From: an uncultured Chloroflexia bacterium
Lineage (GTDB): Bacteria; Chloroflexota; Limnocylindria; Limnocylindrales; CSP1-4
Assembly: GCA_963828165.1 (NCBI GenBank)
Contig: CAWHDR010000001.1
Location: 2,208,001-2,272,000 of the forward strand
Reading direction: 5' to 3'
Length of the DNA stretch: 64,000 nucleotides
Shown here: positions 1-64,000 of the stretch, in pieces
Layout: each line of letters starts with the position of its first letter
How positions within the stretch are numbered: position 1 is the first letter of the stretch
Translations under genes and position numbers: made by a program
Notes under the pieces: generated by a model
The model's database searches: none
What the model saw: only the letters and a program-made list of their open reading frames with translations
What the model was told of the DNA's origin: nothing

Positions 1-41
1 GCCGCGCAGGACGCGGACGCGGCGCGCCAGGTCGCGGCCCG

Positions 42-827
42 ATGACCGGGACCGGCGGCACGATCCGCGTGGACGGGGTCGACCTGTCGTTCCCGGTCCG
101 CGGCGGGGGTCGCCTCCCCGTCCTCGATGGCATGACGCTCGACGTCGCCGGTGGCGGGATCGTGGCCCTCATCGGACCGAATGGCTGCGGCAAGTCAACG
201 CTCCTACGCGTGATCGCCGGGCTGCTCGCACCCCAGCGGGGCACGGTGACACTGGACACGGCTCGGATCGTGGAGCCCGACCCTCGGATCGGCCTGGTCT
301 TCCAGGAGCCGCGCCTGCTGCCGTGGCGATCGGCCGCTGACAACATCACGTATCCGCTGGAGCTGGCCGGCTGGCCGCCGACCCGCCGCTCGAAGCGCCT
401 GGCCGAGCTCGAGAAGCTCGTCTCACTCGACCCTAGGGTGAGGGGTAATCGGCCCGCCGAGCTCTCCGGCGGGACCCGTCAACGGGTCGCGCTCGCACGT
501 GCCCTCGCGCTCGAGCCCGAGGTGCTGCTCCTCGACGAGCCATTCAGCGCGCTCGATGCGCTGAGCCGCGAGCGGTTCGACCTGGAGCTGTTGGGGCTCT
601 GGGAGCGCGCCGCGTCGACGATCGTGCTGGTCACGCACAGCATCGCGGAAGCGATCCTCGTTGCGGATCGGATCGTCGTGATGTCGCCACGACCGGGACG
701 TGTGGTCGCGGACATCCCTGTTGAGCTGTCGCGTCCGCGCTCGATCGAAGACCTGGACGCCGCCGTCGTGTCCGAGACGGCACGCCAGGTTCGTCGACAC
801 CTCGGCGAGGGCGAGGTAGCGGCGTGA
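42..827 (+). CDS. ABC transporter ATP-binding protein, NitT/TauT family
   Basis: Walker A GPNGCGKS, signature LSGG, Walker B LLLDEPF, H-loop VTH; first gene of an ATPase-permease-SBP operon. Confidence 0.93.
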   Translation: MTGTGGTIRVDGVDLSFPVRGGGRLPVLDGMTLDVAGGGIVALIGPNGCGKSTLLRVIAGLLAPQRGTVTLDTARIVEPDPRIGLVFQEPRLLPWRSAADNITYPLELAGWPPTRRSKRLAELEKLVSLDPRVRGNRPAELSGGTRQRVALARALALEPEVLLLDEPFSALDALSRERFDLELLGLWERAASTIVLVTHSIAEAILVADRIVVMSPRPGRVVADIPVELSRPRSIEDLDAAVVSETARQVRRHLGEGEVAA

Positions 828-1573
828 GTTGGTCCAATTTTTGGTCGGTCGCGGCCGCCGCGATGGTGTTCGCTCTGACCTGGAACATGGTCGTCATCGT
901 CAGCGGGTTCCCGCCTTACATTCTTCCCCCGCCCACCGCGGTCGTCGGACGCTTCGTGTCGGCATGGGGCCAGGGGATCATCCAGCCGCATCTGCAGACG
1001 ACCCTCGTCGAGGTCGCGCTCGGTTTCGCGGTCGGCGCCAGTCTTGGGCTCATCGTCGGGTACGCGCTCGCGCGCAGCGCGCTGGTCGAACGGCTGGTCT
1101 CGCCCTATCTCGTGGCGGCCCAGGCGACGCCGATCCTCGCCTTCGCGCCGCTGATCGCCTTGTGGTTCGGGCCCGGTCTTGGAGGCAAGGTTGTCATCTG
1201 CTCGCTCATCGTGTTCTTCCCGGTCGCGGTCTCGACCATGGTCGGGATCCGGTCCGTCGATGCGGGCCTCCTGGAGTTGGGTCGGTCGCTTCGGGCGACC
1301 CGCCGCCAGATCCTGACGACGCTCGAGATCCCGGCCGCGCTCCCGTCGATCCTCGGGGGGATGCGGGTGGGGGTCACGCTGGCCGTGGTCGGCGCGATCG
1401 TCGGTGAATGGGCGGGTGCCGAACGCGGCCTCGGGGTGCTCGTCAATCTCGCCCGCGGGTCCCTCTTCGATATCCCGCTCATGTACGCCGCGCTCGTGAC
1501 CATCGCGACGATCGGGATCGTGCTCTACATCGCCGTCGTCCTCGTCGAGCGCCGCCTCGTCGGCGCCCGCTAG
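824..1573 (+). CDS. ABC transporter permease, NitT/TauT family (RibX-like)
   Basis: Multiple TM helices, EAA-like loop, GAIVGEW..AERGLG motif; GTGA overlap with the ATPase stop. Confidence 0.92.
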   Translation: MSWSNFWSVAAAAMVFALTWNMVVIVSGFPPYILPPPTAVVGRFVSAWGQGIIQPHLQTTLVEVALGFAVGASLGLIVGYALARSALVERLVSPYLVAAQATPILAFAPLIALWFGPGLGGKVVICSLIVFFPVAVSTMVGIRSVDAGLLELGRSLRATRRQILTTLEIPAALPSILGGMRVGVTLAVVGAIVGEWAGAERGLGVLVNLARGSLFDIPLMYAALVTIATIGIVLYIAVVLVERRLVGAR

Positions 1574-1591
1574 CCCCAGTCGGAGGATTCC

Positions 1592-2749
1592 GTGTCATCA
1601 AGAAATCGCCCCCTCGTCCTCGTGGCTGCTGCCGTGATCGCGCTCGTCGCCGTCCTGGTGCTCATCCCTCGCGGTACGCCGTCCGGCGAACCCGGCACCA
1701 GCGGGCCGATCCCCACGTGTCCTGGTGATATCGACCGGACGACGCCGTCCGCGTCCTGCCCCGCCGAGGCATCGGGCTCGGTCGGGCCGAGCGACGAACC
1801 CAGCGCCGGCGCGAGCGACGAGCCGAGCCAGGAGCCCGTCGCGCTGACTGTCGGCCTCGGGTTCATCCCGAGTGTCCAGTTCGCCCCGTTCTACTTGGCC
1901 GACCAGGCCGGCTACTACGCGGAAGCCGGTGTCGACGTCGAGTTCCAGAACAAGATCGACCCGGATCTCGTCACGCTCGTCGGACAGGGCTCCATCGACA
2001 TCGGGCTGGCCGACGGGACGAGCGTCATCCCGGCGGTCAGCCAGGGCATCCCGATCAAGTACGTGGCCACGATCTACGGCCAGTTCCCCTCGATCGTGTT
2101 CTCGAAGGCATCGACCGGGATCAGGACGGCGGCGGACCTCGCCGGGAAGAAGGTCGGGATCCCAGGGCGATTCGGGTCGTCCTGGATCATGCTCCAGGCG
2201 CTGCTCGCCGACGCCGACCTCACGCCCGAGGACGTCGAGATCGTCGAGTACCCGGACTTCGGGCAGGGTGCCGCCGTGTCCCAGGGGGCGGTGGCTGCCG
2301 CGACCGGGTTCGCGAACAACGAGCCCGTCCAACTGGAGTTGACCGGGGAGGAGGTCACGGTCCTGCGCGTCGACGACATCGTGCCGCTTCCGGGCAACGG
2401 GTTGATCGTGGGCAACTCGACGCTCGAATCGAAGTCCGACGCCATCGCCGGGTTCATCGCGGCCACCCTGCGCGCGATGGAGGACATCGCCGAGAAGCCC
2501 CAGGTCGGGCTCGATGCGGCCTTCACGGCCGTCCCGGAGCTCGGCTCGGCCCCCGAGGTGCAGGCCGCGATCCTCGATGCCACGATCGAGGTGTGGAAAG
2601 GGCCGGCACAGGAGGCGCGCGGGTTCGGGGCCATCGAGCCCGCGGACTGGGAGCAGTCGATCGCGTATCTCCAGACGCTCGATCTGGTGCCGAACCCGGT
2701 CACGGTCGACGACGTCATCGAGACCGGCCTGTTGCCGGCACAGGACTGA
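1592..2749 (+). CDS. ABC substrate-binding protein, NMT1/THI5 family (RibY-like; riboflavin or pyrimidine-type ligand possible)
   Basis: N-terminal membrane anchor, GLGFIPSVQFAPFYLA and DLAGKKVG motifs; GGAGG RBS before GTG. Confidence 0.85.
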   Translation: MSSRNRPLVLVAAAVIALVAVLVLIPRGTPSGEPGTSGPIPTCPGDIDRTTPSASCPAEASGSVGPSDEPSAGASDEPSQEPVALTVGLGFIPSVQFAPFYLADQAGYYAEAGVDVEFQNKIDPDLVTLVGQGSIDIGLADGTSVIPAVSQGIPIKYVATIYGQFPSIVFSKASTGIRTAADLAGKKVGIPGRFGSSWIMLQALLADADLTPEDVEIVEYPDFGQGAAVSQGAVAAATGFANNEPVQLELTGEEVTVLRVDDIVPLPGNGLIVGNSTLESKSDAIAGFIAATLRAMEDIAEKPQVGLDAAFTAVPELGSAPEVQAAILDATIEVWKGPAQEARGFGAIEPADWEQSIAYLQTLDLVPNPVTVDDVIETGLLPAQD

Positions 2750-2754
2750 CGGCC

Positions 2755-4287
2755 GTGCTCGGTGGGGTCCGGCCGACGGCGGCACGGCGGTCCTGGTGGC
2801 TCCGCGAGTCTCTCGCCGCGGAAGAGGCCGCCGCACCCCATCTGGCCGCGGCCGCGCCACCGTTGCGTGGCACCACGACGGCCGACGTCGTCATCGTCGG
2901 CGGCGGCTACACGGGCCTGTGGACCGCGCTGCACCTGACGGAGCTCGAGCCGTCGGCCAGGATCGTGCTGATCGAATCCGACATCTGTGGCGGTGGGCCG
3001 TCCGGGCGGAACGGCGGGTTCGTCACGAACTGGTGGGATGAGCTTCCGACGCTCATCGACCGCTACGGCGTGCCGGGTGCGATCGGCGTCGGTGAAGCGA
3101 TGGAGGCGGCCGTCGACGAGGTCGGCACGTTCTGTGCCACGAACGACGTGGACGCCTGGTTCACGAAGGCGGGGTCGCTGTCGGCGAGCGCGGCGTCGGC
3201 GCAGGACGGTGGCTGGATGCCGGCCGTGACCGCGCTCCGCGACCACGGTCTGGGCGACCGTCTCGTGCCGTTGACGGCGGACGAGGTCCGGGCGCGTGTC
3301 CGATCACCGGTGTTTCGCGACGGGGTGTTCATGCCGGGGGCGGCCACCGTCCAACCGGCGACGCTGGCCCGCGGGCTGCGGCGCGTGCTACTCGAACGTG
3401 GCGTCACCATCCACGAGGGCACCAGCGCGACCGAGATCGACGGTCAGCGGCCCGGTTGGCTCGGCGCCCTGGGTGCCGGGACCCGTCGTGCACCACGCCG
3501 CCGCGGCGCGGCCGGCGGACCGCGACCCGTCCGGGTGCGAACGATGTCGACGGCTGGCGACGGCGAGGTGCTCGCGGGATCGGCGGTCCTGGGGCTCAAC
3601 GCCTGGGCAGGAGCCTGGCCGTGGTTCGGACCGCGCCTCGTCACGTGGTCGTCGTACATCGTCCTCACCGAGCCCATCCCCGATCTCCTCGCCGACATCG
3701 GCTGGACCGGTGGCGAGGGCGTCGCCGACGCCAGGTTCACGCTCCATTACCTGAGGACGACACCGGACGGACGGATCGCGATCGGCGGCGGTGGCGGTCG
3801 GGCCGGGTTCGCCGGTCGGATCGGACCCGCGTTCACGGATGCGGCGGCCGATGCGAGTCGGGCTGCCGCGGGACTGCGTCGGCTGTTCCCGTCGCTTCGT
3901 GACGTGCGCATCGAGGACGCCTGGGGCGGGCCGATCGATATCAGCGCTGACCATCTGCCCTGGTTCGGGTCGGTGCGCGGTCGCCCCATCCACTATGGCC
4001 ACGGGTACAGCGGCAACGGCGTCGGGCCGGCCGTCGTCGGGGGACGGATCCTCGCGGCGCGGGCGGTCGAGCGCAGGGACGACCCGGCGCTCGCCCTGGC
4101 GATCGCAGACGGACGGCCGCCGCGGCCCTTCCCACCGGAGCCCGCGAGCTACCTTGGCGCGCGGCTGATCCGCGAGGCCGCCGTCCGGCGCGAATCGATG
4201 GAGGAACGTGGCGAGAAGCCCGGATTCGTGCTTCGCGAGGTCAGCCGGCTGCCCAGGCGGCTGGGCTATCACCTGGGGCCCGAGTAG
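2755..4287 (+). CDS. FAD-dependent oxidoreductase, DAO/PuuB-like
   Basis: GGGYTG dinucleotide motif, SGRNGG, WGGPID, GYSGNGVG; start approximate (GTG 2755 or CTG 2746). Confidence 0.85.
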   Translation: MLGGVRPTAARRSWWLRESLAAEEAAAPHLAAAAPPLRGTTTADVVIVGGGYTGLWTALHLTELEPSARIVLIESDICGGGPSGRNGGFVTNWWDELPTLIDRYGVPGAIGVGEAMEAAVDEVGTFCATNDVDAWFTKAGSLSASAASAQDGGWMPAVTALRDHGLGDRLVPLTADEVRARVRSPVFRDGVFMPGAATVQPATLARGLRRVLLERGVTIHEGTSATEIDGQRPGWLGALGAGTRRAPRRRGAAGGPRPVRVRTMSTAGDGEVLAGSAVLGLNAWAGAWPWFGPRLVTWSSYIVLTEPIPDLLADIGWTGGEGVADARFTLHYLRTTPDGRIAIGGGGGRAGFAGRIGPAFTDAAADASRAAAGLRRLFPSLRDVRIEDAWGGPIDISADHLPWFGSVRGRPIHYGHGYSGNGVGPAVVGGRILAARAVERRDDPALALAIADGRPPRPFPPEPASYLGARLIREAAVRRESMEERGEKPGFVLREVSRLPRRLGYHLGPE

Positions 4288-4396
4288 CGCCGTTCGGGCT
4301 CCACCGGCGAACCCGTCCGGAGCAGAAATCGGCCAAATCGGCTATCGTTGGTACTCCCCGCCGCACCTGACGTACCTCGCTGTGCAGGAGTCCCCG

Positions 4397-4585
4397 TTGA
4401 ACAGTCGCCCGCCCGTCAAGCCTGCCATCGCCAACGAGCCCTTCAAGCACGTGATCGATGAGTACAAGCACCAAGCTCAGACGATCACCTGCACGTGCGG
4501 CTGGCACGGTAGCTCGGCGACGATCGATCGCGCCGGCTCCGAGTGGACGGCCCACCTCATCGAGGTTCGCGGCAAGAAGCGCTGA
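4397..4585 (+). CDS. Small protein (62 aa) with CxCGW...H putative metal-binding motif
   Basis: AGGAG RBS 4386-4390, TTG start, followed directly by an intrinsic terminator. Confidence 0.6.
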   Translation: MNSRPPVKPAIANEPFKHVIDEYKHQAQTITCTCGWHGSSATIDRAGSEWTAHLIEVRGKKR

Positions 4586-4607
4586 GCCCGAATACCGAAC
4601 GGACGAC

Positions 4608-4638
4608 GACCCGGATCGACCGATCCGGGTCTTTCTTT
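4608..4638 (+). terminator. Rho-independent terminator
   Basis: GACCCGGATCG/CGATCCGGGTC inverted repeat followed by TTTCTTT. Confidence 0.8.
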
Positions 4639-4692
4639 GCCCGTGGCAGGGTCGCCGGTCGGCGACGTCGAACGCCTGCTAGCCTGTCGCGC

Positions 4693-6018
4693 GTGGACCT
4701 GCCTCAGAGCCCGCCATTCGCGCTCCGCGGTCGCCTCCTGACGCCCCTCGACGACGGCGGCACGACGTACGAGGCCAACGGGCTCCTGGTGGTGGACGGC
4801 TCCGGCCGGATCGCCTTCGCCGGCCCCGCCGATGCTCGGCCGGAGGAGGCGTCCGGTGCCATCGATCTGCGGCGATGGCTCCTCCTCCCTGGCATGGTCG
4901 ACCTGCACGCCCACCTGCCCCAGCTCCCGAACGCCGGTCTGGGCGCCGGCCTCGACCTGCTGACGTGGCTCGAGCGGTACATCTTTCCGCTGGAGCGTGC
5001 CTTCGATGCGGCGGCAGCCGAGCGGCTGGCCCCGGCCGCCTGGCGCGCCTTTGCGGGCGCGGGCACGACGACCGCGATGGTCTACGGAGCGGTCTACGAA
5101 GCGAGCCTGGACGCCACGTTCCGTGCGGCCGAGGCGCACGGGATCCGGGCCATCGTGGGCAAGGTGATGATGGACCGGGGGACCTACGACCCGACGATCG
5201 ACCCCAAGGTCATCCTCGATCAGAGCCTGGCCGAATCCGCGCGGCTGATCGATCGATGGCATGGGGCCGACGACGGCCGCCTCCGGTACGCGGTCACGCC
5301 GCGGTTCGCCATCACCTGCACGGCCGACCTGCTCCGCGAGTCCGCCGCGCTCGCCACCAGCACCGGGGCCTACTGGCAGACGCACGTGTCGGAAGACCGT
5401 GGCGAGATCGCGGAAGTCGCCCGGCTCTTCCCGGACGCCATCGATTACGTCGACGTCTACGACCGCGCCGGAGGGCTCGGAGAGCAGACCGTGCTCGCGC
5501 ACGCCGTTCATCTCTCCGATCGGGAGCTCGGGCGTCTGGTCGAAACCGGAACACGGATCGCCCATTGCCCCGTGTCGAACCTGTTCCTGGCGTCGGGGAT
5601 GATGCCACTGGGCCGGTACCTCGATGCGGGCATGAGCCTGGGGCTGGGCTCGGACGTCGCCGGGGGTCCGGACCTCTCGATCTTCACGGTCATGCGGACC
5701 GGCTTCTACGTGCAGAACGCCCGTCGCGTGGCCGGCGTCGAGGAGGGACGCATTCTCACGCCGTTGGACTGGCTGCGCCTTGGATCGCTGGGAGGAGCGC
5801 AGGCGCTGGGCCTCGGCGAGGTCATCGGCTCGCTGGAGGCCGGCAAGGAAGCCGACGTGATCGCGGTCGACCCGGCCTTCACGGCGCCGGTCCCGGGCGT
5901 GGAAGACGACGAGGCCGCGGACATCGCGAGTCGGATGATCTTCCGCTCACACCCCGACATGGTCCGAGCCGCCTGGGTCCGCGGCCGTCGCCTGGAGGGA
6001 CCCGGAGCTCGCGGGTGA
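4693..6018 (+). CDS. guaD: Guanine deaminase
   Basis: Amidohydrolase motifs DLHAHLPQ, WLERYIFPLE, TPRFA, QTHVSE, HCPVSNLFLASG, GSDVAGG; TAGCCT -10 box 7 nt before GTG. Confidence 0.9.
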   Translation: MDLPQSPPFALRGRLLTPLDDGGTTYEANGLLVVDGSGRIAFAGPADARPEEASGAIDLRRWLLLPGMVDLHAHLPQLPNAGLGAGLDLLTWLERYIFPLERAFDAAAAERLAPAAWRAFAGAGTTTAMVYGAVYEASLDATFRAAEAHGIRAIVGKVMMDRGTYDPTIDPKVILDQSLAESARLIDRWHGADDGRLRYAVTPRFAITCTADLLRESAALATSTGAYWQTHVSEDRGEIAEVARLFPDAIDYVDVYDRAGGLGEQTVLAHAVHLSDRELGRLVETGTRIAHCPVSNLFLASGMMPLGRYLDAGMSLGLGSDVAGGPDLSIFTVMRTGFYVQNARRVAGVEEGRILTPLDWLRLGSLGGAQALGLGEVIGSLEAGKEADVIAVDPAFTAPVPGVEDDEAADIASRMIFRSHPDMVRAAWVRGRRLEGPGARG

Positions 6019-6027
6019 CGGACGTTT

Positions 6028-6185
6028 CGCGGTCCACGTGCACCGGGCGCTCCTATCGTCGAACGGACCTTGCCCCGATGCCCGTTTGTGCGCTCAGTGC
6101 ACGCCACCTCGGCTGAACGCTCGGATCGGCCCGCTAGCCGGGCTCGGTCGACGGTCCGTCCGACGATAGCGTCGTGGGATGCACG
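6028..6185. repeat. Palindromic repeat unit, family 1, left copy
   Basis: Ungapped imperfect direct repeat of 6968-7125 (offset 940); internal inverted arms CGTGCA...CTATCGTCGAACGGA and TCCGTCCGACGATAG...TGCACG. Confidence 0.88.
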
Positions 6186-6213
6186 GAAAGAGGCTGGCGG
6201 GCCCTCGGGTCGC

Positions 6214-6885
6214 CTATAGGAAGATCAGGGCCGAACCGCCCGGATGCTCGCCGCGGCTTAGTGCCGCCAGGGCGCGGCGGGCACTGATCGGGAAACGATC
6301 CGCGAGCGCCGCCGCGGCCGTGGCGATGGCGGCTCGGTTGGCGGGTGTGTCGGAGATCACGACGATGATGTGCTCGATCTCGGCGTCGCGAGCCTTCCGT
6401 TCGATTCGGCGGAACTGGGCCTGGGTGTCATGGATCCGAGTCTCGGCCTCCGCTGGGATGATGCGGTCGCGGTCGTTGGCGCTTCGAAGGCCACCGACGA
6501 CGCTGTCCCACGCCCGCAGGTCGTTCGCGATCGGCAGCGGGACTTCTATCCGGAAAGTCAGATCGGGATGCAAGCGAGCACGGAAGCGCGACAGGAGGGC
6601 TGCTTGAGCGGCATCGCGGATCGGATCCGGTCCGGGGTAGGCGCGAATCCGGACGTCCAGCCCGACGACCGCTCCGATCCGACCTAGCTGGACAGCCGTT
6701 ACCGCATCATGCCTCGACCGCTCGATCCGTCCGACCTGGGAACCAGACATCCCGACCGCGCGACCGACCTCTTCGAGTGTTAGTCCTGCGGTCAGCCGCG
6801 CTGCACGAAGATCAGAGCCCATCGAGACGAGATCCCGCTGGACGGTCCTGGTGCCCCGATCGACGACCCTCTCCTTGGCTGGCAT
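6214..6885 (-). CDS. XRE-family HTH fused to PD-(D/E)XK/DUF559-like putative nuclease domain (paralog 1)
   Basis: LRAARLTAGLTLEEVGRAVGMSGSQVGRIE HTH; C-terminal EVP...AWD...EAE acidic motif; homologous to 42819-43571; start ATG 6885 or TTG 6900. Confidence 0.75.
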   Translation of the reverse strand: MPAKERVVDRGTRTVQRDLVSMGSDLRAARLTAGLTLEEVGRAVGMSGSQVGRIERSRHDAVTAVQLGRIGAVVGLDVRIRAYPGPDPIRDAAQAALLSRFRARLHPDLTFRIEVPLPIANDLRAWDSVVGGLRSANDRDRIIPAEAETRIHDTQAQFRRIERKARDAEIEHIIVVISDTPANRAAIATAAAALADRFPISARRALAALSRGEHPGGSALIFL

Positions 6886-6927
6886 GACCACAGTCTGCAA
6901 CTGAGCCCTCTACGTCGGCTTATCCAT

Positions 6928-7125
6928 GTGCATCAGGTGCCCTACCGGCGAACGGATGCGCGCAGCCCGCGATCTACGTGCACCGGGTGCTCCTATCGTC
7001 GAACGGCTCCGGTCCCGATGCCTGTTTGTGCAGCGGGTGCACGCCACCAACACGGAACCTGCCGGAATCCGCCGGACTTTCCACTCGCTCAGCGTTCCTT
7101 CGACGATAGCGTCGTGGGGTGCACG
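6928..7125. repeat. Palindromic repeat unit, family 1, right copy plus an extra box
   Basis: 6976-7006 matches 6036-6066 at 30/31; 7101-7125 matches 6161-6185 at 24/25; 15-bp GTGCAC-N3-GTGCAC-like boxes at 6928, 6978, 7028. Confidence 0.88.
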
Positions 7126-7164
7126 TGCACCGCCGGCGTGACCCCAACGCGCTAAGGTCCGGGC

Positions 7165-8766
7165 ATGAGTGACAGCGTCGATCTCCTGATCACGAGCGGC
7201 GCGGTCGTGGACGGCACGGGCGCGCCGCCACGACCCGGCACGGTGGTCGTCGAGGGCGACCGGATGCGGCTGCTCCCCGGGGACGCGCCGCTCCCTGAGC
7301 ACGTCGGGCGGCGCATCGACGCCACCGGCAAGGTCGTCGCGCCCGGGTTCATCGACCTGCACAGCCATGGCGGCCTGGTCATCCTCGCCGAGCCGCGCCA
7401 CGAACCCAAGGTCCGCCAGGGCGTCACGACCGAGATCGTCGGGGTCGACGGCAACGGCTTCGCCCCGTTCGAGACCCGGGAGGACCTGCTCGACTTCGTC
7501 GACCTCGATTCGGGGCTCGACGGCCGGCCCGACCTCGACTACGACTGGCGCACGGTCGCCGACTATCTCGCCCGCTACGACGGCACGGTCAGCCTCAACG
7601 TCGGGACCCTGGTCGGTAACTCGCAGCTCAGGATCGGCGCGCTGGGCTGGGACGACGTCCCGGCCGGTGATGGAGCCATCGATCGCATGCGCGGCATCCT
7701 GCGCGACGCGCTGGCCGAAGGCGCGGTAGGCCTCTCAAGCGGTCTCGACTACCCGCCGGGGAGCTACGCCACCACCGAGGAGCTCGCCGCGCTGACACGG
7801 ACCGCGGGCGAGGCCGGCGGCTTCTATCACACCCACGTCCGGTACCAGCTCGGCGATCGCTACCTCGACCCGTTCAAGGAAGCCATCGACATCGGACGCC
7901 GTGCCGGCGCACCTGCACACATCACGCACTTCTATCACCGCCAGACCCATCCAGGTGGCCCGGAGGCCCTCATCGCCCTGGTCGACGATGCGCGCGCCGG
8001 CGGCCTCGACGTCACGTTCGACACCTACCCGTCGGAGTGGGCGAGCACGCGGCTCCTCATCCAGCTTCCAGGCTGGATCCAGGAAGGCGGACCGAGGCCG
8101 CTCAAGCAACGCCTCGCCGACCGAGCTGCCCGCGATCGCCTGCGCGAAGAATTCTCGGCTCGCGGCGCGGCCTACACGGGACCGGGTGGCTGGGCGGACC
8201 TGCGCCTGGGCGCGTTCCACCGCCCCGATCTCCTGCGCTGGGAATCGATGACCATGGCGGACGTGATGGATGAGACGGGCAAGGACGCCGTCGACGTCAT
8301 CTGCGATCTGCTGCTGGCCGAAGACCTCGGCGTCAACCAGGTCACGAGCGGGCCGTGGTCCGAGACGCTGCGCGACTTCGTCAAGCATCCGGTCGGGATG
8401 GTTGGCACGGATTCCACGTTCATCGGTGCCAAGCCGAGCCCGCGGACCTACGGTTCATTCCCACGGATCCTTGGTCAGTTCGTGCGCGACGAAGGCCTCC
8501 TGAGCCTCGAGCAAGCCATCCACAAGATGACCGGTGCAGCCGCGGCCCGCCTGGGCCTCAAGCAGCGCGGAACGATCCGCGACGGTGCCTACGCCGACTT
8601 GGTCGTCTTCGATCCGGCGGAGGTTCGAAGCAACGCCACGTACGACGACCCGCGCCGCTTCCCGAGCGGCATCGACCATGTCGTGGTCAATGGCACCCTC
8701 GTCGTGGACAGCGGCACCCACACCGGCGCGTTCCCAGGACGTGGGATCCGCCTCGGGGCCGACTGA
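7165..8766 (+). CDS. N-acyl-D-amino-acid deacylase family amidohydrolase
   Basis: APGFIDLHSH, QGVTTEIVG, SSGLDYPPG, PRTYGSFPRILG, ADLVVFDP motifs; TAAGGT-N6-ATG. Confidence 0.9.
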   Translation: MSDSVDLLITSGAVVDGTGAPPRPGTVVVEGDRMRLLPGDAPLPEHVGRRIDATGKVVAPGFIDLHSHGGLVILAEPRHEPKVRQGVTTEIVGVDGNGFAPFETREDLLDFVDLDSGLDGRPDLDYDWRTVADYLARYDGTVSLNVGTLVGNSQLRIGALGWDDVPAGDGAIDRMRGILRDALAEGAVGLSSGLDYPPGSYATTEELAALTRTAGEAGGFYHTHVRYQLGDRYLDPFKEAIDIGRRAGAPAHITHFYHRQTHPGGPEALIALVDDARAGGLDVTFDTYPSEWASTRLLIQLPGWIQEGGPRPLKQRLADRAARDRLREEFSARGAAYTGPGGWADLRLGAFHRPDLLRWESMTMADVMDETGKDAVDVICDLLLAEDLGVNQVTSGPWSETLRDFVKHPVGMVGTDSTFIGAKPSPRTYGSFPRILGQFVRDEGLLSLEQAIHKMTGAAAARLGLKQRGTIRDGAYADLVVFDPAEVRSNATYDDPRRFPSGIDHVVVNGTLVVDSGTHTGAFPGRGIRLGAD

Positions 8767-8772
8767 TCGCGT

Positions 8773-9645
8773 TCAGCCTTCGCTGGCTTTACGGGCATCG
8801 CGCCGAAGCTCCACGTACATCCGCTCCGTCGCGAGCCGCTGCGCATCGATCAGGGTCGGCTCGCCGTCGGTGCCGGCCCAGCCGACCGCGAGGGTGAGGG
8901 CGATGGCGCCGGATTCGAGCCACAGCTCGCACGCTCGACGCACCCGTTCGACGTAGTTGATGGCCGCGACCTCGTCGGTCTCGGGCAGGAGGATGCCGAA
9001 GCGACCGGGCGCCAGCCGCGCCACGAGGTCGACGTCGCGGGCAAGCCGGCGCAACGTGTCCGCCAACGCCGGAACGACGCGATCGGCGGCGTCGGCTCCC
9101 AGCCGGCCCACGAGGCGATCGAGCCCGCCAAGCTCGAAGATGACGACGGTCGCCGGCCGGTGATAGCGATGGATCCGGAGATCCTCGGCGGCGATCAAGC
9201 GGGTGAACGCCGCCTGGTCGAGCAGGCCCGTCAGCGCGTCTTTGCCCGCCGCCGGTTCGACCGGTGCCGGTTCGGAGGCGGGTTCGCCCTTCGGCTCGAT
9301 GCTCGCGTCGGTGTCCGGGGAGGCCTCGGTCTCCACGAGCGCGGCAGCGGGAAGTGCGGCCATATCGCGAGGATCGCTCCGGTCGCCATCGCGGCTCCCC
9401 TCCGGTCCCGCGGAATCCGCAGCCCCGCCATTCGATGCTCCATCCGACGTCCAGGTCGACCGCCCCGACTCGTCGACGAACGAGCTGGACATGAGGCTGC
9501 TCTGCAGGACCGATCGGGTCGTGGCCGGGCTGGCGTTCTTCGTGCGGCTCATTCGACCCGCGTAGACGACCAGCACCAGGAGCACGGTGTTCGCGACGAT
9601 GGCGGCCAGGAGGACTGGCAGCAGGATGTCCTGCGTGACTTCCAT
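8773..9645 (-). CDS. Membrane-anchored degenerate GGDEF-domain protein
   Basis: N-terminal TM helix, DALTGLL, GADAAD; active-site loop reads RLAPGRF instead of RLGGDEF. Confidence 0.8.
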   Translation of the reverse strand: MEVTQDILLPVLLAAIVANTVLLVLVVYAGRMSRTKNASPATTRSVLQSSLMSSSFVDESGRSTWTSDGASNGGAADSAGPEGSRDGDRSDPRDMAALPAAALVETEASPDTDASIEPKGEPASEPAPVEPAAGKDALTGLLDQAAFTRLIAAEDLRIHRYHRPATVVIFELGGLDRLVGRLGADAADRVVPALADTLRRLARDVDLVARLAPGRFGILLPETDEVAAINYVERVRRACELWLESGAIALTLAVGWAGTDGEPTLIDAQRLATERMYVELRRDARKASEG

Positions 9646-9869
9646 GGGTTCGAGTCCTTGATGAGTGCCTAAGAACCTTGATGAGTGCGAAGAAAGAGCG
9701 ATCAGGCGGCCGATGATAGGTCCGCGGCCCGCGAATGTGACCATCGGATGACCCATTCGGGCCACGTTGTCGGTGCGACATGGCACCGCGACCGACGGGT
9801 CCAGAGCGGTCCGGGGCGGTATGTCACGGTCCGGTGGACCCGCCACCCCGGGTGGTATCGTCGTGCGCC

Positions 9870-12236
9870 ATGGAGGGTTCCCAGACCACGCGCATGACGA
9901 CCGGCACGTCGCCCGCGAGCCCCATCGTCGTCCAGCCCGAGACCGTCGTCCCGGGGATGGCGCGCCCGGCCGCGCCATTGCGCCGCGAGGGGCCGGCCAA
10001 GCTCACCGGCACGGCCCTGTACACGGACGACATCGTCGTCCCCGGGGCGTGGTACGGCACCACGATCCGCTCGACCGACGCCCACGCCACGTTCGATGCG
10101 CTCGAACTCGATCCTGGCTTCGACTGGTCGAAGGTGGTCGTCGTGACCGCGGCCGACATCCCGGGCGAGAACATCGTCAGCTCGATCAAGAGCGACCAGC
10201 CGATCCTCGTCCCGCTCGGCGGCGAGATCCAGCACCACGCGGAGCCGCTCGCCCTCCTGGCCGCGCCCGACAAGGCGACCCTGCGCGAAGCGCGACGCCG
10301 GGCGCTGCCGCGGACGACGAAGCTGCCGGGCGTGTTCGACCCGCTCGAGTCGGACCATACATTCGCCCAGTACACGATCGAAGCCGGTACCGACGTCGAG
10401 GCCGCGCTGGCAAGCGCCGACGTCGTCCTCGAAAGCGAGTACCGCGTCGGTCACCAGGAACAGCTCTACATCGAGAACAACGCGATGATCGCCGTACCCA
10501 CCGACGGCGGCGGCGTCACCGTCACGGGCTCGCTCCAGTGCCCGTACTACCTGCACGCAGCGTTGAAGCGCGGGCTGGGCCTCGACGATCAAGCCGCCCG
10601 CGTCGTCCAGGCCGAGACCGGCGGCGGGTTCGGAGGCAAGGAGGAATTTCCCTCGGTCATCGGGCTGCACGCAGCGCTCCTCGCGCGCAAGGCCCAGAAG
10701 CCGGTGCGGATGATCTACGAGCGCCACGAGGACATCGCCGCCACGACCAAGCGCCACCCGGCGATCGTCCGTCACCGGACGGGCGTCACCCGCGATGGCC
10801 GGCTCGTGGCCCAGGACATCGAGGTCATCATGGACGGCGGCGCGTACTGCACGCTGACCCCGGTCGTGCTCTCGCGCGGTGCGCTGCACAGCGGCGGGCC
10901 GTACCGCTGCCCGAACGTCCGCATCCGTGCCCGCGCGACCCGGACGAACACGCCGCCCAACGGCGCGTTCCGCGGATTCGGCGCTCCGCAGACCGAGTTC
11001 GCCGCCGAAACGCACCTCAACCGGATCGCCGAGCAGTTGGGCATCTCGCCGCTCGAGATCAGGCGGCGGAACGTCTACCAGCCCGGCGACACGACCCCGA
11101 CCGGGCAGATCCTGCGGGACAGCGTGGCGGGCGAAGAGGTCCTGGAGCGTGCGGCCGAGGCCGCCGAGTTCACCCGGCTGCGGGCGAAGACCGAGGACGC
11201 GCGGCGGGCGCGCGCGGGCTCCGGTTCGACCCCTGGGTCACCGCTCCGCACGGGCCGCGATCGCACGGCCAGCGGCATCGGCCTCGCCCTCGCGTGGCAC
11301 GGTGCCGGGTTCACGGGCTCGGGCGAGATCAAGCTCGCCAGCGTGGCCTCGCTGGAACTCACGGCCGAGGGCCGTGTCGTCGTCCTGACCGCCTCGACCG
11401 AAATGGGGCAGGGGACCAAGACGATCTTCCCGCAGCTCGTCGGCGACGCGCTTGGGATCCCGGACGAGGACGTCGAGCTCGCGCCGCAGGACACGGCCGT
11501 CGTGCCGGACAGCGGTCCCACGGTCGCATCGCGGACGGCGATGGTCGTAGGCGGCCTGCTCATCAAGGCGGCGCGGACGCTGCGCGAGAAGGTCGAGCAG
11601 GAAACCGGAGCACCCTTTGTGGACTCGTACGTCGCCTACGCCCGCGACCACGGCGCGACCCGCATCGACCAGCGGTTCGAGCCCTACCCGGACAGCGTCA
11701 CCTTCGATGACGACCTGTACCGCGGCGATGCCTACCCGGCATTCGGGTGGGCCGCGTGCGTCGCGGAGGTCCAGGTCGATCTCGACACCGGCGAAGTCCA
11801 CGTGCGCGACGTCGTCGCCGCCGACGACATCGGCCGGGTCATCCACCCGGTCCTCGCCGAAGGCCAGGTCGAGGGCGGCACCCTGCAGGCCGTCGGCTAC
11901 GCGACGATCGAGGAGATCAAGCTGCGAGACGGTCGCTATCTCAACGACCGCCTCGCGACGTACATCATCCCCACCGCGCTCGACGCGCCGCGCATCTCGA
12001 CGATCCTCGTGGAGGCTCCGTTCCATGCCGCTCCCCACGGCGCCAAGGGTGTCGGAGAGCTGCCGATGGACGTCGGGGCGCCGGCGGTCGTTGCCGCCAT
12101 CGCGGACGCGACCGGGATCTGGATCGGGGAGCTGCCGGCCAGCCCGGAACGGATCCTGGCCGCTCTTTCGGGCACGCCAGAAGCCGCCGGCCTGCCACCG
12201 GGTGCGTCTGCTCCCGCGCTCGAGGGACGCGCGTGA
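9870..12236 (+). CDS. Xanthine dehydrogenase family molybdopterin-binding subunit
   Basis: GGGFGGKE, AFRGFGAPQ, EMGQG, GQVEGG, AKGVGE motifs; TATCGT-N8-ATG. Confidence 0.92.
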   Translation: MEGSQTTRMTTGTSPASPIVVQPETVVPGMARPAAPLRREGPAKLTGTALYTDDIVVPGAWYGTTIRSTDAHATFDALELDPGFDWSKVVVVTAADIPGENIVSSIKSDQPILVPLGGEIQHHAEPLALLAAPDKATLREARRRALPRTTKLPGVFDPLESDHTFAQYTIEAGTDVEAALASADVVLESEYRVGHQEQLYIENNAMIAVPTDGGGVTVTGSLQCPYYLHAALKRGLGLDDQAARVVQAETGGGFGGKEEFPSVIGLHAALLARKAQKPVRMIYERHEDIAATTKRHPAIVRHRTGVTRDGRLVAQDIEVIMDGGAYCTLTPVVLSRGALHSGGPYRCPNVRIRARATRTNTPPNGAFRGFGAPQTEFAAETHLNRIAEQLGISPLEIRRRNVYQPGDTTPTGQILRDSVAGEEVLERAAEAAEFTRLRAKTEDARRARAGSGSTPGSPLRTGRDRTASGIGLALAWHGAGFTGSGEIKLASVASLELTAEGRVVVLTASTEMGQGTKTIFPQLVGDALGIPDEDVELAPQDTAVVPDSGPTVASRTAMVVGGLLIKAARTLREKVEQETGAPFVDSYVAYARDHGATRIDQRFEPYPDSVTFDDDLYRGDAYPAFGWAACVAEVQVDLDTGEVHVRDVVAADDIGRVIHPVLAEGQVEGGTLQAVGYATIEEIKLRDGRYLNDRLATYIIPTALDAPRISTILVEAPFHAAPHGAKGVGELPMDVGAPAVVAAIADATGIWIGELPASPERILAALSGTPEAAGLPPGASAPALEGRA

Positions 12237-12715
12237 CGACCTACCGCCTCACGGTCAACGGCACGCCCGCGGAGGTGGATGTCCCGGGCATGCGCCGCCT
12301 GCTGGACGTGCTCCGTGAGGATCTCTCCCTGACCGGCACGAAAGAGGGCTGCGGGGAGGGCGAGTGCGGCGCCTGCACGGTGCTGGTGGACGGCGCTCCG
12401 GTCGATTCATGCCTCGTTCCGATCTGCCAGGTCGCCGGGACCGAGGTTCGCACCGTCGAGGGCCTCGCGGCGCCGGCATCGGACCCGGCCGAACCGGATG
12501 CGATGGACCCGCTCCAGGTCGCGTTCCTCCAGACCGGCGGGGCGCAGTGCGGCATCTGCACACCCGGGATGCTGATGGCCGCTCGAGCCTATCTCGAGGC
12601 CGGTGGGGGCCGGGACGAGGGCGCCATCCGCGAGGCGATCGCCGGCAATCTCTGCCGCTGCACGGGCTACACAAAGATCATCGACGCCATCGCGCTCGCC
12701 GCCGGCCCCCGATGA
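12233..12715 (+). CDS. Xanthine dehydrogenase family (2Fe-2S)-binding subunit
   Basis: GCGEGECGAC, QCGICTPG, GNLCRCTGY; GTGA overlap with upstream stop. Confidence 0.93.
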   Translation: MTTYRLTVNGTPAEVDVPGMRRLLDVLREDLSLTGTKEGCGEGECGACTVLVDGAPVDSCLVPICQVAGTEVRTVEGLAAPASDPAEPDAMDPLQVAFLQTGGAQCGICTPGMLMAARAYLEAGGGRDEGAIREAIAGNLCRCTGYTKIIDAIALAAGPR

Positions 12716-12743
12716 CCGGCCCCCGATGACCGGCCCCCGATGA
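12702..12743 (+). repeat. 14-bp tandem repeat x3 (CCGGCCCCCGATGA) at a gene junction
   Basis: Three direct copies spanning the 2Fe-2S gene stop. Confidence 0.85.
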
Positions 12744-12765
12744 CCCGGCCACGCTGAGCGCCCTC

Positions 12766-13647
12766 GTGCCGATCGAACCGCCCGTCACCAGCCCGAGCGA
12801 CCTCCACGGCGCGTATGCCGCGCTCGCCGCCGCCCCGGCGGACGCCCCCGCCCGGCCCATCGCCGGCGGCACGGACCTGATGGTCGCCCTGACCGGCGAG
12901 CTCGGCGAGCCACCGGCAAGCGTCGTCGACCTGTGGGCCATCGATGCCTTGCGCGGCATCGCGATCGATGGCGCAGCGCTCGTGCTCGGCGCCCTGACGA
13001 CGTACACGGACATCCGTCGCTCGCCGCTGTGTCGCGAGCACGTCCCGGCCCTCGTCGACGCGGCTGCGACGATCGGGGCGGCCCAGATCCAGAACCGCGG
13101 CACGCTCGGTGGCAATATCGCGAATGCCTCACCCGCCGGCGACACGCTGCCGGTCCTGCTCGCGGCGGATGCCGTGTTCGTGCTCGGGTCTGGGCGAGGC
13201 GAGCGCGACGTCCCGGCGGCCGACTTCTGGACGGCCTACCGGCGCACCGCGCTCGCCCCCGACGAGCTGGTGCTGCGCGTGCGGATCCCGCTCGCGACCG
13301 ATCGCGAGATGCGGTTCCGCAAGATCGGGACGCGCCGGGCGCAATCGATCAGCAAGGTCGTCCTGGCGGCGGCCTGGCGGTCGGACGCGGTCGCGGTCGT
13401 GCCCCGCGGCGCGTGGCGCGATGTCCGGGTCGCCCTCGGGTCCGTGGCCGCCACCCCGATCCGAGCCCGCGCGACGGAAGCCGTGCTCGAGGGCCGAGCC
13501 CCGACCCCGGAAACGGCAGACCTCGCGGCGGAGACCCTGGCCGGCGAGCTGTCGCCGATCGAAGATGTCCGTTCGACCGCCGAGTACCGCCGGCTCGTGG
13601 CGGCTCGCGTGCTCCATCGAATCGTTCGCGAGGCCGGCGGCTGGTGA
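12766..13647 (+). CDS. Xanthine dehydrogenase family FAD-binding subunit
   Basis: IAGGTDLMV, QIQNRGTLGGNIANASPAGD, DVRSTAEYR. Confidence 0.92.
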   Translation: MPIEPPVTSPSDLHGAYAALAAAPADAPARPIAGGTDLMVALTGELGEPPASVVDLWAIDALRGIAIDGAALVLGALTTYTDIRRSPLCREHVPALVDAAATIGAAQIQNRGTLGGNIANASPAGDTLPVLLAADAVFVLGSGRGERDVPAADFWTAYRRTALAPDELVLRVRIPLATDREMRFRKIGTRRAQSISKVVLAAAWRSDAVAVVPRGAWRDVRVALGSVAATPIRARATEAVLEGRAPTPETADLAAETLAGELSPIEDVRSTAEYRRLVAARVLHRIVREAGGW

Positions 13648-14123
13648 CCGGTCCCGGCGCGGACCCGGCGACCATCGCCGCGCTGTTCGAAGGGGCGCCG
13701 CGGTTCCTGGCGCGGCTGGAGGCTGCCGGGCCGTTCGCGGACGACGCCGAGCGCTTCGCGAAGGCGCGCGCCATCGCCCACGCGATGCCGGAAGCCGAGC
13801 AGATCGAGCTCATCGACGCGCACCCGCGGCTCGGCGCGCCGCCCGGCACCGTGTCGGCGATGAGCTATCGGGAGCAGGGGTACGACCGGGGAGCTGGCAC
13901 GCCCGTGGACGTCGCGGCCGAGCTCGAGCGGCTCAACGATGCGTACGAGGCCAGCCACGGGTTCCGTTACTGCGTCTTCGTCGCGGGTCGTTCTCGCGAG
14001 GAGCTGCTCCCCGGGTTCACCGCCGCGCTCGACGCGGACCGTGCCGCCGAGATCCATCGAGCGCTCGACGCCGTCGTCGACATCGCCATGGACCGCCATG
14101 CGAAGCTGTCGGCGTCCACATGA
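13644..14123 (+). CDS. uraD: OHCU decarboxylase
   Basis: AHPRLG, SYREQG, LNDAYEASHGFRYCVFVAG; immediately upstream of uricase. Confidence 0.85.
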   Translation: MTGPGADPATIAALFEGAPRFLARLEAAGPFADDAERFAKARAIAHAMPEAEQIELIDAHPRLGAPPGTVSAMSYREQGYDRGAGTPVDVAAELERLNDAYEASHGFRYCVFVAGRSREELLPGFTAALDADRAAEIHRALDAVVDIAMDRHAKLSAST

Positions 14124-14968
14124 TCGAGCTCGCCGCCAACCGCTACGGCAAGGCCGCCATCCGCATCGTCCGGGTGGGCCGTGACACGACGCCCCATGCC
14201 CTGCGCGACGTGACCGTGGCCATCGCGCTGGAGGGCGACTTCGCGGCCGCGCACACGGACGGCGACAACTCCCTGGTCGTGGCCACGGACACGATGAAGA
14301 ACACCGCGTACGCGTTCGCCGCCGAGCACCTGGCGGGCCCCATCGAGACCTATGCGACCGAGCTCGGCCGGCACTTCCTCGAGGAGGACCAGGTGGACCG
14401 GGCGATCGTGAACGTCCGCGAGCACGCCTGGCAGCCGATCGACGTCGCCGGCGCCCCGGCGCCCGACGCCTTCGTCCGGAGCGGTGAGGGCACCCGGGTG
14501 GCGACGGTGGCGGTCGGCCGGGACGAGGTCGTCGTCGAGGCCGGCGTCGAGGACCTGGTCGTCATGAAGACCACGCGTTCGGCCTTCAGCGGCTTCCCGC
14601 GCGACCGCTACACGACCCTCGCCGAGACCGAGGACCGCCTCATGGCGACGAAGGTCACCGCGATCTGGCGGTACGGCGCCCCCGGCCTCGATTTCGACGC
14701 CGTCTGGTCGGCCGCCCGGGCCACGCTCCTCGAGGTCTTCGCGGACCACGACAGCCCGAGCGTCCAGACGTCGATCTGGATCATGGCCAAGGCGATGCTG
14801 GAACGGCACCAGGAACTCGACGAGGTGCGCATGGTGCTCCCGAATCTGCATCACTGGACCATCGACCTGGCCGGCTTCGGCGTGGAGAACGACCGGCAGG
14901 TCTACATCTCCACGACGGAACCCCACGGCCTCATCGAGGCGACGGTCCGCCGCAGCCAGGTGTCCTGA
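14120..14968 (+). CDS. pucL: Urate oxidase (uricase)
   Basis: [33 protein letters not shown] uricase signatures. Confidence 0.93.
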
Positions 14969-16545
14969 TGCGAGGGAAGGCAACGCCGACGGTGGCCCCG
15001 GCCGGCGTCGCGGTCACGGGTCCGCCGGTGCCGGGCTCCGAGCGCGTCCTGACGACGGAGGCGCTTGCGTTCATCGCGGATCTCCAGCGGAGGTTCGGGC
15101 CGTTGCGGCTGGACCTGCTGCATCGCCGGCACGAGCGGCAGGCGGCCCTGGATTCCGGGCAGCGGCTCGACTTCCTGGCGTCCACGCACGAGATCCGTGA
15201 GGCGGCCTGGACCGTGGCCCCGGCACCGGCCGACTTCGACGACCGGCGCGTCGAGATCACCGGACCGGCCGAGCCCAAGATGATGATCAACGCGCTGAAC
15301 TCCGGGGCGCGCGTGTTCATGGCCGACCTCGAGGATGCGCTGTCGCCGACGTGGGCGAACGTCGTGGGCGGGCAGGCTGCGCTCGTGGACGCCGTCCGCG
15401 GCACGCTCGCCTTTGACTCGCCCGAGGGCAAGACGTATCGGCTGGGCGAGCGGGTGGCCCAGCTCGTCGTGCGGCCACGCGGCTGGCACCTCGTCGAGTC
15501 GCACGTGATGGTCGACGACGCCCCGGTCTCGGCCGCGCTGTTCGATGCTGGGCTGTACCTGTTCCACAACGCCGCCGAGCGGGTCGCTCGCGGTTCGGGG
15601 CCCTACCTCTACCTGCCGAAGCTCGAGTCGCACCATGAGGCGCGGCTCTGGAACGAGGTCTTCATCCACGCCCAGGCCGAGCTCGGCGTGCCGCGCGGCA
15701 GCGTACGGGCGACGGTCCTGATCGAGACCATCACAGCGGCATTCGAGATGGACGAGATCCTGTACGAGCTGCGCGAGCATGCGGCCGGGTTGAATGCCGG
15801 CCGCTGGGACTACCTGTTCAGTGCGATCAAGCGACTGCGCAACTCGCCCGACCTGACGACGCCCGACCGCTCGCAGCTGACGATGACCGTGCCATTCATG
15901 CGCGCCTATACCGAGCTGCTCGTGCAGACGTGCCACAAGCGTGGGGCGCACGCGATCGGCGGCATGGCCGCGTTCATCCCGAACCGTCGAGACCCCGAGG
16001 TCACGGAGAAGGCGCTCGCCAAGGTCCGCGAAGACAAGGAGCGCGAGAGCCGCGATGGGTTCGACGGGACATGGGTCGCGCACCCGGACCTCGTGCCCGT
16101 CGCGTTGGAGGTCTTCGATGCGGTCCTTGGCTCCGGGCCGAACCAGAAGGACCGGCTGCGTGATGAGGTCTCGGTCACGGCGGAGGAGCTGCTCGACCTG
16201 ACCGTCGGGGGCGGCAGCGTCACCGAAGCCGGGGTCCGCGCCAACATCCGGGTGGCCCTCGCCTACCTCGACGCGTGGCTGGGTGGCACCGGGGCCGCGG
16301 CCATCGACAACCTCATGGAGGACGCCGCGACCGCCGAGATCGCGCGCTCGCAACTCTGGCTTTGGCGCACACGCGACCTGCTCCCGGTCGATCAGTACGC
16401 GACGATCCGCGACGAGGAGCTCGCTCGACTGGGTGGCGCGAAAGAAGGCCGCCTCAAGGACGCCTGGGACGTCCTCGACCACCTCGTCCTCGACGACGAA
16501 TTCGCCGAGTTCCTGACCCTGCGCGCTTACCCACTGCTGGGCTGA
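14968..16545 (+). CDS. aceB: Malate synthase A
   Basis: [45 protein letters not shown]. Confidence 0.95.
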
Positions 16546-16570
16546 GCGCGGTAGCGCCTAGGATGACCCG

Positions 16571-17659
16571 ATGACGACCACCCGCGAGCCCACGGCATGG
16601 CGGCTCGGCTACCGGCCTGGGCTCGATGGACTGCGTGGCGTCGCCGTCATCCTCGTCGTCCTGGCGCACGAGGCGCTGCTCCGGAACGGGGGCGCGGTCG
16701 GCGTCAACGTCTTCTTCGTGCTCTCGGGGTTCCTCATCACGTCACTGCTCCTGGTGGAGGCACGCGACGCCGGGCGCATCGACCTGGTCGCGTTCTACCG
16801 CCGGCGAGCGGCTCGTCTGCTGCCGGCGCTGTTCGCGGTCTCTCTGGTGGTCGGCATCCACCTCGTGATCACCGATCAGCCGGAGCGCCTGCTGCCCGAC
16901 GTCGGTGGGGCCTTGTCCTACGTCGGGAACTGGTTGCAGATCGCCGGCGTGAAGATGGTCCTCACGTCGCACACGTGGTCCCTCGCGGTCGAGGAGCAGT
17001 TCTACCTGGTGTGGCCGCTCGTCATGATCGGGCTCGTCCGCATCCCCCGCGCGGGCTGGATCGTCGGGGCGTTGCTCGTGGCGTCGGTGATCTGGCGGAT
17101 CGCGCTGGTCGAGGTGTTCGACGCCTCCGGTGCGCGGGCTACCCGCGGACTCGACAGCGCCGCAGCCGCACTGCTGGCCGGCTGCGCCCTGGCCTATGTG
17201 GTCAGGGCCCGGCCGACCCTGTCGACAGGTCCGATCGGGCTCGTGCTCGGCGCGGGACTGATCGGCCTCGTGGTCGCCATGCTCGCCCTCAACCTCGGCT
17301 CAGCGTGGAACCTCGAGCTGACCGCGCTCGGCACGGTCCTGATCATCTCGTCTGTCCAGGCGACCAGTGGCGGCGTGCTGGCCTTCCCCCCGCTCGTCTA
17401 CATCGGCCGGATCAGCTACGGCATCTATCTGTGGCATTTCCCGATCATCGCCTGGCTGGAAGCGCCCGTGATCGTCGAGCTCGCCGTCATCCTCGGCGTC
17501 TCGATGCTGTCATTCCACCTCCTCGAGGCACCGTTCCTGCGGCGCTTCGGCAGACGTGCCGACAAGCCTGTCCCGGTCGCCGCTCCGGACGGCCGGCCGC
17601 TCCTCGCGGAACCCTCGATATCGCCTGCGCCGCACGGTGCTGGGGACGCTACGCGCTAG
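16571..17659 (+). CDS. Acyltransferase family 3 (OafA-like) membrane protein
   Basis: LDGLRGVA, FFVLSGFLIT, HTWSLAVEEQFY, GRISYGIYLWH. Confidence 0.92.
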   Translation: MTTTREPTAWRLGYRPGLDGLRGVAVILVVLAHEALLRNGGAVGVNVFFVLSGFLITSLLLVEARDAGRIDLVAFYRRRAARLLPALFAVSLVVGIHLVITDQPERLLPDVGGALSYVGNWLQIAGVKMVLTSHTWSLAVEEQFYLVWPLVMIGLVRIPRAGWIVGALLVASVIWRIALVEVFDASGARATRGLDSAAAALLAGCALAYVVRARPTLSTGPIGLVLGAGLIGLVVAMLALNLGSAWNLELTALGTVLIISSVQATSGGVLAFPPLVYIGRISYGIYLWHFPIIAWLEAPVIVELAVILGVSMLSFHLLEAPFLRRFGRRADKPVPVAAPDGRPLLAEPSISPAPHGAGDATR

Positions 17660-17674
17660 GTCGCCTGGCCGGCC

Positions 17675-19078
17675 CTATCCGGTGACGGGGCCCCGCTCGA
17701 GGAACTGCCCCGCGCCGCGGCGGCCGACGAACTGACCCGCTCGGATGACGTCCGCACCGCGGACGATCACGTCGCGGACGGCGCCACGCACGTCCAGGCC
17801 CTCGTACGGGGTGTAGTCGCTCGTGTGGTGGAGATCGGTCGCGCGGAGCGTCCGCGTCGCCTTCGGGTCGAAGAGCACGAGATCGGCATCGCGGCCCACC
17901 TCGATCGCGCCCTTGCGAGCGAGGCCGAACCGAGCGGCCGGGGTGGTCGCGAGCACGTCGACCATGCGCTCGATCGTCAGTCGACCGCGGGCCACGCCTT
18001 CGCTGTAGATGAGCGCGAGCAGCGTCTCGATGCCTGGTGCTCCATTGCTGATCTGGTCGAACGAGATGCCCTTCGCGGCCTCGGCCTTCTCGACGCCGAC
18101 ACGGTCGGCGACGTGGTCCGTGGCGACCAGGTCGAGCGACCCGTCGGCGAGCCCATCCCACAGCGCGTCCCGATCGGCGGCGGAGCGCAGCGGCGGCGAG
18201 ATGACGTAGCAGGCGCAGCGCGTCGGGTCGGGCTCTTCGTACTCCGCATCGGTCAGCGTGAGGTAGTGCGGACACGTCTCGGCGGTCACCCGGACGCCCG
18301 CCGCCTTCGCGCGCCGAACCTCGTCGAGCGCGGCCGCCGACGAGAGATGGACGACGTGCACGGGCGAGTCGGTGGCTCGGGCGAACGCCACGGCGCGGGC
18401 CGTCGCGACCGCCTCGACATACGCCGGTCGCGAGGTGGCGTGGTAGCGCGGTAACACGTCACCACGCTGCAGCGATGCGGCCACGGCGGCATCGAGCAGC
18501 ACCGGATCCTCGCAGTGGACCTGGAGCATGCCGCCACGCTCGCCCATCGACCGCATCGCGTCGAACAGCGCCTGGTCAGGTAGCCGGAAGTCGAAGACCA
18601 TGAAGGCCTTCGAAGTCGCGACCCCGGCGTCGATCGTGGCCGGAAGCTCGGCCAGCGGGTCGTCGGCGTGCCCCGAGATCGCGAGCGAGAGGCCGTAGTC
18701 GATCGCGCTGTCCGCGTTCGTGGCCGTGCGCCACTCCGCCAGCCCGGTTTGCAGCGATCGCTCGGCGGCCGGCGATGACCCGGTTCCAGGGTTATTGAAC
18801 GACAGGAACGACGTGGTCCCGCCATGCGCGGCGGCCACGGAATCCTGGAAGAACCGGTCTGGCTCGGCATCCGAGGCGACTCGCGTGTGGGTGTGCACGT
18901 CGACCACGCCGGGGAGGACCAGCATCCCGGTCGCATCGATCACGCGCGTCGCGCCCGCGGCCGGGCCGGCCAGGTCGGGCTCGATGGCCGTGATGACACC
19001 GGCATCCACCGCCACGTCCGCCCGCCGGGACCCGGCCGTGGTCACGACCGTCCCGCCCCGGACGATGAGATCAGTCAT
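17675..19078 (-). CDS. hydA: Dihydropyrimidinase/hydantoinase family cyclic amidohydrolase (possible allantoinase role)
   Basis: PGVVDVHTH, VHCED, ETCPHYL, SPPLR, ATDH, DYTPYEG. Confidence 0.85.
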   Translation of the reverse strand: MTDLIVRGGTVVTTAGSRRADVAVDAGVITAIEPDLAGPAAGATRVIDATGMLVLPGVVDVHTHTRVASDAEPDRFFQDSVAAAHGGTTSFLSFNNPGTGSSPAAERSLQTGLAEWRTATNADSAIDYGLSLAISGHADDPLAELPATIDAGVATSKAFMVFDFRLPDQALFDAMRSMGERGGMLQVHCEDPVLLDAAVAASLQRGDVLPRYHATSRPAYVEAVATARAVAFARATDSPVHVVHLSSAAALDEVRRAKAAGVRVTAETCPHYLTLTDAEYEEPDPTRCACYVISPPLRSAADRDALWDGLADGSLDLVATDHVADRVGVEKAEAAKGISFDQISNGAPGIETLLALIYSEGVARGRLTIERMVDVLATTPAARFGLARKGAIEVGRDADLVLFDPKATRTLRATDLHHTSDYTPYEGLDVRGAVRDVIVRGADVIRAGQFVGRRGAGQFLERGPVTG

Positions 19079-19089
19079 GGGTGGCCGGA

Positions 19090-19258
19090 TTCACCATGAA
19101 TGAACACGAGCGCGCTGAACGCGCCAGGATCCCTGTGCTATCGACTTGGCGGGCGCTCTTACGTCGACGCATTCACCACCACCGAACGTCTCCCCAGATG
19201 CTGGTCGAAACATAAGCCGGTGCTGGACTTGACCCGACATTCGTTCACTACCAGAGAA
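19090..19258. repeat. Gene-less three-box palindromic array, family 2
   Basis: TTCACCATGAATGAA (19090), TTCACCACCACCGAA (19172), TTCACTACCAGAGAA (19244); spacings 82 and 72, as at 43620/43702/43774. Confidence 0.7.
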
Positions 19259-19306
19259 TCGACCGTCGTGGGCGGCCGAGCGCCTCGCGCAGGACGCGTC
19301 TGGCGG

Positions 19307-19670
19307 TCAGTCGCCGCCTCCACCACCGCCGCCCCCGCCATCACCACCACCGCCGAAGTCTCCGCCGCCCCAGCCACCTCCACCACCGTAGTCGCCGCCT
19401 CCATGACCACCCGACCAGTCGCCACCGATGCCGTGGCCGTCACCGCCGTAGCCGTCACCGCCGTCGCCGTCACCAGCCCCACCATCGCCGCCGGAACCCC
19501 CGCCGACGGCCGACGCGCCGAAGATCCCGAGCCAAACCGCGGACCCGCGCCAGCCCGACGGGCGCTCGCCGGCGTGGGCACGGGAAGCATCCCGACGTCC
19601 GGACGCGAGTGCCAGGATCAGCACCGCCAGGACCACGGCGATGATCGCGATCGTGACTCCGTCGACGCAT
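19307..19670 (-). CDS. Small membrane protein with Gly/Asp-rich tail (probable 1-nt indel just after the ATG)
   Basis: TM segment VTIAIIAVVLAVLILA and GGGWGGGDFGGG tail; ATG 19670 overlapping the upstream TGA is one base out of frame. Confidence 0.55.
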
Positions 19671-20104
19671 CAGTCGCCCTCCTCGGTGATCCGGATCGCC
19701 TGGGCACCGTCCCAGAGACAGCGCCGGCCGACCTCGCGCAGCCGGTCCTGCCAGTCGTCGTCAGGGCTCGTCCCCACCACGGAGGCGAAGTGGTTCGCCG
19801 CCAGCGGCCCCACCTTGGACGCCGTCGAGCAGCCGCCATACGGGAAGAAGATCTCGCATTCGCTGATGCCGCCCGGGTAGATCGCGAGTTGCCCTGGTGC
19901 CGGGTGCGACGTGTGGTTCTCGTACTCAAGCCCCGGCCGGAAGTCCCCGAACGGGATCCACGTCGACTCGCCGGTCCAGCGGCAGTGGATCAGCCTGGAC
20001 TCGATGGGCAGCATCCGCCGGATGGCCTCGATGGTCTTGGGGGCCGCTGCCTCCCAACGGGCGCTAAAGTGGAGGTCGCCGACCTCGATCCGCAACGTTC
20101 CCAT
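19670..20104 (-). CDS. DUF3830-like cyclophilin-fold protein
   Basis: AAPKT, IHCRWTGES, ENHTSHPAPG, YPGGISECEI, GPLAANHF; TATCCT-N6-ATG. Confidence 0.8.
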   Translation of the reverse strand: MGTLRIEVGDLHFSARWEAAAPKTIEAIRRMLPIESRLIHCRWTGESTWIPFGDFRPGLEYENHTSHPAPGQLAIYPGGISECEIFFPYGGCSTASKVGPLAANHFASVVGTSPDDDWQDRLREVGRRCLWDGAQAIRITEEGD

Positions 20105-20123
20105 GTGCGGAGGATAGCGACCC

Positions 20124-20468
20124 GTGGCCAGCGCCGGACCCGCGAGACCCACCATCAGCACCCACGTCCTCGACACGGAACGTGGAGCGCCGGCGACCGG
20201 CGTCCACGTCACGCTCTACCGACTCGATGTCGCGAGCGCGCCGATCCGGATGACGCAGGCCCTGACCGATGCCGACGGACGCATCGGGGACCTGCTCGAT
20301 CGTCCGCTCCAGACGGGCGATTACCGGCTCGAGTTCGACATCGCCCACGAGGGCGGCTCGTTCTTCACGAAGCTTGCGGTCGACTTGCGTGTCACCGACG
20401 CCGAGCGCAGCTACCACGTCCCGCTGCTGCTCGCGCCGTTCTCGATGACCACGTACCGAGGCAGCTGA
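20124..20468 (+). CDS. uraH: 5-hydroxyisourate hydrolase (transthyretin-like)
   Basis: ISTHVLD, TDADGR, YHVPLLLAPF, C-terminal YRGS. Confidence 0.95.
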   Translation: MASAGPARPTISTHVLDTERGAPATGVHVTLYRLDVASAPIRMTQALTDADGRIGDLLDRPLQTGDYRLEFDIAHEGGSFFTKLAVDLRVTDAERSYHVPLLLAPFSMTTYRGS

Positions 20469-20485
20469 GCCCGCCTCAACGACGA

Positions 20486-22477
20486 TCAGCGCAGGAAGGC
20501 GAACGCGTCGATGTCGATGCGCGGGCGTCGCGAGGTCGCGAGGTTGACGACCTTGACCGAGTGGGTCGCGGCCGTGTTCCACGAGATGTTGAACGCCACG
20601 ACGCGGGACTGATAGCTCGATCGATACGTGTCGATCGTCGACTTGTAGACCCCATCGACGTAGATCTTGGCCTTGCCGTTGAGCGGCCCGCGCCGCACGA
20701 CGATGGCCATCGCCCGCGCCGAGGTCGTGAACGTGACCGTGGAATTCGCCCGCGTCGAGCGATGCAAGCGTCCGCCGCTGGCGGTCGAGAGGCTCACGTT
20801 GGACCACGTGCCCGTATACCGGGCGGCCGCGGTGCTGTCCTGCGCCAGGTAGGCGGTCACGATCGGCCCGATGGCGCCTGCGCCGTAGGTGCCGGCGATG
20901 TCTCGCGCCAACAGCTGGAACCTGGTCTGGGCCCTGAACGCCATCGTTCGCTTGTAGGTTCGAGCGGTCAGCCCAGTCTGCAGGGTCGTCCACGTGCCGT
21001 TGAGGCTGCGTTTGATCGCGTAGTCCTTGACACCGCTCATGGCGTCGGTCGCGGCGGGCCACGTCATCGTCGTGCTGACGCTGGAGCCCACGATGGTGCC
21101 GATGTTGATCCCGTGCCGGTTGATCGGCAGGGCGACCGGACCGACCGTGTCGATCGAGCGCAAGGCGTTCACGAGCCGACCGGTCGCCGTCTTGCCGACG
21201 GTCGAAGCCAGCGGCTGACCGGTCGACAGCAACCGGGCTCGGAGGGCGACGGGCGTCGGCGTGCCGCTCAGGACGCTGAGAACGAGCGCCGCGACGCCAG
21301 ACACATGCGGCGCGGCCATCGAGGTGCCACCCGACGATCCATACCCTCCCGGTACGGTCGAGATGATGTTCTTCCCCGGTGCCGCGATGTCGACCGAGGT
21401 GCTGCCGTAGTTCGAGAACGAGGCGAGCCGGCCCGCCTGGTCAACGGCCGCGACAGTCACGATGTTCGCCTGCGGCGAGGCCGCTGGGTAGACGCGCACG
21501 CCACCGCCGTCCATGTTCGAGCCTTGATTGCCGGCCGCTGCGACGAGCAGCGTGTCACTGGCGGATGAGATCGCGGCTTCGAGCGGGAAGCTCCGCAGCC
21601 TTCCGCTCCACGATGCGTTGATGATCGGCACGCCGAACGATGCGGCGTAGTCGATCGCCGCGATGATCGCAAGATCGCCGTCGGCGCAAGAGCTTGCACC
21701 GGCGAACGTGCGCAGGGACATCACGCTGACCCCGGGTGCCACGCCGACGACGCCCTGGCCATTCAGGGATGCTGCGATCGTCCCCGCGACATGCGTTCCG
21801 TGCGAGTCCGAATCACCAGGCCCGACCGAGGCGTCGTCGTCACAGAAGTCCCAGCCGTTGATGTCGTCGACGTAGCCATTGCCGTCGTCGTCCTCGCCCG
21901 GCACCCCGTTGGCTTCCTCGGTGTTGATCCACGCTCGGTCCGTGAGATCCGGATGACTGAAATCGACGCCGTCGTCGATGACGGCGACCACGACGTTCGG
22001 GTCTCCTCGCTCGATGCGCAGGGCCTCGAGCGCGTCGATGTCGACATCCGCCGTGCCCCTGACGCCATCCACCGATTGGCCGCCGTTATGAAGACCCCAC
22101 AGCACGCCGAACCCAGGCTCGTCGGTGATGTCGTCATCCAGCTCGCGCCAGCTGTTGGATGAGACGGCCGCCACGTTCGGGTCGCCTGCCAGCTGGCGCC
22201 GGGCGGTCGAAGGTGAGCGACCGTCGGCAACGAGTGCCTCGGTGCGCCCGTTCCTGTTCTCGCGCACCTTGGTCAATCCGTGGGCGCGGGCAACCTCCCG
22301 GCGTTCCGCCTTGGTCGTGCCGGGTTCATAGCGGACGATCACCTGATCAGCGGCTTCGGGGCTGGGCGGTTCTGCGGCGGCCACCCCGGCCGGGAAGAGT
22401 GCCGTGATCACGGCGAAGCTCACCAGCAATGCCGATCGGCGCGCGGTGAGCCTGAGCGATGAGGGGGGAACGGGCAT
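20486..22477 (-). CDS. Secreted S8 (subtilisin-like) serine peptidase with C-terminal beta domains
   Basis: Signal peptide, VAVIDDG, HGTHVAG, AAAGN, GTSMAAPHV. Confidence 0.93.
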   Translation of the reverse strand: MPVPPSSLRLTARRSALLVSFAVITALFPAGVAAAEPPSPEAADQVIVRYEPGTTKAERREVARAHGLTKVRENRNGRTEALVADGRSPSTARRQLAGDPNVAAVSSNSWRELDDDITDEPGFGVLWGLHNGGQSVDGVRGTADVDIDALEALRIERGDPNVVVAVIDDGVDFSHPDLTDRAWINTEEANGVPGEDDDGNGYVDDINGWDFCDDDASVGPGDSDSHGTHVAGTIAASLNGQGVVGVAPGVSVMSLRTFAGASSCADGDLAIIAAIDYAASFGVPIINASWSGRLRSFPLEAAISSASDTLLVAAAGNQGSNMDGGGVRVYPAASPQANIVTVAAVDQAGRLASFSNYGSTSVDIAAPGKNIISTVPGGYGSSGGTSMAAPHVSGVAALVLSVLSGTPTPVALRARLLSTGQPLASTVGKTATGRLVNALRSIDTVGPVALPINRHGINIGTIVGSSVSTTMTWPAATDAMSGVKDYAIKRSLNGTWTTLQTGLTARTYKRTMAFRAQTRFQLLARDIAGTYGAGAIGPIVTAYLAQDSTAAARYTGTWSNVSLSTASGGRLHRSTRANSTVTFTTSARAMAIVVRRGPLNGKAKIYVDGVYKSTIDTYRSSYQSRVVAFNISWNTAATHSVKVVNLATSRRPRIDIDAFAFLR

Positions 22478-22552
22478 CGGGGACCATCCTACGCCACGCC
22501 GTTCGAGGGTCGTGACAGGCTAGATGTCACGGGAGGTCCGTACGTTGCTCCC

Positions 22553-23803
22553 ATGGAAGCCGTCGTCGTCCCGCTCCACTCCGCGGTCCGCCTGGAGGGC
22601 GATCGCATCATCGTCGAGCGCCTGTCCCTGTCGGACCCGACCCTCGCCGCGTTCCTGGGGGAGCGCCCGGCGGGGGATCGGGGTCCGCTCGTGGAGCGTG
22701 CGCTGCGTATCGGGCTGATCGCGCTGCAGGACGCCGGGGTCACGGTCAACGTCGATGCGGTCCGCTCGGAGTTCGATCGGATGGTCCGCCAGGCCGAGCA
22801 GGTCAACGAACGTGCTGCCGCGGCGCTCGAGCAGACGTTGCGTGCCAATTTCGCGGACGGCGACGGACGACTGCCGCGCACGCTGGAGAAGTTCCTCGGG
22901 GATCGCGGCGCGCTGCGGTCCATGGTGGACGAGCTGTTCGACGAGACCAAGCGGGACAGCGCGATCGGCCGGATCGGGGGGATGCTGGAGCGCTATTTCG
23001 ATGGCGACGCGTCCAAGCTCGCCCACCTCCTCGATCCGACGCGGCTGAACTCGCCCATGCACCAGTTCCGCCAGGAGATCGCGGCCGGGTTCAAGGGGCT
23101 GGAAGAGCGCCTGATCGCGATCGAGGCTGCGGCCGCCGCCCGGGGAGCCGAGCGGGCCAAGTCCGCGGCCAAGGGCGCGGACTTCGAGGAGCTGCTCGGG
23201 ACGATGCTGGGTGAGATCGCTCGGGGCGCCGGGGACCTGCTCGATCGGACGGGGTTCGAGACGGGCTCCACGATCAAGTCGAAGCGGGGCGATTTCGTGC
23301 TGACCGTGGACGCGCGGGTCGCGCGCGGGTGCGACCTCAAGGTCGTCATCGAGGCCAAGGACCGCCCCATGTCCATGCGAGCCATGCGCGACGAGCTGCG
23401 CGAGGCTCGCGAGAACCGGGGAGCCGCAGTCGGCGTGGCGGTCTTCTCGGCCGCCCACGCCCCGACCGGGATCGCGCCCTTCACCGTCGTGGGTGGGGAC
23501 GTGTACTGCGTGATCGATCCCGAGGCCCCGGAGACAGCAACGCTCGAGGCGGCCATCCGGCTCGCACGGCTCCTCGGCCTGGCGTCCCTCGTGGAGCGCG
23601 AGGTGGACGTGGATGCCGCGGCCATCGGGACCGCGCTGACGGCGATCCGCGAACAGCTCGAGGTGGTGCGTCAGCTCAAGTCGCAGTTGACCTCCATCTC
23701 GAATGCGACCAAGGCGGTCTGGAGCGGCCTGGACACCATGTGCTCGAACATCCTGGCGCGAGTCAAGGAAGCCGAGTCGGAGATCCGCGCCTCCGCCGAG
23801 TAG
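22553..23803 (+). CDS. Coiled-coil protein with PD-(D/E)XK-like domain (RmuC/DUF2130-like)
   Basis: Helical N-region then KGADFEE...GDFVL...VIEAKD; TACGTT-N6-ATG. Confidence 0.65.
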   Translation: MEAVVVPLHSAVRLEGDRIIVERLSLSDPTLAAFLGERPAGDRGPLVERALRIGLIALQDAGVTVNVDAVRSEFDRMVRQAEQVNERAAAALEQTLRANFADGDGRLPRTLEKFLGDRGALRSMVDELFDETKRDSAIGRIGGMLERYFDGDASKLAHLLDPTRLNSPMHQFRQEIAAGFKGLEERLIAIEAAAAARGAERAKSAAKGADFEELLGTMLGEIARGAGDLLDRTGFETGSTIKSKRGDFVLTVDARVARGCDLKVVIEAKDRPMSMRAMRDELREARENRGAAVGVAVFSAAHAPTGIAPFTVVGGDVYCVIDPEAPETATLEAAIRLARLLGLASLVEREVDVDAAAIGTALTAIREQLEVVRQLKSQLTSISNATKAVWSGLDTMCSNILARVKEAESEIRASAE

Positions 23804-23835
23804 CCGGTTCGCGCACACCCTCGCATCGGCCTCGT

Positions 23836-24110
23836 GGCCGGAACTCGCCTCGGGCCGCGAGCTGGGACACGCGTCGCTGCTCGGATCCGGCCGGAACTCG
23901 CCTCGGGCCTGGGATCCTGGGCACGCGTCGCCGCTCGGATCCGGCCGATCCTCCTGCCCTCGGGCCGCGATCTGGGACACGCGTCGCCGCTCGGATCCGG
24001 CCGGAACTCGCCTCGGGCCTGGGATCCTGGGCACGCGTCGCCGCTCGGATCCGGCCGGAACTCGCCTCGGGCCTGGGATCCTGGGCACGCGTCGCCGGAT
24101 CCGGCTGGAA
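23836..24110. repeat. Tandem repeat, 50-56 bp unit x5
   Basis: Units start at 23836, 23889, 23943, 23999, 24053 (partial at 24103); core GGCCGGAACTCGCCTCGGGCC...CACGCGTCGCCGCTCGGATCC. Confidence 0.92.
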
Positions 24111-24298
24111 CTCCGCCAAATGTGCTCCCACCGGAACGTAAGGCGGTCATCACGCTCGGGATTCGAGCTCCATTCGTTCACGATCGGCGCCGTCACGCAC
24201 GAACCCAGCCTCATGAACGTTCACGAGAGGCCCGAAAACCGGGTTTCGAGGGTCGTGAGACCGCCGTACGTTCCCCACGGAATACATTTGGCGGAGTT
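24109..24298. repeat. Long inverted-repeat (MITE/REPIN-like) element
   Basis: AACTCCGCCAAATGT/ACATTTGGCGGAGTT perfect 15-bp ends; GGAACGTAAGGCGGTC/GACCGCCGTACGTTCC inner arms. Confidence 0.8.
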
Positions 24299-24527
24299 GT
24301 GGCAACGGAGTGTGGCACTCGCCCACGCGTGCGGACTCTGCCCGGCCCCTCGACCGCGGTCGCTGGTCAATTCGGGTCTGGTGTGGTTAGGACCCGTCGC
24401 CTATCGGCCACCATGACCACCGGGTGGCTGGGCGGGGCTGGACAGGGCGACGATGATTGCCGTTGAGTCCAGCGCACGTCACTGCGATCTGCCGGCTCCT
24501 CCGTAAGCCCCCAGAGCCGGAGATCCC

Positions 24528-26885
24528 ATGCGTCGTCCCCTCGCCTCGCTGCCGCTTTCGCTGCTCCTGAGCCTGGCGATGGTCATCCCGACGATCGCCG
24601 CGGACCCCTCGCCGAGCGCCGAATCGTCCCTCGAGCCCAGCGCGCCACCGGCGACGGAGCCGAACCCGAGCTCCGAACCGACGCCGAGTGCCGAGCCGAC
24701 GCCGGCGACGGATCCGGCAACACCGCCGCCGAGCCCCGAGCCCCTCGCGACGGCCGACCCGGCGACACCCCCGCCGACCGAGCTGTCCGAACCCGCCACT
24801 GATCCCGCCCCCGCGGCGAACTCCGAAGCCAAGACCCCGACCATCCCCGCCGCCGGCGAGCCAGCCACCGACGCGAAGGGCCGCCCGATCGCGACCGGTC
24901 GCTACATCGTCCTTCTCGATCCGACGGCCGATACCGCGGCCGTGATCACCCGCCACGGGAAGCGCGACGGCATCAGGGCCGATCGCCGCTTCGAGCGTGC
25001 CGTTCGTGCCTTCTCGGCGAAGCTCGATGCCGGCCAGCGAAAGGCGCTCCAGTCGGACCCCAGCGTCGTGGCCGTCGTCCCCGACGAGGTCATCGGGATC
25101 ACCGCCCAGACCACACCGACCGGCGTCTCGCGGGTCGGCGCCCGCCTCTCGGCAACCGCGAACATCGATAACGTCGACGAGCGGGTGACCTCGGACGTCG
25201 CCATCGTCGACACGGGCGTTGCCCTGCACCCGGACCTGAACGTCGTCGGTGGCGTGAACTGCTCGACCAGCGATCGATCCGCATGGCAGGACCAGAACGG
25301 TCATGGCACGCACGTGGCGGGCACGGTCGCGGCCATCGACAACACCACCGGTGTCGTCGGCGTGGCACCCGGCGCCCGTATCTGGGCGGTCCGGATCCTG
25401 AACGCCGACGGATACGGGCTGCTTTCCTGGTACGTGTGCGGGCTCGACTGGATCCTCGCCCAGCGCGATCCGCTCGATGCCAGCCTGCCCAGGATCGAGG
25501 CGGTCAACATGAGCGTCGCCAAGACCGGCAGCGATGACCACAACTGCGGCCTCACCAACAAGGACGTCCTGCACCAGGCGATCTGCCGTCTGTACAAGGG
25601 TGGCATCACGGTGGTCGCCGCGGCTGCGAATGAGAGCGGGAGCGCTGCTGGCTACGTCCCCGCGGCCTACAACGAGGTCATCACGGTCTCGGCCCTCGCG
25701 GACACCGATGGCAAGTCCGGTGGCCTGGGCGGGAACCGCTGCTTCTCATGGGGCACGTACGACGTGGACGACACGTTCGCCGACTTCAGCAACTTCGGCT
25801 CGGATATCGACATCATCGCTCCGGGCAAATGTATCTGGTCGACCATTCGCGGACCCAGCTATGGGTACTCGTCCGGGACGTCCATGGCGGCCCCGGCCGT
25901 CACTGGCGCGGTCGCGCTGTACAAGGCCAGCCGCCCGCGAGCGACGCCGAGCGAAGTGCGGGCTTCACTCCGCTACCTCGGCAACCTCGCCTGGAAGACC
26001 TCGACCGATCCGGATAGCTTCCACGAGCCGCTGCTCGACGTGCACCGCGTGGCCGCCCTCGGGTCATTCAGCGTCGCCGCGCCGACTCCGGCGTTCGCCG
26101 CCCCACTGACCGGGGCCACGATCGCCGTCCCGGTGACGGTCAATCGCAGCTCGAGCTTCTTCGAACGCGTGAAACTGAGCTTCCGCGACGTGCCGGCCGG
26201 CTGGTCCACGACGTTGGCAGCGACGAGCCTGTTCGGGTGGACGGCCAAGAGCACCACGGCCACGATCAAGGTGCCATCGACGGCCAGGGCCGGCACCTAC
26301 AAGATCAAGATCGTCGGCACGAACTGGGGCCGCACGCGCTCATCGACGATCACGGTCCAGGTTGGTGCCATGCCGTTCACCGACGTGAACGACTTCGATG
26401 TCCAGATCGAGTGGCTGTACCAGTCAGGGATCACCGGTGGCTGCTCGCCGACCCTCTTCTGCCCCAAGGGCAAGGTCACGCGCGCCCAGATGGCGATGTT
26501 CCTGGACCGCGCCCTGGACCTGCCGGCGGCGACGGTCGACTACTTCGACGACGACGACGGCAAGACCGGCGAAGGCAGCATCAACGCCCTGGCCAGGGCC
26601 AAGATCACGGGCGGCTGCGGGCCGCGCCGCTTCTGCCCGGCGGCCTCGGTCACGCGCGCCCAGATGGCGATGTTCCTGGACCGCGCCCTGGCCCTGCCCA
26701 ACGCCACGACCGACTACTTCGACGACGACGACGGCCGGACCGGCGAAGGCAGCATCAACGCCTTGGCCCTGTCCAAGATCACCGGTGGCTGCGGCGACCG
26801 TCGCTACTGCCCGACGAGCTCGGTCACGCGCGAGCAGATGGCCGCCTTCCTGTACCGCGCCCACCTGCAGGGCCGCCTCGACTGA
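24528..26885 (+). CDS. Secreted S8 serine peptidase with Pro-rich linker, I9-like propeptide and C-terminal SLH repeats
   Basis: Signal peptide, VAIVDTG, HGTHVAG, GTSMAAP; three VTRAQMA/VTREQMA SLH motifs with a 174-bp DNA period. Confidence 0.92.
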   Translation: MRRPLASLPLSLLLSLAMVIPTIAADPSPSAESSLEPSAPPATEPNPSSEPTPSAEPTPATDPATPPPSPEPLATADPATPPPTELSEPATDPAPAANSEAKTPTIPAAGEPATDAKGRPIATGRYIVLLDPTADTAAVITRHGKRDGIRADRRFERAVRAFSAKLDAGQRKALQSDPSVVAVVPDEVIGITAQTTPTGVSRVGARLSATANIDNVDERVTSDVAIVDTGVALHPDLNVVGGVNCSTSDRSAWQDQNGHGTHVAGTVAAIDNTTGVVGVAPGARIWAVRILNADGYGLLSWYVCGLDWILAQRDPLDASLPRIEAVNMSVAKTGSDDHNCGLTNKDVLHQAICRLYKGGITVVAAAANESGSAAGYVPAAYNEVITVSALADTDGKSGGLGGNRCFSWGTYDVDDTFADFSNFGSDIDIIAPGKCIWSTIRGPSYGYSSGTSMAAPAVTGAVALYKASRPRATPSEVRASLRYLGNLAWKTSTDPDSFHEPLLDVHRVAALGSFSVAAPTPAFAAPLTGATIAVPVTVNRSSSFFERVKLSFRDVPAGWSTTLAATSLFGWTAKSTTATIKVPSTARAGTYKIKIVGTNWGRTRSSTITVQVGAMPFTDVNDFDVQIEWLYQSGITGGCSPTLFCPKGKVTRAQMAMFLDRALDLPAATVDYFDDDDGKTGEGSINALARAKITGGCGPRRFCPAASVTRAQMAMFLDRALALPNATTDYFDDDDGRTGEGSINALALSKITGGCGDRRYCPTSSVTREQMAAFLYRAHLQGRLD

Positions 26886-27058
26886 GGAGCGCGCCGCCGC
26901 ACGCGCAGGGCATGGCGACAGGTGCGGTTGATGCCGGCGTGATCCTTCCCTGACCGTCTGAAACCTGTGCGTTTGCCCGAGTGCGCTATCGTGACCGTCC
27001 CGACAACCCAGGGCCGGGTCCTCCGGTGGTGCGCGGGACACTAGGCGAGGTCGATACC

Positions 27059-28027
27059 GTGGCACGAGCGATGTGGAAGGGGGCCATCCAGTTCGGCCTG
27101 GTCACCATCCCGATCAAGCTCTATCTGGCGACCGAGTCGAAGGGCATCTCCTTCAACATGCTCCACAAGGACGACCTGTCGCGCATCCAGATGAAGATCT
27201 TCTGCCCGGTCGAAGACGAGGTCATCTCGCGCGGTGACACCGTCAAAGGCTACGAGTATTCCCCGGGCGAGTACGTGGTCGTCACGGACGAAGACCTCGA
27301 GAAGGTCCCGCTCAAGACCGTTCGCTCCATCGAGATCGAGCAGTTCACGAAGGCCGAGAAGGACGGAGCCGCCGTCAAGTTCGTCAAGAGCGCGTACTAC
27401 GTGGAGCCCGACAAGGTCGGTCGCAAGGCGTTCTACCTCCTGAAGTCCGTCCTCGAGGACGAGGGGCTCACGGCCATCTGCAAGGTCGTCATCAAGGATC
27501 GCGAGGCCCTCTCGGCGCTCGATCCGTTCGGCGAGACGATGCTGCTGACCACGCTCCATTGGCCGGACGAGATCCGTTCGATCAAGGAGCTCGACCTGCC
27601 CGAAGAGGACTTCGACTTCAAGCCAGCCGAGAAGGCGATGGCCAAGCAGCTCGTGTCGGCGATGACCGGCGAGTTCGATCCGGCCCAGTACAAGGACGAG
27701 TACCGCCAGGCACTCGAGAACGTGATCCAGGCAAAGGTCGAGGGCAAGGAGACGGTCGAGATCGAGCAGCCCGAGGAGAGCGGCAAGCTCATCGACCTGA
27801 TGGCTGCGCTCGAGGCGTCGGTGAAATCCGCCAAGGACGCCCGAGCCGCGGGCTCGAAGGAGCCGGTGTCCGTCGCGGACGTGCGCGAGGCGAAGGCGAA
27901 GACCGCCAAGGCCGCGTCCGCCAAGGCCAAGGCCGAGAAGCCTGCGGCCCGCACGAGGGCCAAGGTCAAGGCCGACGAGGACGAAGACGCCCGAGCCAAG
28001 CCGGCACGCAAGCGCAAGTCGGCCTAG
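27059..28027 (+). CDS. ku: Non-homologous end joining protein Ku
   Basis: WKGAIQFGLVTIP, VKGYEY, LHWPDEIR, IDLMAALEAS, Lys/Ala-rich basic tail. Confidence 0.95.
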   Translation: MARAMWKGAIQFGLVTIPIKLYLATESKGISFNMLHKDDLSRIQMKIFCPVEDEVISRGDTVKGYEYSPGEYVVVTDEDLEKVPLKTVRSIEIEQFTKAEKDGAAVKFVKSAYYVEPDKVGRKAFYLLKSVLEDEGLTAICKVVIKDREALSALDPFGETMLLTTLHWPDEIRSIKELDLPEEDFDFKPAEKAMAKQLVSAMTGEFDPAQYKDEYRQALENVIQAKVEGKETVEIEQPEESGKLIDLMAALEASVKSAKDARAAGSKEPVSVADVREAKAKTAKAASAKAKAEKPAARTRAKVKADEDEDARAKPARKRKSA

Positions 28028-28050
28028 GGCCGGTCGCGGCACCAGGCGGC

Positions 28051-30804
28051 ATGCCCCTCGAGGAATACCGTCGCAAGCGCGACTTCGGCAAGACCCCGGA
28101 GCCGGCGCCGGCCGACCCCCCCGGCACGACCGGGCGGTTCGTCGTCCAGCGCCACCGCGCGACCCGGCTGCATTACGACTTCCGCCTCGAGATCGAGGGC
28201 GTGCTTGTGAGCTGGGCCGTCCCGAAGGGGCCCAGCCTCGACTGCAAGACCCGGCGCATGGCGATCCACGTCGAGGACCACCCGATCGAATACTTCGATT
28301 TCGAAGGGATCATCCCGGCGAAGCAATACGGTGCGGGCGACGTCATCGTCTGGGACTGGGGGACGTGGGAGCCGGAGGCGCCCACGCTCGATCCGGGGAA
28401 GGCGATCGACGACGGTGAGCTGAAGTTCCGGATCGCCGGCGAGAAGGTCAAGGGCCGGTTCACGATCGTCCGGACGAGCCGGCGTCCAGGCTCTGAGCCC
28501 ACGCGCGCTTTCGAGAAGGACGAGGGCGAGCAGTGGCTGCTCATCCACAAGTGCGACGAGCATTCCGAGCCCGGCTGGGACGCGGAGGACTACCCGAAGA
28601 GCGTCAAGACCGGCCGCACCAACGACGAGGTCAAGGCCCAGCGCGAGGCCATCTGGATCAGCGAATCGCCCGCCGCGACCGCGGAGATCGATCTGGCGGG
28701 TGCAAAGAAGGCATCGATGCCCAAGCACATCGAGCCGATGCTGGCCACGCTTGCGACCAAGCCGTTCGACGATGACGACTGGTTATTCGAGATCAAGTGG
28801 GACGGCTTCCGCGTCCAGGCGGTCGTTGACGATGGCAAGGTCAAGATCTGGACGCGCAGCCTCAAGGACGCGGAGATGTACTTCCCGAACCTGCTGAGCC
28901 CGCCACGCTGGATCGAGGCGAAGCAGGCGATCGTCGACGGGGAGGTGGTCGCGCTCGACGAGGCAGGCCGGCCGGACTTCAGCCTGCTGCAGACCAAGCT
29001 TGGGAACAAGACCGGCAGCGGGCTGGTGTACCAGCCGTTCGACCTGCTGTACCTCGACGGACGCTCGCTGCTGCAGGTCCCCCTCGAGGATCGCAAGCGG
29101 CTGCTCCGGAGCGTGCTGAATGAGCATCCGCGGGTGCGCTACGCCGCCCATGTCGAACGCGAGGGCAAGGCGTTCTTCGCGGCGGCCGAGGCGAATGGGC
29201 TCGAGGGCATCATCGCCAAGCTGCGCCGCTCGCCGTACGAACCGGGCAAGCGCACACCGGCCTGGCTCAAGTTCAAGATCCGCCCAGAGCAGGAGCTCGT
29301 GGTGGGTGGCTGGACCCCGGGGAGCGGCAACGCCAAGGACCTCGGTGCCGTGGCGGTCGGCGTGTACGACGGTGCCAAGCTACGGTTCGCCGGGAAAGTC
29401 GGGAGCGGCTTCACGGCCGGGATCCGGCGCGAGCTCCTGGATCGTCTCAAGCCGCTGGCCCAGGACGAACCTGCCGTTCGATCCGCCGCCGCCCAAGGAC
29501 TACAAGGGTCGTTGGGGCGGGGAGCTCAACGACGTCACGTGGGTCCGGCCGGAGCTCGTGATCCGGGCCGAGCTCGGAGGCTGGACGCGTGATGGCGTCG
29601 TCCGCCAGGCCGCCTACAAGGGTATCGAGCCCGGGCGCGACCCGAAGACCGTCGTTCATGAAACCCCGGTCAGTACGACCAGCGCGGTCCGTGCCGCCGA
29701 ATCGGAGGTGCCACCCATGCCCGAGTCGAAGACGAAGTCAGCGGGTCGTCCACGGGTGGCGCGACGTCGAAATCGTCATCGAACACGACATCGAAGTCGA
29801 AGAAGGCGGCCGGTGGCGCCTCGGGTCGTGTCGCCTCCCCGTTCCATGGCGCCACGCCCGAGGAGCTCGCGGCCCTCGATGCCCTCGACAAGGAAGGTGT
29901 CTGGCGGATCGATGGCCGCGACCTGAAGGTCACCAACCTCGACAAGGCGCTGTTCAAGCCGCGCCCACCGGACGACGACCCGATCACCAAGCGCGAGCTG
30001 ATCCGCTTCTACGCCACGATCGCGCCGACGATCCTGCCGCACCTCAAGGACCGGCCGCTCAACCTGAATCGATTTCCGAACGGTCCAGAAGGGCCCAGTT
30101 TCTGGCAGAAGAACATCAAGGAAACCGACCCGAAGTGGCTGACCCGCTGGCACGAAACCGGTGTCGACGGTCGCACCGACCGCGACGCCAACGACCACCT
30201 CATCGCCGACGGGCCCGCCGCCCTGGCGTGGCTGGCGAACCAGGCGAGCTTCGAGATCCATGCCTGGACCGGAAAACTGCCCGATCCGTGGCAGCCGGCC
30301 TTCGCCTACATCGACATCGATCCGGGCGAGAAGACCACGTGGGACGACACGCTGGTCCTCGCGCGGCTGTACCGCGCCGCGCTCGAACACCTCGGCGTCC
30401 GCGGCTACCCCAAGACCACCGGCAAGCGCGGCATCCAGATCTGGATCCCGATCGAGCCCAAGTACGACTTCCATGAGACGAGCTCCTGGGTGGAGCGCGT
30501 CAGCCGGGCGGTCGGCTCGACGGTCCCGGATCTGATCTCCTGGGAATGGTCGACGAAGAACCGCGGGGGCAAGGCCCGACTCGACTACACGCAGAACGCG
30601 AGCATCAAGACGCTCGTGGCGCCCTATTCCGTGCGCCCGGCCGCCGGTGCCCCGGTATCGACGCCGATCAGCTGGGACGAGCTCGACGACCCCGACATCC
30701 GCCCCGACCGCTGGACGATCCGCGACCTGCCCGCCCGCGTCGCGAAGGTCGGCGACCTGTTCGCGGCCGCGCAGACCGACCTGCAGGAACTGCCACCGGT
30801 CTGA
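28051..30804 (+). CDS. ligD: DNA ligase D (phosphoesterase-ligase-polymerase) with two apparent compensating frameshifts (~29470, ~29745)
   Basis: YRRKRDFGKTPEP and HYDFRLE (PE); EIKWDGFR, EGIIAK (ligase); TNLDK, KTTGKRG, LDYTQN (polymerase); frames 1 to 2 to 1. Confidence 0.88.
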
Positions 30805-30852
30805 GTCGCCCGTGCAAGACGGCGGACGGCCGTGCCATGGGAACATGGGCGC

Positions 30853-32091
30853 ATGACGACGGACGAGATCACGCTCCGCAGCCCCGCGCCCGATGAGATG
30901 CGGGCATTCTTCCAGCCGATCGCGGATGCGTTCAGCGAGGACCTGAGCGAGCCCGAATTCGACACCGAGCGCCGGCTCCTCGAGCCCGAGCGGTGCGTCA
31001 GCGCCTTCGAGGGCGACAAGCGGGTCGGCAGCTCGGCCGCCTACTCGTTCCGGCTGACGGTTCCGGGGGGCGAGGTTGGTGCCGCCGGGATCACCGGTGT
31101 CGGTGTCCTGCCCGACCACCGTCGCCGCGGGATCCTGCGGCAGATGATGACGTGGCTGCACGACGACGCCATCCGTCGTGGCGAGGCGGTCGCGGTTCTC
31201 GGGGCGTCGGAGGGGGCGATCTATCAGCGCTTCGGGTACGGGCAAGGCACGACGGCGTCCACGTTCAGCATCGATCCGGCCCGTGCCCGCTTCCGCGACC
31301 CCGTGCCGCCGGACCCGTCCCGTCGGATCCGGATGGTGGACGAGGCCGAGGCCGCCCGGCTCTTCCCGGTGGTCTACGACGCGGTCCGAGGCGACCTCCC
31401 GGGGGCTGTCGATCGGTCGGCGCTCAAGTGGCAGCTCTACATGATCGGAGACGCCGACTGGATGCGACACGGAGGCGGACCGAAGTATCGGGCCGTGCTC
31501 GAAGTCGATGGCGAGGCGCGCGGCTACACGATCTATCGAGTGAAGAGCGACTGGGGGCCGACGGGTCCGGCCTCGACGCTGCGGGTGCTCGAGGTGTCCG
31601 GCCTCGATCCGACGGCGGAGCAGGCGCTCTGGGAGTGGCTGTTCGCGATGGATCTCATCGGGACGATCACCGCGTGGCGCTCGCCGGTGCCGCATCCCTT
31701 GCAGCAGTGGCTCCTGGAGCCGCGTCGCCTGGCGCTCACGGTCCTCGACGGCATGTGGCTGCGGATCCTGGACGTGCCGGCGGCGTTGAGCGCCCGCACG
31801 TACGCCGGTTCCGGCACGCTCGTGCTGGACATCGCGGATCCCCTGATCGAATCGAACGCGGGTCGATGGCAGCTCGCGGTGAAGGAGGGCTCCGCGACGG
31901 TCACGCGGACGAGAGCGGAGGCCGACTTCGAGATCGACGTCGCGGCCCTCGCCTCGACCTACCTCGGCGCCTTCCGCTTCGGCGACCTGGCCACGGCGGG
32001 TAGAGTCCGCGAATGCCAGCCCGGCAGCCTCCAGAAGGCGGACATGCTGTTCACCCCGTCCCGTGCTCCCTGGGCGTCGACCCCGTTCTGA
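30853..32091 (+). CDS. Eis-like GNAT acetyltransferase with C-terminal SCP2-like domain
   Basis: VGVLPDHRRRG, ASEGAIYQRFGYG, WLRILDVPAALSARTY, terminal Phe. Confidence 0.9.
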   Translation: MTTDEITLRSPAPDEMRAFFQPIADAFSEDLSEPEFDTERRLLEPERCVSAFEGDKRVGSSAAYSFRLTVPGGEVGAAGITGVGVLPDHRRRGILRQMMTWLHDDAIRRGEAVAVLGASEGAIYQRFGYGQGTTASTFSIDPARARFRDPVPPDPSRRIRMVDEAEAARLFPVVYDAVRGDLPGAVDRSALKWQLYMIGDADWMRHGGGPKYRAVLEVDGEARGYTIYRVKSDWGPTGPASTLRVLEVSGLDPTAEQALWEWLFAMDLIGTITAWRSPVPHPLQQWLLEPRRLALTVLDGMWLRILDVPAALSARTYAGSGTLVLDIADPLIESNAGRWQLAVKEGSATVTRTRAEADFEIDVAALASTYLGAFRFGDLATAGRVRECQPGSLQKADMLFTPSRAPWASTPF

Positions 32092-32495
32092 CGGGGAAGG
32101 GGATCGACGATCTCGGCGGATCTGATCATGCTGCCGCGCATGGGCCACGTGGCATAGCGCCGAGCCCTTCGCGGCTTCGTCTGGGCCGGGTCGACGGACC
32201 GACACAAGGCAGCCTCGGATGGCGTCGGCTCCGCGAATCATGAGCACTGCGGGCTTCTGGTGGGCGAACGCAAGGCTGATGTAAGAGTCGATCCGAACCT
32301 GTCCCCCGCAACCTTCGTATCAATTCGTCCAGACTGCCCTCACAACACGGGCAGCCTTCGACGGGACCTCAAGGACCCGCCTCGACTGCGGCTCGGTCCG
32401 CGGAATGGACCGAACCAAATGCTGGACGTGTCGTCCCCCAGCTGGTCGACGCACCGTAGCCGACTGCGGCTGCCCCGAACCTGGAGGACGCACCA

Positions 32496-33013
32496 ATGCG
32501 TCGATTCGTACCGCTCCTGATCGGAGCATTACTGTTGGCCTTCGTCCTGCCCGGCGCGGTCGCGGCGAAGCCGCCGACGACCCATCCGGTCACCGTCCCG
32601 GTCACGGGCGTCTCGGACACGGGCGATACCCTCGCCGGTACCTTCGAGATCACCCGCTTCGAGCGCAGGGTGGCGAGCTCGTCGCCGTCGGCAACCTGAC
32701 CGGCACGCTGACGACCGTCGCCGGGACGACTACCGCAGTCAGCGAGAGCCTGGCTCTGCCGGTTGCGATCACGGGCACATGCGCGATCCTGGATCTGACG
32801 CTCGGGCCGCTAGATCTCGATCTGTTGGGTCTCGTGATCCATCTCGATGTCGTCCACCTGACCATCGATGCCGAGTCGGGCCCCGGCAACCTGTTGGGCA
32901 ACCTGCTGTGCGCGATCGTCGGCTTGCTGGACGGTGCCGGCCCGCTTAGCGCGATCGCCGCGCTCCTGAACAGGATCCTTGCCATCCTGCAGTCGATCCC
33001 GCTCCCTGTGTAA
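32496..33013 (+). CDS. Secreted Leu-rich hypothetical protein (apparent frameshift ~32663)
   Basis: GGAGG RBS and signal peptide; continues in another frame as CAILDLTLGPLDLDLLGL...GNLLGNLLCA. Confidence 0.7.
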
Positions 33014-33028
33014 CCCGTAGCGTTATTG

Positions 33029-33068
33029 ACGGTGCCGCGTCCCTCTGGGGCCGGCACCGTTTTCATTT
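33029..33068 (+). terminator. Rho-independent terminator between convergent genes
   Basis: ACGGTGCCG...CGGCACCGT stem followed by TTTCATTT. Confidence 0.7.
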
Positions 33069-33079
33069 GCCCGCGAGCT

Positions 33080-33704
33080 TCAAGCCAGCCCGATCACCCC
33101 GAGGAGCGGCTCGCCGGTCGACTGGCGGAATCCGACGGTCGAAAGGTGAAGTGCGATGTCGTCGCGATCCGGCCAGTTCGGGTCGTAGACGCGGACCGTG
33201 GTGGGGCCCGTCGAGACCTTCGGTCTCGTAGGCGAAGGCCAGGACCTGGTGGTCTCGATCGAGGTGCATCGGGTTCATGCCGTGATGCCGGATGAGGCCG
33301 ACCATCGCGAGCTTGCCAGCATCGATCTCGGCGCGGATCCGCGGCCACTCCGCCTCGACGGTCCGGCGCGCCAGGGCGGCCGGGTTCATCGACGCGGCGC
33401 GCCAGAAGCGCAGCGGGATGCGCATGAAGTCGAGCGACAGGATCTGACGCCGGACGATCGCCTTGAACAACGGGGAGCCGTTAGCCGGGGCAGTCACGTC
33501 GGCCGGGATCGGCTGGCCGGCCCCAAAGCGTTCGCGCACGAACCAACTCATCCCACCGCACAGGCCTGCCTTCGCGTCGCCCACGCCGACCAACCGGGGG
33601 TCGAGGAGGCCGAGGCGGATCGTCGGTCCGGGCTCCCAGCGGTTCGCGAAATGGAGGCCGTTGGTGCTCGGAAGGAATCCAGCGACGGCATTGGATTCGG
33701 TCAT
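33080..33704 (-). CDS. Hypothetical protein, papain-like fold candidate (apparent frameshift ~33205)
   Basis: GLCGGM, DHQVLA and, after removing one C from a homopolymer, VRVYDPNWP. Confidence 0.6.
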
Positions 33705-33740
33705 GTCGACGAGTATCCCCCGGACGCCGCGAGCTGGGAC

Positions 33741-35633
33741 CTAATCGTCGCTCGTGGGGGACTCAGCAGGCGTCGGCTCCGACGACGGCAAGGACGGGGG
33801 CGGAGAGGCGATCACTCCGAAGGACTCGGTCGTCGCGCCCGTGGCGGCGGGGACCTCGACTGGCGTCTCCACCGGGCTGACGGCCGGGGCCGCATCCTTG
33901 CCCACGGTCACCCGGATGATCGGCGGTTCGACGCCGCGCGCCGTCAGCGATCCAGCCTCCGGCGTGAGGATGTCCAGGATCAGCAGGTAGTCACCCGCGA
34001 CACTCGGGGCGAACAGCCGAAGGTTGGGCCTGGCGACCGCTCCTGGCTTGAAGCCAGCCGGCAGCTCGGCGGAGGTGACTGAGGCAGCGTTTGCTGCGTC
34101 TTCCTGCGCCGGGTCATCCAACGGACCCAAGGCGACCCACGTGCCAGTCATCCGGGCGCTCTCGCCGGGCACGCTGCCCTCCGGATCCCGAGGATCGTCG
34201 AAGGCGACATGACCCCAGGTCTGCCGTCCGAGATTGGCGACGGGGACCTGCAGGTCCACGGCGGCGCCCGGCGCGAGGGCGAGCAAGGCCGGGGCGTCGA
34301 AGCCGGCGTCGAGGTCACCCGTCACCCGGAAGATGAGCGAGGGGACCTGGGCCTGGGTCACGGGGTCGTAGGCCACGCCGTCTTCGTCGTGCAGCGTCAC
34401 CGTCAAGCGGTACCGCCCGGGCGCGGTCGGCGTGGCCACGTGGACCGCCATCTGCCCTCGGCCGATCTTCAGGGTCGCGGGCGCGATGACGTCGCCGATC
34501 CGCTCCGGGGTGATGAGTCCGAAGTCCGGTGTCACGACCTCAGGGACGGGCCGGTCCGCCTCCGGGGAAGGGTCGCCGAGATCGACGGCGGGCTGGATCA
34601 GGTCCCAGCGAGCGCTGGCCTGGAGCTTCTTGGGCAGCTTGTCGCGATCATCGATCTTGAATGGGATCCGGTAGTTGATCCTGCCACCCGCGACGGTGGA
34701 GCCCTGGAAGCTGGGGACGCCGATCGCGATGCCGCTGCCGGCCAGGGTCGGGACGAGCGCCGCAGCGTCCGCCGGTGTCTGGGCCGCCGCAGCACTCAGT
34801 GCGCTGCCGCGAGCGTTGCGCAGCACGTCGGCCGAGGCGAGCCCCTTCTTCAGGACGATCGACCGCGAGAACCCGGAGTTGCTCCGCTCGGGATCCATCT
34901 GCGCCACGTAGCCGTTGCTGCGTGAGCTCTCGAACGCGAAGGCGTTGTGGTTGGCGGTCGGCGCTCCGCGCCAGGCCGCCTCGATCGAGCGCTGCCCGGC
35001 CAGCACGGTCCGGACCATGTGATTCGGGCTGGCGTAGGCCTCCGCGATGACGGCTGCGGCGCCGGCCTTGATGAAGCCGGCCGCGAAGTTGTCGACCCGC
35101 TGGCGGGCCATGGCCAGGGTGCCCTCGGCGACCCCCGGCTCGCTGTTGCCAGACGCGTAGCACAGGTGGTTCAGGAGCACGACCGCGTTCTTGGCGAGAC
35201 GGACGTCAGAGGCGATCGGCCCCTCCCCGAAGTACTGATGCGTGGCGTCGTTGCCGCCGGGGCTCGGGTTCAGCCCGAAACCGTTCTGTGTCGGCGGGTA
35301 GAGGCTGTCGCGGTACTGGCTCGGCCAGCCGTTGCCGTGGCCCATGTAGATGACGAGGCTGGCACCCTGCAGTGCCTTCCGGACCGCCGGCCACGTGGCG
35401 TTGGGCGAATAGATCTCCGTGACGTCCGGGGTGTACTGGCGGGCGAGCCGCGCGGCCGCGCGTGCCTCCGTGCGATACCGGGTCGTGGCCGCGCCCGACG
35501 GTCCGACCACCACGACGACCCTGGGGACGGCCCGGCCCTGAGCCGGGGCGGCCGCTGCCACGGGCGCGATGAAGCTCGCGACGAGCAGCGATGCAAGGAC
35601 GGCGATGAGGGCGCGTCTCACAACAGGCGGCAC
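33741..35633 (-). CDS. Secreted hypothetical protein with caspase/gingipain-like N-terminal domain and Ig-like C-terminal domains
   Basis: Signal peptide; VIYMGHGNG and LNHLCYASG suggest a His-Cys dyad. Confidence 0.6.
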
Positions 35634-35786
35634 TCCTGTGACGTCATGGTTCGGAGCCTAACCCAAGCGGATGCACCCGCACCATACCTCCAAGGCGTTA
35701 TCTGGGCCTTAACGGTTCACGAATCGCGGAAATGGTGCCGAGGCGCACCATCGGGCGGATCTCGGCGTTCGACGTACCATCGGACC

Positions 35787-37840
<2,054 letters not shown>

Positions 37841-37854
<14 letters not shown>

Positions 37855-39163
37855 CGCGGTGACTCCGCGGCCGGCCGCGACGGTCGTGCTCGTGCGTCCG
37901 GCGGCCGATGGGCTCGAGGTCCTCCTGACGCACCGACCGGCGACGATGGCGTTCGCCCCGGACATGCATGTCTTTCCTGGTGGGCGCGTGGATGCGGCGG
38001 ATGCGGACCCGGCCCTGACGGCGCGGTCGGTCTTGTCGGCAGCGGAGGCGGCAGAGCGGCTCGGCGGCGATCTCGAGCCGACGGCCGCGCTGGCAGCTCA
38101 CGTCGCGGCGATCCGAGAGGCCTTCGAGGAGGTCGGCGTGCTGCTGGCGGATGTCGGGCCCGGCGCGGACCTGGTCGCCGCTCGGTCGCGGCTGCTCGCG
38201 GATCCGGGCGCCTTCCCTTCCGTTGCCAATTCGCTCGACTTGCGGCTCAGGACGGATCTGCTCGTGCCGCTGTCGCGGTGGGTGACGCCGCCCTCGATGC
38301 CGCGGCGGTTCGACGCCCGCTTCTTCGCCGGCGCGTTCCCAGAGGGCGCGGCGGTGACCCTGGTCGGGGACGAGGTCCTGGCGCAGGCCTGGCACCGGCC
38401 GATCGATGCGCTCGAATCGATGGCGGCGGGTGACCTTGGCATGTGGCTGCCGACCTCGACGACGCTCATGCAGCTGGTGCACGCACGCTCGATCGAAGAG
38501 ATCGCGGAGCGTCTGGCGCCTGGTCCGCTCGGCGAGGTCGTGGACGAGGTGGTGGCCACCGATGTCATCCGGATCGAAATGCCGGCCGGTGGCGGGGTCG
38601 CCGGCCAGCCCGTCAACGCCTACCTGGTCGGTCGCGCGGGGTTCGTGCTCGTGGATCCAGGCGACCCCACGGGAGAGGCGCTGGATCGGGCGCTCGAGGT
38701 GGCCGCCGAGCATGGCGGGCGGATCGTGGCGATCGCGCTGACCCACGCCGATCCCGACCACGCGGCCGGCGCCGAGGCCGTCGCAGAACAGCTCGGCATC
38801 CCGGTGATCGTGGGCCCGGGCGGTGGACGGCACCTACCGTACGAGACGCGCGAAGTCCGCGATGGCGAGGTCATCGATGTGGGAGACGTGGCGCTGCGGG
38901 TGGTCGCGACACCAGGCCCACGGCCGGACCACGTGGCGTACGTCGTGGGCAACGGGACTGATGTCATCGCCGGCGATCTCGACGGCGTTCGCGGGGAGCG
39001 GTCGATCCTCGCGCCGCCGGACGACGCCGCGTGGCAGCGGTCCGCGTCAGCACTCCGGTCCGTTGCCCCAGATGCGAGGTGGCTCCCAGGCCACGGTGCC
39101 GTCGGCGACCGACCTATGCCCGATCGACCGGCAATGACGACGCCAGGTTCCGGAGCAGGTTGA
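37841..39163 (+). CDS. NUDIX hydrolase / metallo-beta-lactamase-fold fusion
   Basis: PRPAATVVL, VFPGGRVD, AIREAFEEVG, RRFDARFF; MBL part LVDPG, THADPDH. Confidence 0.82.
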
Positions 39164-39716
39164 GGCCCTCGTCGACCTGTTCGGTCGTCGCATACGGTCC
39201 GGGCATCAGGAAGCACGGGCGGCCGGCCATCGCGACGCCCATCAGCTGACCCCACGGCTCCTCGAGGTCACGTCCCGCGGCGATCGTCGCGGCGCGCTTG
39301 TAGATGAACACGACGGCAGCGGGCCGCCAGAGCGCGATCTTCTGCCAGAGCGGCCCGACGCCCGCGGTGAGGTCGGCATCGCTGGCCTCGTCGTGTGGGC
39401 TCGGGGTCTTGAGCAGGTCGGTGATGCCGTGGCCGGCCGCCAGGAGGGCGTCGTCGGCCGTCTCGACATCCGTCCCCGCCGGCAGGATCTCGGCCAGCAT
39501 CAGCCGGCGCCAGAACGTCCGCCCGAGGCGACCCTGGTGGTAATGCCCGGCCTCGACGCTGCCCGGTGACGGATTGAGCCCGACGAACAGCAGCCGATCG
39601 CGGAGCGGTGGCAGGTCCGCGAGCGTGTCGACCGGGCGGCCGTCGACCAGCGTGGTCGTGACGTGCGGTCCCGGATCGGGTCGGCGGGTGATCGCCTCGA
39701 GCTCGTCCGGCGTCAC
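39114..39716 (-). CDS. mug: Mismatch-specific uracil-DNA glycosylase family protein (MUG/TDG)
   Basis: LLFVGLNPS...GHYH...FWRRL, GITDL. Confidence 0.8.
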   Translation of the reverse strand: MTPDELEAITRRPDPGPHVTTTLVDGRPVDTLADLPPLRDRLLFVGLNPSPGSVEAGHYHQGRLGRTFWRRLMLAEILPAGTDVETADDALLAAGHGITDLLKTPSPHDEASDADLTAGVGPLWQKIALWRPAAVVFIYKRAATIAAGRDLEEPWGQLMGVAMAGRPCFLMPGPYATTEQVDEGLNLLRNLASSLPVDRA

Positions 39717-39792
39717 GGCAAGGATGGGTGGTCAGTGGCGGCCCGGTGGTCGGCGGCGGCCAGGCGACGCGGCATCAACGAGCGCCTGTCGG

Positions 39793-40005
39793 TCAGACGG
39801 GGCCGTCGGGCTTGGCCGGCTCGTCTGGTGGGATCGGCTCGCCGGCGGCACGTGCCTGGATCTCGGCCTGCGCTTTGCCCGCTTCGGACTTGGCCTCGCG
39901 GACACCGCGTCCGAGCGCCTCCCCGAGCTTGGGCAGCGTCTTGGGGCCGCGCCACAGGAGCACGAGGACGAGGATGACCACGAGGACGATGGCGAGATCC
40001 TGCAT
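39793..40005 (-). CDS. tatA: Twin-arginine translocase TatA/E subunit
   Basis: TM helix followed by GPKTLPKLGEALGRGVREAK amphipathic helix; TACCAT-N6-ATG. Confidence 0.85.
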   Translation of the reverse strand: MQDLAIVLVVILVLVLLWRGPKTLPKLGEALGRGVREAKSEAGKAQAEIQARAAGEPIPPDEPAKPDGPV

Positions 40006-40071
40006 GCGCCGATGGTACTCGCCCCGGGTGTGGCCGGGCGCTCAGCAGCCCGCCGGGTATCGTGGCACGCG

Positions 40072-41760
40072 ATGCTCCTCGTGTTCGGACCCCGCTCCGC
40101 CGACTTCGACTTCGGGCCTGGTCACCCGCTGACGCCGCGGCGTTTCGGACCGGGGATCGATCTGCTGCGCGCCCTGGGGGCAGAACCGGGGATCGCACCG
40201 GAGCCGGCCGCCGACGAGGAGCTGTTGTGGTGCCACACCCAGCGGTACCTGGACGCGGTCAGGCGGTTCTCTGTCGACCCGTTCGGGTTCCCGGAGGCCG
40301 GCATCGGCGAAGGTGGCGACTGCCCGCCGTTCGCGGGCATGCACGAAGCATCGGCGGCGGTGGCCGGTGGGTCGCTACGGGCGGTCGAGGCGATCCTGCG
40401 CGGGGACGTGGAACACGCGCAGCACCCGGGTGGCGGCCTGCATCACGCGATGCCGGCGCGGGCGTCGGGGTTCTGCATCTACGACGACCCGGCCCTCGCG
40501 ATCGCCCGCGCGCGACGAGACGGGCTGCGGGTGATGTACATCGACCTGGACGTGCATCACGGCGATGGGGTGCAGGCCATCCATTGGGACGATCCTGGCG
40601 TGCTCACGGTCTCCTTCCACGAGACGGGTCGGGCTTTGTTCCCTGGGACCGGCGACGTCGACGAGGTGGGGGAGGGCGTCGCGGCTGGGACCAGCGTCAA
40701 CGTGCCCCTTCCACCCGGGACCGGCGAGCGGGCGTGGCTCGCGGCCGTCGAGCTCCTGCTCCCCGAGCTGGCGGCCACGTTCGCGCCCGACCTCATCGTG
40801 TCCCAGCACGGCGCCGATTCGCACGCCTGGGATCCGCTCGCCCACCTGAACGTGACCACGACCGCCCACGGCGCGGCGGCGCGCCTCGTGGACACGTTGG
40901 CGCACCGGCATGCCGGGGGCCGCTGGCTCGCCACGGGCGGTGGCGGATACGACGCGTACCGCGTGGTGCCGCGGACCTGGGCCCTGACCTGGCTTGCCGG
41001 GGCGCATCGCGAGATCCCGGAGGCGACACCCGTCGCCTGGCGCGAGCGATGGGCGACCGAGGCGGCACGGTACGGGCAGGCGCCGCTCCCCGAGGGGTTC
41101 GACGACGAGCCCAATGCCGGGCTCGAGTTCGACGCCGCGCAGGCGGCCGTGGAGGAGGTGGCGAGCGGGGTCGCGGCGCTCGTCCGGCGCGTGCTGGTGC
41201 CGCGGCTCGTGCACGTCGGCCACGACCGCGGATGGTGGGATCCGCTCGCGCCTTCCCACGGGACCATGTCGGGAGCGGGGCCCGTTAGCGGGACGCCGAC
41301 GATCCTCCCCGAGATCGACGCCGCGACCTGGTCGGGCCTGTCGCTGGCGCCAAGGGTCATCGCGCCGGCGGATCCGAGGGCTGCCCACGGACTCGTCCTG
41401 GCTGGCCTCGCCGACGGCGCCCGGGTCACCGTCGCGGTGATCGGACCGCGGGTCGTCGGGCTCGCGATCTCCCGGGTCGATGGCGAGTCCGAAGAGCTCC
41501 TGGCCCTCGGCGTAGAGCCCTCGCATCGTCGTCACGGCCTGGCCGGCAAGCTCCTCGAGGCGCACTCGGCCGCCGATCGCGCGAGCACCGCAGAGGTCGC
41601 CCTGGCCGAGCGCGACGTCGTCGACCCGCTGGATCGTGCGGACCGCGCGTCGATCGCCCGCCGGCTGCTTGAACGGGCCGGCTACCGCGTGGTGTCGGCC
41701 GCCGGGGCGATCCGATCGGTGGATCCATCCGCGATCGTGGCCGGGCGGGGGCCGGCGTGA
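40072..41760 (+). CDS. acuC: AcuC-like zinc-dependent deacetylase fused to a C-terminal GNAT-like domain
   Basis: GPGHPL, GGLHHA, SGFCIY, DLDVHHGDG, GADSH, GGGGY; C-terminal LGVEPSHRRHGLA acetyl-CoA motif A. Confidence 0.85.
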   Translation: MLLVFGPRSADFDFGPGHPLTPRRFGPGIDLLRALGAEPGIAPEPAADEELLWCHTQRYLDAVRRFSVDPFGFPEAGIGEGGDCPPFAGMHEASAAVAGGSLRAVEAILRGDVEHAQHPGGGLHHAMPARASGFCIYDDPALAIARARRDGLRVMYIDLDVHHGDGVQAIHWDDPGVLTVSFHETGRALFPGTGDVDEVGEGVAAGTSVNVPLPPGTGERAWLAAVELLLPELAATFAPDLIVSQHGADSHAWDPLAHLNVTTTAHGAAARLVDTLAHRHAGGRWLATGGGGYDAYRVVPRTWALTWLAGAHREIPEATPVAWRERWATEAARYGQAPLPEGFDDEPNAGLEFDAAQAAVEEVASGVAALVRRVLVPRLVHVGHDRGWWDPLAPSHGTMSGAGPVSGTPTILPEIDAATWSGLSLAPRVIAPADPRAAHGLVLAGLADGARVTVAVIGPRVVGLAISRVDGESEELLALGVEPSHRRHGLAGKLLEAHSAADRASTAEVALAERDVVDPLDRADRASIARRLLERAGYRVVSAAGAIRSVDPSAIVAGRGPA

Positions 41761-42449
41761 CCGGCACCGGCGCACCAGAGGGCTTGCCCTCACGTGACCT
41801 CGTCGATGTACGGCTGGCCGCCGCGATCGAGCTCGGCGGCTGCGCTGTTTGCGCCGTCCGGGCCCGCTCGGAACGCGCGACGCTGGACGCGATCATCGCG
41901 GAGCGCGTGCTCGATATCGGCTTTCGGGAGGGACTCGAGCGCGAACATGGGTTCTGCCGCCGCCATTCGGCCGAGCTGCTCGAAGCCAATCGACAGGCGT
42001 CGGGCAGCCTCGGTTCGTCGATCCTGTTCGGGGCGATCGTCGAACGACGCGCCGCCGCGCTCCAAGCGGCGATCGGCACCCGGGGTCGGAGCCGTCGTCA
42101 GCGGCTCGCCGAAGCCGGTCGACGACCACCGTGCATCGCCTGCGGCCAGGGCGTCTCGGGTGTCGACATCGCGCTCGCCCGGCTGGTCCAGCGGAGCGCG
42201 GACCCGGCCTGGGCCTCGGCCATGCTCGAGATCCCGTTCTGCCTCGACGATCTGACGGCCTTGCTGGCCGCCGCCGGTGACGAGGCGTCGTTCGCCCCGA
42301 TCGCCGCCCATCACCTCTCCCGGCTCGACGACCTGCGTCGCCGGCTCGGTGGCTTCGTGGATCATTCCGCCCAGGACCGCCGACACCTGCTGACGGATGA
42401 GGAACGATCGGCGGCAGACGAGGCCGCGCGGCTGCTCGCGGGCGATTGA
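41757..42449 (+). CDS. Hypothetical protein with duplicated CxxC/FC motifs (DUF6062-like)
   Basis: CAVC, GFCRRH, CIAC, FCLDD; GTGA-coupled to acuC. Confidence 0.7.
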   Translation: MTGTGAPEGLPSRDLVDVRLAAAIELGGCAVCAVRARSERATLDAIIAERVLDIGFREGLEREHGFCRRHSAELLEANRQASGSLGSSILFGAIVERRAAALQAAIGTRGRSRRQRLAEAGRRPPCIACGQGVSGVDIALARLVQRSADPAWASAMLEIPFCLDDLTALLAAAGDEASFAPIAAHHLSRLDDLRRRLGGFVDHSAQDRRHLLTDEERSAADEAARLLAGD

Positions 42450-42614
42450 TGCAGTTCGTTCACCGGGGACCAGGCCGACGAGCCGTCGTCCGCCGGAAGA
42501 TCGATGCCGCCTTCGGTCGGGCCGGCAGGCCGGCCCCCCGACGGCCAAGTCAGCCGTTGAACCTTGACCCAGGATGCCGACCCGTAGCCGCGCCGTCGAG
42601 CTATCGGGGCGTGA

Positions 42615-42773
42615 TTTAGCGTGAGTGAACGAATGCACCGGCAAGCCTCTTTGTTGCCGCTGCACGCGTCTCCTCGCGTCATGATCTTCGCTCACGGTGA
42701 ACGCCCGCCGGCGTGACATCTCGGCAGGGACGACCTTATGGCGCATCCCTGGCGAGTGTTCAGTGCCAGTGAA
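42615..42773. repeat. Three-box palindromic array, family 2, downstream flank of paralog 2
   Basis: TTTAGCGTGAGTGAA (42615), TTCGCTCACGGTGAA (42687), TTCAGTGCCAGTGAA (42759); spacings 72 and 72. Confidence 0.8.
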
Positions 42774-42818
42774 TCTCGAAGAGGAAGCCGGAAGCCTCGA
42801 ACCGACTACGGGTGCCAG

Positions 42819-43571
42819 TCACCGACCGAAGGCCACGCCTCGCGGAGGTCGATCGAGCAGCGTCACCACGTCGCCTTCGGCCCTCGCCCATAGGACACCT
42901 GGTCCCGGCCATGGACCATGCCCACAGACCGCCTCAAACACATCCCTGGCGCGGGCGGGATAGAGCGCCTGGAAGGTTTCCGGAAATCGATGGGCCAGAT
43001 CCCGAGTGGTCCGCGTCGACCGAAGAACAAGCAGTCGACTGACCTCCGCGCCGGATGGCGCATTCGACCACAGGGCCGCCGACGGCAGCGACGACGCCTT
43101 GTCCTGTGCCCATCGGAAGTGCTGCTCGAGGCGGCGGATCTCCGAGCTCACCTCTGTTGCCAGGAAGAGCGGCTCGGCGTGATCCCTGAGGACGATGTCG
43201 ATGTAGCCGCGGGCGGGTCGCGTGACCGGGACTTCCACGAATGTTCGCCAGCGAGGTCGGACCGCTCGCAGGATGTGCTCGACGATCTGGCTCTGGATCC
43301 GATCATGGATCCGGGGACCTGTGTTCGGGTATGCCCTCAGCGACAGGTCGGCGCCGAGGACATCGGCGATCCCAACCAGGACCGTCGTGCTCGCCTCCGA
43401 AGAACCTTGTTCGATTCCGCACAGGTGGCCCGGACTGATCCCGACCGATCTCGCCACCGCCGCCTGCGTCAGTGCCGCATCCTCGCGAAGTCGTCGAAAC
43501 TCCCCGCCGATCGACGCTCTGACCTGCCGTGTCCGCGCGCGCCGCCGCCGCTCGTCCTCTCGTGCACTCAA
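42819..43571 (-). CDS. XRE-family HTH fused to PD-(D/E)XK/DUF559-like putative nuclease domain (paralog 2)
   Basis: FRRLREDAALTQAAVARSVGISPGHLCGIE HTH; RAYP.GP.I.D..Q-type linker shared with paralog 1; EVP...YID...EVS; start TTG 43571 or ATG 43604. Confidence 0.75.
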   Translation of the reverse strand: MSAREDERRRRARTRQVRASIGGEFRRLREDAALTQAAVARSVGISPGHLCGIEQGSSEASTTVLVGIADVLGADLSLRAYPNTGPRIHDRIQSQIVEHILRAVRPRWRTFVEVPVTRPARGYIDIVLRDHAEPLFLATEVSSEIRRLEQHFRWAQDKASSLPSAALWSNAPSGAEVSRLLVLRSTRTTRDLAHRFPETFQALYPARARDVFEAVCGHGPWPGPGVLWARAEGDVVTLLDRPPRGVAFGR

Positions 43572-43608
43572 GGCGGAACTCCATCCTGCAAGGCGGAACT
43601 CCATCCTG
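43569..43608. repeat. 20-bp tandem duplication over the start region of paralog 2
   Basis: CAAGGCGGAACTCCATCCTG x2. Confidence 0.9.
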
Positions 43609-43619
43609 CCGGCGGCCGA

Positions 43620-43996
43620 TTTAGGGCCAGTGAACCAAATCTCGCTCTACCGGCGCTTATCACGCCGAGGGACCGACAGATGCAGCGCTGTCGCCACGAC
43701 GTTCACTGGCGGTGAACCCTGACGCGCCAAACTCGGGTGGTTCGGGGCCGAGCGCGGTTTGGGCCCGATCGCGTTCGCTGTCAGTGAATCCCGTCTCGGG
43801 ACGGGCTCACCGATCTGGCATAGCCCCCCGGACGTTCACTGGCGGTGAACCCTGACGCGCCAGGCTCGGGTGGTTCGGGGCAGAGCGCGGTTTGGGCCCG
43901 ATCGCGTTCGCTGTCAGTGAATCCCGTCTCGGGACGGGCTCACCGATTTGGCCTAGCCGCCCGTCTCGGGACGCGCTCACCGATCTGGCGTAGCCG
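43620..43996. repeat. Family-2 box array with 133-bp tandem duplication, upstream flank of paralog 2
   Basis: Boxes at 43620, 43702, 43774, 43835, 43907 (spacings 82, 72, 61, 72); 43698-43826 repeated from 43831, partial third copy at 43960. Confidence 0.88.
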
Positions 43997-44069
43997 GCCC
44001 GGCTCGTTGTTGGTGGCACAAATAGAACGGACGATCGAAACGCGCACGCAGGCCTATACTCTCGAGTCC

Positions 44070-47000
44070 GTGGCCACGACCCTCGTCGCCGATCCGCTCG
44101 CGCCGTTCTCGCCGGCCGTTCGCGCCTGGTTCGAGGCGAGTTTCGAGGCGCCCACCCAGGCCCAGACGGAGGGATGGGCAGCCATCGCGCGAGGCGAGCA
44201 CACGCTCATCCACGCACCCACGGGGAGCGGCAAGACACTGGCCGCCTTCCTGTACACGCTCGACCGTCTCGCCCAGCATCCGAGCCCGCCGGTCCAGAAA
44301 GGCCAGACCGGCAACGTCCGGGTTCTCTACATCTCGCCGCTCAAGGCTCTGACGTACGACGTGGAGCGCAACCTGCGGGCCCCGCTCACGGGGATCGGCC
44401 TCGCGGCGCAGCGACTCGGCGAAGCACCTCCAAGCATCTCCGTCGCCAGCCGCACCGGCGACACCCCGGCCGAAGACCGCCGCGAGATCGCCCGACGCCC
44501 GCCCGACATCCTCATCACGACCCCGGAGAGCCTGTACCTGCTCCTGACCAGCCAGGCGCGCGAGATCCTCCGTGGCGTCGAACACGTCATCGTCGACGAG
44601 ATCCACGCGATGGCCGGCACGAAACGGGGTGCCCACCTTGCCCTGAGCCTGGAACGGCTTGAGGCGCTCCGTCCCGAGGGCGCAGAGCCGCCACAGCGCA
44701 TCGGCCTGTCGGCCACCCAGCGGCCGCTGGACGCGATCGCCCGCTTCCTCGGTGGCATCGGGCCGGATCGCGAGGTCACGATCGTCGATGCAGGCGCCCG
44801 GAAGCCGCTCGACCTGCAGGTCGTCGTACCGGTCGACGACATGAGCGCCATCGGCGATGTCCTGCCGCAGGAGCAGCAGCCCGGCGGGCCGGCGATCAGT
44901 CCGGACCTGCGCACGAGCATCTGGCCGGCGATCCACCCGCGGATCCTCGAGCTGATCCGCAGCCACAAGAGCACGATCGTGTTCACGAACAGCCGGCGCC
45001 TCAGCGAGCGTCTGGCCCAGCGCCTCAACGAGCTCGCCGGGGAGGAGCTCGTGCGTGCCCACCACGGCAGCATCGCTCGTGAACAGCGGCTCGAGATCGA
45101 GGAGGAGCTGAAGGCCGGCCGCCTCCCGGCCCTCGTCGCCACGAGCTCGAGCCTCGAGCTCGGCATCGACATGGGCGCCGTCGATCTCGTCATCCAGGTC
45201 GAGAGCCCGACGAGCGTGGCCCGTGGCCTCCAGCGGGTCGGTCGGGCTGGTCACCAGGTCGGCGCGCCCAGCAAGGGCGTCATCTTCCCGAAGTACCGCG
45301 GCGACCTGCTCGAGGTCGCGGTGGTCACCAGACGGATGCACGAGGGCGCGATCGAGGCCACGAAGATCCCGCGGAATCCGCTCGATGTCCTCGCTCAGCA
45401 GCTCGTGGCGATGACCGTGATGGACCGCTGGACGGGTGAGGACCTGCTCCGCACCATCACGAGAGCGGCGCCCTACGAGACGCTCACGCGCGATGTCCTC
45501 GACGGTGTCCTTGGCATGCTCGCGGGCGCCTACCCATCGGACGAGTTCGCGGAACTCAAGCCGCGCATGGTGTGGGACCGCGTCACCGACACGATCGAGG
45601 GCCGCCGCGACGCGCGCGTCGTCGCCGTCACGAGCGGCGGCACGATCCCCGATCGCGGCCTCTTTGGCGTGTTCATGGAAGGCGAGGCCGGCACGCCCGG
45701 CCGCCGCGTGGGCGAGCTCGACGAGGAGATGGTCTACGAGCTTCGCGCCGGGATGCACGGTGACGTCATCGTGCTCGGGGCGAGCAGCTGGCGCGTCCTC
45801 GAGATCGGTCATGACCGGGTCACCGTCAGCCCGGCTCCCGGCGTCCCCGGCAAGCTGCCGTTCTGGAAGGGCGACGCCGTGGGCCGGCCGATCGAATTGG
45901 GCCGGGCGCTCGGGGCGTTCGTCGGCGAGATGGAGACCAACCTTGGGCGTGGCGCCAAGGGCCGGCGCGATGCCACCAAGCGACTGCGGGAGCATCACGA
46001 CCTCGACGAACGGGCTGCCGAGAACCTTGTCGCCTACCTGGAGGACGAGCGAGAGGCCACGGGCGCCCTCCCCACGGACAAGCGAGTGGTGGTGGAGCGG
46101 TTCCGCGACGAGCTGGGCGACTGGCGGCTGACGCTCCTGACGCCGTTCGGTGGGCGAGTCCATGCGCCGTGGTCCCTGGCCATCGAGTCCCGTCTCCAGG
46201 AACGGCTCGGGATGGAGGTCCAGACCATCTGGTCCGACGACGGGATCGCGATCCGGATGCCGGAAGGTGAGGCCAGCCTCGACGGGGTCGAGGAGCTGCT
46301 GTTCCCCGCCGCGGAGGATGTCGAGGACCTCGTGGTCGGGCAGGTCGCCAACTCCGCGCTCTTCGCGAGCCGCTTCCGGGAGAACGCGGCCCGGGCGCTC
46401 CTCCTGCCGCGGCGCCGGCCCGGTACCCGGACGCCGCTCTGGCAGCAGCGCCAGCGCGCGGCAGACCTGCTGGCCGTCGCCAGCCGTTATGGCAGCTTCC
46501 CGATCCTGGTCGAGACGTACCGCGAGTGCCTGTCCGACGTGTTCGACCTCGACGCGCTGCGCGAGATCCTCGGTGGCATCTCGAGCCGTGAGATCGCCGT
46601 GCACGGTGTCGAGACGCCGAAGGCGAGCCCGTTCGCGAGCAGCCTGCTGTTCGACTACGTGGCGGCCTACATGTACGACGGCGACACGCCATTGGCCGAG
46701 CGGCGGGCCGGCGCCCTCACCCTGGACCGCGACTTGCTGCGTGAGCTGCTCGGCCAGGAGGAGCTCCGGGAGCTGCTCGACCCCGATGCCCTCGGCGACC
46801 TCGAGCTGTCGCTGCAGGCGCTCGTCGAGGACCGGGCCGCCACGACGCTCGACCAGGTCCACGACCTGCTGCGCCGCCTGGGGGACCTGTCCGCCGACGA
46901 AGTGAGTGCCCGGACCGCGGGCGGTGCCCCCGTCGCCGTTCCGTGGCTGGCGGAGCTGGAAGCGGCCCGCCGTGCTGTCCGTGTCCGCATCGCGGGCGAC

Positions 47001-48633
47001 GAGCGCTGGATCGCGATCGAAGATGTCGCTCGCTACCGAGACGGTGTGGGCGTCACGGCGCCGGTCGGGGTGCCGGCCGCGTTCCTGGGTCCGGCGGCAG
47101 GCGCGCTCGATGGGCTGCTGGCGCGCTTTGCGCGGACCCACGGCCCGTTCCTGACCCCCGACCCGGCGCGCCGCTGGGGCTTGCCTGCCGGTATCGTCGG
47201 CGACGCCCTGGAGCGCCTCCTGGCCAACGGTTCGCTGCTCCTCGGTGAGTTTCGGCCGGGTGGAGCGGAACGGGAGTGGTGCGATCCCGGATGTCCTGCG
47301 ATTGCTGCGCCGCCGCTCCCTCGCGCGCCTGCGACGCGAGGTGGAGCCGGTCGATCCGGCCGCGCTGGGCCGCTTCCTCCCGGCGTGGCATGGCGTGGCG
47401 CCGGTCGGCGGCCCGGGCGCGGACGCATCGCCATTCCGCGGTTCCGCTGCGCTCGAGCGCCTCGCGGAGGTCGTCGATCAGCTCGCCGGCGTTGCCATCC
47501 CGGCGTCCGTGCTGGAACGCGACGTGCTGCCGGCCCGCGTGCCCGGCTACCAGCCGCGTCTGCTCGACGAGCTCGGCGCGATGGGCGAGGTCGGCTGGGT
47601 GGGGCGGGGGAGCCTCGGCCGCGACGACGGTCGGATCGCGCTGTTCCGCCCCGGTCGCGATGCTCTGCGTCCGATCACGCCGCCGGATGGCGCGGAGCGG
47701 CCGGAGAGCGAGCGCCACGATCTGATCCGCGAGCACCTCGGCCGCCGGGGCGCGAGCTTCTATCGCGAGATCCATGCCGCGGCCGGCGGCGGCTCGGACC
47801 GGGCGATGCTCGATGCGCTGTGGGACCTCGTCTGGGTCGGCGAAGTCACGAACGACACGTTCGCGCCGCTCCGGGCCCTACGCTGGAAGCGCCCCACCGG
47901 CGGCAACGGGGCGCGGCCGCGACCGGGTCGCCTGACCGCGCTCGGTCCACCCGAGGCGGCGGGACGATGGTCGCTCGTGGAACCCGCGACGGAGCTGACT
48001 GCGACGGAACGCCTCCATGCGCAGGCCCTCGCGTTACTGGAACGCTATGGCGTGCTGACCCGCGAGGCCGTCGCCAGTGAAGGAGTCGATGGCGGGTTCG
48101 CCGGCGTCTACCCCGTCCTCCGCGCGCTCGAGGACGCCGGGCGGATCCGGCGGGGCTACTTCGTCGACGGCCTCGGTGCCGCGCAGTTCGCACTGGCGGG
48201 CGCGCTCGATCGACTGCGGGCCGTCCGCGAACCGGCCGACCGTCCGGCGGAGGGGTCGGTCCACCTGCTGGCCGCTGCCGACCCGGCGAACGCGTACGGT
48301 GCGGCCCTGCCGTGGCCCCGCCGGGGCGAGGCCGACCGGCGCCCCCTCCAGCGGGCGGCCGGAGCCTACGTCGTCCTTGTGGACGGAGTCGCGGCGCTGT
48401 ACCTGGAGCGCGGTGGCTCCACGCTGCAGACCCTGGCCCCCGCCGACGATCCGGCCGTCGCCGATGCTGCGATCCGCGGCCTCGGCGCGCTCGTCGGGAC
48501 GGGCCGGGCGCGCGAGCTCGTGATCCGCAAGGTCGACGGCCTGCCCGTCGCCGACGCTCCGTTCCGCGACCAGTTGCTCGCATCGGGCTTCAGCGCCGGC
48601 TACCGCGGCCTGGTCATGCGCGGCGCCCGATAA
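44070..48633 (+). CDS. lhr: Lhr family ATP-dependent helicase (apparent frameshift ~47288)
   Basis: APTGSGKT, DEIH, SAT, HHGS, LELGIDMG, QRVGRAGH; C-terminal IRRGYFVDGLGAAQFA; TATACT-N9-GTG. Confidence 0.92.
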
Positions 48634-48649
48634 CCGCGAGCGACCTCCG

Positions 48650-49477
48650 ATGCCCGAAGGCGACACGCTCTTCCGCACCGCCGCCGGTCTGCGGCCGTAC
48701 CTCGTGGGACGGGACGTGCTGGCCGCGCGCGCCCAGGGTCCCGGCGCCATCCCGCAGGTCCAACGGATCGTCGGCAAGCGCATCGATGCGGTCGAATCGC
48801 AGGGCAAGAACCTCCTGATCCGGTTCGACGGCGGCCTGCAGATCAGGACCCACCTCCGGATGAACGGCTCATGGCACCGCTACCGACCCGGCGAGCGCTG
48901 GCGTCGGCCGCCCGGCCGCGCCCGGCTCGTGCTGGAGGTCGACGGTGCGGTCGCGGTCTGTTTCGATGCCCCGGTGATCGAGCTGTTCGAGACGCGGAGC
49001 GAGCCATTCCATCCGTCCCTCTCGCGTCTGGGACCGGACCTCCTCGCCCCCGACTTCGATGCGGCCGAGGCCCACCGCCGGCTGCGCGCGCCCGAGCGGG
49101 CCGACCTGGAGATCGGCGTCGCGCTTCTCGACCAGCGGGCGCTGGCCGGCATCGGCAACGTCTACAAGAACGAGGTCCTGTGGATCGAGCGCGTCGCGCC
49201 GTTCGCCTCCGTCGCGACGCTCGACGACGCCACGCTCGAGCGGCTCGTCGCCACCGCCCGCCGCCTGATGCGCGCGAACGTCGACGCGCGGCGCGGACCG
49301 GAGCGCGTGACGACGGCCGGTGATCGAGGCGCCCCGGGCTCGCTGTACGTCTACGGCCGCACGGGACGTCCCTGCCGCCGCTGCGGGACCGCGATCGCCG
49401 TCGCCCGTCAGGGCACCGACCTACCACGCACGACCTACTGGTGCCCGAGGTGCCAGGGACCTGGAGCCGACACATGA
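48650..49477 (+). CDS. nei: Fpg/Nei family DNA glycosylase
   Basis: N-terminal PEG, GKNL, HLRMNG, LLDQRALAGIGNVY, C4 zinc finger. Confidence 0.93.
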   Translation: MPEGDTLFRTAAGLRPYLVGRDVLAARAQGPGAIPQVQRIVGKRIDAVESQGKNLLIRFDGGLQIRTHLRMNGSWHRYRPGERWRRPPGRARLVLEVDGAVAVCFDAPVIELFETRSEPFHPSLSRLGPDLLAPDFDAAEAHRRLRAPERADLEIGVALLDQRALAGIGNVYKNEVLWIERVAPFASVATLDDATLERLVATARRLMRANVDARRGPERVTTAGDRGAPGSLYVYGRTGRPCRRCGTAIAVARQGTDLPRTTYWCPRCQGPGADT

Positions 49478-49767
49478 ACCAGATCGACGTCCGGTGCGAC
49501 GCGACCGCGACCGGCTGGCGCTGCGCCGTGACCATCGACGACGGCCGAGGGACGAGCACGCACGACGTCACCGTGGCCGCCGAGGACGCCACCGATCTCG
49601 CGGCAGCGGCTGACGGGGCCGACGTCGAGCGGCTGGTCTACGAGACGGTCGCCTTCCTCCTCGAGCGAGAGGCCAAGGAATCGATCCTGCGCAGCTTCGA
49701 TCTCACGGTCGTGGGCCGCTACTTCCCCGAGTTCGAAGATGAGGTCCGGAGCCGCCTCGCGCCCTGA
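49474..49767 (+). CDS. Small conserved hypothetical protein
   Basis: ATGA-coupled to nei; FLLEREAKESILRSFDL...YFPEFE. Confidence 0.75.
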   Translation: MNQIDVRCDATATGWRCAVTIDDGRGTSTHDVTVAAEDATDLAAAADGADVERLVYETVAFLLEREAKESILRSFDLTVVGRYFPEFEDEVRSRLAP

Positions 49768-49776
49768 GCTCCGTCC

Positions 49777-51610
49777 TCACTCGACGGGCGTGGTGTAGGT
49801 CACGTACCCGCCGGGGACGTCGACGGTACAGGGGCTCTTCGAGGTGACGAACACCGCTGCCGGAAGCTCGACGACGGCAGTTCGCCGGATCCCCAGCGCC
49901 CGATACGCGATGTCGAAGCGGCTCAGAGGCACGGTCCTGACGATGTCGTCTGCGGCAGCGCACGGGCCAGCCCTTCCAACGACCACGATCGCCAGTTCAT
50001 CGCCCGGAGCAAGGGTCACTGGCCAACGTGCCGACGCATCTTCCGGCCTGGCGGAGAGGTACGTGACCCGCCCGTCCGACGGCTGGACCACCCAGCCCAG
50101 GCTCACGATCGAGGCGATGTACGGGTTCGGCTCGGTCGTCGACACGCCCTCGAGACCGAGGACGGTCAGCGGCAGGACGCCGGGATTGTGGATCTTCGAG
50201 GTGAGCACGAAGGGGTCCCCTGGTGACAATCGGTAGGTGACGGTCTCGGACAGGCCCAGCACGGCATAGCCAACCTCGCCGTTGTCGCCCGTGACCCACG
50301 CGCGATCCTGAGAGGCGCGCGTGGGAACGCTGTGATCGACGACGGCCGACAACGTCCATCCGACCAGGGCGACCAGCACGATCACGCCGATCCGGCGACG
50401 CCATCGGCCGCGCCATGCGTATGTGACCAGCGCCGCGACACCGATTCCGACGAGTGCGAAGGGTGCAATACCCAGACCCGGCACGGCGGCGCCGAGGCCG
50501 TCGACCGCCGGGTCGAGACGCGGCTCGCTTGCGGCGGGCAGGAGCAGGTCCATGACCCCGAGGACGGCCAGGCCCGCCAGGGCTGCGAAACTGACCAGCA
50601 CCAGCGAACGATCGGACCAGGTCGGCCACGCTGGCCACGCACGCCAGGGTTCGCTGGCTGACGTCTCGAGCGGCTGAACCTCCTCGCTCCGCGGCGCGAT
50701 CATCACCGGAGAGGTCTGGGCTGTCGCGACGGCCGTCGGACATCTCCACCGCCGTCCAGTCGCCACTTGACGCGTTCGCGGCCTCCGCGACGGGTCGCCG
50801 ACGAAGTGCCACGAACGCAAGCACCAGCATTGGAACCACGACGGCGAGCAGGCCGAGCGACCTGCCGAAGCTGTCGCTCGTCAGCCTCTGGTTCTCGAGC
50901 TCCGAGAGCCTCGGCGCCATGTCCTCGATCCCGCTCACGAAGTCGTCGAGCGCCCCGTTGCGGGCTTCTGCTGTCGCCTCAGCGAGATCGTCGTCCAGGG
51001 CCCCGGGCTGCGCGATCGGGCGCCAGTACTGTTCGGCCTGGGCGCGTTCGATCAGGTCGCCTGCCAAGGTCAGGCAGCACACGGGTTTGCCCGTGGGCGT
51101 GAGCCCGATGACGGCGACGACGTCGCGGTCGCCATTCCCGTCGCGGTCGAACTGATCAGGCCAGCCTGCGGGCGTCGACAACTGAGCCGCGCCGGGCACG
51201 GGCTGGATGACGAGGGTCGCCTCGACCCCGGTCGCCGCGAAGACCGCGGCGAGTCGCCGCTCCGTCTCCGCAATGGCACCAGGGGTGAACAGGCCCGCAG
51301 GCGCGGACACGAACGGGGTCGTGACCAAGCCCGGAACGGCCGACGGCCCGCCGACCGTGCCCGGGTCCCGCACCGAGAGCGCGTCCGTACGCAGCAGCAT
51401 CGCGAGGAGGACGACCGCCACCGCGGCGACCGCGGCCACGCCGACGGCCGCCCGCCACGCCCCGCCGAGCCACCCGGTCCACCCCCCGGAGCGAACGGGC
51501 GACTCGGCGGTGACGGACTGCAGCCGTTCCCGGAGCACCGGGCTGAGGGACGCGGGCTCGCGAGCGGCCAGGAAGCCGCGCAGCTGCTGCTCGAATCGAT
51601 CGTCGGTCAT
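49777..51610 (-). CDS. Putative membrane anti-sigma factor-like protein (apparent frameshift ~50740)
   Basis: ATGA-coupled to ECF sigma; MTDDRFEQQLR N-terminus, several TM helices; coding continues in the 49777-50820 frame. Confidence 0.6.
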
Positions 51611-52134
51611 CGCTCGGTCTCCTCGCGGCGCTCGACCGTCGTTCGCAGGCGTCGGAGCGCGTGGTGCAGCCGGGATTTCACGGTGCCCTCGGCGATGCCG
51701 AGGCGGGCGGCGATCTGGGGCACGGTCAGGTCGGCGTAGTAGCGCAGTGCGACGACAACGGCGTGGTCCGGCTCGAGCCGAGCAAAGGCCCGCTCGAGCT
51801 CGTCGCGGGTCGCCAGCGCGATGCCGGCATCCGGCCCGGTCATCAGCGGCAGTCCGGCGTCGGTCGTGCCCAGCGACGGGATCGCGACGATGATCGGCCG
51901 GCGGCGGCGTGCCCTGAGCCGGTCGCGGCAGCCGTTGACGAGGATCCGTCCGAACCAAGCCTCGAACCGATCGCGCTCCCGTAGGCCCGCGAAGCCGCGC
52001 CACGCCACGACGGCGGCGTCGTGCACGGCATCCTCGGCCTCGATCGGATCGCCCAGGATCACGGCGGCGAGCCGGTAGTGGGTCTCGAGCCCGCGATCGA
52101 GCAAGGCGGCGAACGCGATCGCTCGGTCATCCAT
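51607..52134 (-). CDS. ECF-family RNA polymerase sigma factor
   Basis: AEDAVHDA, FEAWFGRILVNGCRD (region 2); IAARLGIAEGTVKSRL (region 4). Confidence 0.92.
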   Translation of the reverse strand: MDDRAIAFAALLDRGLETHYRLAAVILGDPIEAEDAVHDAAVVAWRGFAGLRERDRFEAWFGRILVNGCRDRLRARRRRPIIVAIPSLGTTDAGLPLMTGPDAGIALATRDELERAFARLEPDHAVVVALRYYADLTVPQIAARLGIAEGTVKSRLHHALRRLRTTVERREETER

Positions 52135-52270
52135 GGTGGCGTGCACCGTGCGGCTGGCCAGCACTCGTCTCCCTCCGACCCGTTCGGGTCCTTCGCACCG
52201 ACCTGACGACGACGGGAGGGAAAACGTTCACGGCGAATCGTACCCAGCGGCCCACGTATCATCGCGACCG

Positions 52271-52990
52271 ATGTGCGAGCACTACATCGCCCGGGCCGAC
52301 GAGCCGTTTCGCCTCGACGAGCTTTGGCCGTTCACGGAGCGCCTCGAGCGGTTCGGGATCGCCGGGTTCGGCTGGGGCGCGGCCTGGCTGGGTAGCGATG
52401 GCCGGCTCCACAGCCACCGCGACGTGCGCGCGTTCCGCGACGATCCCGACGGCGCTACGAAGGTCGGCACCGCGGAGACGACGGCGGCCCTCATCCACCT
52501 GCGCCGACCGTCGAGGCTCTCGACGCTCGACCTACCCGATACGCAGCCGTTCGACGATCCGTCCGGGCGGTACAGCTTCAGCCACAACGGCGACCTGCGC
52601 GATCACCGAGCCCTGCGCGCCACGTACCGAAAGGCTGGCCGGATCCACGGCCGGGCGGATACCGAGGTCGGCGCGCGCTGGCTCGAGGACGCGTGGCGCG
52701 ACGACGAGCCGGTCGCGCACCTGCTCACGGCACTCCACGATCGATTCGGTGGCCAGGCGAACCTCGCGGTGCTCACGGCCGATGGCACGCCGCATCACTA
52801 CGCGGGTAACTCGGAGAACCCCGTCTTCACGTTCCGCCTCGGGCGCATCGGCCTCGCGTCGACGGGGATCTATTCGCTCGATCGCTCGTTGTTCCGCTTC
52901 GTCGCACCCCGTGCGACCGAGCGTCGGCTGGTGCGACAGCGCTCGACCGTGGCGCTGGAACGTAACGGGAGCCCGGTTCAAGCGTTCTAG
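52271..52990 (+). CDS. Class II glutamine amidotransferase-like Ntn hydrolase (EgtC/YafJ-like)
   Basis: Met-Cys start, GFGWG, IHLR, DTQPF, FSHNG; TATCAT-N8-ATG. Confidence 0.8.
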   Translation: MCEHYIARADEPFRLDELWPFTERLERFGIAGFGWGAAWLGSDGRLHSHRDVRAFRDDPDGATKVGTAETTAALIHLRRPSRLSTLDLPDTQPFDDPSGRYSFSHNGDLRDHRALRATYRKAGRIHGRADTEVGARWLEDAWRDDEPVAHLLTALHDRFGGQANLAVLTADGTPHHYAGNSENPVFTFRLGRIGLASTGIYSLDRSLFRFVAPRATERRLVRQRSTVALERNGSPVQAF

Positions 52991-53055
52991 GATGCGACGG
53001 GGGTACGGCAGCCGGGTGGGCGACATCCGTGCCGAGGATCGAGGGAGCACCGCGC

Positions 53056-54390
53056 ATGACCAGCCCCGCGACCGTGGCCACCGACTCGGGCCGGCCGATT
53101 CGGGCGTTGCCGCTCACGCACCTCCTGCGCCTGTCCGTGTACTGGCTGGGGCTCATCGCCGTCGTCCAGGGCATCGGCGTCATCCTCCAGGAGCGCATCA
53201 AGGACCTCGTCCCGGACCCTACGATCCAGTACACGACCCTGGGCATCATCCAGGGCGCCGGCGTGCTCATCGCCGTCCTCGTCCAGCCGATCGCCGGGTC
53301 CCTCAGCGACTACACGATCAGCCGGTTCGGGCGGCGCAAGCCCTACATCCTCGTGGGGACCATCCTCGACGTCCTGTTTCTCATCGGGATCGCCACGTCG
53401 AACACGGTCCTGGCGGTCGGTGCGTTCGTGGTCCTGCTCCAATTCAGCGCGAACTTCGCCCAGGGCCCGTTCCAGGGGTATGTCCCCGACCTCGTTCCTC
53501 CCCTCCAGGTCGGCCTGGCGAGCGGCCTCGTGGGCCTGTTTACCGTGCTCGGCGTCGTCGTCGGCTCGGGGCTGGCATCGATCGGACTGGCGAACGGCGA
53601 TTTCGCGGGCCCGACCATCGCCTTGGGCGTGATCGAGCTCGTCACGATGCTGTCGCTGTTCTTCCGCCTCGATGAAGGGCGGGCCGCAAAGGACCGCGCG
53701 GGCCGGAGCTGGGCAGCCGTCGCCAGGGAGGCCTGGGCCCGGGACGTCTTGCAGGAGCGAAGCTTCATGTTCCTGGTCGCCTCGCGCTTCTTCATCCTCG
53801 GTGGTGGCGCGTTCCTCATCGGCCTGCTCGTGCCGTATCTCGAGCGAGCACAGGGCGTCACGGATTCGGGGGACCGCGCGAACCTCATCTTCGTGACGAC
53901 CGCCATCGTGGCGTTGTGCACGGCGATCGCGACGATCCCCGCCGCGAAGATCGCCGATCGCTTCGGCCGCAAGCGCGTGATCTACGTGGCCTGTCTCGTC
54001 GCGGGCGTGGGCATGACGCTGTGCGCCCTGGCGCCGACGGTCCCCATCTTCATCGGCGGGGCCATCCTGATGGGCGTCGGGCTCGGCAGCTTCCTGTCGG
54101 TCGACTGGGCGCTGATGACCGACATCATCCCGAAGGCGTCTGCCGGCCGGTACATGGGCATCTCCAACGTGGCCACCGCGACCAACGGCGTGATCGCCGC
54201 GTTCATCGGCGGCATCCTCATCGATGCCCTCGTCCGAGCCGGTTCTCCAGAGGCCGGTCCGCGGATCGCGTTCCTCCTGGCCCCGGTGTGGTTCGCGATC
54301 GGAGCGCTGTTGCTGCGCCCGGTCGTCGAGAGACGGCGCGAGGATGAGGATCCGCAGGGAGTCGGTCAGCCGGAACCGATCGTTTCCTGA
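53056..54390 (+). CDS. MFS transporter
   Basis: About 12 TM helices, SD...RFGRRKPY and ADRFGRK motifs; GAGGGAG RBS. Confidence 0.92.
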   Translation: MTSPATVATDSGRPIRALPLTHLLRLSVYWLGLIAVVQGIGVILQERIKDLVPDPTIQYTTLGIIQGAGVLIAVLVQPIAGSLSDYTISRFGRRKPYILVGTILDVLFLIGIATSNTVLAVGAFVVLLQFSANFAQGPFQGYVPDLVPPLQVGLASGLVGLFTVLGVVVGSGLASIGLANGDFAGPTIALGVIELVTMLSLFFRLDEGRAAKDRAGRSWAAVAREAWARDVLQERSFMFLVASRFFILGGGAFLIGLLVPYLERAQGVTDSGDRANLIFVTTAIVALCTAIATIPAAKIADRFGRKRVIYVACLVAGVGMTLCALAPTVPIFIGGAILMGVGLGSFLSVDWALMTDIIPKASAGRYMGISNVATATNGVIAAFIGGILIDALVRAGSPEAGPRIAFLLAPVWFAIGALLLRPVVERRREDEDPQGVGQPEPIVS

Positions 54391-55295
54391 CTTGCCGGAA
54401 AGCGGGCTCGCAGGGTCGCCAGTCGACGAATCAGCACGGCTCGGAGATCGTGCCGGTACAGCCACGGGATGAACGCCCAGAGGTAGACCAGGTAGTCCAG
54501 CCGGATCGGTCGCGCCCCGAACCCGAACAGGGCCTGGAACTGCTGGATGGTGAGTGGCAGCAGCGCGATGCTCAGCAGGACCGCGAGGCACAACCAGACG
54601 AGCCCCAGAACACGCGCCCTGGGCGCCAGGACGAACCAGAAGAACACCGGCACCCATTTCATCCACGTCGCGAGGGCCCACAGGAGGCCGGCCAGCCGTG
54701 GTCCGGTGAACTGGGCGGCCCACAGCATCAGCGTCAGGAGGAGGTTGATGTTGCCCGTGTCGAGGTTCGCCCCGACCGGGAAGGCGAGGAGCGCGACGAT
54801 GACCGCGGTCATGAGGGGCCGGCGCTGGTAGGCCCAGTGGACGGTCCACAGCAGCAGCAGGATCGTCGCGCCGCGCCACACGACCCAGGCGACGTCCCAC
54901 GGCAGGAGCGCCCACGGCGCGAACAGCGGCAGCATCCACGGGGCGTAGACGTACGGCAGGAATGGGCCGGTCGGGTGGTACGGGTCCCCGCCGTTGAGCC
55001 AGATCCGCACCCCGGCCCAGTACGCCCGGGCGTCGGCGCCGGCGGCCTCGCCGCGGCCGATCATGCCGGCGGCCAGCAACGAGAAGGTCAGACTGAGCAG
55101 CACGATCGCGATGACACGCCGGTGGTCATGGAGCCGGGAGGCCTCGCGCCGTATCGCTCGCCGGTAGACGCCGGCACGGCGGCGGGCCGGGGTACCCAGC
55201 ACGTCGGAGAGGTCCACCACGAGGCGGCCGCGTCCCCGCACGGTTCCGGGGGTCGGATGGAGTTCGGGTGGGAGTGGCGCGTCCGCGTCGGCCAT
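54366..55295 (-). CDS. GT87/DUF2029-like membrane glycosyltransferase
   Basis: DARAYW, GGDPY, PYVYAPW, GNIN, WMKWVP; multiple TM helices. Confidence 0.75.
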   Translation of the reverse strand: MADADAPLPPELHPTPGTVRGRGRLVVDLSDVLGTPARRRAGVYRRAIRREASRLHDHRRVIAIVLLSLTFSLLAAGMIGRGEAAGADARAYWAGVRIWLNGGDPYHPTGPFLPYVYAPWMLPLFAPWALLPWDVAWVVWRGATILLLLWTVHWAYQRRPLMTAVIVALLAFPVGANLDTGNINLLLTLMLWAAQFTGPRLAGLLWALATWMKWVPVFFWFVLAPRARVLGLVWLCLAVLLSIALLPLTIQQFQALFGFGARPIRLDYLVYLWAFIPWLYRHDLRAVLIRRLATLRARFPASQETIGSG

Positions 55296-55371
55296 GGACG
55301 GGCATTCTCGCACGGCTCGATCGGCTCTCCGGGTATCCTTCCCGGAATCGCGTAAAGGAGTTCGCCCGGTC

Positions 55372-56208
55372 GTGACCGAGGGATCCGTCATCATCATCGG
55401 CGGCGCGGAGGACAAGGTCCGCGACCGCGTCATCCTGAGCCGCTTCGCCACGCTCGCCGGTGGGCGTGACGCGAACGTCGTCGTGATCTCGACCGCTTCC
55501 TCGATGGGCGTGGAGGCCGGGGCCCGGTACAAGCAGGTCCTCGGCGAGCTCGGCGTGACCAAGGTCCGGACGATCCACGCGATCACGAGGGCCCAGGCGA
55601 ACGACGAGAAAGCGGCCCACGCCATCCGCACGGCGACCGGCATCTTCCTGACCGGGGGCAACCAGCTCCGGCTCTCGTCGACGATCGGCGGGACCCGGCT
55701 CGCGGACGCGGTGCTGGACCAGTTCCGCCAGGGGGCCGTGGTCGCGGGCACGAGCGCGGGCGCCAGCGCCCTGTCGAGCCACATGATCGCCTTCGGGGCA
55801 TCGGGGGCCACGCCGAAACATCGCATGGCCCAGATCGCGGCCGGGCTCGGCGTGCTCCCGGGCGTCATCGTCGATCAGCACTTCCAGCAGCGGAACCGAC
55901 TCGGGCGATTGCTCAGCCTCATCGCCCAGAACCCCAGCCTCCTCGGCCTCGGCGTCGACGAGGACACGGCCGGAGTCGTCGGTGTCGACCACGTCATGGA
56001 GGTCATCGGGCGTGGCTCCATCACGGTCGTGGACGGCGCCCGCTCGGAGACCGATGCCTGGGAGGTGAAAGGCCACCGCCCGCTCATGATCAGCGGCGTC
56101 GTGCTGCACTCCCTGCCGGCCGGCTACCGCTTCGACCTTCGTCGTCGGGAGCGCATCGTCGCTCCGGCGCTCCACGCGCTCCCCGGCGGCGAGGCCGCGT
56201 CGAGCTAG
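55372..56208 (+). CDS. cphB: Cyanophycinase
   Basis: IIGGAEDK, TGGNQLRL, GTSAGA (catalytic Ser), DQHFQQRNRLGRL, GVDEDT; AAGGAG RBS. Confidence 0.95.
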   Translation: MTEGSVIIIGGAEDKVRDRVILSRFATLAGGRDANVVVISTASSMGVEAGARYKQVLGELGVTKVRTIHAITRAQANDEKAAHAIRTATGIFLTGGNQLRLSSTIGGTRLADAVLDQFRQGAVVAGTSAGASALSSHMIAFGASGATPKHRMAQIAAGLGVLPGVIVDQHFQQRNRLGRLLSLIAQNPSLLGLGVDEDTAGVVGVDHVMEVIGRGSITVVDGARSETDAWEVKGHRPLMISGVVLHSLPAGYRFDLRRRERIVAPALHALPGGEAASS

Positions 56209-56236
56209 AGCACCAGCGCACTAGAGCACCAGCGCA
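56205..56236. repeat. 16-bp tandem duplication over the cphB stop codon
   Basis: CTAGAGCACCAGCGCA x2. Confidence 0.9.
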
Positions 56237-56280
56237 CGCCGCCGTACACTGGCGGCCATCCAAGGCAGGGGAGGGCCAGC

Positions 56281-59142
56281 GTGACCGAGACCGCGGAACC
56301 GACGACGACACGCGCACGCCGGCCACGGTCCAAGTCCGCGTCCACGACCTCCGCGGCCACGCCGCTGCCCACGTTGCGCATCCTCGAGACCCGCGTCCTG
56401 CGCGGGCCCAATTATTGGGCGCGCGAGCCCGTCATCCGCCTGCTCGTCGATCTCGGGGTCCTGGAGGACTTCCCGTCCGACAAGCTCCCGGGCTTCACCG
56501 ATGCGCTCGTCGCGCTTCTGCCGACGCTCGAGGACCATGCCTGCTCGCTTGGCCGGCGCGGCGGCTTCATCACGCGACTCCGTGACGGCACCTGGGCCGG
56601 GCACATCGCCGAGCACATCGCGCTCGAATTCCAGAATCTCGCCGGCACCGACGTCCGCCACGGCAAGACCCGCTCCGCCGGGCCGCGGGGCCAGTACAAC
56701 TGCATCTACGAATACCGCGAGGAGGCCGTCGGCCTCGAGGCGGGCCGGATGGCCGTGGCCCTCGTCAACCACCTCGTGGCCCCGGACGATCCCGAGGTCT
56801 TCTTCGACTTCGCGCCGCAGCTCGAGGCGCTGATCCGGCTGGCCGAGCGCCAGGCGTTCGGTCCGTCGACGCAGGCGCTCATCGACGAAGCCGTGAGCCG
56901 CGACATCCCGTTCATCCGGCTGGACCGTCACTCGCTCGTCCAGTTCGGTCACGGGGTCCACCAGCAGCGCATCCGCGCGACGATGACGTCCAAGACCTCG
57001 GCGATCGGCGTCGACGTGGCGTCGGACAAGAGCCTGACCAATCGGCTGCTCGACTCGGCTGGTCTTCCGGTGCCGCGCGCCGATGTCGTGGAGACGGAGG
57101 ACGCGGCGGTCGCCGCGGCGAAGCGGATCGGCTTCCCGTGCGTGCTCAAGCCCCTTGACGGCAATCACGGCAGGGGCGTCCACCTGGACCTGCGTTCCGA
57201 GGAGGCCGTGCGAGCCGCCTTCCCGGGCGCGCTGGGTCAGAGCCGGACGGGTGTGGTCGTCGTCGAGAGCTACGTCACGGGCAACGACTATCGCTGCCTG
57301 GTGATCGGCGGCAAGGTCGCGGCCATCGCCGAGCGCGTGCCGGCCAGCGTCACCGGCGATGGCGAGCACACCGTTCGGCAGCTGGTCGACATCGCGAACG
57401 CCGATCCACGCCGGGGCATCGGCCACGAGAAGGTCCTGACCCGGATCAAGGTCGATGATGCCGCGATCGAGCTCGTCCGCGCCCAGGGTCACGCATTCGA
57501 CGACGTCCCACCCGCGGGCACCTGGATCAAGCTCGCGCTGACCGGCAACATGTCGACCGGCGGGACGTCCATCGACCGGACGATCGAGGCGCACCCCGAC
57601 AACGTCGAGATCGCCGAGACCGCGGCCGGCATCGTCGGACTCGACGTCGCCGGCATCGACTTCATCTGCCCGGACATCGCGACCCCGGTCCGCGAGACGG
57701 GCGGAGCGATCGTCGAGGTCAACGCGGCCCCAGGGTTCCGGATGCACACCCACCCGACCGAGGGCGAGCCCCAGTACGTGGCCCGGCCCGTCATCGATGG
57801 GCTCTTCCCGCCCGGACAGCCGGCGCGCATCCCGATCGTCAGCGTGACCGGCACGAACGGCAAGACCACCACGGTCCGGATGATCAGCCACATCCTCAAG
57901 CTGATGGGCCGGCGGGTCGGGATGACATCGACCGACGGCATCGTCATCGACGGGCGATTGATCAAGAAGGGCGACATGTCGGGCCCGAAGTCGGCCCTCA
58001 TGGTCCTCCAGAACCCGACCGTGGACACCGCGGTGTTCGAGGTCGCGCGCGGTGGGATCCTGCGCGAAGGCCTGGGCTACGACCGCAACGACGTGGCCGT
58101 GGTGACCAACGTGACCGGCGACCACCTTGGTCTGGGTGGGATCAACTCGCTCGGCCAGCTGGCCAACGTCAAGGGCGTGGTCGTGGAGGCGGTACCCCGC
58201 TCCGGTACGGCCGTGCTGAACGCCGACGACAGCCACGTCTACCGGATGGGTCGCCACTGCGCCGGACGGGTCGTGCTGTTCAGCATGGCCACCAAGAAGG
58301 GCGAGGACGGCTTCGACCGCATCGACGGCCACACGAGCCGTGGCAATCCCGCGTTCTGCCTCGAACCGAGCGCCGAGGGAGAGTTGATCGTGTTGCGCCT
58401 CGGCAGCCGCAAGATGCCAGTCCTCTACACGCACCTGATCCCGGCGACGTTCGGGGGACGGGCGCGGATGAATGTGGCGAACGCGCTGGCCGCTGCGGCC
58501 GCGGCGTGGGCCACGGGAGCGCACCTGCACGACATCCGTCAGGGGCTGCGGACCTTCACGACGTCGTTCTTCCAGGCGCCGGGTCGCCTCAATCTGCTCG
58601 ATGTCGGTGGGGTGCGGGTCGTGATCGACTACTGCCATAACGTCGATGGCATGCGCCAGCTCGCGGATTTCGTCGAGCGGATGATGGTCGAGCCGCAGAC
58701 CAAAGCCGGACGGATCGGCTCATCGGCGCCGGCCGCGCGGTCAGGTCGGGCGATCGGCGTCCTCGGCATCCCGGGCGACCGCCGGGACGAGGATCAGCGC
58801 GAGTACGGTGCGATCGCGGCGGGTGCCTTCGACGAGATCATCGTGCGCGAGGACAAGAACCTGCGCGGCCGGGCGCCGGGTGAGACCGCGACGAACGTGA
58901 TCGAGGGCGTGCGTAGCGCCAAGACGGCCGGGAACTCGCGGACGACCCGGGCCGACAAGGTCCTCGAGGAGATGACCGCGGTCCGCACGGCGCTCCGCCG
59001 AGCGATCCCCGGCGATCTCGTCGTGTGCTGCGTGGACGATGCGATCGGTGTCTACCGCGAGGCGATGGCCGCCGCGGGCGCATCACGCGCCGGCGGGATG
59101 GCGTTCGCGGATCCGGGCGAGCTCGAGGCGCCCGAGGGGTAG
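56281..59142 (+). CDS. cphA: Cyanophycin synthetase
   Basis: N-domain LRGPNYW, HACS...GHIAEH; ATP-grasp KPLDGNHGRGV, EVNAAPG; Mur-ligase TGTNGKTT, DYCHN. Confidence 0.96.
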   Translation: MTETAEPTTTRARRPRSKSASTTSAATPLPTLRILETRVLRGPNYWAREPVIRLLVDLGVLEDFPSDKLPGFTDALVALLPTLEDHACSLGRRGGFITRLRDGTWAGHIAEHIALEFQNLAGTDVRHGKTRSAGPRGQYNCIYEYREEAVGLEAGRMAVALVNHLVAPDDPEVFFDFAPQLEALIRLAERQAFGPSTQALIDEAVSRDIPFIRLDRHSLVQFGHGVHQQRIRATMTSKTSAIGVDVASDKSLTNRLLDSAGLPVPRADVVETEDAAVAAAKRIGFPCVLKPLDGNHGRGVHLDLRSEEAVRAAFPGALGQSRTGVVVVESYVTGNDYRCLVIGGKVAAIAERVPASVTGDGEHTVRQLVDIANADPRRGIGHEKVLTRIKVDDAAIELVRAQGHAFDDVPPAGTWIKLALTGNMSTGGTSIDRTIEAHPDNVEIAETAAGIVGLDVAGIDFICPDIATPVRETGGAIVEVNAAPGFRMHTHPTEGEPQYVARPVIDGLFPPGQPARIPIVSVTGTNGKTTTVRMISHILKLMGRRVGMTSTDGIVIDGRLIKKGDMSGPKSALMVLQNPTVDTAVFEVARGGILREGLGYDRNDVAVVTNVTGDHLGLGGINSLGQLANVKGVVVEAVPRSGTAVLNADDSHVYRMGRHCAGRVVLFSMATKKGEDGFDRIDGHTSRGNPAFCLEPSAEGELIVLRLGSRKMPVLYTHLIPATFGGRARMNVANALAAAAAAWATGAHLHDIRQGLRTFTTSFFQAPGRLNLLDVGGVRVVIDYCHNVDGMRQLADFVERMMVEPQTKAGRIGSSAPAARSGRAIGVLGIPGDRRDEDQREYGAIAAGAFDEIIVREDKNLRGRAPGETATNVIEGVRSAKTAGNSRTTRADKVLEEMTAVRTALRRAIPGDLVVCCVDDAIGVYREAMAAAGASRAGGMAFADPGELEAPEG

Positions 59143-59144
59143 GG

Positions 59145-59240
59145 TCAGGCTCGCCCCATGTTCGCCTGCACCGTGCGGATGATGAAGACGATCTCCAGGG
59201 CGGCGATCACGATCAGCGCGATGCCGACGAACATCTCCAC
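59145..59240 (-). CDS. 31-aa single-TM small protein (MEMFVGIALIVIAALEIVFIIRTVQANMGRA)
   Basis: GGAGG RBS upstream of GTG, hydrophobic helix, GC3-rich codons; not in the supplied ORF track. Confidence 0.6.
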   Translation of the reverse strand: MEMFVGIALIVIAALEIVFIIRTVQANMGRA

Positions 59241-59321
59241 GGGTAGCCCTCCGCTGGGGCCGGCCAGGACCTCCGACCGATCCCGCGCGCATCATGCGCC
59301 CTGCCGGCGAGCGACCGCAAA

Positions 59322-59470
59322 TTCGCTGACAGTGAACGTCGGCGCGCCGAAGCCTTTCTGGAGGTTCTGGTTGCCGCCCCTGCTGTCGGCGCATTCATCG
59401 GCGCTGAAGCCCTTGGACCCAGGTCGCCCTCGAAGGCAGGCATAGATGGAACGGATTCACCGACAGCGAA
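59322..59470. repeat. Gene-less three-box palindromic array, family 2
   Basis: TTCGCTGACAGTGAA (59322), TTCATCGGCGCTGAA (59394), TTCACCGACAGCGAA (59456); spacings 72 and 62; outer boxes match the 43774 box or its reverse complement at 14/15. Confidence 0.8.
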
Positions 59471-59515
59471 GAACTGGGGTCCCCGCGCTCGGATTGATCT
59501 TGCGGCGAACCCGGC

Positions 59516-61261
59516 TCAGTCGCGGCGCGGGCGGTCCTGGAGCCTCGGTACGAGCCGGGTCAGTTCGTCGGCCACGTCGACCGGCCGCGCCCCCAGCTCG
59601 GACAGCAGCGCGAAGACCTCGTCGCGCTCCTCATGGCACATGAGCACGATCACGCGCGGCCGCTGCGCCCCCGAGCCGTTGATCTCCGCCCGCAAGGCAG
59701 CCGTTTCCGACTCGTAGATCGGGACATCGGCCACGACCCCGCCGCCGGCCTTCACGCCGTCGAGCAGCTCGCCGATCACGGATGACGCGGTCCGGCCGCG
59801 GAGGTATTTGCTCGTTTCCTTGATCGCGACCCGTTGCGCCCGTCCTGCGGCGATGCGCCCGATCCCGCGCAGCGTGTCGTCGGGGCGGTCGCCGGCGGTG
59901 CCGATGATCGCGGTGATCGATGCCGCCCGGCCGGCCCCGCCCGCTGCGATCCCCTCGGCGACATCGAGGACTGCCGAGATCCCAGCCTCGTTGTGGGCGA
60001 AATCCACGATCACCAGCTGCGAGCCGAGACGGAACAGGTTGAGCCGACCGGGCGAACGGTCGGTCGAAGGACGGAAGTCCAGGAGACCGTCGCGGACCTG
60101 CGCGATCGATGCGCCCAGGCCGCGTGCGCCACCGGCCGCCGCGAGCGCGTTCGCGACGTTGTGCCGGGCGAGGCCACCGATCGCGATCGGGATCCGCGCC
60201 GCTTCGGCGATCTTCGTGGCGGACGTCCCCGATGCCTCGATGAGCCAGCCGTCCCGCAGCAGGTAGGCGCGACCGCCGTTCGCGACGTGGCGACGAACCC
60301 GGGGAGGGCCCTGGCCATTGCGGTCCATCGAGAAGAAGGCCACGTTGGCGCGGACCCGGCGTGCCACGGCCGCGACGAGGGGGTCATCGCCGTTGAGCAC
60401 GACCCAGCCGTCCGGTTTCGTGATCCGGCACACGGTCGACTTGACTTCGGCGAGCTCCGGCAGGGTATGGATGCCTTGCAGGTCGAGGTGATCAGACGAG
60501 ACGTTGGTGAGGATGGACGCGTCGTTCAATTCGTAGCCCATCCCGCGCAGCACGATCCCGCCGCGAGCGGTCTCGAGGACGCCGACCTCGATATCCGATC
60601 TGGCAAGGACCTGCTGCGCGCCGGCGGGCCCGGTCCAGTCGCCGGCCTCAACCAGCCGCTCGTCGATGAGGACCCCGTCCGAGGTCGTCGTGCCGACATG
60701 CTTCCCGGCCCTGACCAGGATGTGGGTGATCAGCCGCGTCACCGTGGACTTGCCGTTGGTCCCCGAGATGGACACGATCGGCACGCGCCGTTCCGAGTCG
60801 CGGATCCAGGTCGGTGGTTCGGTGCGGGCCGCCGCGATCCGCTCGCTCCAGCGGGCCCACAGCCGCTCCTGGGCACCGGTCAGCTGCGCGGTCCGAGACG
60901 GCGAGACGTCGCGGTCGGCGAGGGCCATGGCCGCCTCGGTCAGGACGCGGGCGCGTTCCTCCCCGGTCCACGGGAACGTGATGATCCAGTGACCCGGGTC
61001 CGAAGATCGATGCACCGCCAGGCCCGCCCGCCCCTCGCCGTGGTCCACGCGGAGCCGGCGAACCCAGGCCACGATCGCGGCGATGGGATCGGGCCACTCT
61101 CGGGCCGGCACGGTGGCGCCGAGCCAGACGAGGGCGTGGCGGCCGGGATCGCGCTGTCCGTACCACGTCCGGCGACGACCGACCGCGACCTCCACCTTGA
61201 CCACCGGCTCGAGCCGGTAGACATTCGGTCCCTCGAGCAGGCGGATCTCGACCAGTCGCAC
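59516..61261 (-). CDS. CphA-like Mur-ligase-domain protein lacking the ATP-grasp domain
   Basis: Starts VRLVEIRLLEGPNVY (CphA N-domain-like), then directly SGTNGKST, ETARGGI, SPGRLN, DFAHN, GDR; TATCCT-N9-GTG. Confidence 0.85.
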   Translation of the reverse strand: MRLVEIRLLEGPNVYRLEPVVKVEVAVGRRRTWYGQRDPGRHALVWLGATVPAREWPDPIAAIVAWVRRLRVDHGEGRAGLAVHRSSDPGHWIITFPWTGEERARVLTEAAMALADRDVSPSRTAQLTGAQERLWARWSERIAAARTEPPTWIRDSERRVPIVSISGTNGKSTVTRLITHILVRAGKHVGTTTSDGVLIDERLVEAGDWTGPAGAQQVLARSDIEVGVLETARGGIVLRGMGYELNDASILTNVSSDHLDLQGIHTLPELAEVKSTVCRITKPDGWVVLNGDDPLVAAVARRVRANVAFFSMDRNGQGPPRVRRHVANGGRAYLLRDGWLIEASGTSATKIAEAARIPIAIGGLARHNVANALAAAGGARGLGASIAQVRDGLLDFRPSTDRSPGRLNLFRLGSQLVIVDFAHNEAGISAVLDVAEGIAAGGAGRAASITAIIGTAGDRPDDTLRGIGRIAAGRAQRVAIKETSKYLRGRTASSVIGELLDGVKAGGGVVADVPIYESETAALRAEINGSGAQRPRVIVLMCHEERDEVFALLSELGARPVDVADELTRLVPRLQDRPRRD

Positions 61262-61306
61262 GGTCCGGGCAGGATAGCAATCCGGGCGCCGCGTAGACTG
61301 GCCGCG

Positions 61307-62548
61307 ATGACGAGCGGGACGACGGCCACCGACCTCGAGATCGACGCGCTCCGCGGTTCGATCGCGGCGGACCTCCCGGCCTACCTCGCCGACCTGGAGA
61401 AGCTCGTCAACATCGACTGTGGCACCTACACGCCCGATGGCGTGAACGAGGTGGGCCGCTGGACCGCCGGCTTCCTGTCCGATCTGGGGGCAGAGATCGA
61501 CATCCGGCCCGATCCGGGCGGCCGTTTCGGGAACACGGTCGTGGCGACGTTCCACGGCATGGCCGATGGCCCGCGGGTCCTGCTGATCGGCCACATGGAC
61601 ACCGTGTTCGACCCAGGGACTGCCGCGGAGCGCCCATTCCGGATCGACGACGGCAACGCCCACGGACCGGGCGTGACCGACATGAAGTCCGGCCTGCTCG
61701 CCGGTCTCTACGCGCTGAAGTCGATCCTTGGTGAGCTCGGCGGCCTGCCCTTCGAGCGCCTGACCTTCATCGCCAACCCGGATGAGGAGATCGGCTCCCC
61801 GTCGTCGGTCGACCACATCCGGGAGGCGGCCGCGGACGTCGACGTCTGCCTGGTCCTCGAGTGTGCCCGCGCCAACGGCGACATCGTGTCGGCCCGCAAG
61901 GGCATCCTCGATACGCGCTTGACCGTGCACGGTCGCGCGGCCCACGCGGGCGTGGAGCCGGAGAAGGGGCGCAACGCGATCCTCGAGGCCGCGCGGATCG
62001 TCCGCGAGCTGCACGAGCTCAACGGACGCTGGCCGGGCGTGACCGTGAACGTCGGCAAGATCGCCGGTGGCACGCGACCCAACGTCGTCCCCGAGCGCTG
62101 CGAACTCGAAGTCGATGTTCGCGCCACGAGCGCCGATGGCCTCGCGGAGGTGAAGCAAGCGATCATGGATGTCGTCGCCGCGACCGAGATCGAGGGCACC
62201 TCCGTCGAGCCGCACGTGATGGTCGCCTGGCAGCCCATGGAGAAGCTCGCTCGAAGCGGTCGCCTCGTCGAGCACGCCCAGGTCGTGGCGAGTCGACTGG
62301 GCTTCGAGGTGCACGACACCGCGACCGGTGGCGCGTCGGATGCGAACACGACCTCCGGCATGGGCGTCCCGACCCTCGACGGGCTTGGACCGATCGGTGG
62401 CAACGACCATTCGCCGGCCGAGTACCTCGAAGTTGACTCGATCGTGCCCCGGATCGCGCTGTTGGCTGGTCTCCTGCTGGCGATCGCCCGCGATCCCGAG
62501 GTCCTCGCCTGGCGCGCCGACGACCCGCGTTTCGTCGCCGCGGAGTGA
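61307..62548 (+). CDS. M20 family metallopeptidase (glutamate carboxypeptidase G2-like)
   Basis: GHMDTVF, GPGVTDMKSG, DEEIGS, AAHAG, GGASDAN; TAGACT-N7-ATG. Confidence 0.92.
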   Translation: MTSGTTATDLEIDALRGSIAADLPAYLADLEKLVNIDCGTYTPDGVNEVGRWTAGFLSDLGAEIDIRPDPGGRFGNTVVATFHGMADGPRVLLIGHMDTVFDPGTAAERPFRIDDGNAHGPGVTDMKSGLLAGLYALKSILGELGGLPFERLTFIANPDEEIGSPSSVDHIREAAADVDVCLVLECARANGDIVSARKGILDTRLTVHGRAAHAGVEPEKGRNAILEAARIVRELHELNGRWPGVTVNVGKIAGGTRPNVVPERCELEVDVRATSADGLAEVKQAIMDVVAATEIEGTSVEPHVMVAWQPMEKLARSGRLVEHAQVVASRLGFEVHDTATGGASDANTTSGMGVPTLDGLGPIGGNDHSPAEYLEVDSIVPRIALLAGLLLAIARDPEVLAWRADDPRFVAAE

Positions 62549-62937
62549 GCGGCGAGCGGCGACGGGTCTCGTCGGGCGGGCCGTGGGAGCGGGTCGCCGG
62601 GTATAGCCGGGCCATCGTCGTCGGCGATGCGTGCTGGGTGGCCGGAACGACGGACGCCGGCCCGGACGGCACGTCCCAGCACCCCGGAGACGTCGCCGCT
62701 CAGGCGCGGGCCGTCCTCGAGATCATCGAACGCGCACTGGCCGAGGGCGGCTTCGCGCTGGGGGACGTCGTGCGGACACGGATGTTCGTCACCGACATGG
62801 CCAATTCAGCCGCGCTGCTGGCGATCCACGGCGAGGTCTTCGCGGAGATCCGACCGGCGGCCACGCTGGTTGCGGTCGCCGCGCTCATGCACCCGAGCCT
62901 GCTCGTCGAGATCGAGGCCGAGGCGCGCCGCGGCTGA
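62545..62937 (+). CDS. RidA/YjgF family protein
   Basis: WERVAGYSRA, DVVRTR, RPAAT, LVEIEA. Confidence 0.92.
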   Translation: MSGERRRVSSGGPWERVAGYSRAIVVGDACWVAGTTDAGPDGTSQHPGDVAAQARAVLEIIERALAEGGFALGDVVRTRMFVTDMANSAALLAIHGEVFAEIRPAATLVAVAALMHPSLLVEIEAEARRG

Positions 62938-62947
62938 ACGACGCGGC

Positions 62948-63292
62948 TCAGATCGGGATCGCGGCCAGACCGGTCGCCCGCGCGATCGCCACGATGGCCA
63001 CCGCGGCGATCAGCCCCAGGAGCAGGTTCTTGCGCCAGGCCGTGATCGCCAGGCAGGCCAGCACCGCGACCCACTCGATGCCGACGTGGAACGCCGGCGG
63101 GCCGTCGCCCTCGACGACGACCATGACGTTGACGGCGGCCAGAGCGGTCAAGACCGCCGGTCCGACCAGCTGGAGGTAGTCGAGGGCCACGCGTGGCAGC
63201 CGGTCGATGCCCGGCCACAGCAGGCCGAGCGCCCTTGTCGGGTAGGTCGCCCCGAACATGAGCAAGGCGAGCAACACCAGGTCCGTGCTCAT
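62948..63292 (-). CDS. azlD: AzlD-family branched-chain amino acid exporter small subunit
   Basis: TYPTRAL, VGPAVLTAL, TM helices; ATGA-coupled to azlC. Confidence 0.8.
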   Translation of the reverse strand: MSTDLVLLALLMFGATYPTRALGLLWPGIDRLPRVALDYLQLVGPAVLTALAAVNVMVVVEGDGPPAFHVGIEWVAVLACLAITAWRKNLLLGLIAAVAIVAIARATGLAAIPI

Positions 63293-64000
63293 GGCGAGCC
63301 ATCCCGGTCCTTGGACCCGTCGTCGACCGGTGGCACGGATCGACCGTCGGGCCTGGGTACCACCCGGGCTCCAGGCATCGAGTAGCGCTCCGCGGACGCC
63401 GGGGTCCCGATCGGCGCGATCTCGCGCGCGGTGGTCGCTGGCAACAGCAGCCCGACCGCGGGCCCCACCAGGCCACCCGCGACGATCCCGATCGACGGGC
63501 TGGTCAGCAACGCCGCGACCACCGCGACACCGGCCCCGACGGTCGCTGCCACGATCTCGCGACGACCGGTGATGAGCCCGACCGCCAGTCCGATCATCGC
63601 CGCGGGGAAGATGATGTCGATGCCGAACCGGTTCGGGTCCGGGATCTCGCCACCCAGCACCGAGCCCGCGAAGGTGGCGATGTTCCAGGGGATGAAGGTC
63701 GCGACGATGGCGGCGACCCAATAGCCGCGTTCATCGGTCCGACCGATGCGCTGGTTGTGGGCGATGGTCAACGCGAAGGCCTCATCCGTGAGCAGATGCG
63801 CCATCACGGCGCGTCGCCAGAACGGGATGTGTCGGAACCATGGCGCGAGCGCAGCGGAGTACAGCAGGTGGCGCGCGTTGAGAAGGAAGGTCAGGAGCAC
63901 GATGGCCGGCCAGGCGAGGCCGGTCGCCACGTAGCCCACCGCCGCAAACTGCGCCGCACCACCAAAGACGATCACGCTCATCGCGATGACCTCGATCGGC
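63289..64000 (-). CDS. azlC: AzlC-family branched-chain amino acid exporter (5' end outside window)
   Basis: FGGAAQF, NARHLLYS, LTDEAFA. Confidence 0.9.
   Translation of the reverse strand, partial: PIEVIAMSVIVFGGAAQFAAVGYVATGLAWPAIVLLTFLLNARHLLYSAALAPWFRHIPFWRRAVMAHLLTDEAFALTIAHNQRIGRTDERGYWVAAIVATFIPWNIATFAGSVLGGEIPDPNRFGIDIIFPAAMIGLAVGLITGRREIVAATVGAGVAVVAALLTSPSIGIVAGGLVGPAVGLLLPATTAREIAPIGTPASAERYSMPGARVVPRPDGRSVPPVDDGSKDRDGSP

Follow-up and report, generated by a model that had tools for sequence, protein, structure and literature searches.

The locus discussed here lies in a 64-kb window, the whole stretch of DNA that was analysed, and consists of an HTH regulator gene between two amidohydrolase genes with a 158-nt repeat unit on either side of it (Table 1). 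The start codon of the regulator is the ATG at 6885, which is conserved, and the orthologs open with MPxxER. Residues 22-81 pass the curated Pfam cut-offs for HTH_31 (37.7 bits, cut-off 27) and HTH_3 (25.1 bits, cut-off 23), and the protein belongs to the XRE / Cro-C1 type HTH regulators. No recombinase domain was recognised in it in searches of Pfam and NCBIfam. A second gene in the window, at 42819-43604 and called paralog 1 here, has an HTH domain that scores 46.1 bits and aligns with the regulator at 30% identity over 146 aa (E 1e-11). The first-pass annotation of this DNA had described an HTH gene between repeats that is homologous to another gene in the window, and the HTH_31 match and the paralog alignment bear this out.

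Table 1. Genes and sequence features of the regulator locus, with positions in the 64-kb window.
Feature	Position	Strand	Content or basis
Guanine-deaminase-like amidohydrolase gene, left neighbour	4543..6018	+	guanine deaminase models
Left unit	6028..6185	.	3' side of the HTH gene, between it and the convergent guanine-deaminase-like gene; nhmmer E 9e-37, the left copy itself being part of the profile
Box A, left unit	6038..6052	.	GTGCACCGGGCGCTC; followed by the second conserved motif CTATCGTCGAACGG at 6053-6066
Box B, left unit	6088..6102	.	50 bp past box A
Inverted arm, left unit	6154..6185	.	reverse complement of the second motif (6156-6169) and half box ending TGCAC (6171-6185)
XRE-type HTH regulator gene	6214..6885	-	223 aa; HTH aa 22-81 and ~140-aa C-terminal domain
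Promoter-like motifs of the HTH gene	6892..6924	-	CAGACT 6892-6897, GTAGAG 6908-6913, GATAAG 6919-6924; upstream-region alignment
Degenerate extra 50-nt unit	6928..6955	.	box GTGCATCAGGTGCCC and CTACCGGCGAACGG; partial nhmmer match 6923-6960, E 0.015
Right unit	6968..7125	.	between the divergent HTH and Amidohydro_3 genes
Parts of the right unit	6978..7125	.	box A 6978-6992; second motif 6993-7006; box B 7028-7042; inverted arm 7094-7125
Palindrome GGTGCACGTGCACC	7118..7131	.	right unit, outer edge; 22-35 nt before the Amidohydro_3 -10-like hexamer
-10-like TAAGGT, six bases, ATG of the Amidohydro_3 gene	7153..7167	+	
Amidohydro_3-family enzyme gene, right neighbour	7165..8766	+	domain match

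The regulator gene had been placed antisense between guaD and a deacylase gene. The antisense orientation and a guanine-deaminase-like left neighbour were recovered (NF006679, 352.5 vs a cut-off of 351; TIGR02967, 354 vs a cut-off of 375), but no curated cut-off backed the name deacylase and the right neighbour is an Amidohydro_3-family gene, which is the likely target of regulation. The genes scanned at 1-13647, a non-exhaustive annotation, contain transport, amidohydrolase, oxidoreductase and GGDEF domain families only, and no recombinase or transposase domain and no methylase or immunity gene were recognised among them. Scanning 5900-7300 for sigma-70 and terminator consensus sequences gave no match. 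In the upstream-region alignment CAGACT sits 6 nt before the regulator ATG, and a CAnnnT sequence 5-8 nt before the start together with a GATAAG/GGTAAG-type element recurs in most of 30 upstream regions in both gene orientations. CAGACT, GTAGAG and GATAAG may serve as the regulator promoter. On the other side TAAGGT, TATGGT or TACGGT is found 6-7 nt before the amidohydrolase start in the antisense-type loci displayed, a layout that suggests a leaderless transcript.

The two units match at 6028-6108 and 6968-7048 (81 nt, 83%) and again at 6154-6185 and 7094-7125 (32 nt, 88%). Both blocks have a spacing of 940, so the 158-nt unit is ungapped from end to end, with 107 of 158 positions identical and longest exact runs of 18 nt. 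Gapped blastn of one flank against the other aligns 161 nt at 75.8% (E 1e-26). The ungapped units 940 bp apart, with blocks of 30/31 and 24/25 identity, are therefore seen in the window alignment as first described. Each unit had also been called an interrupted inverted repeat, and arms were found at 72-93% identity: 6965-7003/7099-7137 (39 nt, 72%), 6029-6068/7094-7133 (40 nt, 78%) and 6156-6169/6993-7006 (14 nt, 93%). In the fold of the left unit, about 6037-6066 pairs with 6156-6185. The left unit contains box A, the second motif, box B and an inverted arm whose half box lies 83 bp past box B. The palindrome at 7118-7131 may act as an operator. A link of the second motif, which contains CGAAC, with LexA-type boxes was considered but dropped because the motif is not in a palindromic arrangement.

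At up to 2 mismatches GTGCACNNNGTGCAC has 12 matches in the window compared with 4.1 +/- 2.2 expected, and none of 100 shuffles reaches 12. Five of the matches, at 6038, 6088, 6928, 6978 and 7028, follow an exact 50-bp period; these are the GTGCAC-N3-GTGCAC-like boxes that the first-pass annotation had listed and that the motif scan recovered. Paralog 1 goes with a different box, TTCAC-N5-GTGAA, present at 43690-43925, and the boxes beside the genes of relatives in other lineages are GGTCAC/GTGACC, GATCAC/GTGATC, GAACGC/GCGTTC and GGTCCT/GTGACC. It had been proposed that each paralog co-evolves with a private box. The boxes do differ between paralogs and lineages, but "private" is too strong, since the paralog-1 box also occurs in two remote 3-box arrays in the window (19090-19258 and 59322-59470, spacings 82/72 and 72/62), and a remote paralog-1 box precedes the start of a further amidohydrolase gene by 11 nt. 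The remote arrays would argue for action in trans. Changes in the recognition helix and the box could be compared in 2 independent contrasts only (sign test p = 1).

Next to the family genes stand arrays of palindromic boxes, 3-4 per array, whose sequence is specific to the lineage. The gene flanks (+/-400 nt, 24.2 kb) contain 34 strict palindromes of the pattern NNNCAY-N3-RTGNNN vs 29 in the remaining 295.6 kb, an enrichment of about 14-fold, and none lies inside the 31 family genes. The spacings between family boxes (50, 61, 71, 83, 101 and 132 bp) are multiples of ~10.15 bp, which places the boxes on one face of the helix. For 17 box-to-box distances from six lineages Rayleigh R is 0.90 at a period of 10.15 bp, a value reached by 0 of 5000 random sets. 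The first box is 5-18 nt past the regulator stop codon in 9 of the 16 sources scanned, and other arrays bracket the gene. Where the gene is in the sense orientation, in a clade described below, the array has 4 boxes, and the final one overlaps a TATGGT hexamer that precedes the amidohydrolase gene. Why should an array lie where there is nothing to repress? In an FtsH-adjacent group (L008, L014, L015) the whole array is between convergent genes with no box 5' of the regulator, an arrangement that plain operator logic does not explain because there is no promoter there to repress.

The regulator lies between the same two amidohydrolase neighbours in 20 of 29 related loci, down to ~60% neighbour identity. 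Its orientation is antisense, as in the window, in 15 of the 20 and sense in 5, and the sense loci group together in a single clade (SH-aLRT 99), which points to one inversion. The 29 loci were found by family alignment, that is through the regulator gene, so genomes without the gene, i.e. empty sites, could not appear among them. The four closest genomes, those of the window, L001, L002 and L003, all have the left and the right unit. Between L001 and L002 the left units are 85% identical and the right units 84%, compared with 70% and 66% for left and right units within one genome. Copies from the same side are closer across genomes than the two copies within one genome, so the duplication is old. 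Box A with the second motif, box B and the inverted arm are invariant or nearly so across the 8 copies from the 4 genomes, at a dS between genomes of 0.28-1.16, and the dN/dS of the regulator vs its three closest orthologs is 0.09-0.16; the gene and the box blocks alike are under purifying selection. The GC3 of the regulator gene is 0.746, that of the two neighbours 0.85 and 0.86. The divergence of the regulator correlates in rank with that of the right neighbour (rho 0.60, p 0.03; 13 loci) and less with that of the left (rho 0.41, p 0.16), which lends weak support to co-inheritance of the regulator with its neighbours.

The first-pass annotation had taken the repeat-gene-repeat unit for an insertion able to excise as a circle of 940 bp, and had itself named conserved synteny in distant relatives as evidence that would speak against this. 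Such synteny is what the 20 of 29 loci display. The retention of both units in four genomes, the exact runs of at most 18 nt and the lack of a recognisable recombinase among the genes scanned likewise count against excision. No match to the regulator was obtained by tblastn against 72,556 plasmid and 50,697 phage records. The neighbour proteins from the other paralog contexts had no match in the window, and the Lhr and DUF6062 proteins of the window had none in the loci. Unit-to-unit identity in the window clade is 65-76%, and the right unit of the window is closer to the left units of L001 and L002 (82/80%) than to their right units (74/68%). One locus, L026, has flanking repeats of ~250 nt that are 92-100% identical, which suggests that at least one lineage has undergone duplication or conversion recently. 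The flanking repeats of the window would not be similar enough to recombine, whereas those of L026 would be. Most likely the repeat-gene-repeat unit is a long-resident local regulator and not a recent mobile insertion.

The reading that we favour, at a probability of roughly 0.6, is that the regulator is a resident local repressor of the purine-catabolic cluster and that its operator module was duplicated long ago to give the two 158-nt units. A module would consist of box A, box B 50 bp on and the inverted arm 83 bp further, all three on the same face of the helix. HTH dimers would bind the 15-bp palindromes, the C-terminal domain would join the dimers, and 3-4 dimers would wrap or loop 150-200 bp of DNA. 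The array beside the Amidohydro_3 promoter would lead to repression of the Amidohydro_3 gene, and the second array, 3' of the regulator, would either loop to the first, as with lambda CI at OL and OR, or block read-through from the convergent deaminase operon. In this reading the regulator would repress the adjacent amidohydrolase cooperatively and probably with looping.

The C-terminal domain of the protein fits no known family. A profile search of 1.84 billion representatives returned 1388 matches, which are family cluster representatives; nearly all of the best 150 have the layout of an HTH plus a ~140-aa domain, so that the search gave no link to another superfamily. From these matches the regulators appear to form a large, uncharacterised family of the Chloroflexota class Limnocylindria. 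Many family members are on contigs of ~1 kb. A look-up of stored homologues in a protein atlas returned only HTH clusters from Chloroflexota, and cluster look-ups of family members gave no informative names. Among 18 longer members, 16 have HTH families only, one has no domain match at all, and one has a periplasmic-binding domain that is possibly a gene-call fusion. The C-terminal domain has no family match in Pfam, NCBIfam, PADLOC or PHROGs, Peptidase_S24 in Pfam included, both for the regulator and for the family. Pfam at E up to 10 gave scattered single matches only for 27 C-terminal domains, and a PDB profile search with the domain found no match and no nuclease. A literature search by title and abstract start showed nothing that looked relevant on an XRE domain with a restriction-endonuclease-like domain or on Limnocylindria regulators. 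In 150 representatives E114 and D127 are invariant, position 146 (E146) is acidic in 149, K164 is kept in 149 and E148 in 129. Polar residues are thus conserved to a degree usual for enzymes, which counts against a simple oligomerisation domain, because such a domain would not need them.

Could the domain then be an enzyme? It has been considered that an HTH-guided protein of the restriction-endonuclease type nicks, cuts or resolves DNA at its own arrays, the gene and array being a recombination cassette, active or domesticated, and repression being secondary. We regard this as unlikely, though ahead of the other alternatives. The spacing of the conserved acidic residues, E-x12-D-x18-E-x-E, resembles the active sites of BamHI and OkrAI as described in PMC3025578. 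The E148 site, which is Lys in most PD-(D/E)xK enzymes, is Glu in the family as in BamHI, a pattern match only. A crude profile-averaged Chou-Fasman prediction (helix, strands, helix, strand), a weak method, is compatible with a restriction-endonuclease-type fold. The gene and array have been inverted once at the locus, the right unit of the window looks converted to the left type, and the long, nearly identical repeats on both sides in L026 would fit such an activity. The arrays travel with the gene into unrelated contexts, beside Lhr, UvrA-like, AlkZ, FtsH-like and acetyl-CoA synthetase genes. However, no described nuclease family or solved nuclease in Pfam, NCBIfam, PADLOC, PHROGs or the PDB is similar to the family, paralog 1 has S in place of E148, and no methylase or immunity gene was seen among the scanned neighbours. 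The locus is also stable in 20 syntenic genomes apart from the single inversion, the repeats of the window clade have diverged, and there are no plasmid or phage copies. That the C-terminal domain is an HTH-targeted endonuclease-like enzyme acting at the arrays (by inversion, conversion or excision), or a sensor of nucleic-acid or nucleobase signals, as the location of family members in purine catabolism and next to repair genes (lhr-nei, uvrA-like, alkZ) might suggest, is likewise a long shot.

A less probable explanation still is that the function of the 158-nt units is that of a folded RNA or a single-strand hairpin, e.g. a bidirectional 3'-end or stabiliser element. The arms of each unit could form a stem of ~28 bp, and the left unit, which is in the 3' region of two convergent genes, folds better than shuffled sequences (z -2.13). 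The right unit does not stand out in this way (z -1.02; 35 of 200 shuffles as good), and it is upstream of both putative leaderless-type promoters, so it would not be transcribed. Pairing holds for 89.8% of cells in the alignment of the units, with a covariation score of 0.140 vs 0.081, above all 500 shuffles. Double changes keep the arms complementary at 7 pairs vs 3.2 +/- 1.4, a number that 5 of 500 shuffles reach and a pattern that a hairpin too would leave, but related sequences are known to exceed such a shuffle control. The RNAalifold covariation term, +1.61, gives no support. Of the pairs in helices 1 and 2, 14 of 28 never vary (16 of 37 overall) and are thus uninformative for covariation. 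Rfam gave no match, either at the gathering score across the window or at E up to 1 within 5900-7300. Spacing in multiples of 10.15 bp is a property of double-stranded DNA, and the boxes vary with the lineage of the adjacent protein, neither of which favours a hairpin.

The distribution of the units bears on a last explanation. An nhmmer profile of the 8 units found only the two copies in the window and weaker homologues solely beside the same gene in L006, L012, L020 and L028, with no further full copy in the 64-kb window or away from the regulator in the 29 loci (~320 kb). All 7 occurrences of the second motif in L001-L003 fall within units, and the other 26 loci have none. It is thus very improbable that the units are a non-autonomous MITE- or REP-like element that landed twice by chance and has no connection with the enclosed gene. 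The units do have a size typical of such elements, and the arms resemble terminal inverted repeats (72-78%), but there are two full copies, at the same two positions in four genomes, and the boxes match the box type of the lineage of the neighbouring protein.

If the regulator is indeed a resident local repressor, an arrangement as striking as repeat-gene-repeat can go back to a regulatory architecture that is ancient and under selection, not to a mobile element. Sequence alone defines here a large regulator family with predicted operators, lineage-specific variants and an unusually clear helical-phase rule in Limnocylindria, a poorly studied class of soil and freshwater bacteria. The family offers material for work on cooperative DNA wrapping and on the divergence of protein-DNA specificity among paralogs, and the invariant acidic residues make the enzyme question for the second domain directly testable. 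An endonuclease-like or signal-sensing C-terminal domain would, if true, make this a new class of self-associated DNA-acting regulator that is widespread in Limnocylindria.

The best PDB sequence matches to the HTH part of the regulator are limited to residues ~16-81 and are the small XRE regulators ClgR, C.AhdI and SinR (5woq, E 1.6e-6; 1y7y, E 4.1e-6; 3qq6, E 5.4e-6). These proteins are dimers on palindromic operators. They lack the 140-aa C-terminal domain of the family, and the likeness is confined to the HTH. For the C-terminal domain the comparison is with BamHI, whose active-site residues are given as E77, D94, E111 and E113, and with OkrAI; the family shares their E...D...E-x-E acidic pattern at similar spacing (PMC3025578). 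Unlike these enzymes the family protein has an N-terminal HTH, no sequence similarity is detectable, and no methylase was seen.

The arrays themselves can be compared with the stoperators of Cluster A mycobacteriophages. The immunity repressors of these phages are described as monomeric on an asymmetric site (PMC9283540). Like the family arrays, the many repressor sites are outside promoters, and in these accounts they may stop elongating polymerase (PMC9283540, PMC6550527). A similar roadblock would explain the arrays between convergent genes. In contrast to stoperators, as far as these sources describe them, the family boxes are palindromic, phased and in arrays of 3-4, and a roadblock is here a prediction. 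Arrays next to the gene of their own binding protein are also found in partition systems. F-plasmid SopB-sopC and others have tandem repeats of palindromic sites directly downstream of the gene of the binder at whole-turn spacing. The regulator resembles them in having arrays of palindromic sites next to its own gene at whole helical turns, but it is a chromosomal gene in a catabolic cluster from an unrelated protein family, with no partner ATPase among the genes scanned at 1-13647.

A further parallel is with phage repressors. Lambda CI combines an HTH of the Cro/C1 (XRE) class with a second domain and has multiple palindromic operators (OL, OR) on either side of the repressor gene. The regulator shares with lambda CI and with coliphage 186 CI and its flanking sites (PMC8053113) an HTH plus a second domain, sites on both sides of the gene and a geometry that suggests cooperative looping or wrapping. 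Unlike lambda CI and LexA-like repressors, the family has a C-terminal domain with no match to Peptidase_S24 or another known domain. The regulator also differs from lambda CI and 186 CI in its chromosomal and metabolic setting, which is not that of a prophage, and the family boxes are spaced 5-8 helical turns apart instead of being adjacent operators, in arrays that are often directly 3' of the gene.

The most likely role of the repeats around the window HTH gene is that of phased operators, at which a resident regulator would repress cooperatively. The gene encodes an XRE-type protein (HTH_31 score 37.7 bits; cut-off 27). The gene lies in a cluster with an ABC transporter, a DAO-type oxidoreductase, uricase, malate synthase and the molybdopterin and FAD subunits of a xanthine-dehydrogenase-type enzyme, and the cluster reads as purine or N-heterocycle catabolism. 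The window has a G+C content of 70%. The dN/dS ratio of 0.09-0.16 shows that the HTH gene is under purifying selection. Third-position G+C is 0.75 in this gene and 0.73 in the second family gene of the window, paralog 1 (42819-43517), versus 0.81-0.86 in the compared genes. Regulator ORFs of related loci have values of ~0.78-0.80 versus mostly 0.84-0.95 in their flanking genes, so the low value looks like a family trait and not a sign of recent transfer.

As the first-pass annotation described, ungapped repeat blocks with a spacing of exactly 940 bp surround the gene, inverted arms are found within each 158-nt unit, and the GTGCAC-N3-GTGCAC-like boxes are where it had placed them. The blocks measure 81 nt (83% identity) and 32 nt (88%). 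Over the full 158 nt the left and right units share 107 positions, and the longest exact run common to both is 18 nt. A search for such boxes gave 12 matches in the window against 4.1 expected, a number reached by no shuffle, and five of them are those beside the HTH gene in the table. Within a unit, boxes A and B are 15-bp palindrome-like sites 50 bp apart. A second motif, CTATCGTCGAACGG, directly follows box A and occurs again, inverted, in the far arm; five of its eight window matches (two mismatches or fewer) lie in the kilobase that holds the gene and both units. At the end of the far arm, 83 bp after box B, is a half box; each unit is thus a three-box set with spacings of 50 and 83 bp. 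Remote arrays of this box type were found neither in the window nor within ~6 kb in 13 relatives.

Features of the window (window coordinates)
Feature	Coordinates	Strand	Remarks
Guanine-deaminase-like amidohydrolase	4543-6018		Left neighbour; HTH gene antisense to it
Left unit	6028-6185		3' side of HTH gene
GTGCAC-N3-GTGCAC-like boxes	6038/6088		
HTH gene	6214-6885	-	223 aa; XRE-type HTH at residues 22-81, ~140 residues without match
CAnnnT motif	6892-6897		Before HTH gene start
GTGCAC-N3-GTGCAC-like boxes	6928/6978/7028		
Right unit	6968-7125		5' side of HTH gene
Palindrome	7118-7131		Just upstream of putative leaderless-type hexamer
Hexamer and amidohydrolase start	7153-7167		
Amidohydro_3 enzyme	7165-8766		Right neighbour; HTH gene antisense to it
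CCGGCCCCCGATGA (14-nt unit), 3.4 copies	12702-12750		Just before FAD-binding subunit gene (12766)
Amidohydrolase gene	17675-19078	-	
Remote paralog-1 array	19090-19258		Boxes 19090/19172/19244; spacings 82/72 bp
Tandem array	23836-24298		Intergenic; 54/110-nt period, 4.8 copies, 87-88% matches; coordinates include the inverted repeat that follows; upstream of subtilase/SLH gene
Inverted repeat, 40 nt	24109-24148 / 24259-24298		83%; after the 54/110-nt tandem array
Repair regions	26954-30804; 44070-49477		
Paralog-1 boxes, 3' side	42615-42773		Three at 72-bp steps
Paralog 1	42819-43604	-	
Tandem duplication, 20 nt, perfect	43569-43609		Across paralog 1 start codon
Paralog-1 boxes, 5' side	43620-43921		Five upstream of lhr, in and beside a tandem repeat of 133 nt
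Remote paralog-1 array	59322-59470		Boxes 59322/59394/59456; spacings 72/62 bp

Family alignment provided 29 loci with relatives of the gene from species-representative genomes (L001-L029, the first three being the closest), all Chloroflexota MAGs and mostly labelled Limnocylindrales. The same two neighbours flank the gene in 20 of the 29, a comparison to which empty sites are invisible because every locus was retrieved via the regulator gene itself, and the identity of the neighbours falls to ~57-62%. The gene is antisense as in the window in 15 of these 20 loci and co-directional in five; the protein tree groups these five as a clade (SH-aLRT 99), and a single inversion explains them. This clade has a single array. 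A second unit is absent from the antisense loci L019, L022 and L028, where the gene and its neighbour on the deaminase side are 0-46 nt apart. Units are present on both sides of the gene in the window and L001-L003, genomes with a synonymous divergence of 0.28-1.16. Between L001 and L002, same-side units are 85% and 84% identical, versus 70% and 66% for left against right within a genome, and the duplication is thus older than these genomes. The right unit of the window is 82/80% identical to the left units of L001/L002 versus 74/68% to their right units, which hints at one conversion event. A profile of eight units found no further copy in the window and none in the loci away from the HTH gene; weaker homologues adjoin this gene, 3' of it in L006 and L012 and 5' of it in L020 and L028. 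The regulator frame appears disrupted or frameshifted in the MAG loci L017, L018 and L027, which may be assembly sequencing errors or real decay.

Palindromic 15-mers concentrate beside the family gene in every context: 34 strict palindromes lie in the +/-400-nt flanks, 25 of them on the 3' side, versus 29 in 12 times more background and none inside family genes. The box is GTGCAC/GAGCAC in the window and L001-L003, GGTCAC paired with GTGCAC in the co-directional clade, GGTCAY/GTGACC in L008-L011, GATCAC/GTGATC in L014, GAACGC/GCGTTC in L015, GGTCCT/GTGACC in L026 and TTCAC-N5-GTGAA for paralog 1. The earlier idea of a private box for each paralog is supported in outline by these differences between paralogs and lineages, but it is not proven. 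With each source scanned by its own consensus, the first box follows the stop codon by 5-18 nt in 9 of 16. Boxes are two-sided in six sources (the window gene, L001, L003, L009, L026 and paralog 1), and two-sided repeats also occur in L025 and L029. Comparison of flank with flank, from which L016 was omitted for too little flank, showed direct similarity in 9 of 29 sources, inverted matches only in two and none in 18. About seven 15-nt tandem repeats adjoin the regulator gene at L006:3960-4384, and GC-rich repeats of 18-42 nt lie on both sides of it in L009 (5547-5690 and 6933-7082).

Box placement and the remote arrays fit a family of trans-acting repressors, as judged from sequence. Four boxes occupy the space from the regulator stop codon to the amidohydrolase gene in the co-directional clade, and the fourth overlaps a TATGGT hexamer. 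Antisense loci have TAAGGT or TATGGT 6-7 nt before the amidohydrolase start, a putative leaderless-type signature. Upstream of the regulator genes, CAnnnT lies 5-8 nt from the start and motifs of the GATAAG and GTGAG types lie farther away. The paralog-1 box also occurs away from its own gene: 14 of its 16 window matches fall in three clusters, two of which are the remote three-box arrays. The array at 19090-19258 has its first box 11 nt before the start of the amidohydrolase gene at 17675-19078; the array at 59322-59470 is beside cyanophycin synthetase genes, with a cyanophycin-synthetase-like gene on one side and a small hydrophobic ORF on the other. The longest ORF of paralog 1 has 261 aa, and its relatives mostly have 250.

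Simple operator logic does not fit where an array separates convergent genes and no promoter is close by, as in the FtsH-adjacent group and at the left unit of the window. Such arrays might loop to a distant array or act as a roadblock against convergent transcription. A hairpin formed by the unit arms is a minor rival: complementarity of the arms is kept somewhat better than in column shuffles, with 7 double-change pairs versus 3.2 +/- 1.4 and a covariation score of 0.140 versus 0.081. However, RNAalifold gave no credit for covariation, shuffled versions of the right unit fold as well as the unit itself, Rfam had no match, and co-evolving protein sites would give the same arm pattern.

Nine of the 29 loci lie in other contexts. 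The regulator adjoins an FtsH-like protease gene in L008, L014 and L015, acetyl-CoA synthetase in L029 and RibD_C genes in L025; an ABC-2 membrane protein gene precedes it in L011, and in L027 it is flanked by a DUF6941 gene and an ABC-type ATPase gene. Repair genes are also neighbours, namely AlkZ glycosylase in L024, a UvrA-like gene in L026, and lhr plus a nei/fpg gene, which paralog 1 precedes; Ku and LigD genes are in the window as well. The family may be connected with nucleic-acid or nucleobase metabolism.

The C-terminal domain family has 1388 representatives at E <=1e-3 and 874 at <=1e-10, and the HTH plus C-terminal layout is near uniform among the representatives listed. Members come mostly from contigs of ~1-2 kb in the protein search listings; this might stem from assemblies that broke at flanking repeats, or simply from short metagenome contigs. 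E114 and D127 are invariant in 150 of 150 representatives, E146 is acidic and K164 kept in 149, and R124, D153, Q155 and R159 are kept in 148-149. This nuclease-like residue pattern is a lead: the BamHI and OkrAI sites, as PMC3025578 describes them, have an acidic pattern comparable to the E-x12-D-x18-E-x-E of the domain, a likeness of pattern only. A core of the restriction-endonuclease type agrees with a crude secondary-structure estimate, but sequence methods linked the domain to no nuclease. An enzyme acting at the box arrays is improbable; if true, it would explain how the one inversion, the apparent conversion event and the nearly identical L026 repeats arose. The proposal of the first-pass annotation for an insertion able to excise as a 940-bp circle is not supported as a recent insertion or as readily excised, given the synteny among loci retrieved via the gene, the old duplication, the diverged copies, the absence of dispersed copies and the purifying selection; nor were family members found on plasmids or phages.

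Cooperative repression by the resident regulator agrees with the spacing of the boxes. Distances between neighbouring boxes cluster at 50-51, 61-62, 71-72, 82-83, 101, 132 and 162 bp. For 17 distances from six lineages, the maximum Rayleigh statistic is 0.90, at a period of 10.15 bp, a value reached by none of 5000 random sets; within-clade distances share descent, while the multiples differ between clades, and the 11 distinct distances alone gave the same result. Spacing in whole helical turns is characteristic of duplex DNA and indicates that several dimers may sit on the same face, the arrangement of wrapped or looped repressor complexes. The proposed mechanism would be a variation on the looping-repressor theme in a protein family without prior characterisation.

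Follow-up and report, generated by a model that had tools for sequence, protein, structure and literature searches.

A gene encoding an XRE-family helix-turn-helix (HTH) protein with a nuclease-like C-terminal domain is bracketed by arrays of a 15-bp palindrome, and the boxes of such arrays are set in helical register both here and beside homologous genes. Our preferred interpretation, held with about even confidence, is that dimers of the protein would occupy the phased boxes and form a looped complex that autoregulates the XRE gene, with a specificity that diversifies. The gene and its arrays are located in a 64,000-nt stretch of an uncultured Limnocylindrales contig (CAWHDR010000001.1; hereafter the window), and were compared with 79 homologous loci, each covered by about 20 kb of sequence. 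The Limnocylindrales-like Chloroflexota in this comparison are represented by metagenome-assembled genomes alone. As far as sequence comparison can tell, the system is not one of REP/RAYT-type copying, to which an original prediction for this DNA had likened it.

The palindrome TTCRC-N5-GTGAA forms four arrays in the window, and every box lies where it had been predicted. A search of the window with TTYRSNNNNNGTGAA returned 13 matches at 11 distinct sites, two perfect palindromes being counted on both strands, and 100 shuffled controls gave a mean of 0.18 matches and a maximum of 2. The boxes are hence far above chance. With up to two mismatches to TTCAC-N5-GTGAA, 14 of the 16 matches in the window fall within the four clusters. 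The downstream array (42615..42773; boxes at 42615, 42687, and 42759; spacings of 72 and 72 bp) lies between the XRE gene on the minus strand and a convergent DUF6062 gene (41757-42449, plus strand; Pfam). The upstream array (43620..43921; boxes at 43620, 43702, 43774, 43835, and 43907; spacings of 82, 72, 61, and 72 bp) is flanked by the divergent lhr and XRE genes, and its gene-proximal box (43620-43634) is 49 bp from the TTG start of the XRE gene. Boxes 4 and 5 of the upstream array stem from a 133-bp tandem duplication (43698..43963; 2.0 copies, 95% matches), which preserves the box phasing because 133 is the sum of 72 and 61. The two remaining arrays are orphans. One (19090..19258; boxes at 19090, 19172, and 19244; spacings of 82 and 72 bp) has its first box 12 bp upstream of the ATG of an amidohydrolase gene (17675-19078, minus strand), and the other (59322..59470; boxes at 59322, 59394, and 59456; spacings of 72 and 62 bp) is flanked by two convergent cyanophycin-synthetase-like genes. 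The convergent setting of the downstream array and the recurrence of the triplet without the gene at 19090 and 59322, both part of the original prediction, are thereby recovered.

Ten of the sequences between the boxes were compared in all 45 pairs. They are unrelated, with z between -1.4 and 2.1, except for the tandem-duplicate pair C2/C22 (z = 27), yet the spacing is restricted to 61/62, 72, or 82 bp, as had been claimed. Of the intergenic segments in the window, the 21 that are 120 bp or longer were scanned. Four contain TTCAC-type arrays, and none contains a convincing array of another box type. The same scan picked up one more chain in phase, made of unrelated, degenerate boxes (55975-56098), and its anti-phase control gave three chains. 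The boxes form weak hairpins (-1.0 to -4.5 kcal/mol), no better than those of shuffled sequences (z from -1.9 to 0.08). The whole window has no Rfam match at gathering thresholds, hence the arrays are not a known RNA. GC skew has no switch across the window and is uninformative about the terminus.

The XRE gene (42819..43571, minus strand, stop codon included) encodes a 250-residue protein from a TTG start. The open reading frame (42819-43604) gives 261 residues from an ATG at 43604, which is generated in frame by a perfect 20-bp tandem duplication (43569..43609) covering the ribosome-binding site and the start region. The TTG start at 43571, as originally proposed, fits because 250 residues is the length of most homologs among the 120 matches listed. 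An Arg-rich N-terminal helix precedes the XRE HTH domain (approximately residues 20-76; nt 43344-43514), which is followed by a low-confidence linker (residues 76-88) and, at residues 86-250 (nt 42822-43316), by a C-terminal domain that is PD-(D/E)XK-like. The AF2 model of the full protein has a pLDDT of 86.5. Scores of 46.1 bits for HTH_31 and 31.9 bits for HTH_3, above their respective cutoffs of 27 and 23, place the protein in the XRE family, and HTH families are the only Pfam families matching it at E <= 1. Foldseek aligns the HTH domain with HipB, ClgR, and C.AhdI (TMt 0.63-0.84). Its closest relative is ClgR in both a PDB sequence-profile search (E = 6.5e-12) and Foldseek (3f51/3f52); the NCBIfam ClgR equivalog NF041677 is matched at 21.6 bits, below its cutoff of 170. 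PADLOC matches the HTH part alone (HTH_VI, 2.2e-07; RmrA and control proteins weakly). GC3 is 0.73 in the XRE gene and ranges from 0.80 to 0.92 among the window's 34 called genes, and tblastn of the C-terminal domain against plasmid and phage collections gave no match. The gene product is a predicted sequence-specific DNA-binding protein restricted, in our searches, to Limnocylindrales-like Chloroflexota.

Modeled alone, the C-terminal domain has a pLDDT of 93.4 and a secondary-structure order of H-E-E-E-H-...-E; the core of restriction-endonuclease-like folds is alpha-beta-beta-beta-alpha-beta. The top 35 PDB matches in Foldseek and the named viral matches are all PD-(D/E)XK nucleases, with weak scores (E of 3e-3 to 0.1, TM of 0.3-0.5). 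The repair endonuclease NucS (2vld, E = 3e-3) leads the PDB matches; others are 5gke, McrC, the R2 restriction-like domain, SduA, and Bax1, and the viral-library matches include MmcB-like repair proteins. As each informative match is such a nuclease, albeit with weak scores, the restriction-endonuclease-like fold put forward in the original prediction is tentatively supported. No match to the domain was found at the sequence level in Pfam, NCBIfam, PHROGs, or PADLOC, the PDB sequence-profile search gave matches to the HTH and none to this domain, and an ESM Atlas search with it returned just unnamed or HTH-bearing Chloroflexota clusters. A phmmer search gave 330 matches, which are cluster representatives among 1.84 billion proteins. 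Among the best 150 of these 330, the domain begins at about residue 85-95 of a protein of about 250 residues when full length, and the others of the 150 are mostly shorter proteins or fragments. By these searches, the C-terminal domain makes up a separate sequence family. Eight residues (Asp90, Glu113, Gly122, Asp125, Glu140, Glu149, Lys158, and Pro205) are invariant in 80 sequences, which indicates strong constraint on the domain. The catalytic D...(D/E)-x-K motif is incomplete in that Asp125 and Glu140 are present in 80 of 80 sequences and the lysine is replaced. The canonical lysine position, residue 142, is Q in 39, H in 31, E in 6, S in 2, N in 1, and D in 1 of the 80. Some restriction enzymes carry Q or E at this position, so that the modeled domain may have nuclease activity.

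About 45 of the 79 homologous genes are accompanied by such arrays, whose palindrome arms vary among homologs; the flanking arrays of the original prediction are therefore a recurrent trait of the family. The other loci, about 34 of the 79, have no detectable array, some of them having short or N-masked flanks, and they count against a looped regulator. An array consists of 3-7 boxes of a 15-bp 5-N5-5 palindrome and lies upstream of the gene, and in about one third to one half of the box-assigned loci another lies downstream. The TTCAC box is a property of the closest homologs (L001, L002, L003, L022, and L026), where 19 of its 24 matches in the 79 loci adjoin the gene, and other homologs have arrays built from other palindromes. 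Box searches were background-normalized, and chain counts were checked against an anti-phase control. A box-blind detector found 20 in-phase chains of at least three boxes near the gene and 6 far from it, compared with 0 and 1 in anti-phase. When assigned boxes were used (41 sequences), there were 35 in-phase clusters of at least three boxes near the gene and 7 far from it; in anti-phase there were 2, both far from it. Of 119 successive spacings between 16 and 110 bp, 95 coincide with one of 15 in-phase values, and the best-fit period is 10.35 bp at zero offset (R = 0.80). The commonest spacings, 62, 72, or 83 bp, correspond to 6, 7, or 8 helical turns, respectively. Five boxes in L023 recur every 62 bp without a detectable tandem repeat, indicating that the spacing is retained while the spacers diverge.

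The palindromes differ together with the proteins. Residue 46 is Ser or Ala in 12 of 12 cases with C at box position 3 and in 1 of 30 cases with G, and at box position 4, G goes with Gln52 (7 of 7) and C goes with Arg52 (8 of 8). The arm sequence, by this comparison, covaries with recognition-helix residues of the cognate protein, which argues that the HTH reads the boxes, as had been supposed. Where the gap holding a downstream array is at least 200 bp, the setting is convergent in 7 loci and tandem in 4. An auxiliary looping site fits this predominance better than a promoter operator does, and the earlier view that such arrays, often lying between convergent genes, are not simple operators of the next gene is upheld.

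Both arrays and the XRE gene belong to a variable cassette (42446..44019). Homology to the close relatives L077 and L006 ends at 44020 and restarts at 42445-42455 (blastn). The flanks of L077 align at 88.6% identity for 9.7 kb and at 90.2% for 1.2 kb, while its protein is just 54% identical to the window protein and its boxes are ATCGC-N5-GCGAT. The box type hence switches along with the protein at the same chromosomal site, as expected of a matched cassette. It also differs between genomes whose Lhr is 96-98% identical. On these alignments, the cassette is hypervariable and exchanged between lineages. The conserved neighbor is lhr-nei (44020..49477, plus strand; Pfam). The lhr promoter (44025-44065, plus strand) has a TATACT -10 element and a TAGAAC-N6-TCGAAA motif that is found in L001 and L003 too. 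The lhr helicase gene, from about 44070 on the plus strand, is split by a frameshift (open reading frames 43845-48080 and 47245-48633 in different frames), and nei occupies 48650-49477 (plus strand; Pfam). In 36 of the 79 loci, the 2.2 kb upstream of the XRE gene contain lhr in opposite orientation, usually with nei next. Recurrent neighbors of the XRE gene are lhr, nei, the DUF6062 gene, and a deacetylase gene, and family members that are not beside lhr have no partner gene that recurs among them. A promoter and terminator scan of 42400-44150 gave no promoter-like and one terminator-like site, an uninformative result overall; the missing promoter-like site weighs against autoregulation.

Outside the window, orphan arrays occur in L008, L009, L033, L036, L064, and L078. 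In L009, about 255 bp with three cognate boxes fill precisely the gap from the lhr stop to the nei start, a junction that measures 0-17 bp in L013, L001, and L006. In L036, about 272 bp with four boxes are absent from L046 and L003, and the L046 flanks around the insertion site are 91-92% identical. Judged against these close relatives, both arrays are clean insertions. The arrays without a gene of the original prediction are thus real, and these two filled sites, with empty counterparts in relatives, are gains. Neither insertion has clear terminal inverted repeats or clear target duplications, the L036 junction having at most a 5-bp direct repeat, GCACG. They match resident arrays at the boxes alone (longest match 25 nt), and a search for a donor in the 79 loci of about 20 kb each found nothing beyond boxes. 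Orphan settings are convergent, tandem, and divergent alike. The genes beside orphans are for amidohydrolase, cyanophycin synthetase, DoxX, heliorhodopsin, MMPL, and a thioredoxin-like protein, and no repair gene adjoins any orphan array. With unrelated neighbors and convergent or intra-operon sites, the orphans are unlike a regulon, and this speaks against a looped regulator.

In the preferred reading of a looped autoregulatory complex, HTH dimers would sit on each box, all on one DNA face, and the conserved C-terminal domains would bridge adjacent dimers. The 47-68-bp spacers would bend to give a compact looped or wrapped complex, and the upstream and downstream arrays could pair across the gene of about 1 kb, like phage repressors with flanking operators. 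The complex would autoregulate the XRE gene, would probably influence the divergent lhr-nei promoter nearby, and would form identically at a few further positions between genes. The protein would evolve together with its boxes as a single matched cassette whose specificity switches among close relatives, arrays would grow by tandem duplication, and new sites would be gained as 250-270-bp insertions. Loops of 62-83 bp are energetically costly, which counts against such a complex. Fast specificity switching and insertion-type array gain are unusual for an ordinary regulator, and acidic residues that stay invariant within a nuclease fold point to catalysis or metal binding and not mere bridging; both weigh on the same side.

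The arrays could instead be selfish, with the HTH-nuclease cutting or recombining at its boxes and thereby spreading them through intergenic DNA. The system would then be a non-HUH functional analogue of REPIN/RAYT whose specificity turns over by site erosion or cross-talk avoidance. We regard this as possible but unlikely. The cognate arrays that bracket the gene, in homologs as well as in the window, the arrays in 4 of 21 window intergenic segments and the orphans in six other loci, the indifference of orphans to convergent, tandem, or divergent setting, and the filled and empty sites of L009 and L036 all agree with it, as do the predicted PD-(D/E)XK fold with invariant Asp125 and Glu140 and the swapping of a low-GC3 cassette between lineages. 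However, the arrays are not mutual copies, as the window spacers are unrelated and the insertions match at boxes only. The hairpins are weak, terminal inverted repeats and clear target duplications are missing, the canonical lysine is replaced in all 80 sequences, the window contains no transposase or integrase by Pfam, and the plasmid and phage collections yielded no homolog. Moreover, a helical phasing this strict implies that a bound complex is under selection, and such phasing would not come from copying alone. That the HTH-nuclease seeds and expands phased arrays of its palindrome, by cutting and repair-mediated insertion or duplication, is a narrower proposal that we consider unlikely. 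If true, the self-propagating arrays would be a non-HUH, double-stranded-DNA-reading counterpart of REPIN/RAYT with no fixed transposing element, and protein specificity and arrays would turn over jointly, Red-Queen-like, in an uncultured soil/freshwater lineage.

A specialized form of looped autoregulation would make the protein a damage-responsive repressor of lhr-nei, in which the modeled C-terminal domain would sense damaged or single-stranded DNA, free the arrays, and induce the operon. The closeness of divergent lhr in 36 of 79 loci, usually with nei, the arrays between lhr and the XRE gene, and the resemblance of the domain to NucS (2vld, E = 3e-3) and to viral MmcB-like proteins are in line with this idea. 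It is nonetheless improbable: the lhr promoter and its motif lie outside the variable cassette, about half of the family is away from lhr, no repair gene is beside an orphan array, and the downstream and orphan arrays and the box switching between genomes with Lhr 96-98% identical would be superfluous. Alternatively, the arrays might be a replication or transcription roadblock, an insulator, or a chromosome-organizing site. As in Tus/Ter and RTP/Ter, one site set would be at the protein's own gene and the others would be dispersed. The intergenic position of the arrays, some convergent or at 3' ends, the neighboring genes without common function, and the strong block that multiple same-face sites would make are compatible with a barrier, but the palindromic boxes have no polarity, GC skew is uninformative, most arrays are at the own gene (35 near vs 7 far), and a block would be harmful within the lhr-nei operon, where the L009 array lies. 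We rate a barrier as quite improbable. Lastly, the boxes might belong to another factor or be a chance motif with coincidental adjacency to the XRE gene; this is very improbable, since at one chromosomal site a different protein comes with a different box type, the boxes covary with recognition-helix residues, and the anti-phase controls are nearly empty.

Among known systems, RAYT is an HUH Y1 transposase (IS200/IS605-like). The present system is similar to REP/REPIN-RAYT in that the gene is flanked by cognate short palindromes that are also dispersed intergenically, and in that the repeat type tracks the protein type. Two reports describe REPIN/RAYT as a single-copy chromosomal gene with cognate palindromic repeats and largely vertical inheritance (10.1101/2022.05.22.493013; PMC3337134), features in which the present system resembles it. 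The XRE protein differs in having an HTH and a PD-(D/E)XK-like domain and no HUH Y1 match, and REPINs are whole-sequence hairpin copies, whereas here the boxes and phasing alone are common. As an account of copying and spreading, the RAYT analogy of the original prediction is not sustained, since the arrays have only the 15-bp boxes and their phasing in common, the hairpins are weak, the protein is non-HUH and without the lysine, and its position beside lhr is fixed in 36 of 79 loci; what endures of that prediction is the HTH as box reader, a probable nuclease-like fold, the arrays beside homologs, the frequently convergent setting of downstream arrays, and the arrays without a gene. A MITE or other non-autonomous transposon was rejected, as clear terminal repeats are missing and the insertions are unmatched beyond boxes in the sequence compared. 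A CRISPR array, which would have near-identical repeats of 21-48 bp, spacers of constant length, and cas genes, was likewise rejected because the 15-mers are degenerate and spacer lengths step by about 10.35 bp, and the Pfam-scanned genes of the window include no cas domain.

ClgR, the actinobacterial XRE regulator of clp genes, matches the HTH best in both sequence and structure. Its consensus operator, WNNWMGCYNNNRGCGWWS, has the 5-N5-5 geometry (PMC2905415), and this is the geometry of the ATCGC-N5-GCGAT or TTCGC-N5-GCGAA boxes. The solved ClgR chains have 117-120 residues in a single domain, and the XRE protein has an extra 165-residue domain. To our knowledge, ClgR has no phased arrays. 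NucS/EndoMS and minimal RecB-like nucleases have the best-matching folds. The RecB-like PD-(D/E)XK motif reads D...ExK...QxxxY, and its spacing resembles D125...E140-x-x...Q150-x3-W154. They differ in having no sequence-level relation (TM 0.3-0.46, E >= 3e-3) to the domain, which has Q, H, E, or S at the lysine position. Multipartite operators and long-range looping are known from lambda CI (OL/OR) and coliphage 186 CI (flanking sites). With these repressors the XRE protein shares an HTH plus C-terminal domain, which oligomerizes in the repressors and is proposed to do so here, flanking operators, and, between conserved flanks, a cassette covariation like 'immunity types', but its sites are 6-8 helical turns apart and not adjacent, its C-terminal fold is unlike theirs, and it has chromosomal orphans. 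A prophage immunity region was rejected, as the window lacks prophage context and the C-terminal domain is unmatched in the phage collection. Repression by looped Lac repressor is strong near 70 bp and periodic with the helical repeat. Both systems place their sites on the same face in increments of roughly one turn, and short loops of some 60-80 bp can form in vivo. The Lac repressor belongs to another protein family, and the present arrays have 3-7 sites and quickly changing specificity. In F sopC, tandem 43-bp units each contain an inverted repeat bound by an HTH protein. As here, inverted-repeat arrays lie in fixed helical register beside the binder's gene and specificity diversifies; the differences are the chromosomal setting and spacers that are not conserved tandem units. 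ParB/SopB-type partition was rejected because no ParA-type ATPase/NTPase partner adjoins the XRE gene.

No title or abstract opening among the papers listed in the literature searches describes an HTH-nuclease-like gene with matched phased arrays. The gain of arrays as discrete insertions, and the exchange of a regulator cassette next to a conserved repair operon, raise the question of how the arrays originate and whether the nuclease-fold domain is involved. With its strict 10.35-bp register, the family lends itself to work on cooperative DNA looping and on how binding specificity evolves. It also contains dozens of natural HTH-operator pairs whose code can be read, residue 46 going with box position 3 and residue 52 with position 4.

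The sequence TTYRSNNNNNGTGAA occurs 13 times in the window against 0.18 expected. With up to two mismatches, the 15-bp palindromic box TTCAC-N5-GTGAA has 16 window matches, 14 of which fall within four clusters. These clusters start at 19090 (array A), 42615, 43620 and 59322 (array D), exactly where the original prediction had placed them, and their box spacings are 82/72, 72/72, 82/72/61/72 and 72/62 bp, respectively. Part of the 43620 array, upstream of the XRE gene, is made up by a 133-bp tandem duplication; otherwise the spacers of the four arrays show no kinship. The single-strand hairpins of the boxes are weak, and an Rfam search of the window gave no match. Of the 21 window intergenic segments spanning 120 bp or more, four carry a TTCAC-type array, and arrays of other box types were not convincingly present in any of them. 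One further in-phase chain, composed of unrelated degenerate boxes, lies at 55975-56098, and the anti-phase control gave three chains.

The XRE gene (42819-43571, minus strand) encodes a 250-aa product from a TTG start at 43571, with a GGAG 7 nt ahead of it; 250 aa is the length of most homologs among the matches listed (n = 120). The open frame extends to an ATG at 43604 (261 aa), and this extra in-frame ATG results from a perfect 20-bp tandem duplication at 43569-43609 found by tandem-repeat search. The divergent upstream neighbour is the lhr helicase gene, followed by a Fpg/Nei glycosylase gene, and the convergent downstream neighbour is a DUF6062 gene, followed by a deacetylase-GNAT gene. 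The window has the ca. 70% GC of an ordinary high-GC chromosome. The GC3 of the XRE gene is 0.73 versus 0.80-0.92 for the 34 called window genes, and none of the 35 scanned window genes was recognised as a transposase, integrase or phage gene. The window lhr does not form one ORF but two overlapping ones that differ in frame (43845-48080 and 47245-48633), through either a frameshift (pseudogene) or an assembly error; lhr of relatives is a single ORF of ca. 1520-1560 aa.

The only Pfam match in the XRE protein is the XRE HTH (HTH_31), whose nearest solved relatives are ClgR, HipB and C-proteins. The AlphaFold models are of high confidence, with a pLDDT of 86.5 for the whole protein, and of 93.4 with a pTM of 0.89 for residues 86-250, the C-domain; residues 76-88 form a linker of low model confidence. 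The C-domain is unmatched in Pfam, NCBIfam, PHROGs, PADLOC and PDB sequences. Its Foldseek matches are almost all PD-(D/E)XK nucleases, namely NucS/EndoMS, McrC, the R2 restriction-like domain, SduA, Bax1, SfsA, NucC, Hjc and XisH; matches in a viral library are restriction endonucleases, MmcB-like repair proteins and Cas4. All these matches have weak scores (E 5e-4 to 0.1, TM 0.3-0.5). Eight residues (D90, E113, G122, D125, E140, E149, K158, and P205) are invariant in 80 sequences, and position 142, that of the canonical lysine, is Q, H, E or S. Because of these matches and invariant residues, the modelled C-domain is regarded as nuclease-like in fold and strongly constrained, with catalysis a candidate function only. 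A phmmer search of 1.84 billion representatives with the C-domain returned 330 proteins at E <= 1e-3. Among the best 150 of these, full-length matches are ca. 250-aa proteins whose C-domain begins near residue 85-95, and the others are mostly shorter proteins or fragments. Plasmid and phage collections contained no C-domain match.

We compared 79 homolog loci (L numbers), taken from 145 confirmed relatives in a species-level genome collection. Seventy-six are titled Chloroflexota or Limnocylindrales MAGs, the exceptions being L017, L060, and L065. Of the 24 TTCAC-box matches that all loci together contain with one mismatch at most, 19 adjoin the gene and belong to its closest homologs (L001-L003, L022, and L026). 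Arrays of other homologs use further 5-N5-5 types, including ATCGC, TTCGC, TTGCC, ATGCC, GTGCC, TTGGC, CTGGC, ATTGC, GTGAC, TTGAC, CTGAC and TGGAC. Box types were assigned to 40 loci by inspecting detector outputs; four or five more loci carry arrays, and about 34 of the 79 gave none with the detectors used, some having flanks that are very short or N-masked. Of 11 loci with a clear gap, seven have the downstream array between convergent genes.

Irrespective of box sequence, distances between similar palindromes in the flanks peak at 62 (30 pairs), 72-73 (23), 81-83 (15), 51-52 (11) and 41-42 bp (11); elsewhere in the loci they follow coding periodicity only, and shuffles are flat. Box-blind chains of at least three boxes number 20 near the gene and six far from it in phase, versus none near and one far in anti-phase; this strict detector undercounts, since it recovers one of the four window arrays. 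Clusters of at least three assigned boxes number 35 near and seven far in phase, versus none and two in anti-phase. In-phase values account for 95 of 119 successive spacings (16-110 bp), a count of non-independent pairs inflated by tandem duplicates, and a period of 10.35 bp fits best (R = 0.80, zero offset).

Covariation of box sequence with the HTH domain, in raw counts without phylogenetic correction, indicates that the protein reads the boxes. C at box position 3 pairs with S/A at residue 46 in 12 of 12 cases, and G with D, H or N in 29 of 30. Given G at position 3, position 4 is G with Q52 (7/7), C with R52 (8/8), or A with L (8) or R (6) at residue 52. The published consensus of ClgR shares the half-site geometry of these boxes (PMC2905415). 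The analysis demonstrates a family-wide pairing of the protein with phased palindrome arrays that match it in specificity. Some genomes have several family paralogs (several MAGs, 2-4 loci each), two of them less than 10 kb apart; examples are L024 719-1408 and L029 8107-8805. Avoidance of cross-talk among paralogs could drive box divergence.

The XRE gene and both arrays form a variable cassette (42446-44019) at a conserved site. In 36 of the 79 loci, the lhr gene is found no more than 2.2 kb upstream and on the opposite strand, and the commonest downstream neighbour is a deacetylase/DUF6062 block. The window and L077 are 88.6% identical over 9.7 kb up to 44020 and 90% identical again from 42445, with no alignment between; their XRE proteins share 54% identity, and the L077 boxes are of ATCGC type. 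L006 shows the same pattern. L001 has more divergent flanks (83%), yet its protein is 82% identical and the TTCAC box is shared. Among 27 lhr-linked sequences, pairs with Lhr identity of at least 95% have XRE-family proteins 51-82% identical, and the boxes of L009 and L013 (Lhr 96%) differ (ATTGC versus TTGGC). Just outside the cassette, the lhr promoter region is conserved (window 44025-44065; L001 ~9690-9740; L003 ~9650-9700), with a TATACT -10-like hexamer preceded by TAGAAC-N6-TCGAAA (inverted in L003), which may be the site of a separate lhr-nei regulator. In L001 (10750-19750), L006, L049, and L077, the XRE gene is separated from DUF6062 by ca. 9 kb that the window does not have; the segments of L001 and L006 encode a dihydroxyacetone-kinase (DhaK/L)/PTS operon, glycerol-facilitator, HPr, EIIA, enzyme I and PAS-histidine-kinase.

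The window holds two orphan arrays of the resident box type, 24 kb and 16 kb from the XRE gene, and others lie in L008 (two), L009, L033, L036, and L064; that of L078 is of ATGCC type. Every one of them lies between genes, whether convergent, tandem or divergent, and the neighbouring genes are functionally unrelated. Two of them are insertions, as comparison with relatives demonstrates. In L009, ca. 255 bp containing three boxes (73 and ~72 bp apart) occupies precisely the interval from the lhr stop to the nei start, a site of 0-17 bp in L013 (flanks 88-89% identical), L001, and L006. In L036, ca. 272 bp with four boxes (52, 53, 52) is absent from L046 (flanks 91-92%) and L003. Boxes aside, neither insertion has a match in the compared sequence (20 kb per locus). 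Tandem duplication also lengthens arrays, as seen for the 133-bp unit of the window and one of 62 bp in L028. In L023, by contrast, five boxes keep a spacing of 62 bp and no repeat is detectable; hence, spacing is kept while sequence drifts. Within 26981-30804, the window also carries a gene for Ku and a fragment of a LigD primase-polymerase, which suggest non-homologous end joining in the organism, a point that bears on the possible origin of array insertions.

The reading we favour, at about an even chance of being right, is that of a looping regulator. Dimers would bind on one DNA face, and the C-domain would bridge them to give a looped or wrapped complex, with the upstream and downstream arrays cooperating across the XRE gene. 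Expression of the XRE gene would thereby be autoregulated, and the neighbouring lhr-nei promoter probably influenced. Literature searches listed no paper evidently describing this architecture. The original prediction had instead proposed a selfish system like REP/RAYT, in which the HTH-nuclease promotes the spread of its own box arrays. RAYT is an HUH enzyme, and membership tests place the system outside REP/RAYT as well as outside MITE, CRISPR, partition and prophage-immunity systems. Gain of arrays as insertions, placement blind to context, cassette exchange and the constrained nuclease fold all favour such spread. Against it, the spacers are unrelated, the hairpins weak and the phasing strict, which indicates selection on a bound complex and not copying, and we consider the selfish reading unlikely. 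A variant of the regulator reading, in which the C-domain senses DNA damage, releases the arrays and so induces lhr-nei, is quite improbable, and it is distinctly doubtful that the arrays act as protein-DNA roadblocks or organising sites. That the boxes belong to another factor or arose by chance is very hard to credit.

Several further features adjoin the arrays. Just upstream of array A is a 109-aa glycine-rich ORF (19307-19636, minus strand) with GGGGDFGGG-type repeats and no Pfam match. Array D lies between two convergent genes (56281-62410), one cyanophycin-synthetase-like and one with Mur-ligase domains; within the latter ARAGORN calls a tRNA-Ser (61300-61390, minus strand), where Rfam finds no tRNA. 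A conserved non-coding block with a T-arm-like end, GGTTCGATCC, adjoins the L036 insertion site (L036 19880-20000; window 35520-35620, minus strand; also L046 and L003), with no Rfam match in the window. The window also has a 54-bp tandem repeat of 4.8 copies (TRF alternative: 110-bp unit, 2.4 copies) between two called genes at 23836-24097, and a 174-bp repeat of 2.2 copies at 26474-26862, inside a gene for a subtilase with SLH domain. G-rich short tandem repeats (units of ca. 16-37 bp) adjoin box arrays in several loci, as at L001 11010-11150, L003 10845-10965 and window 43923-44006.
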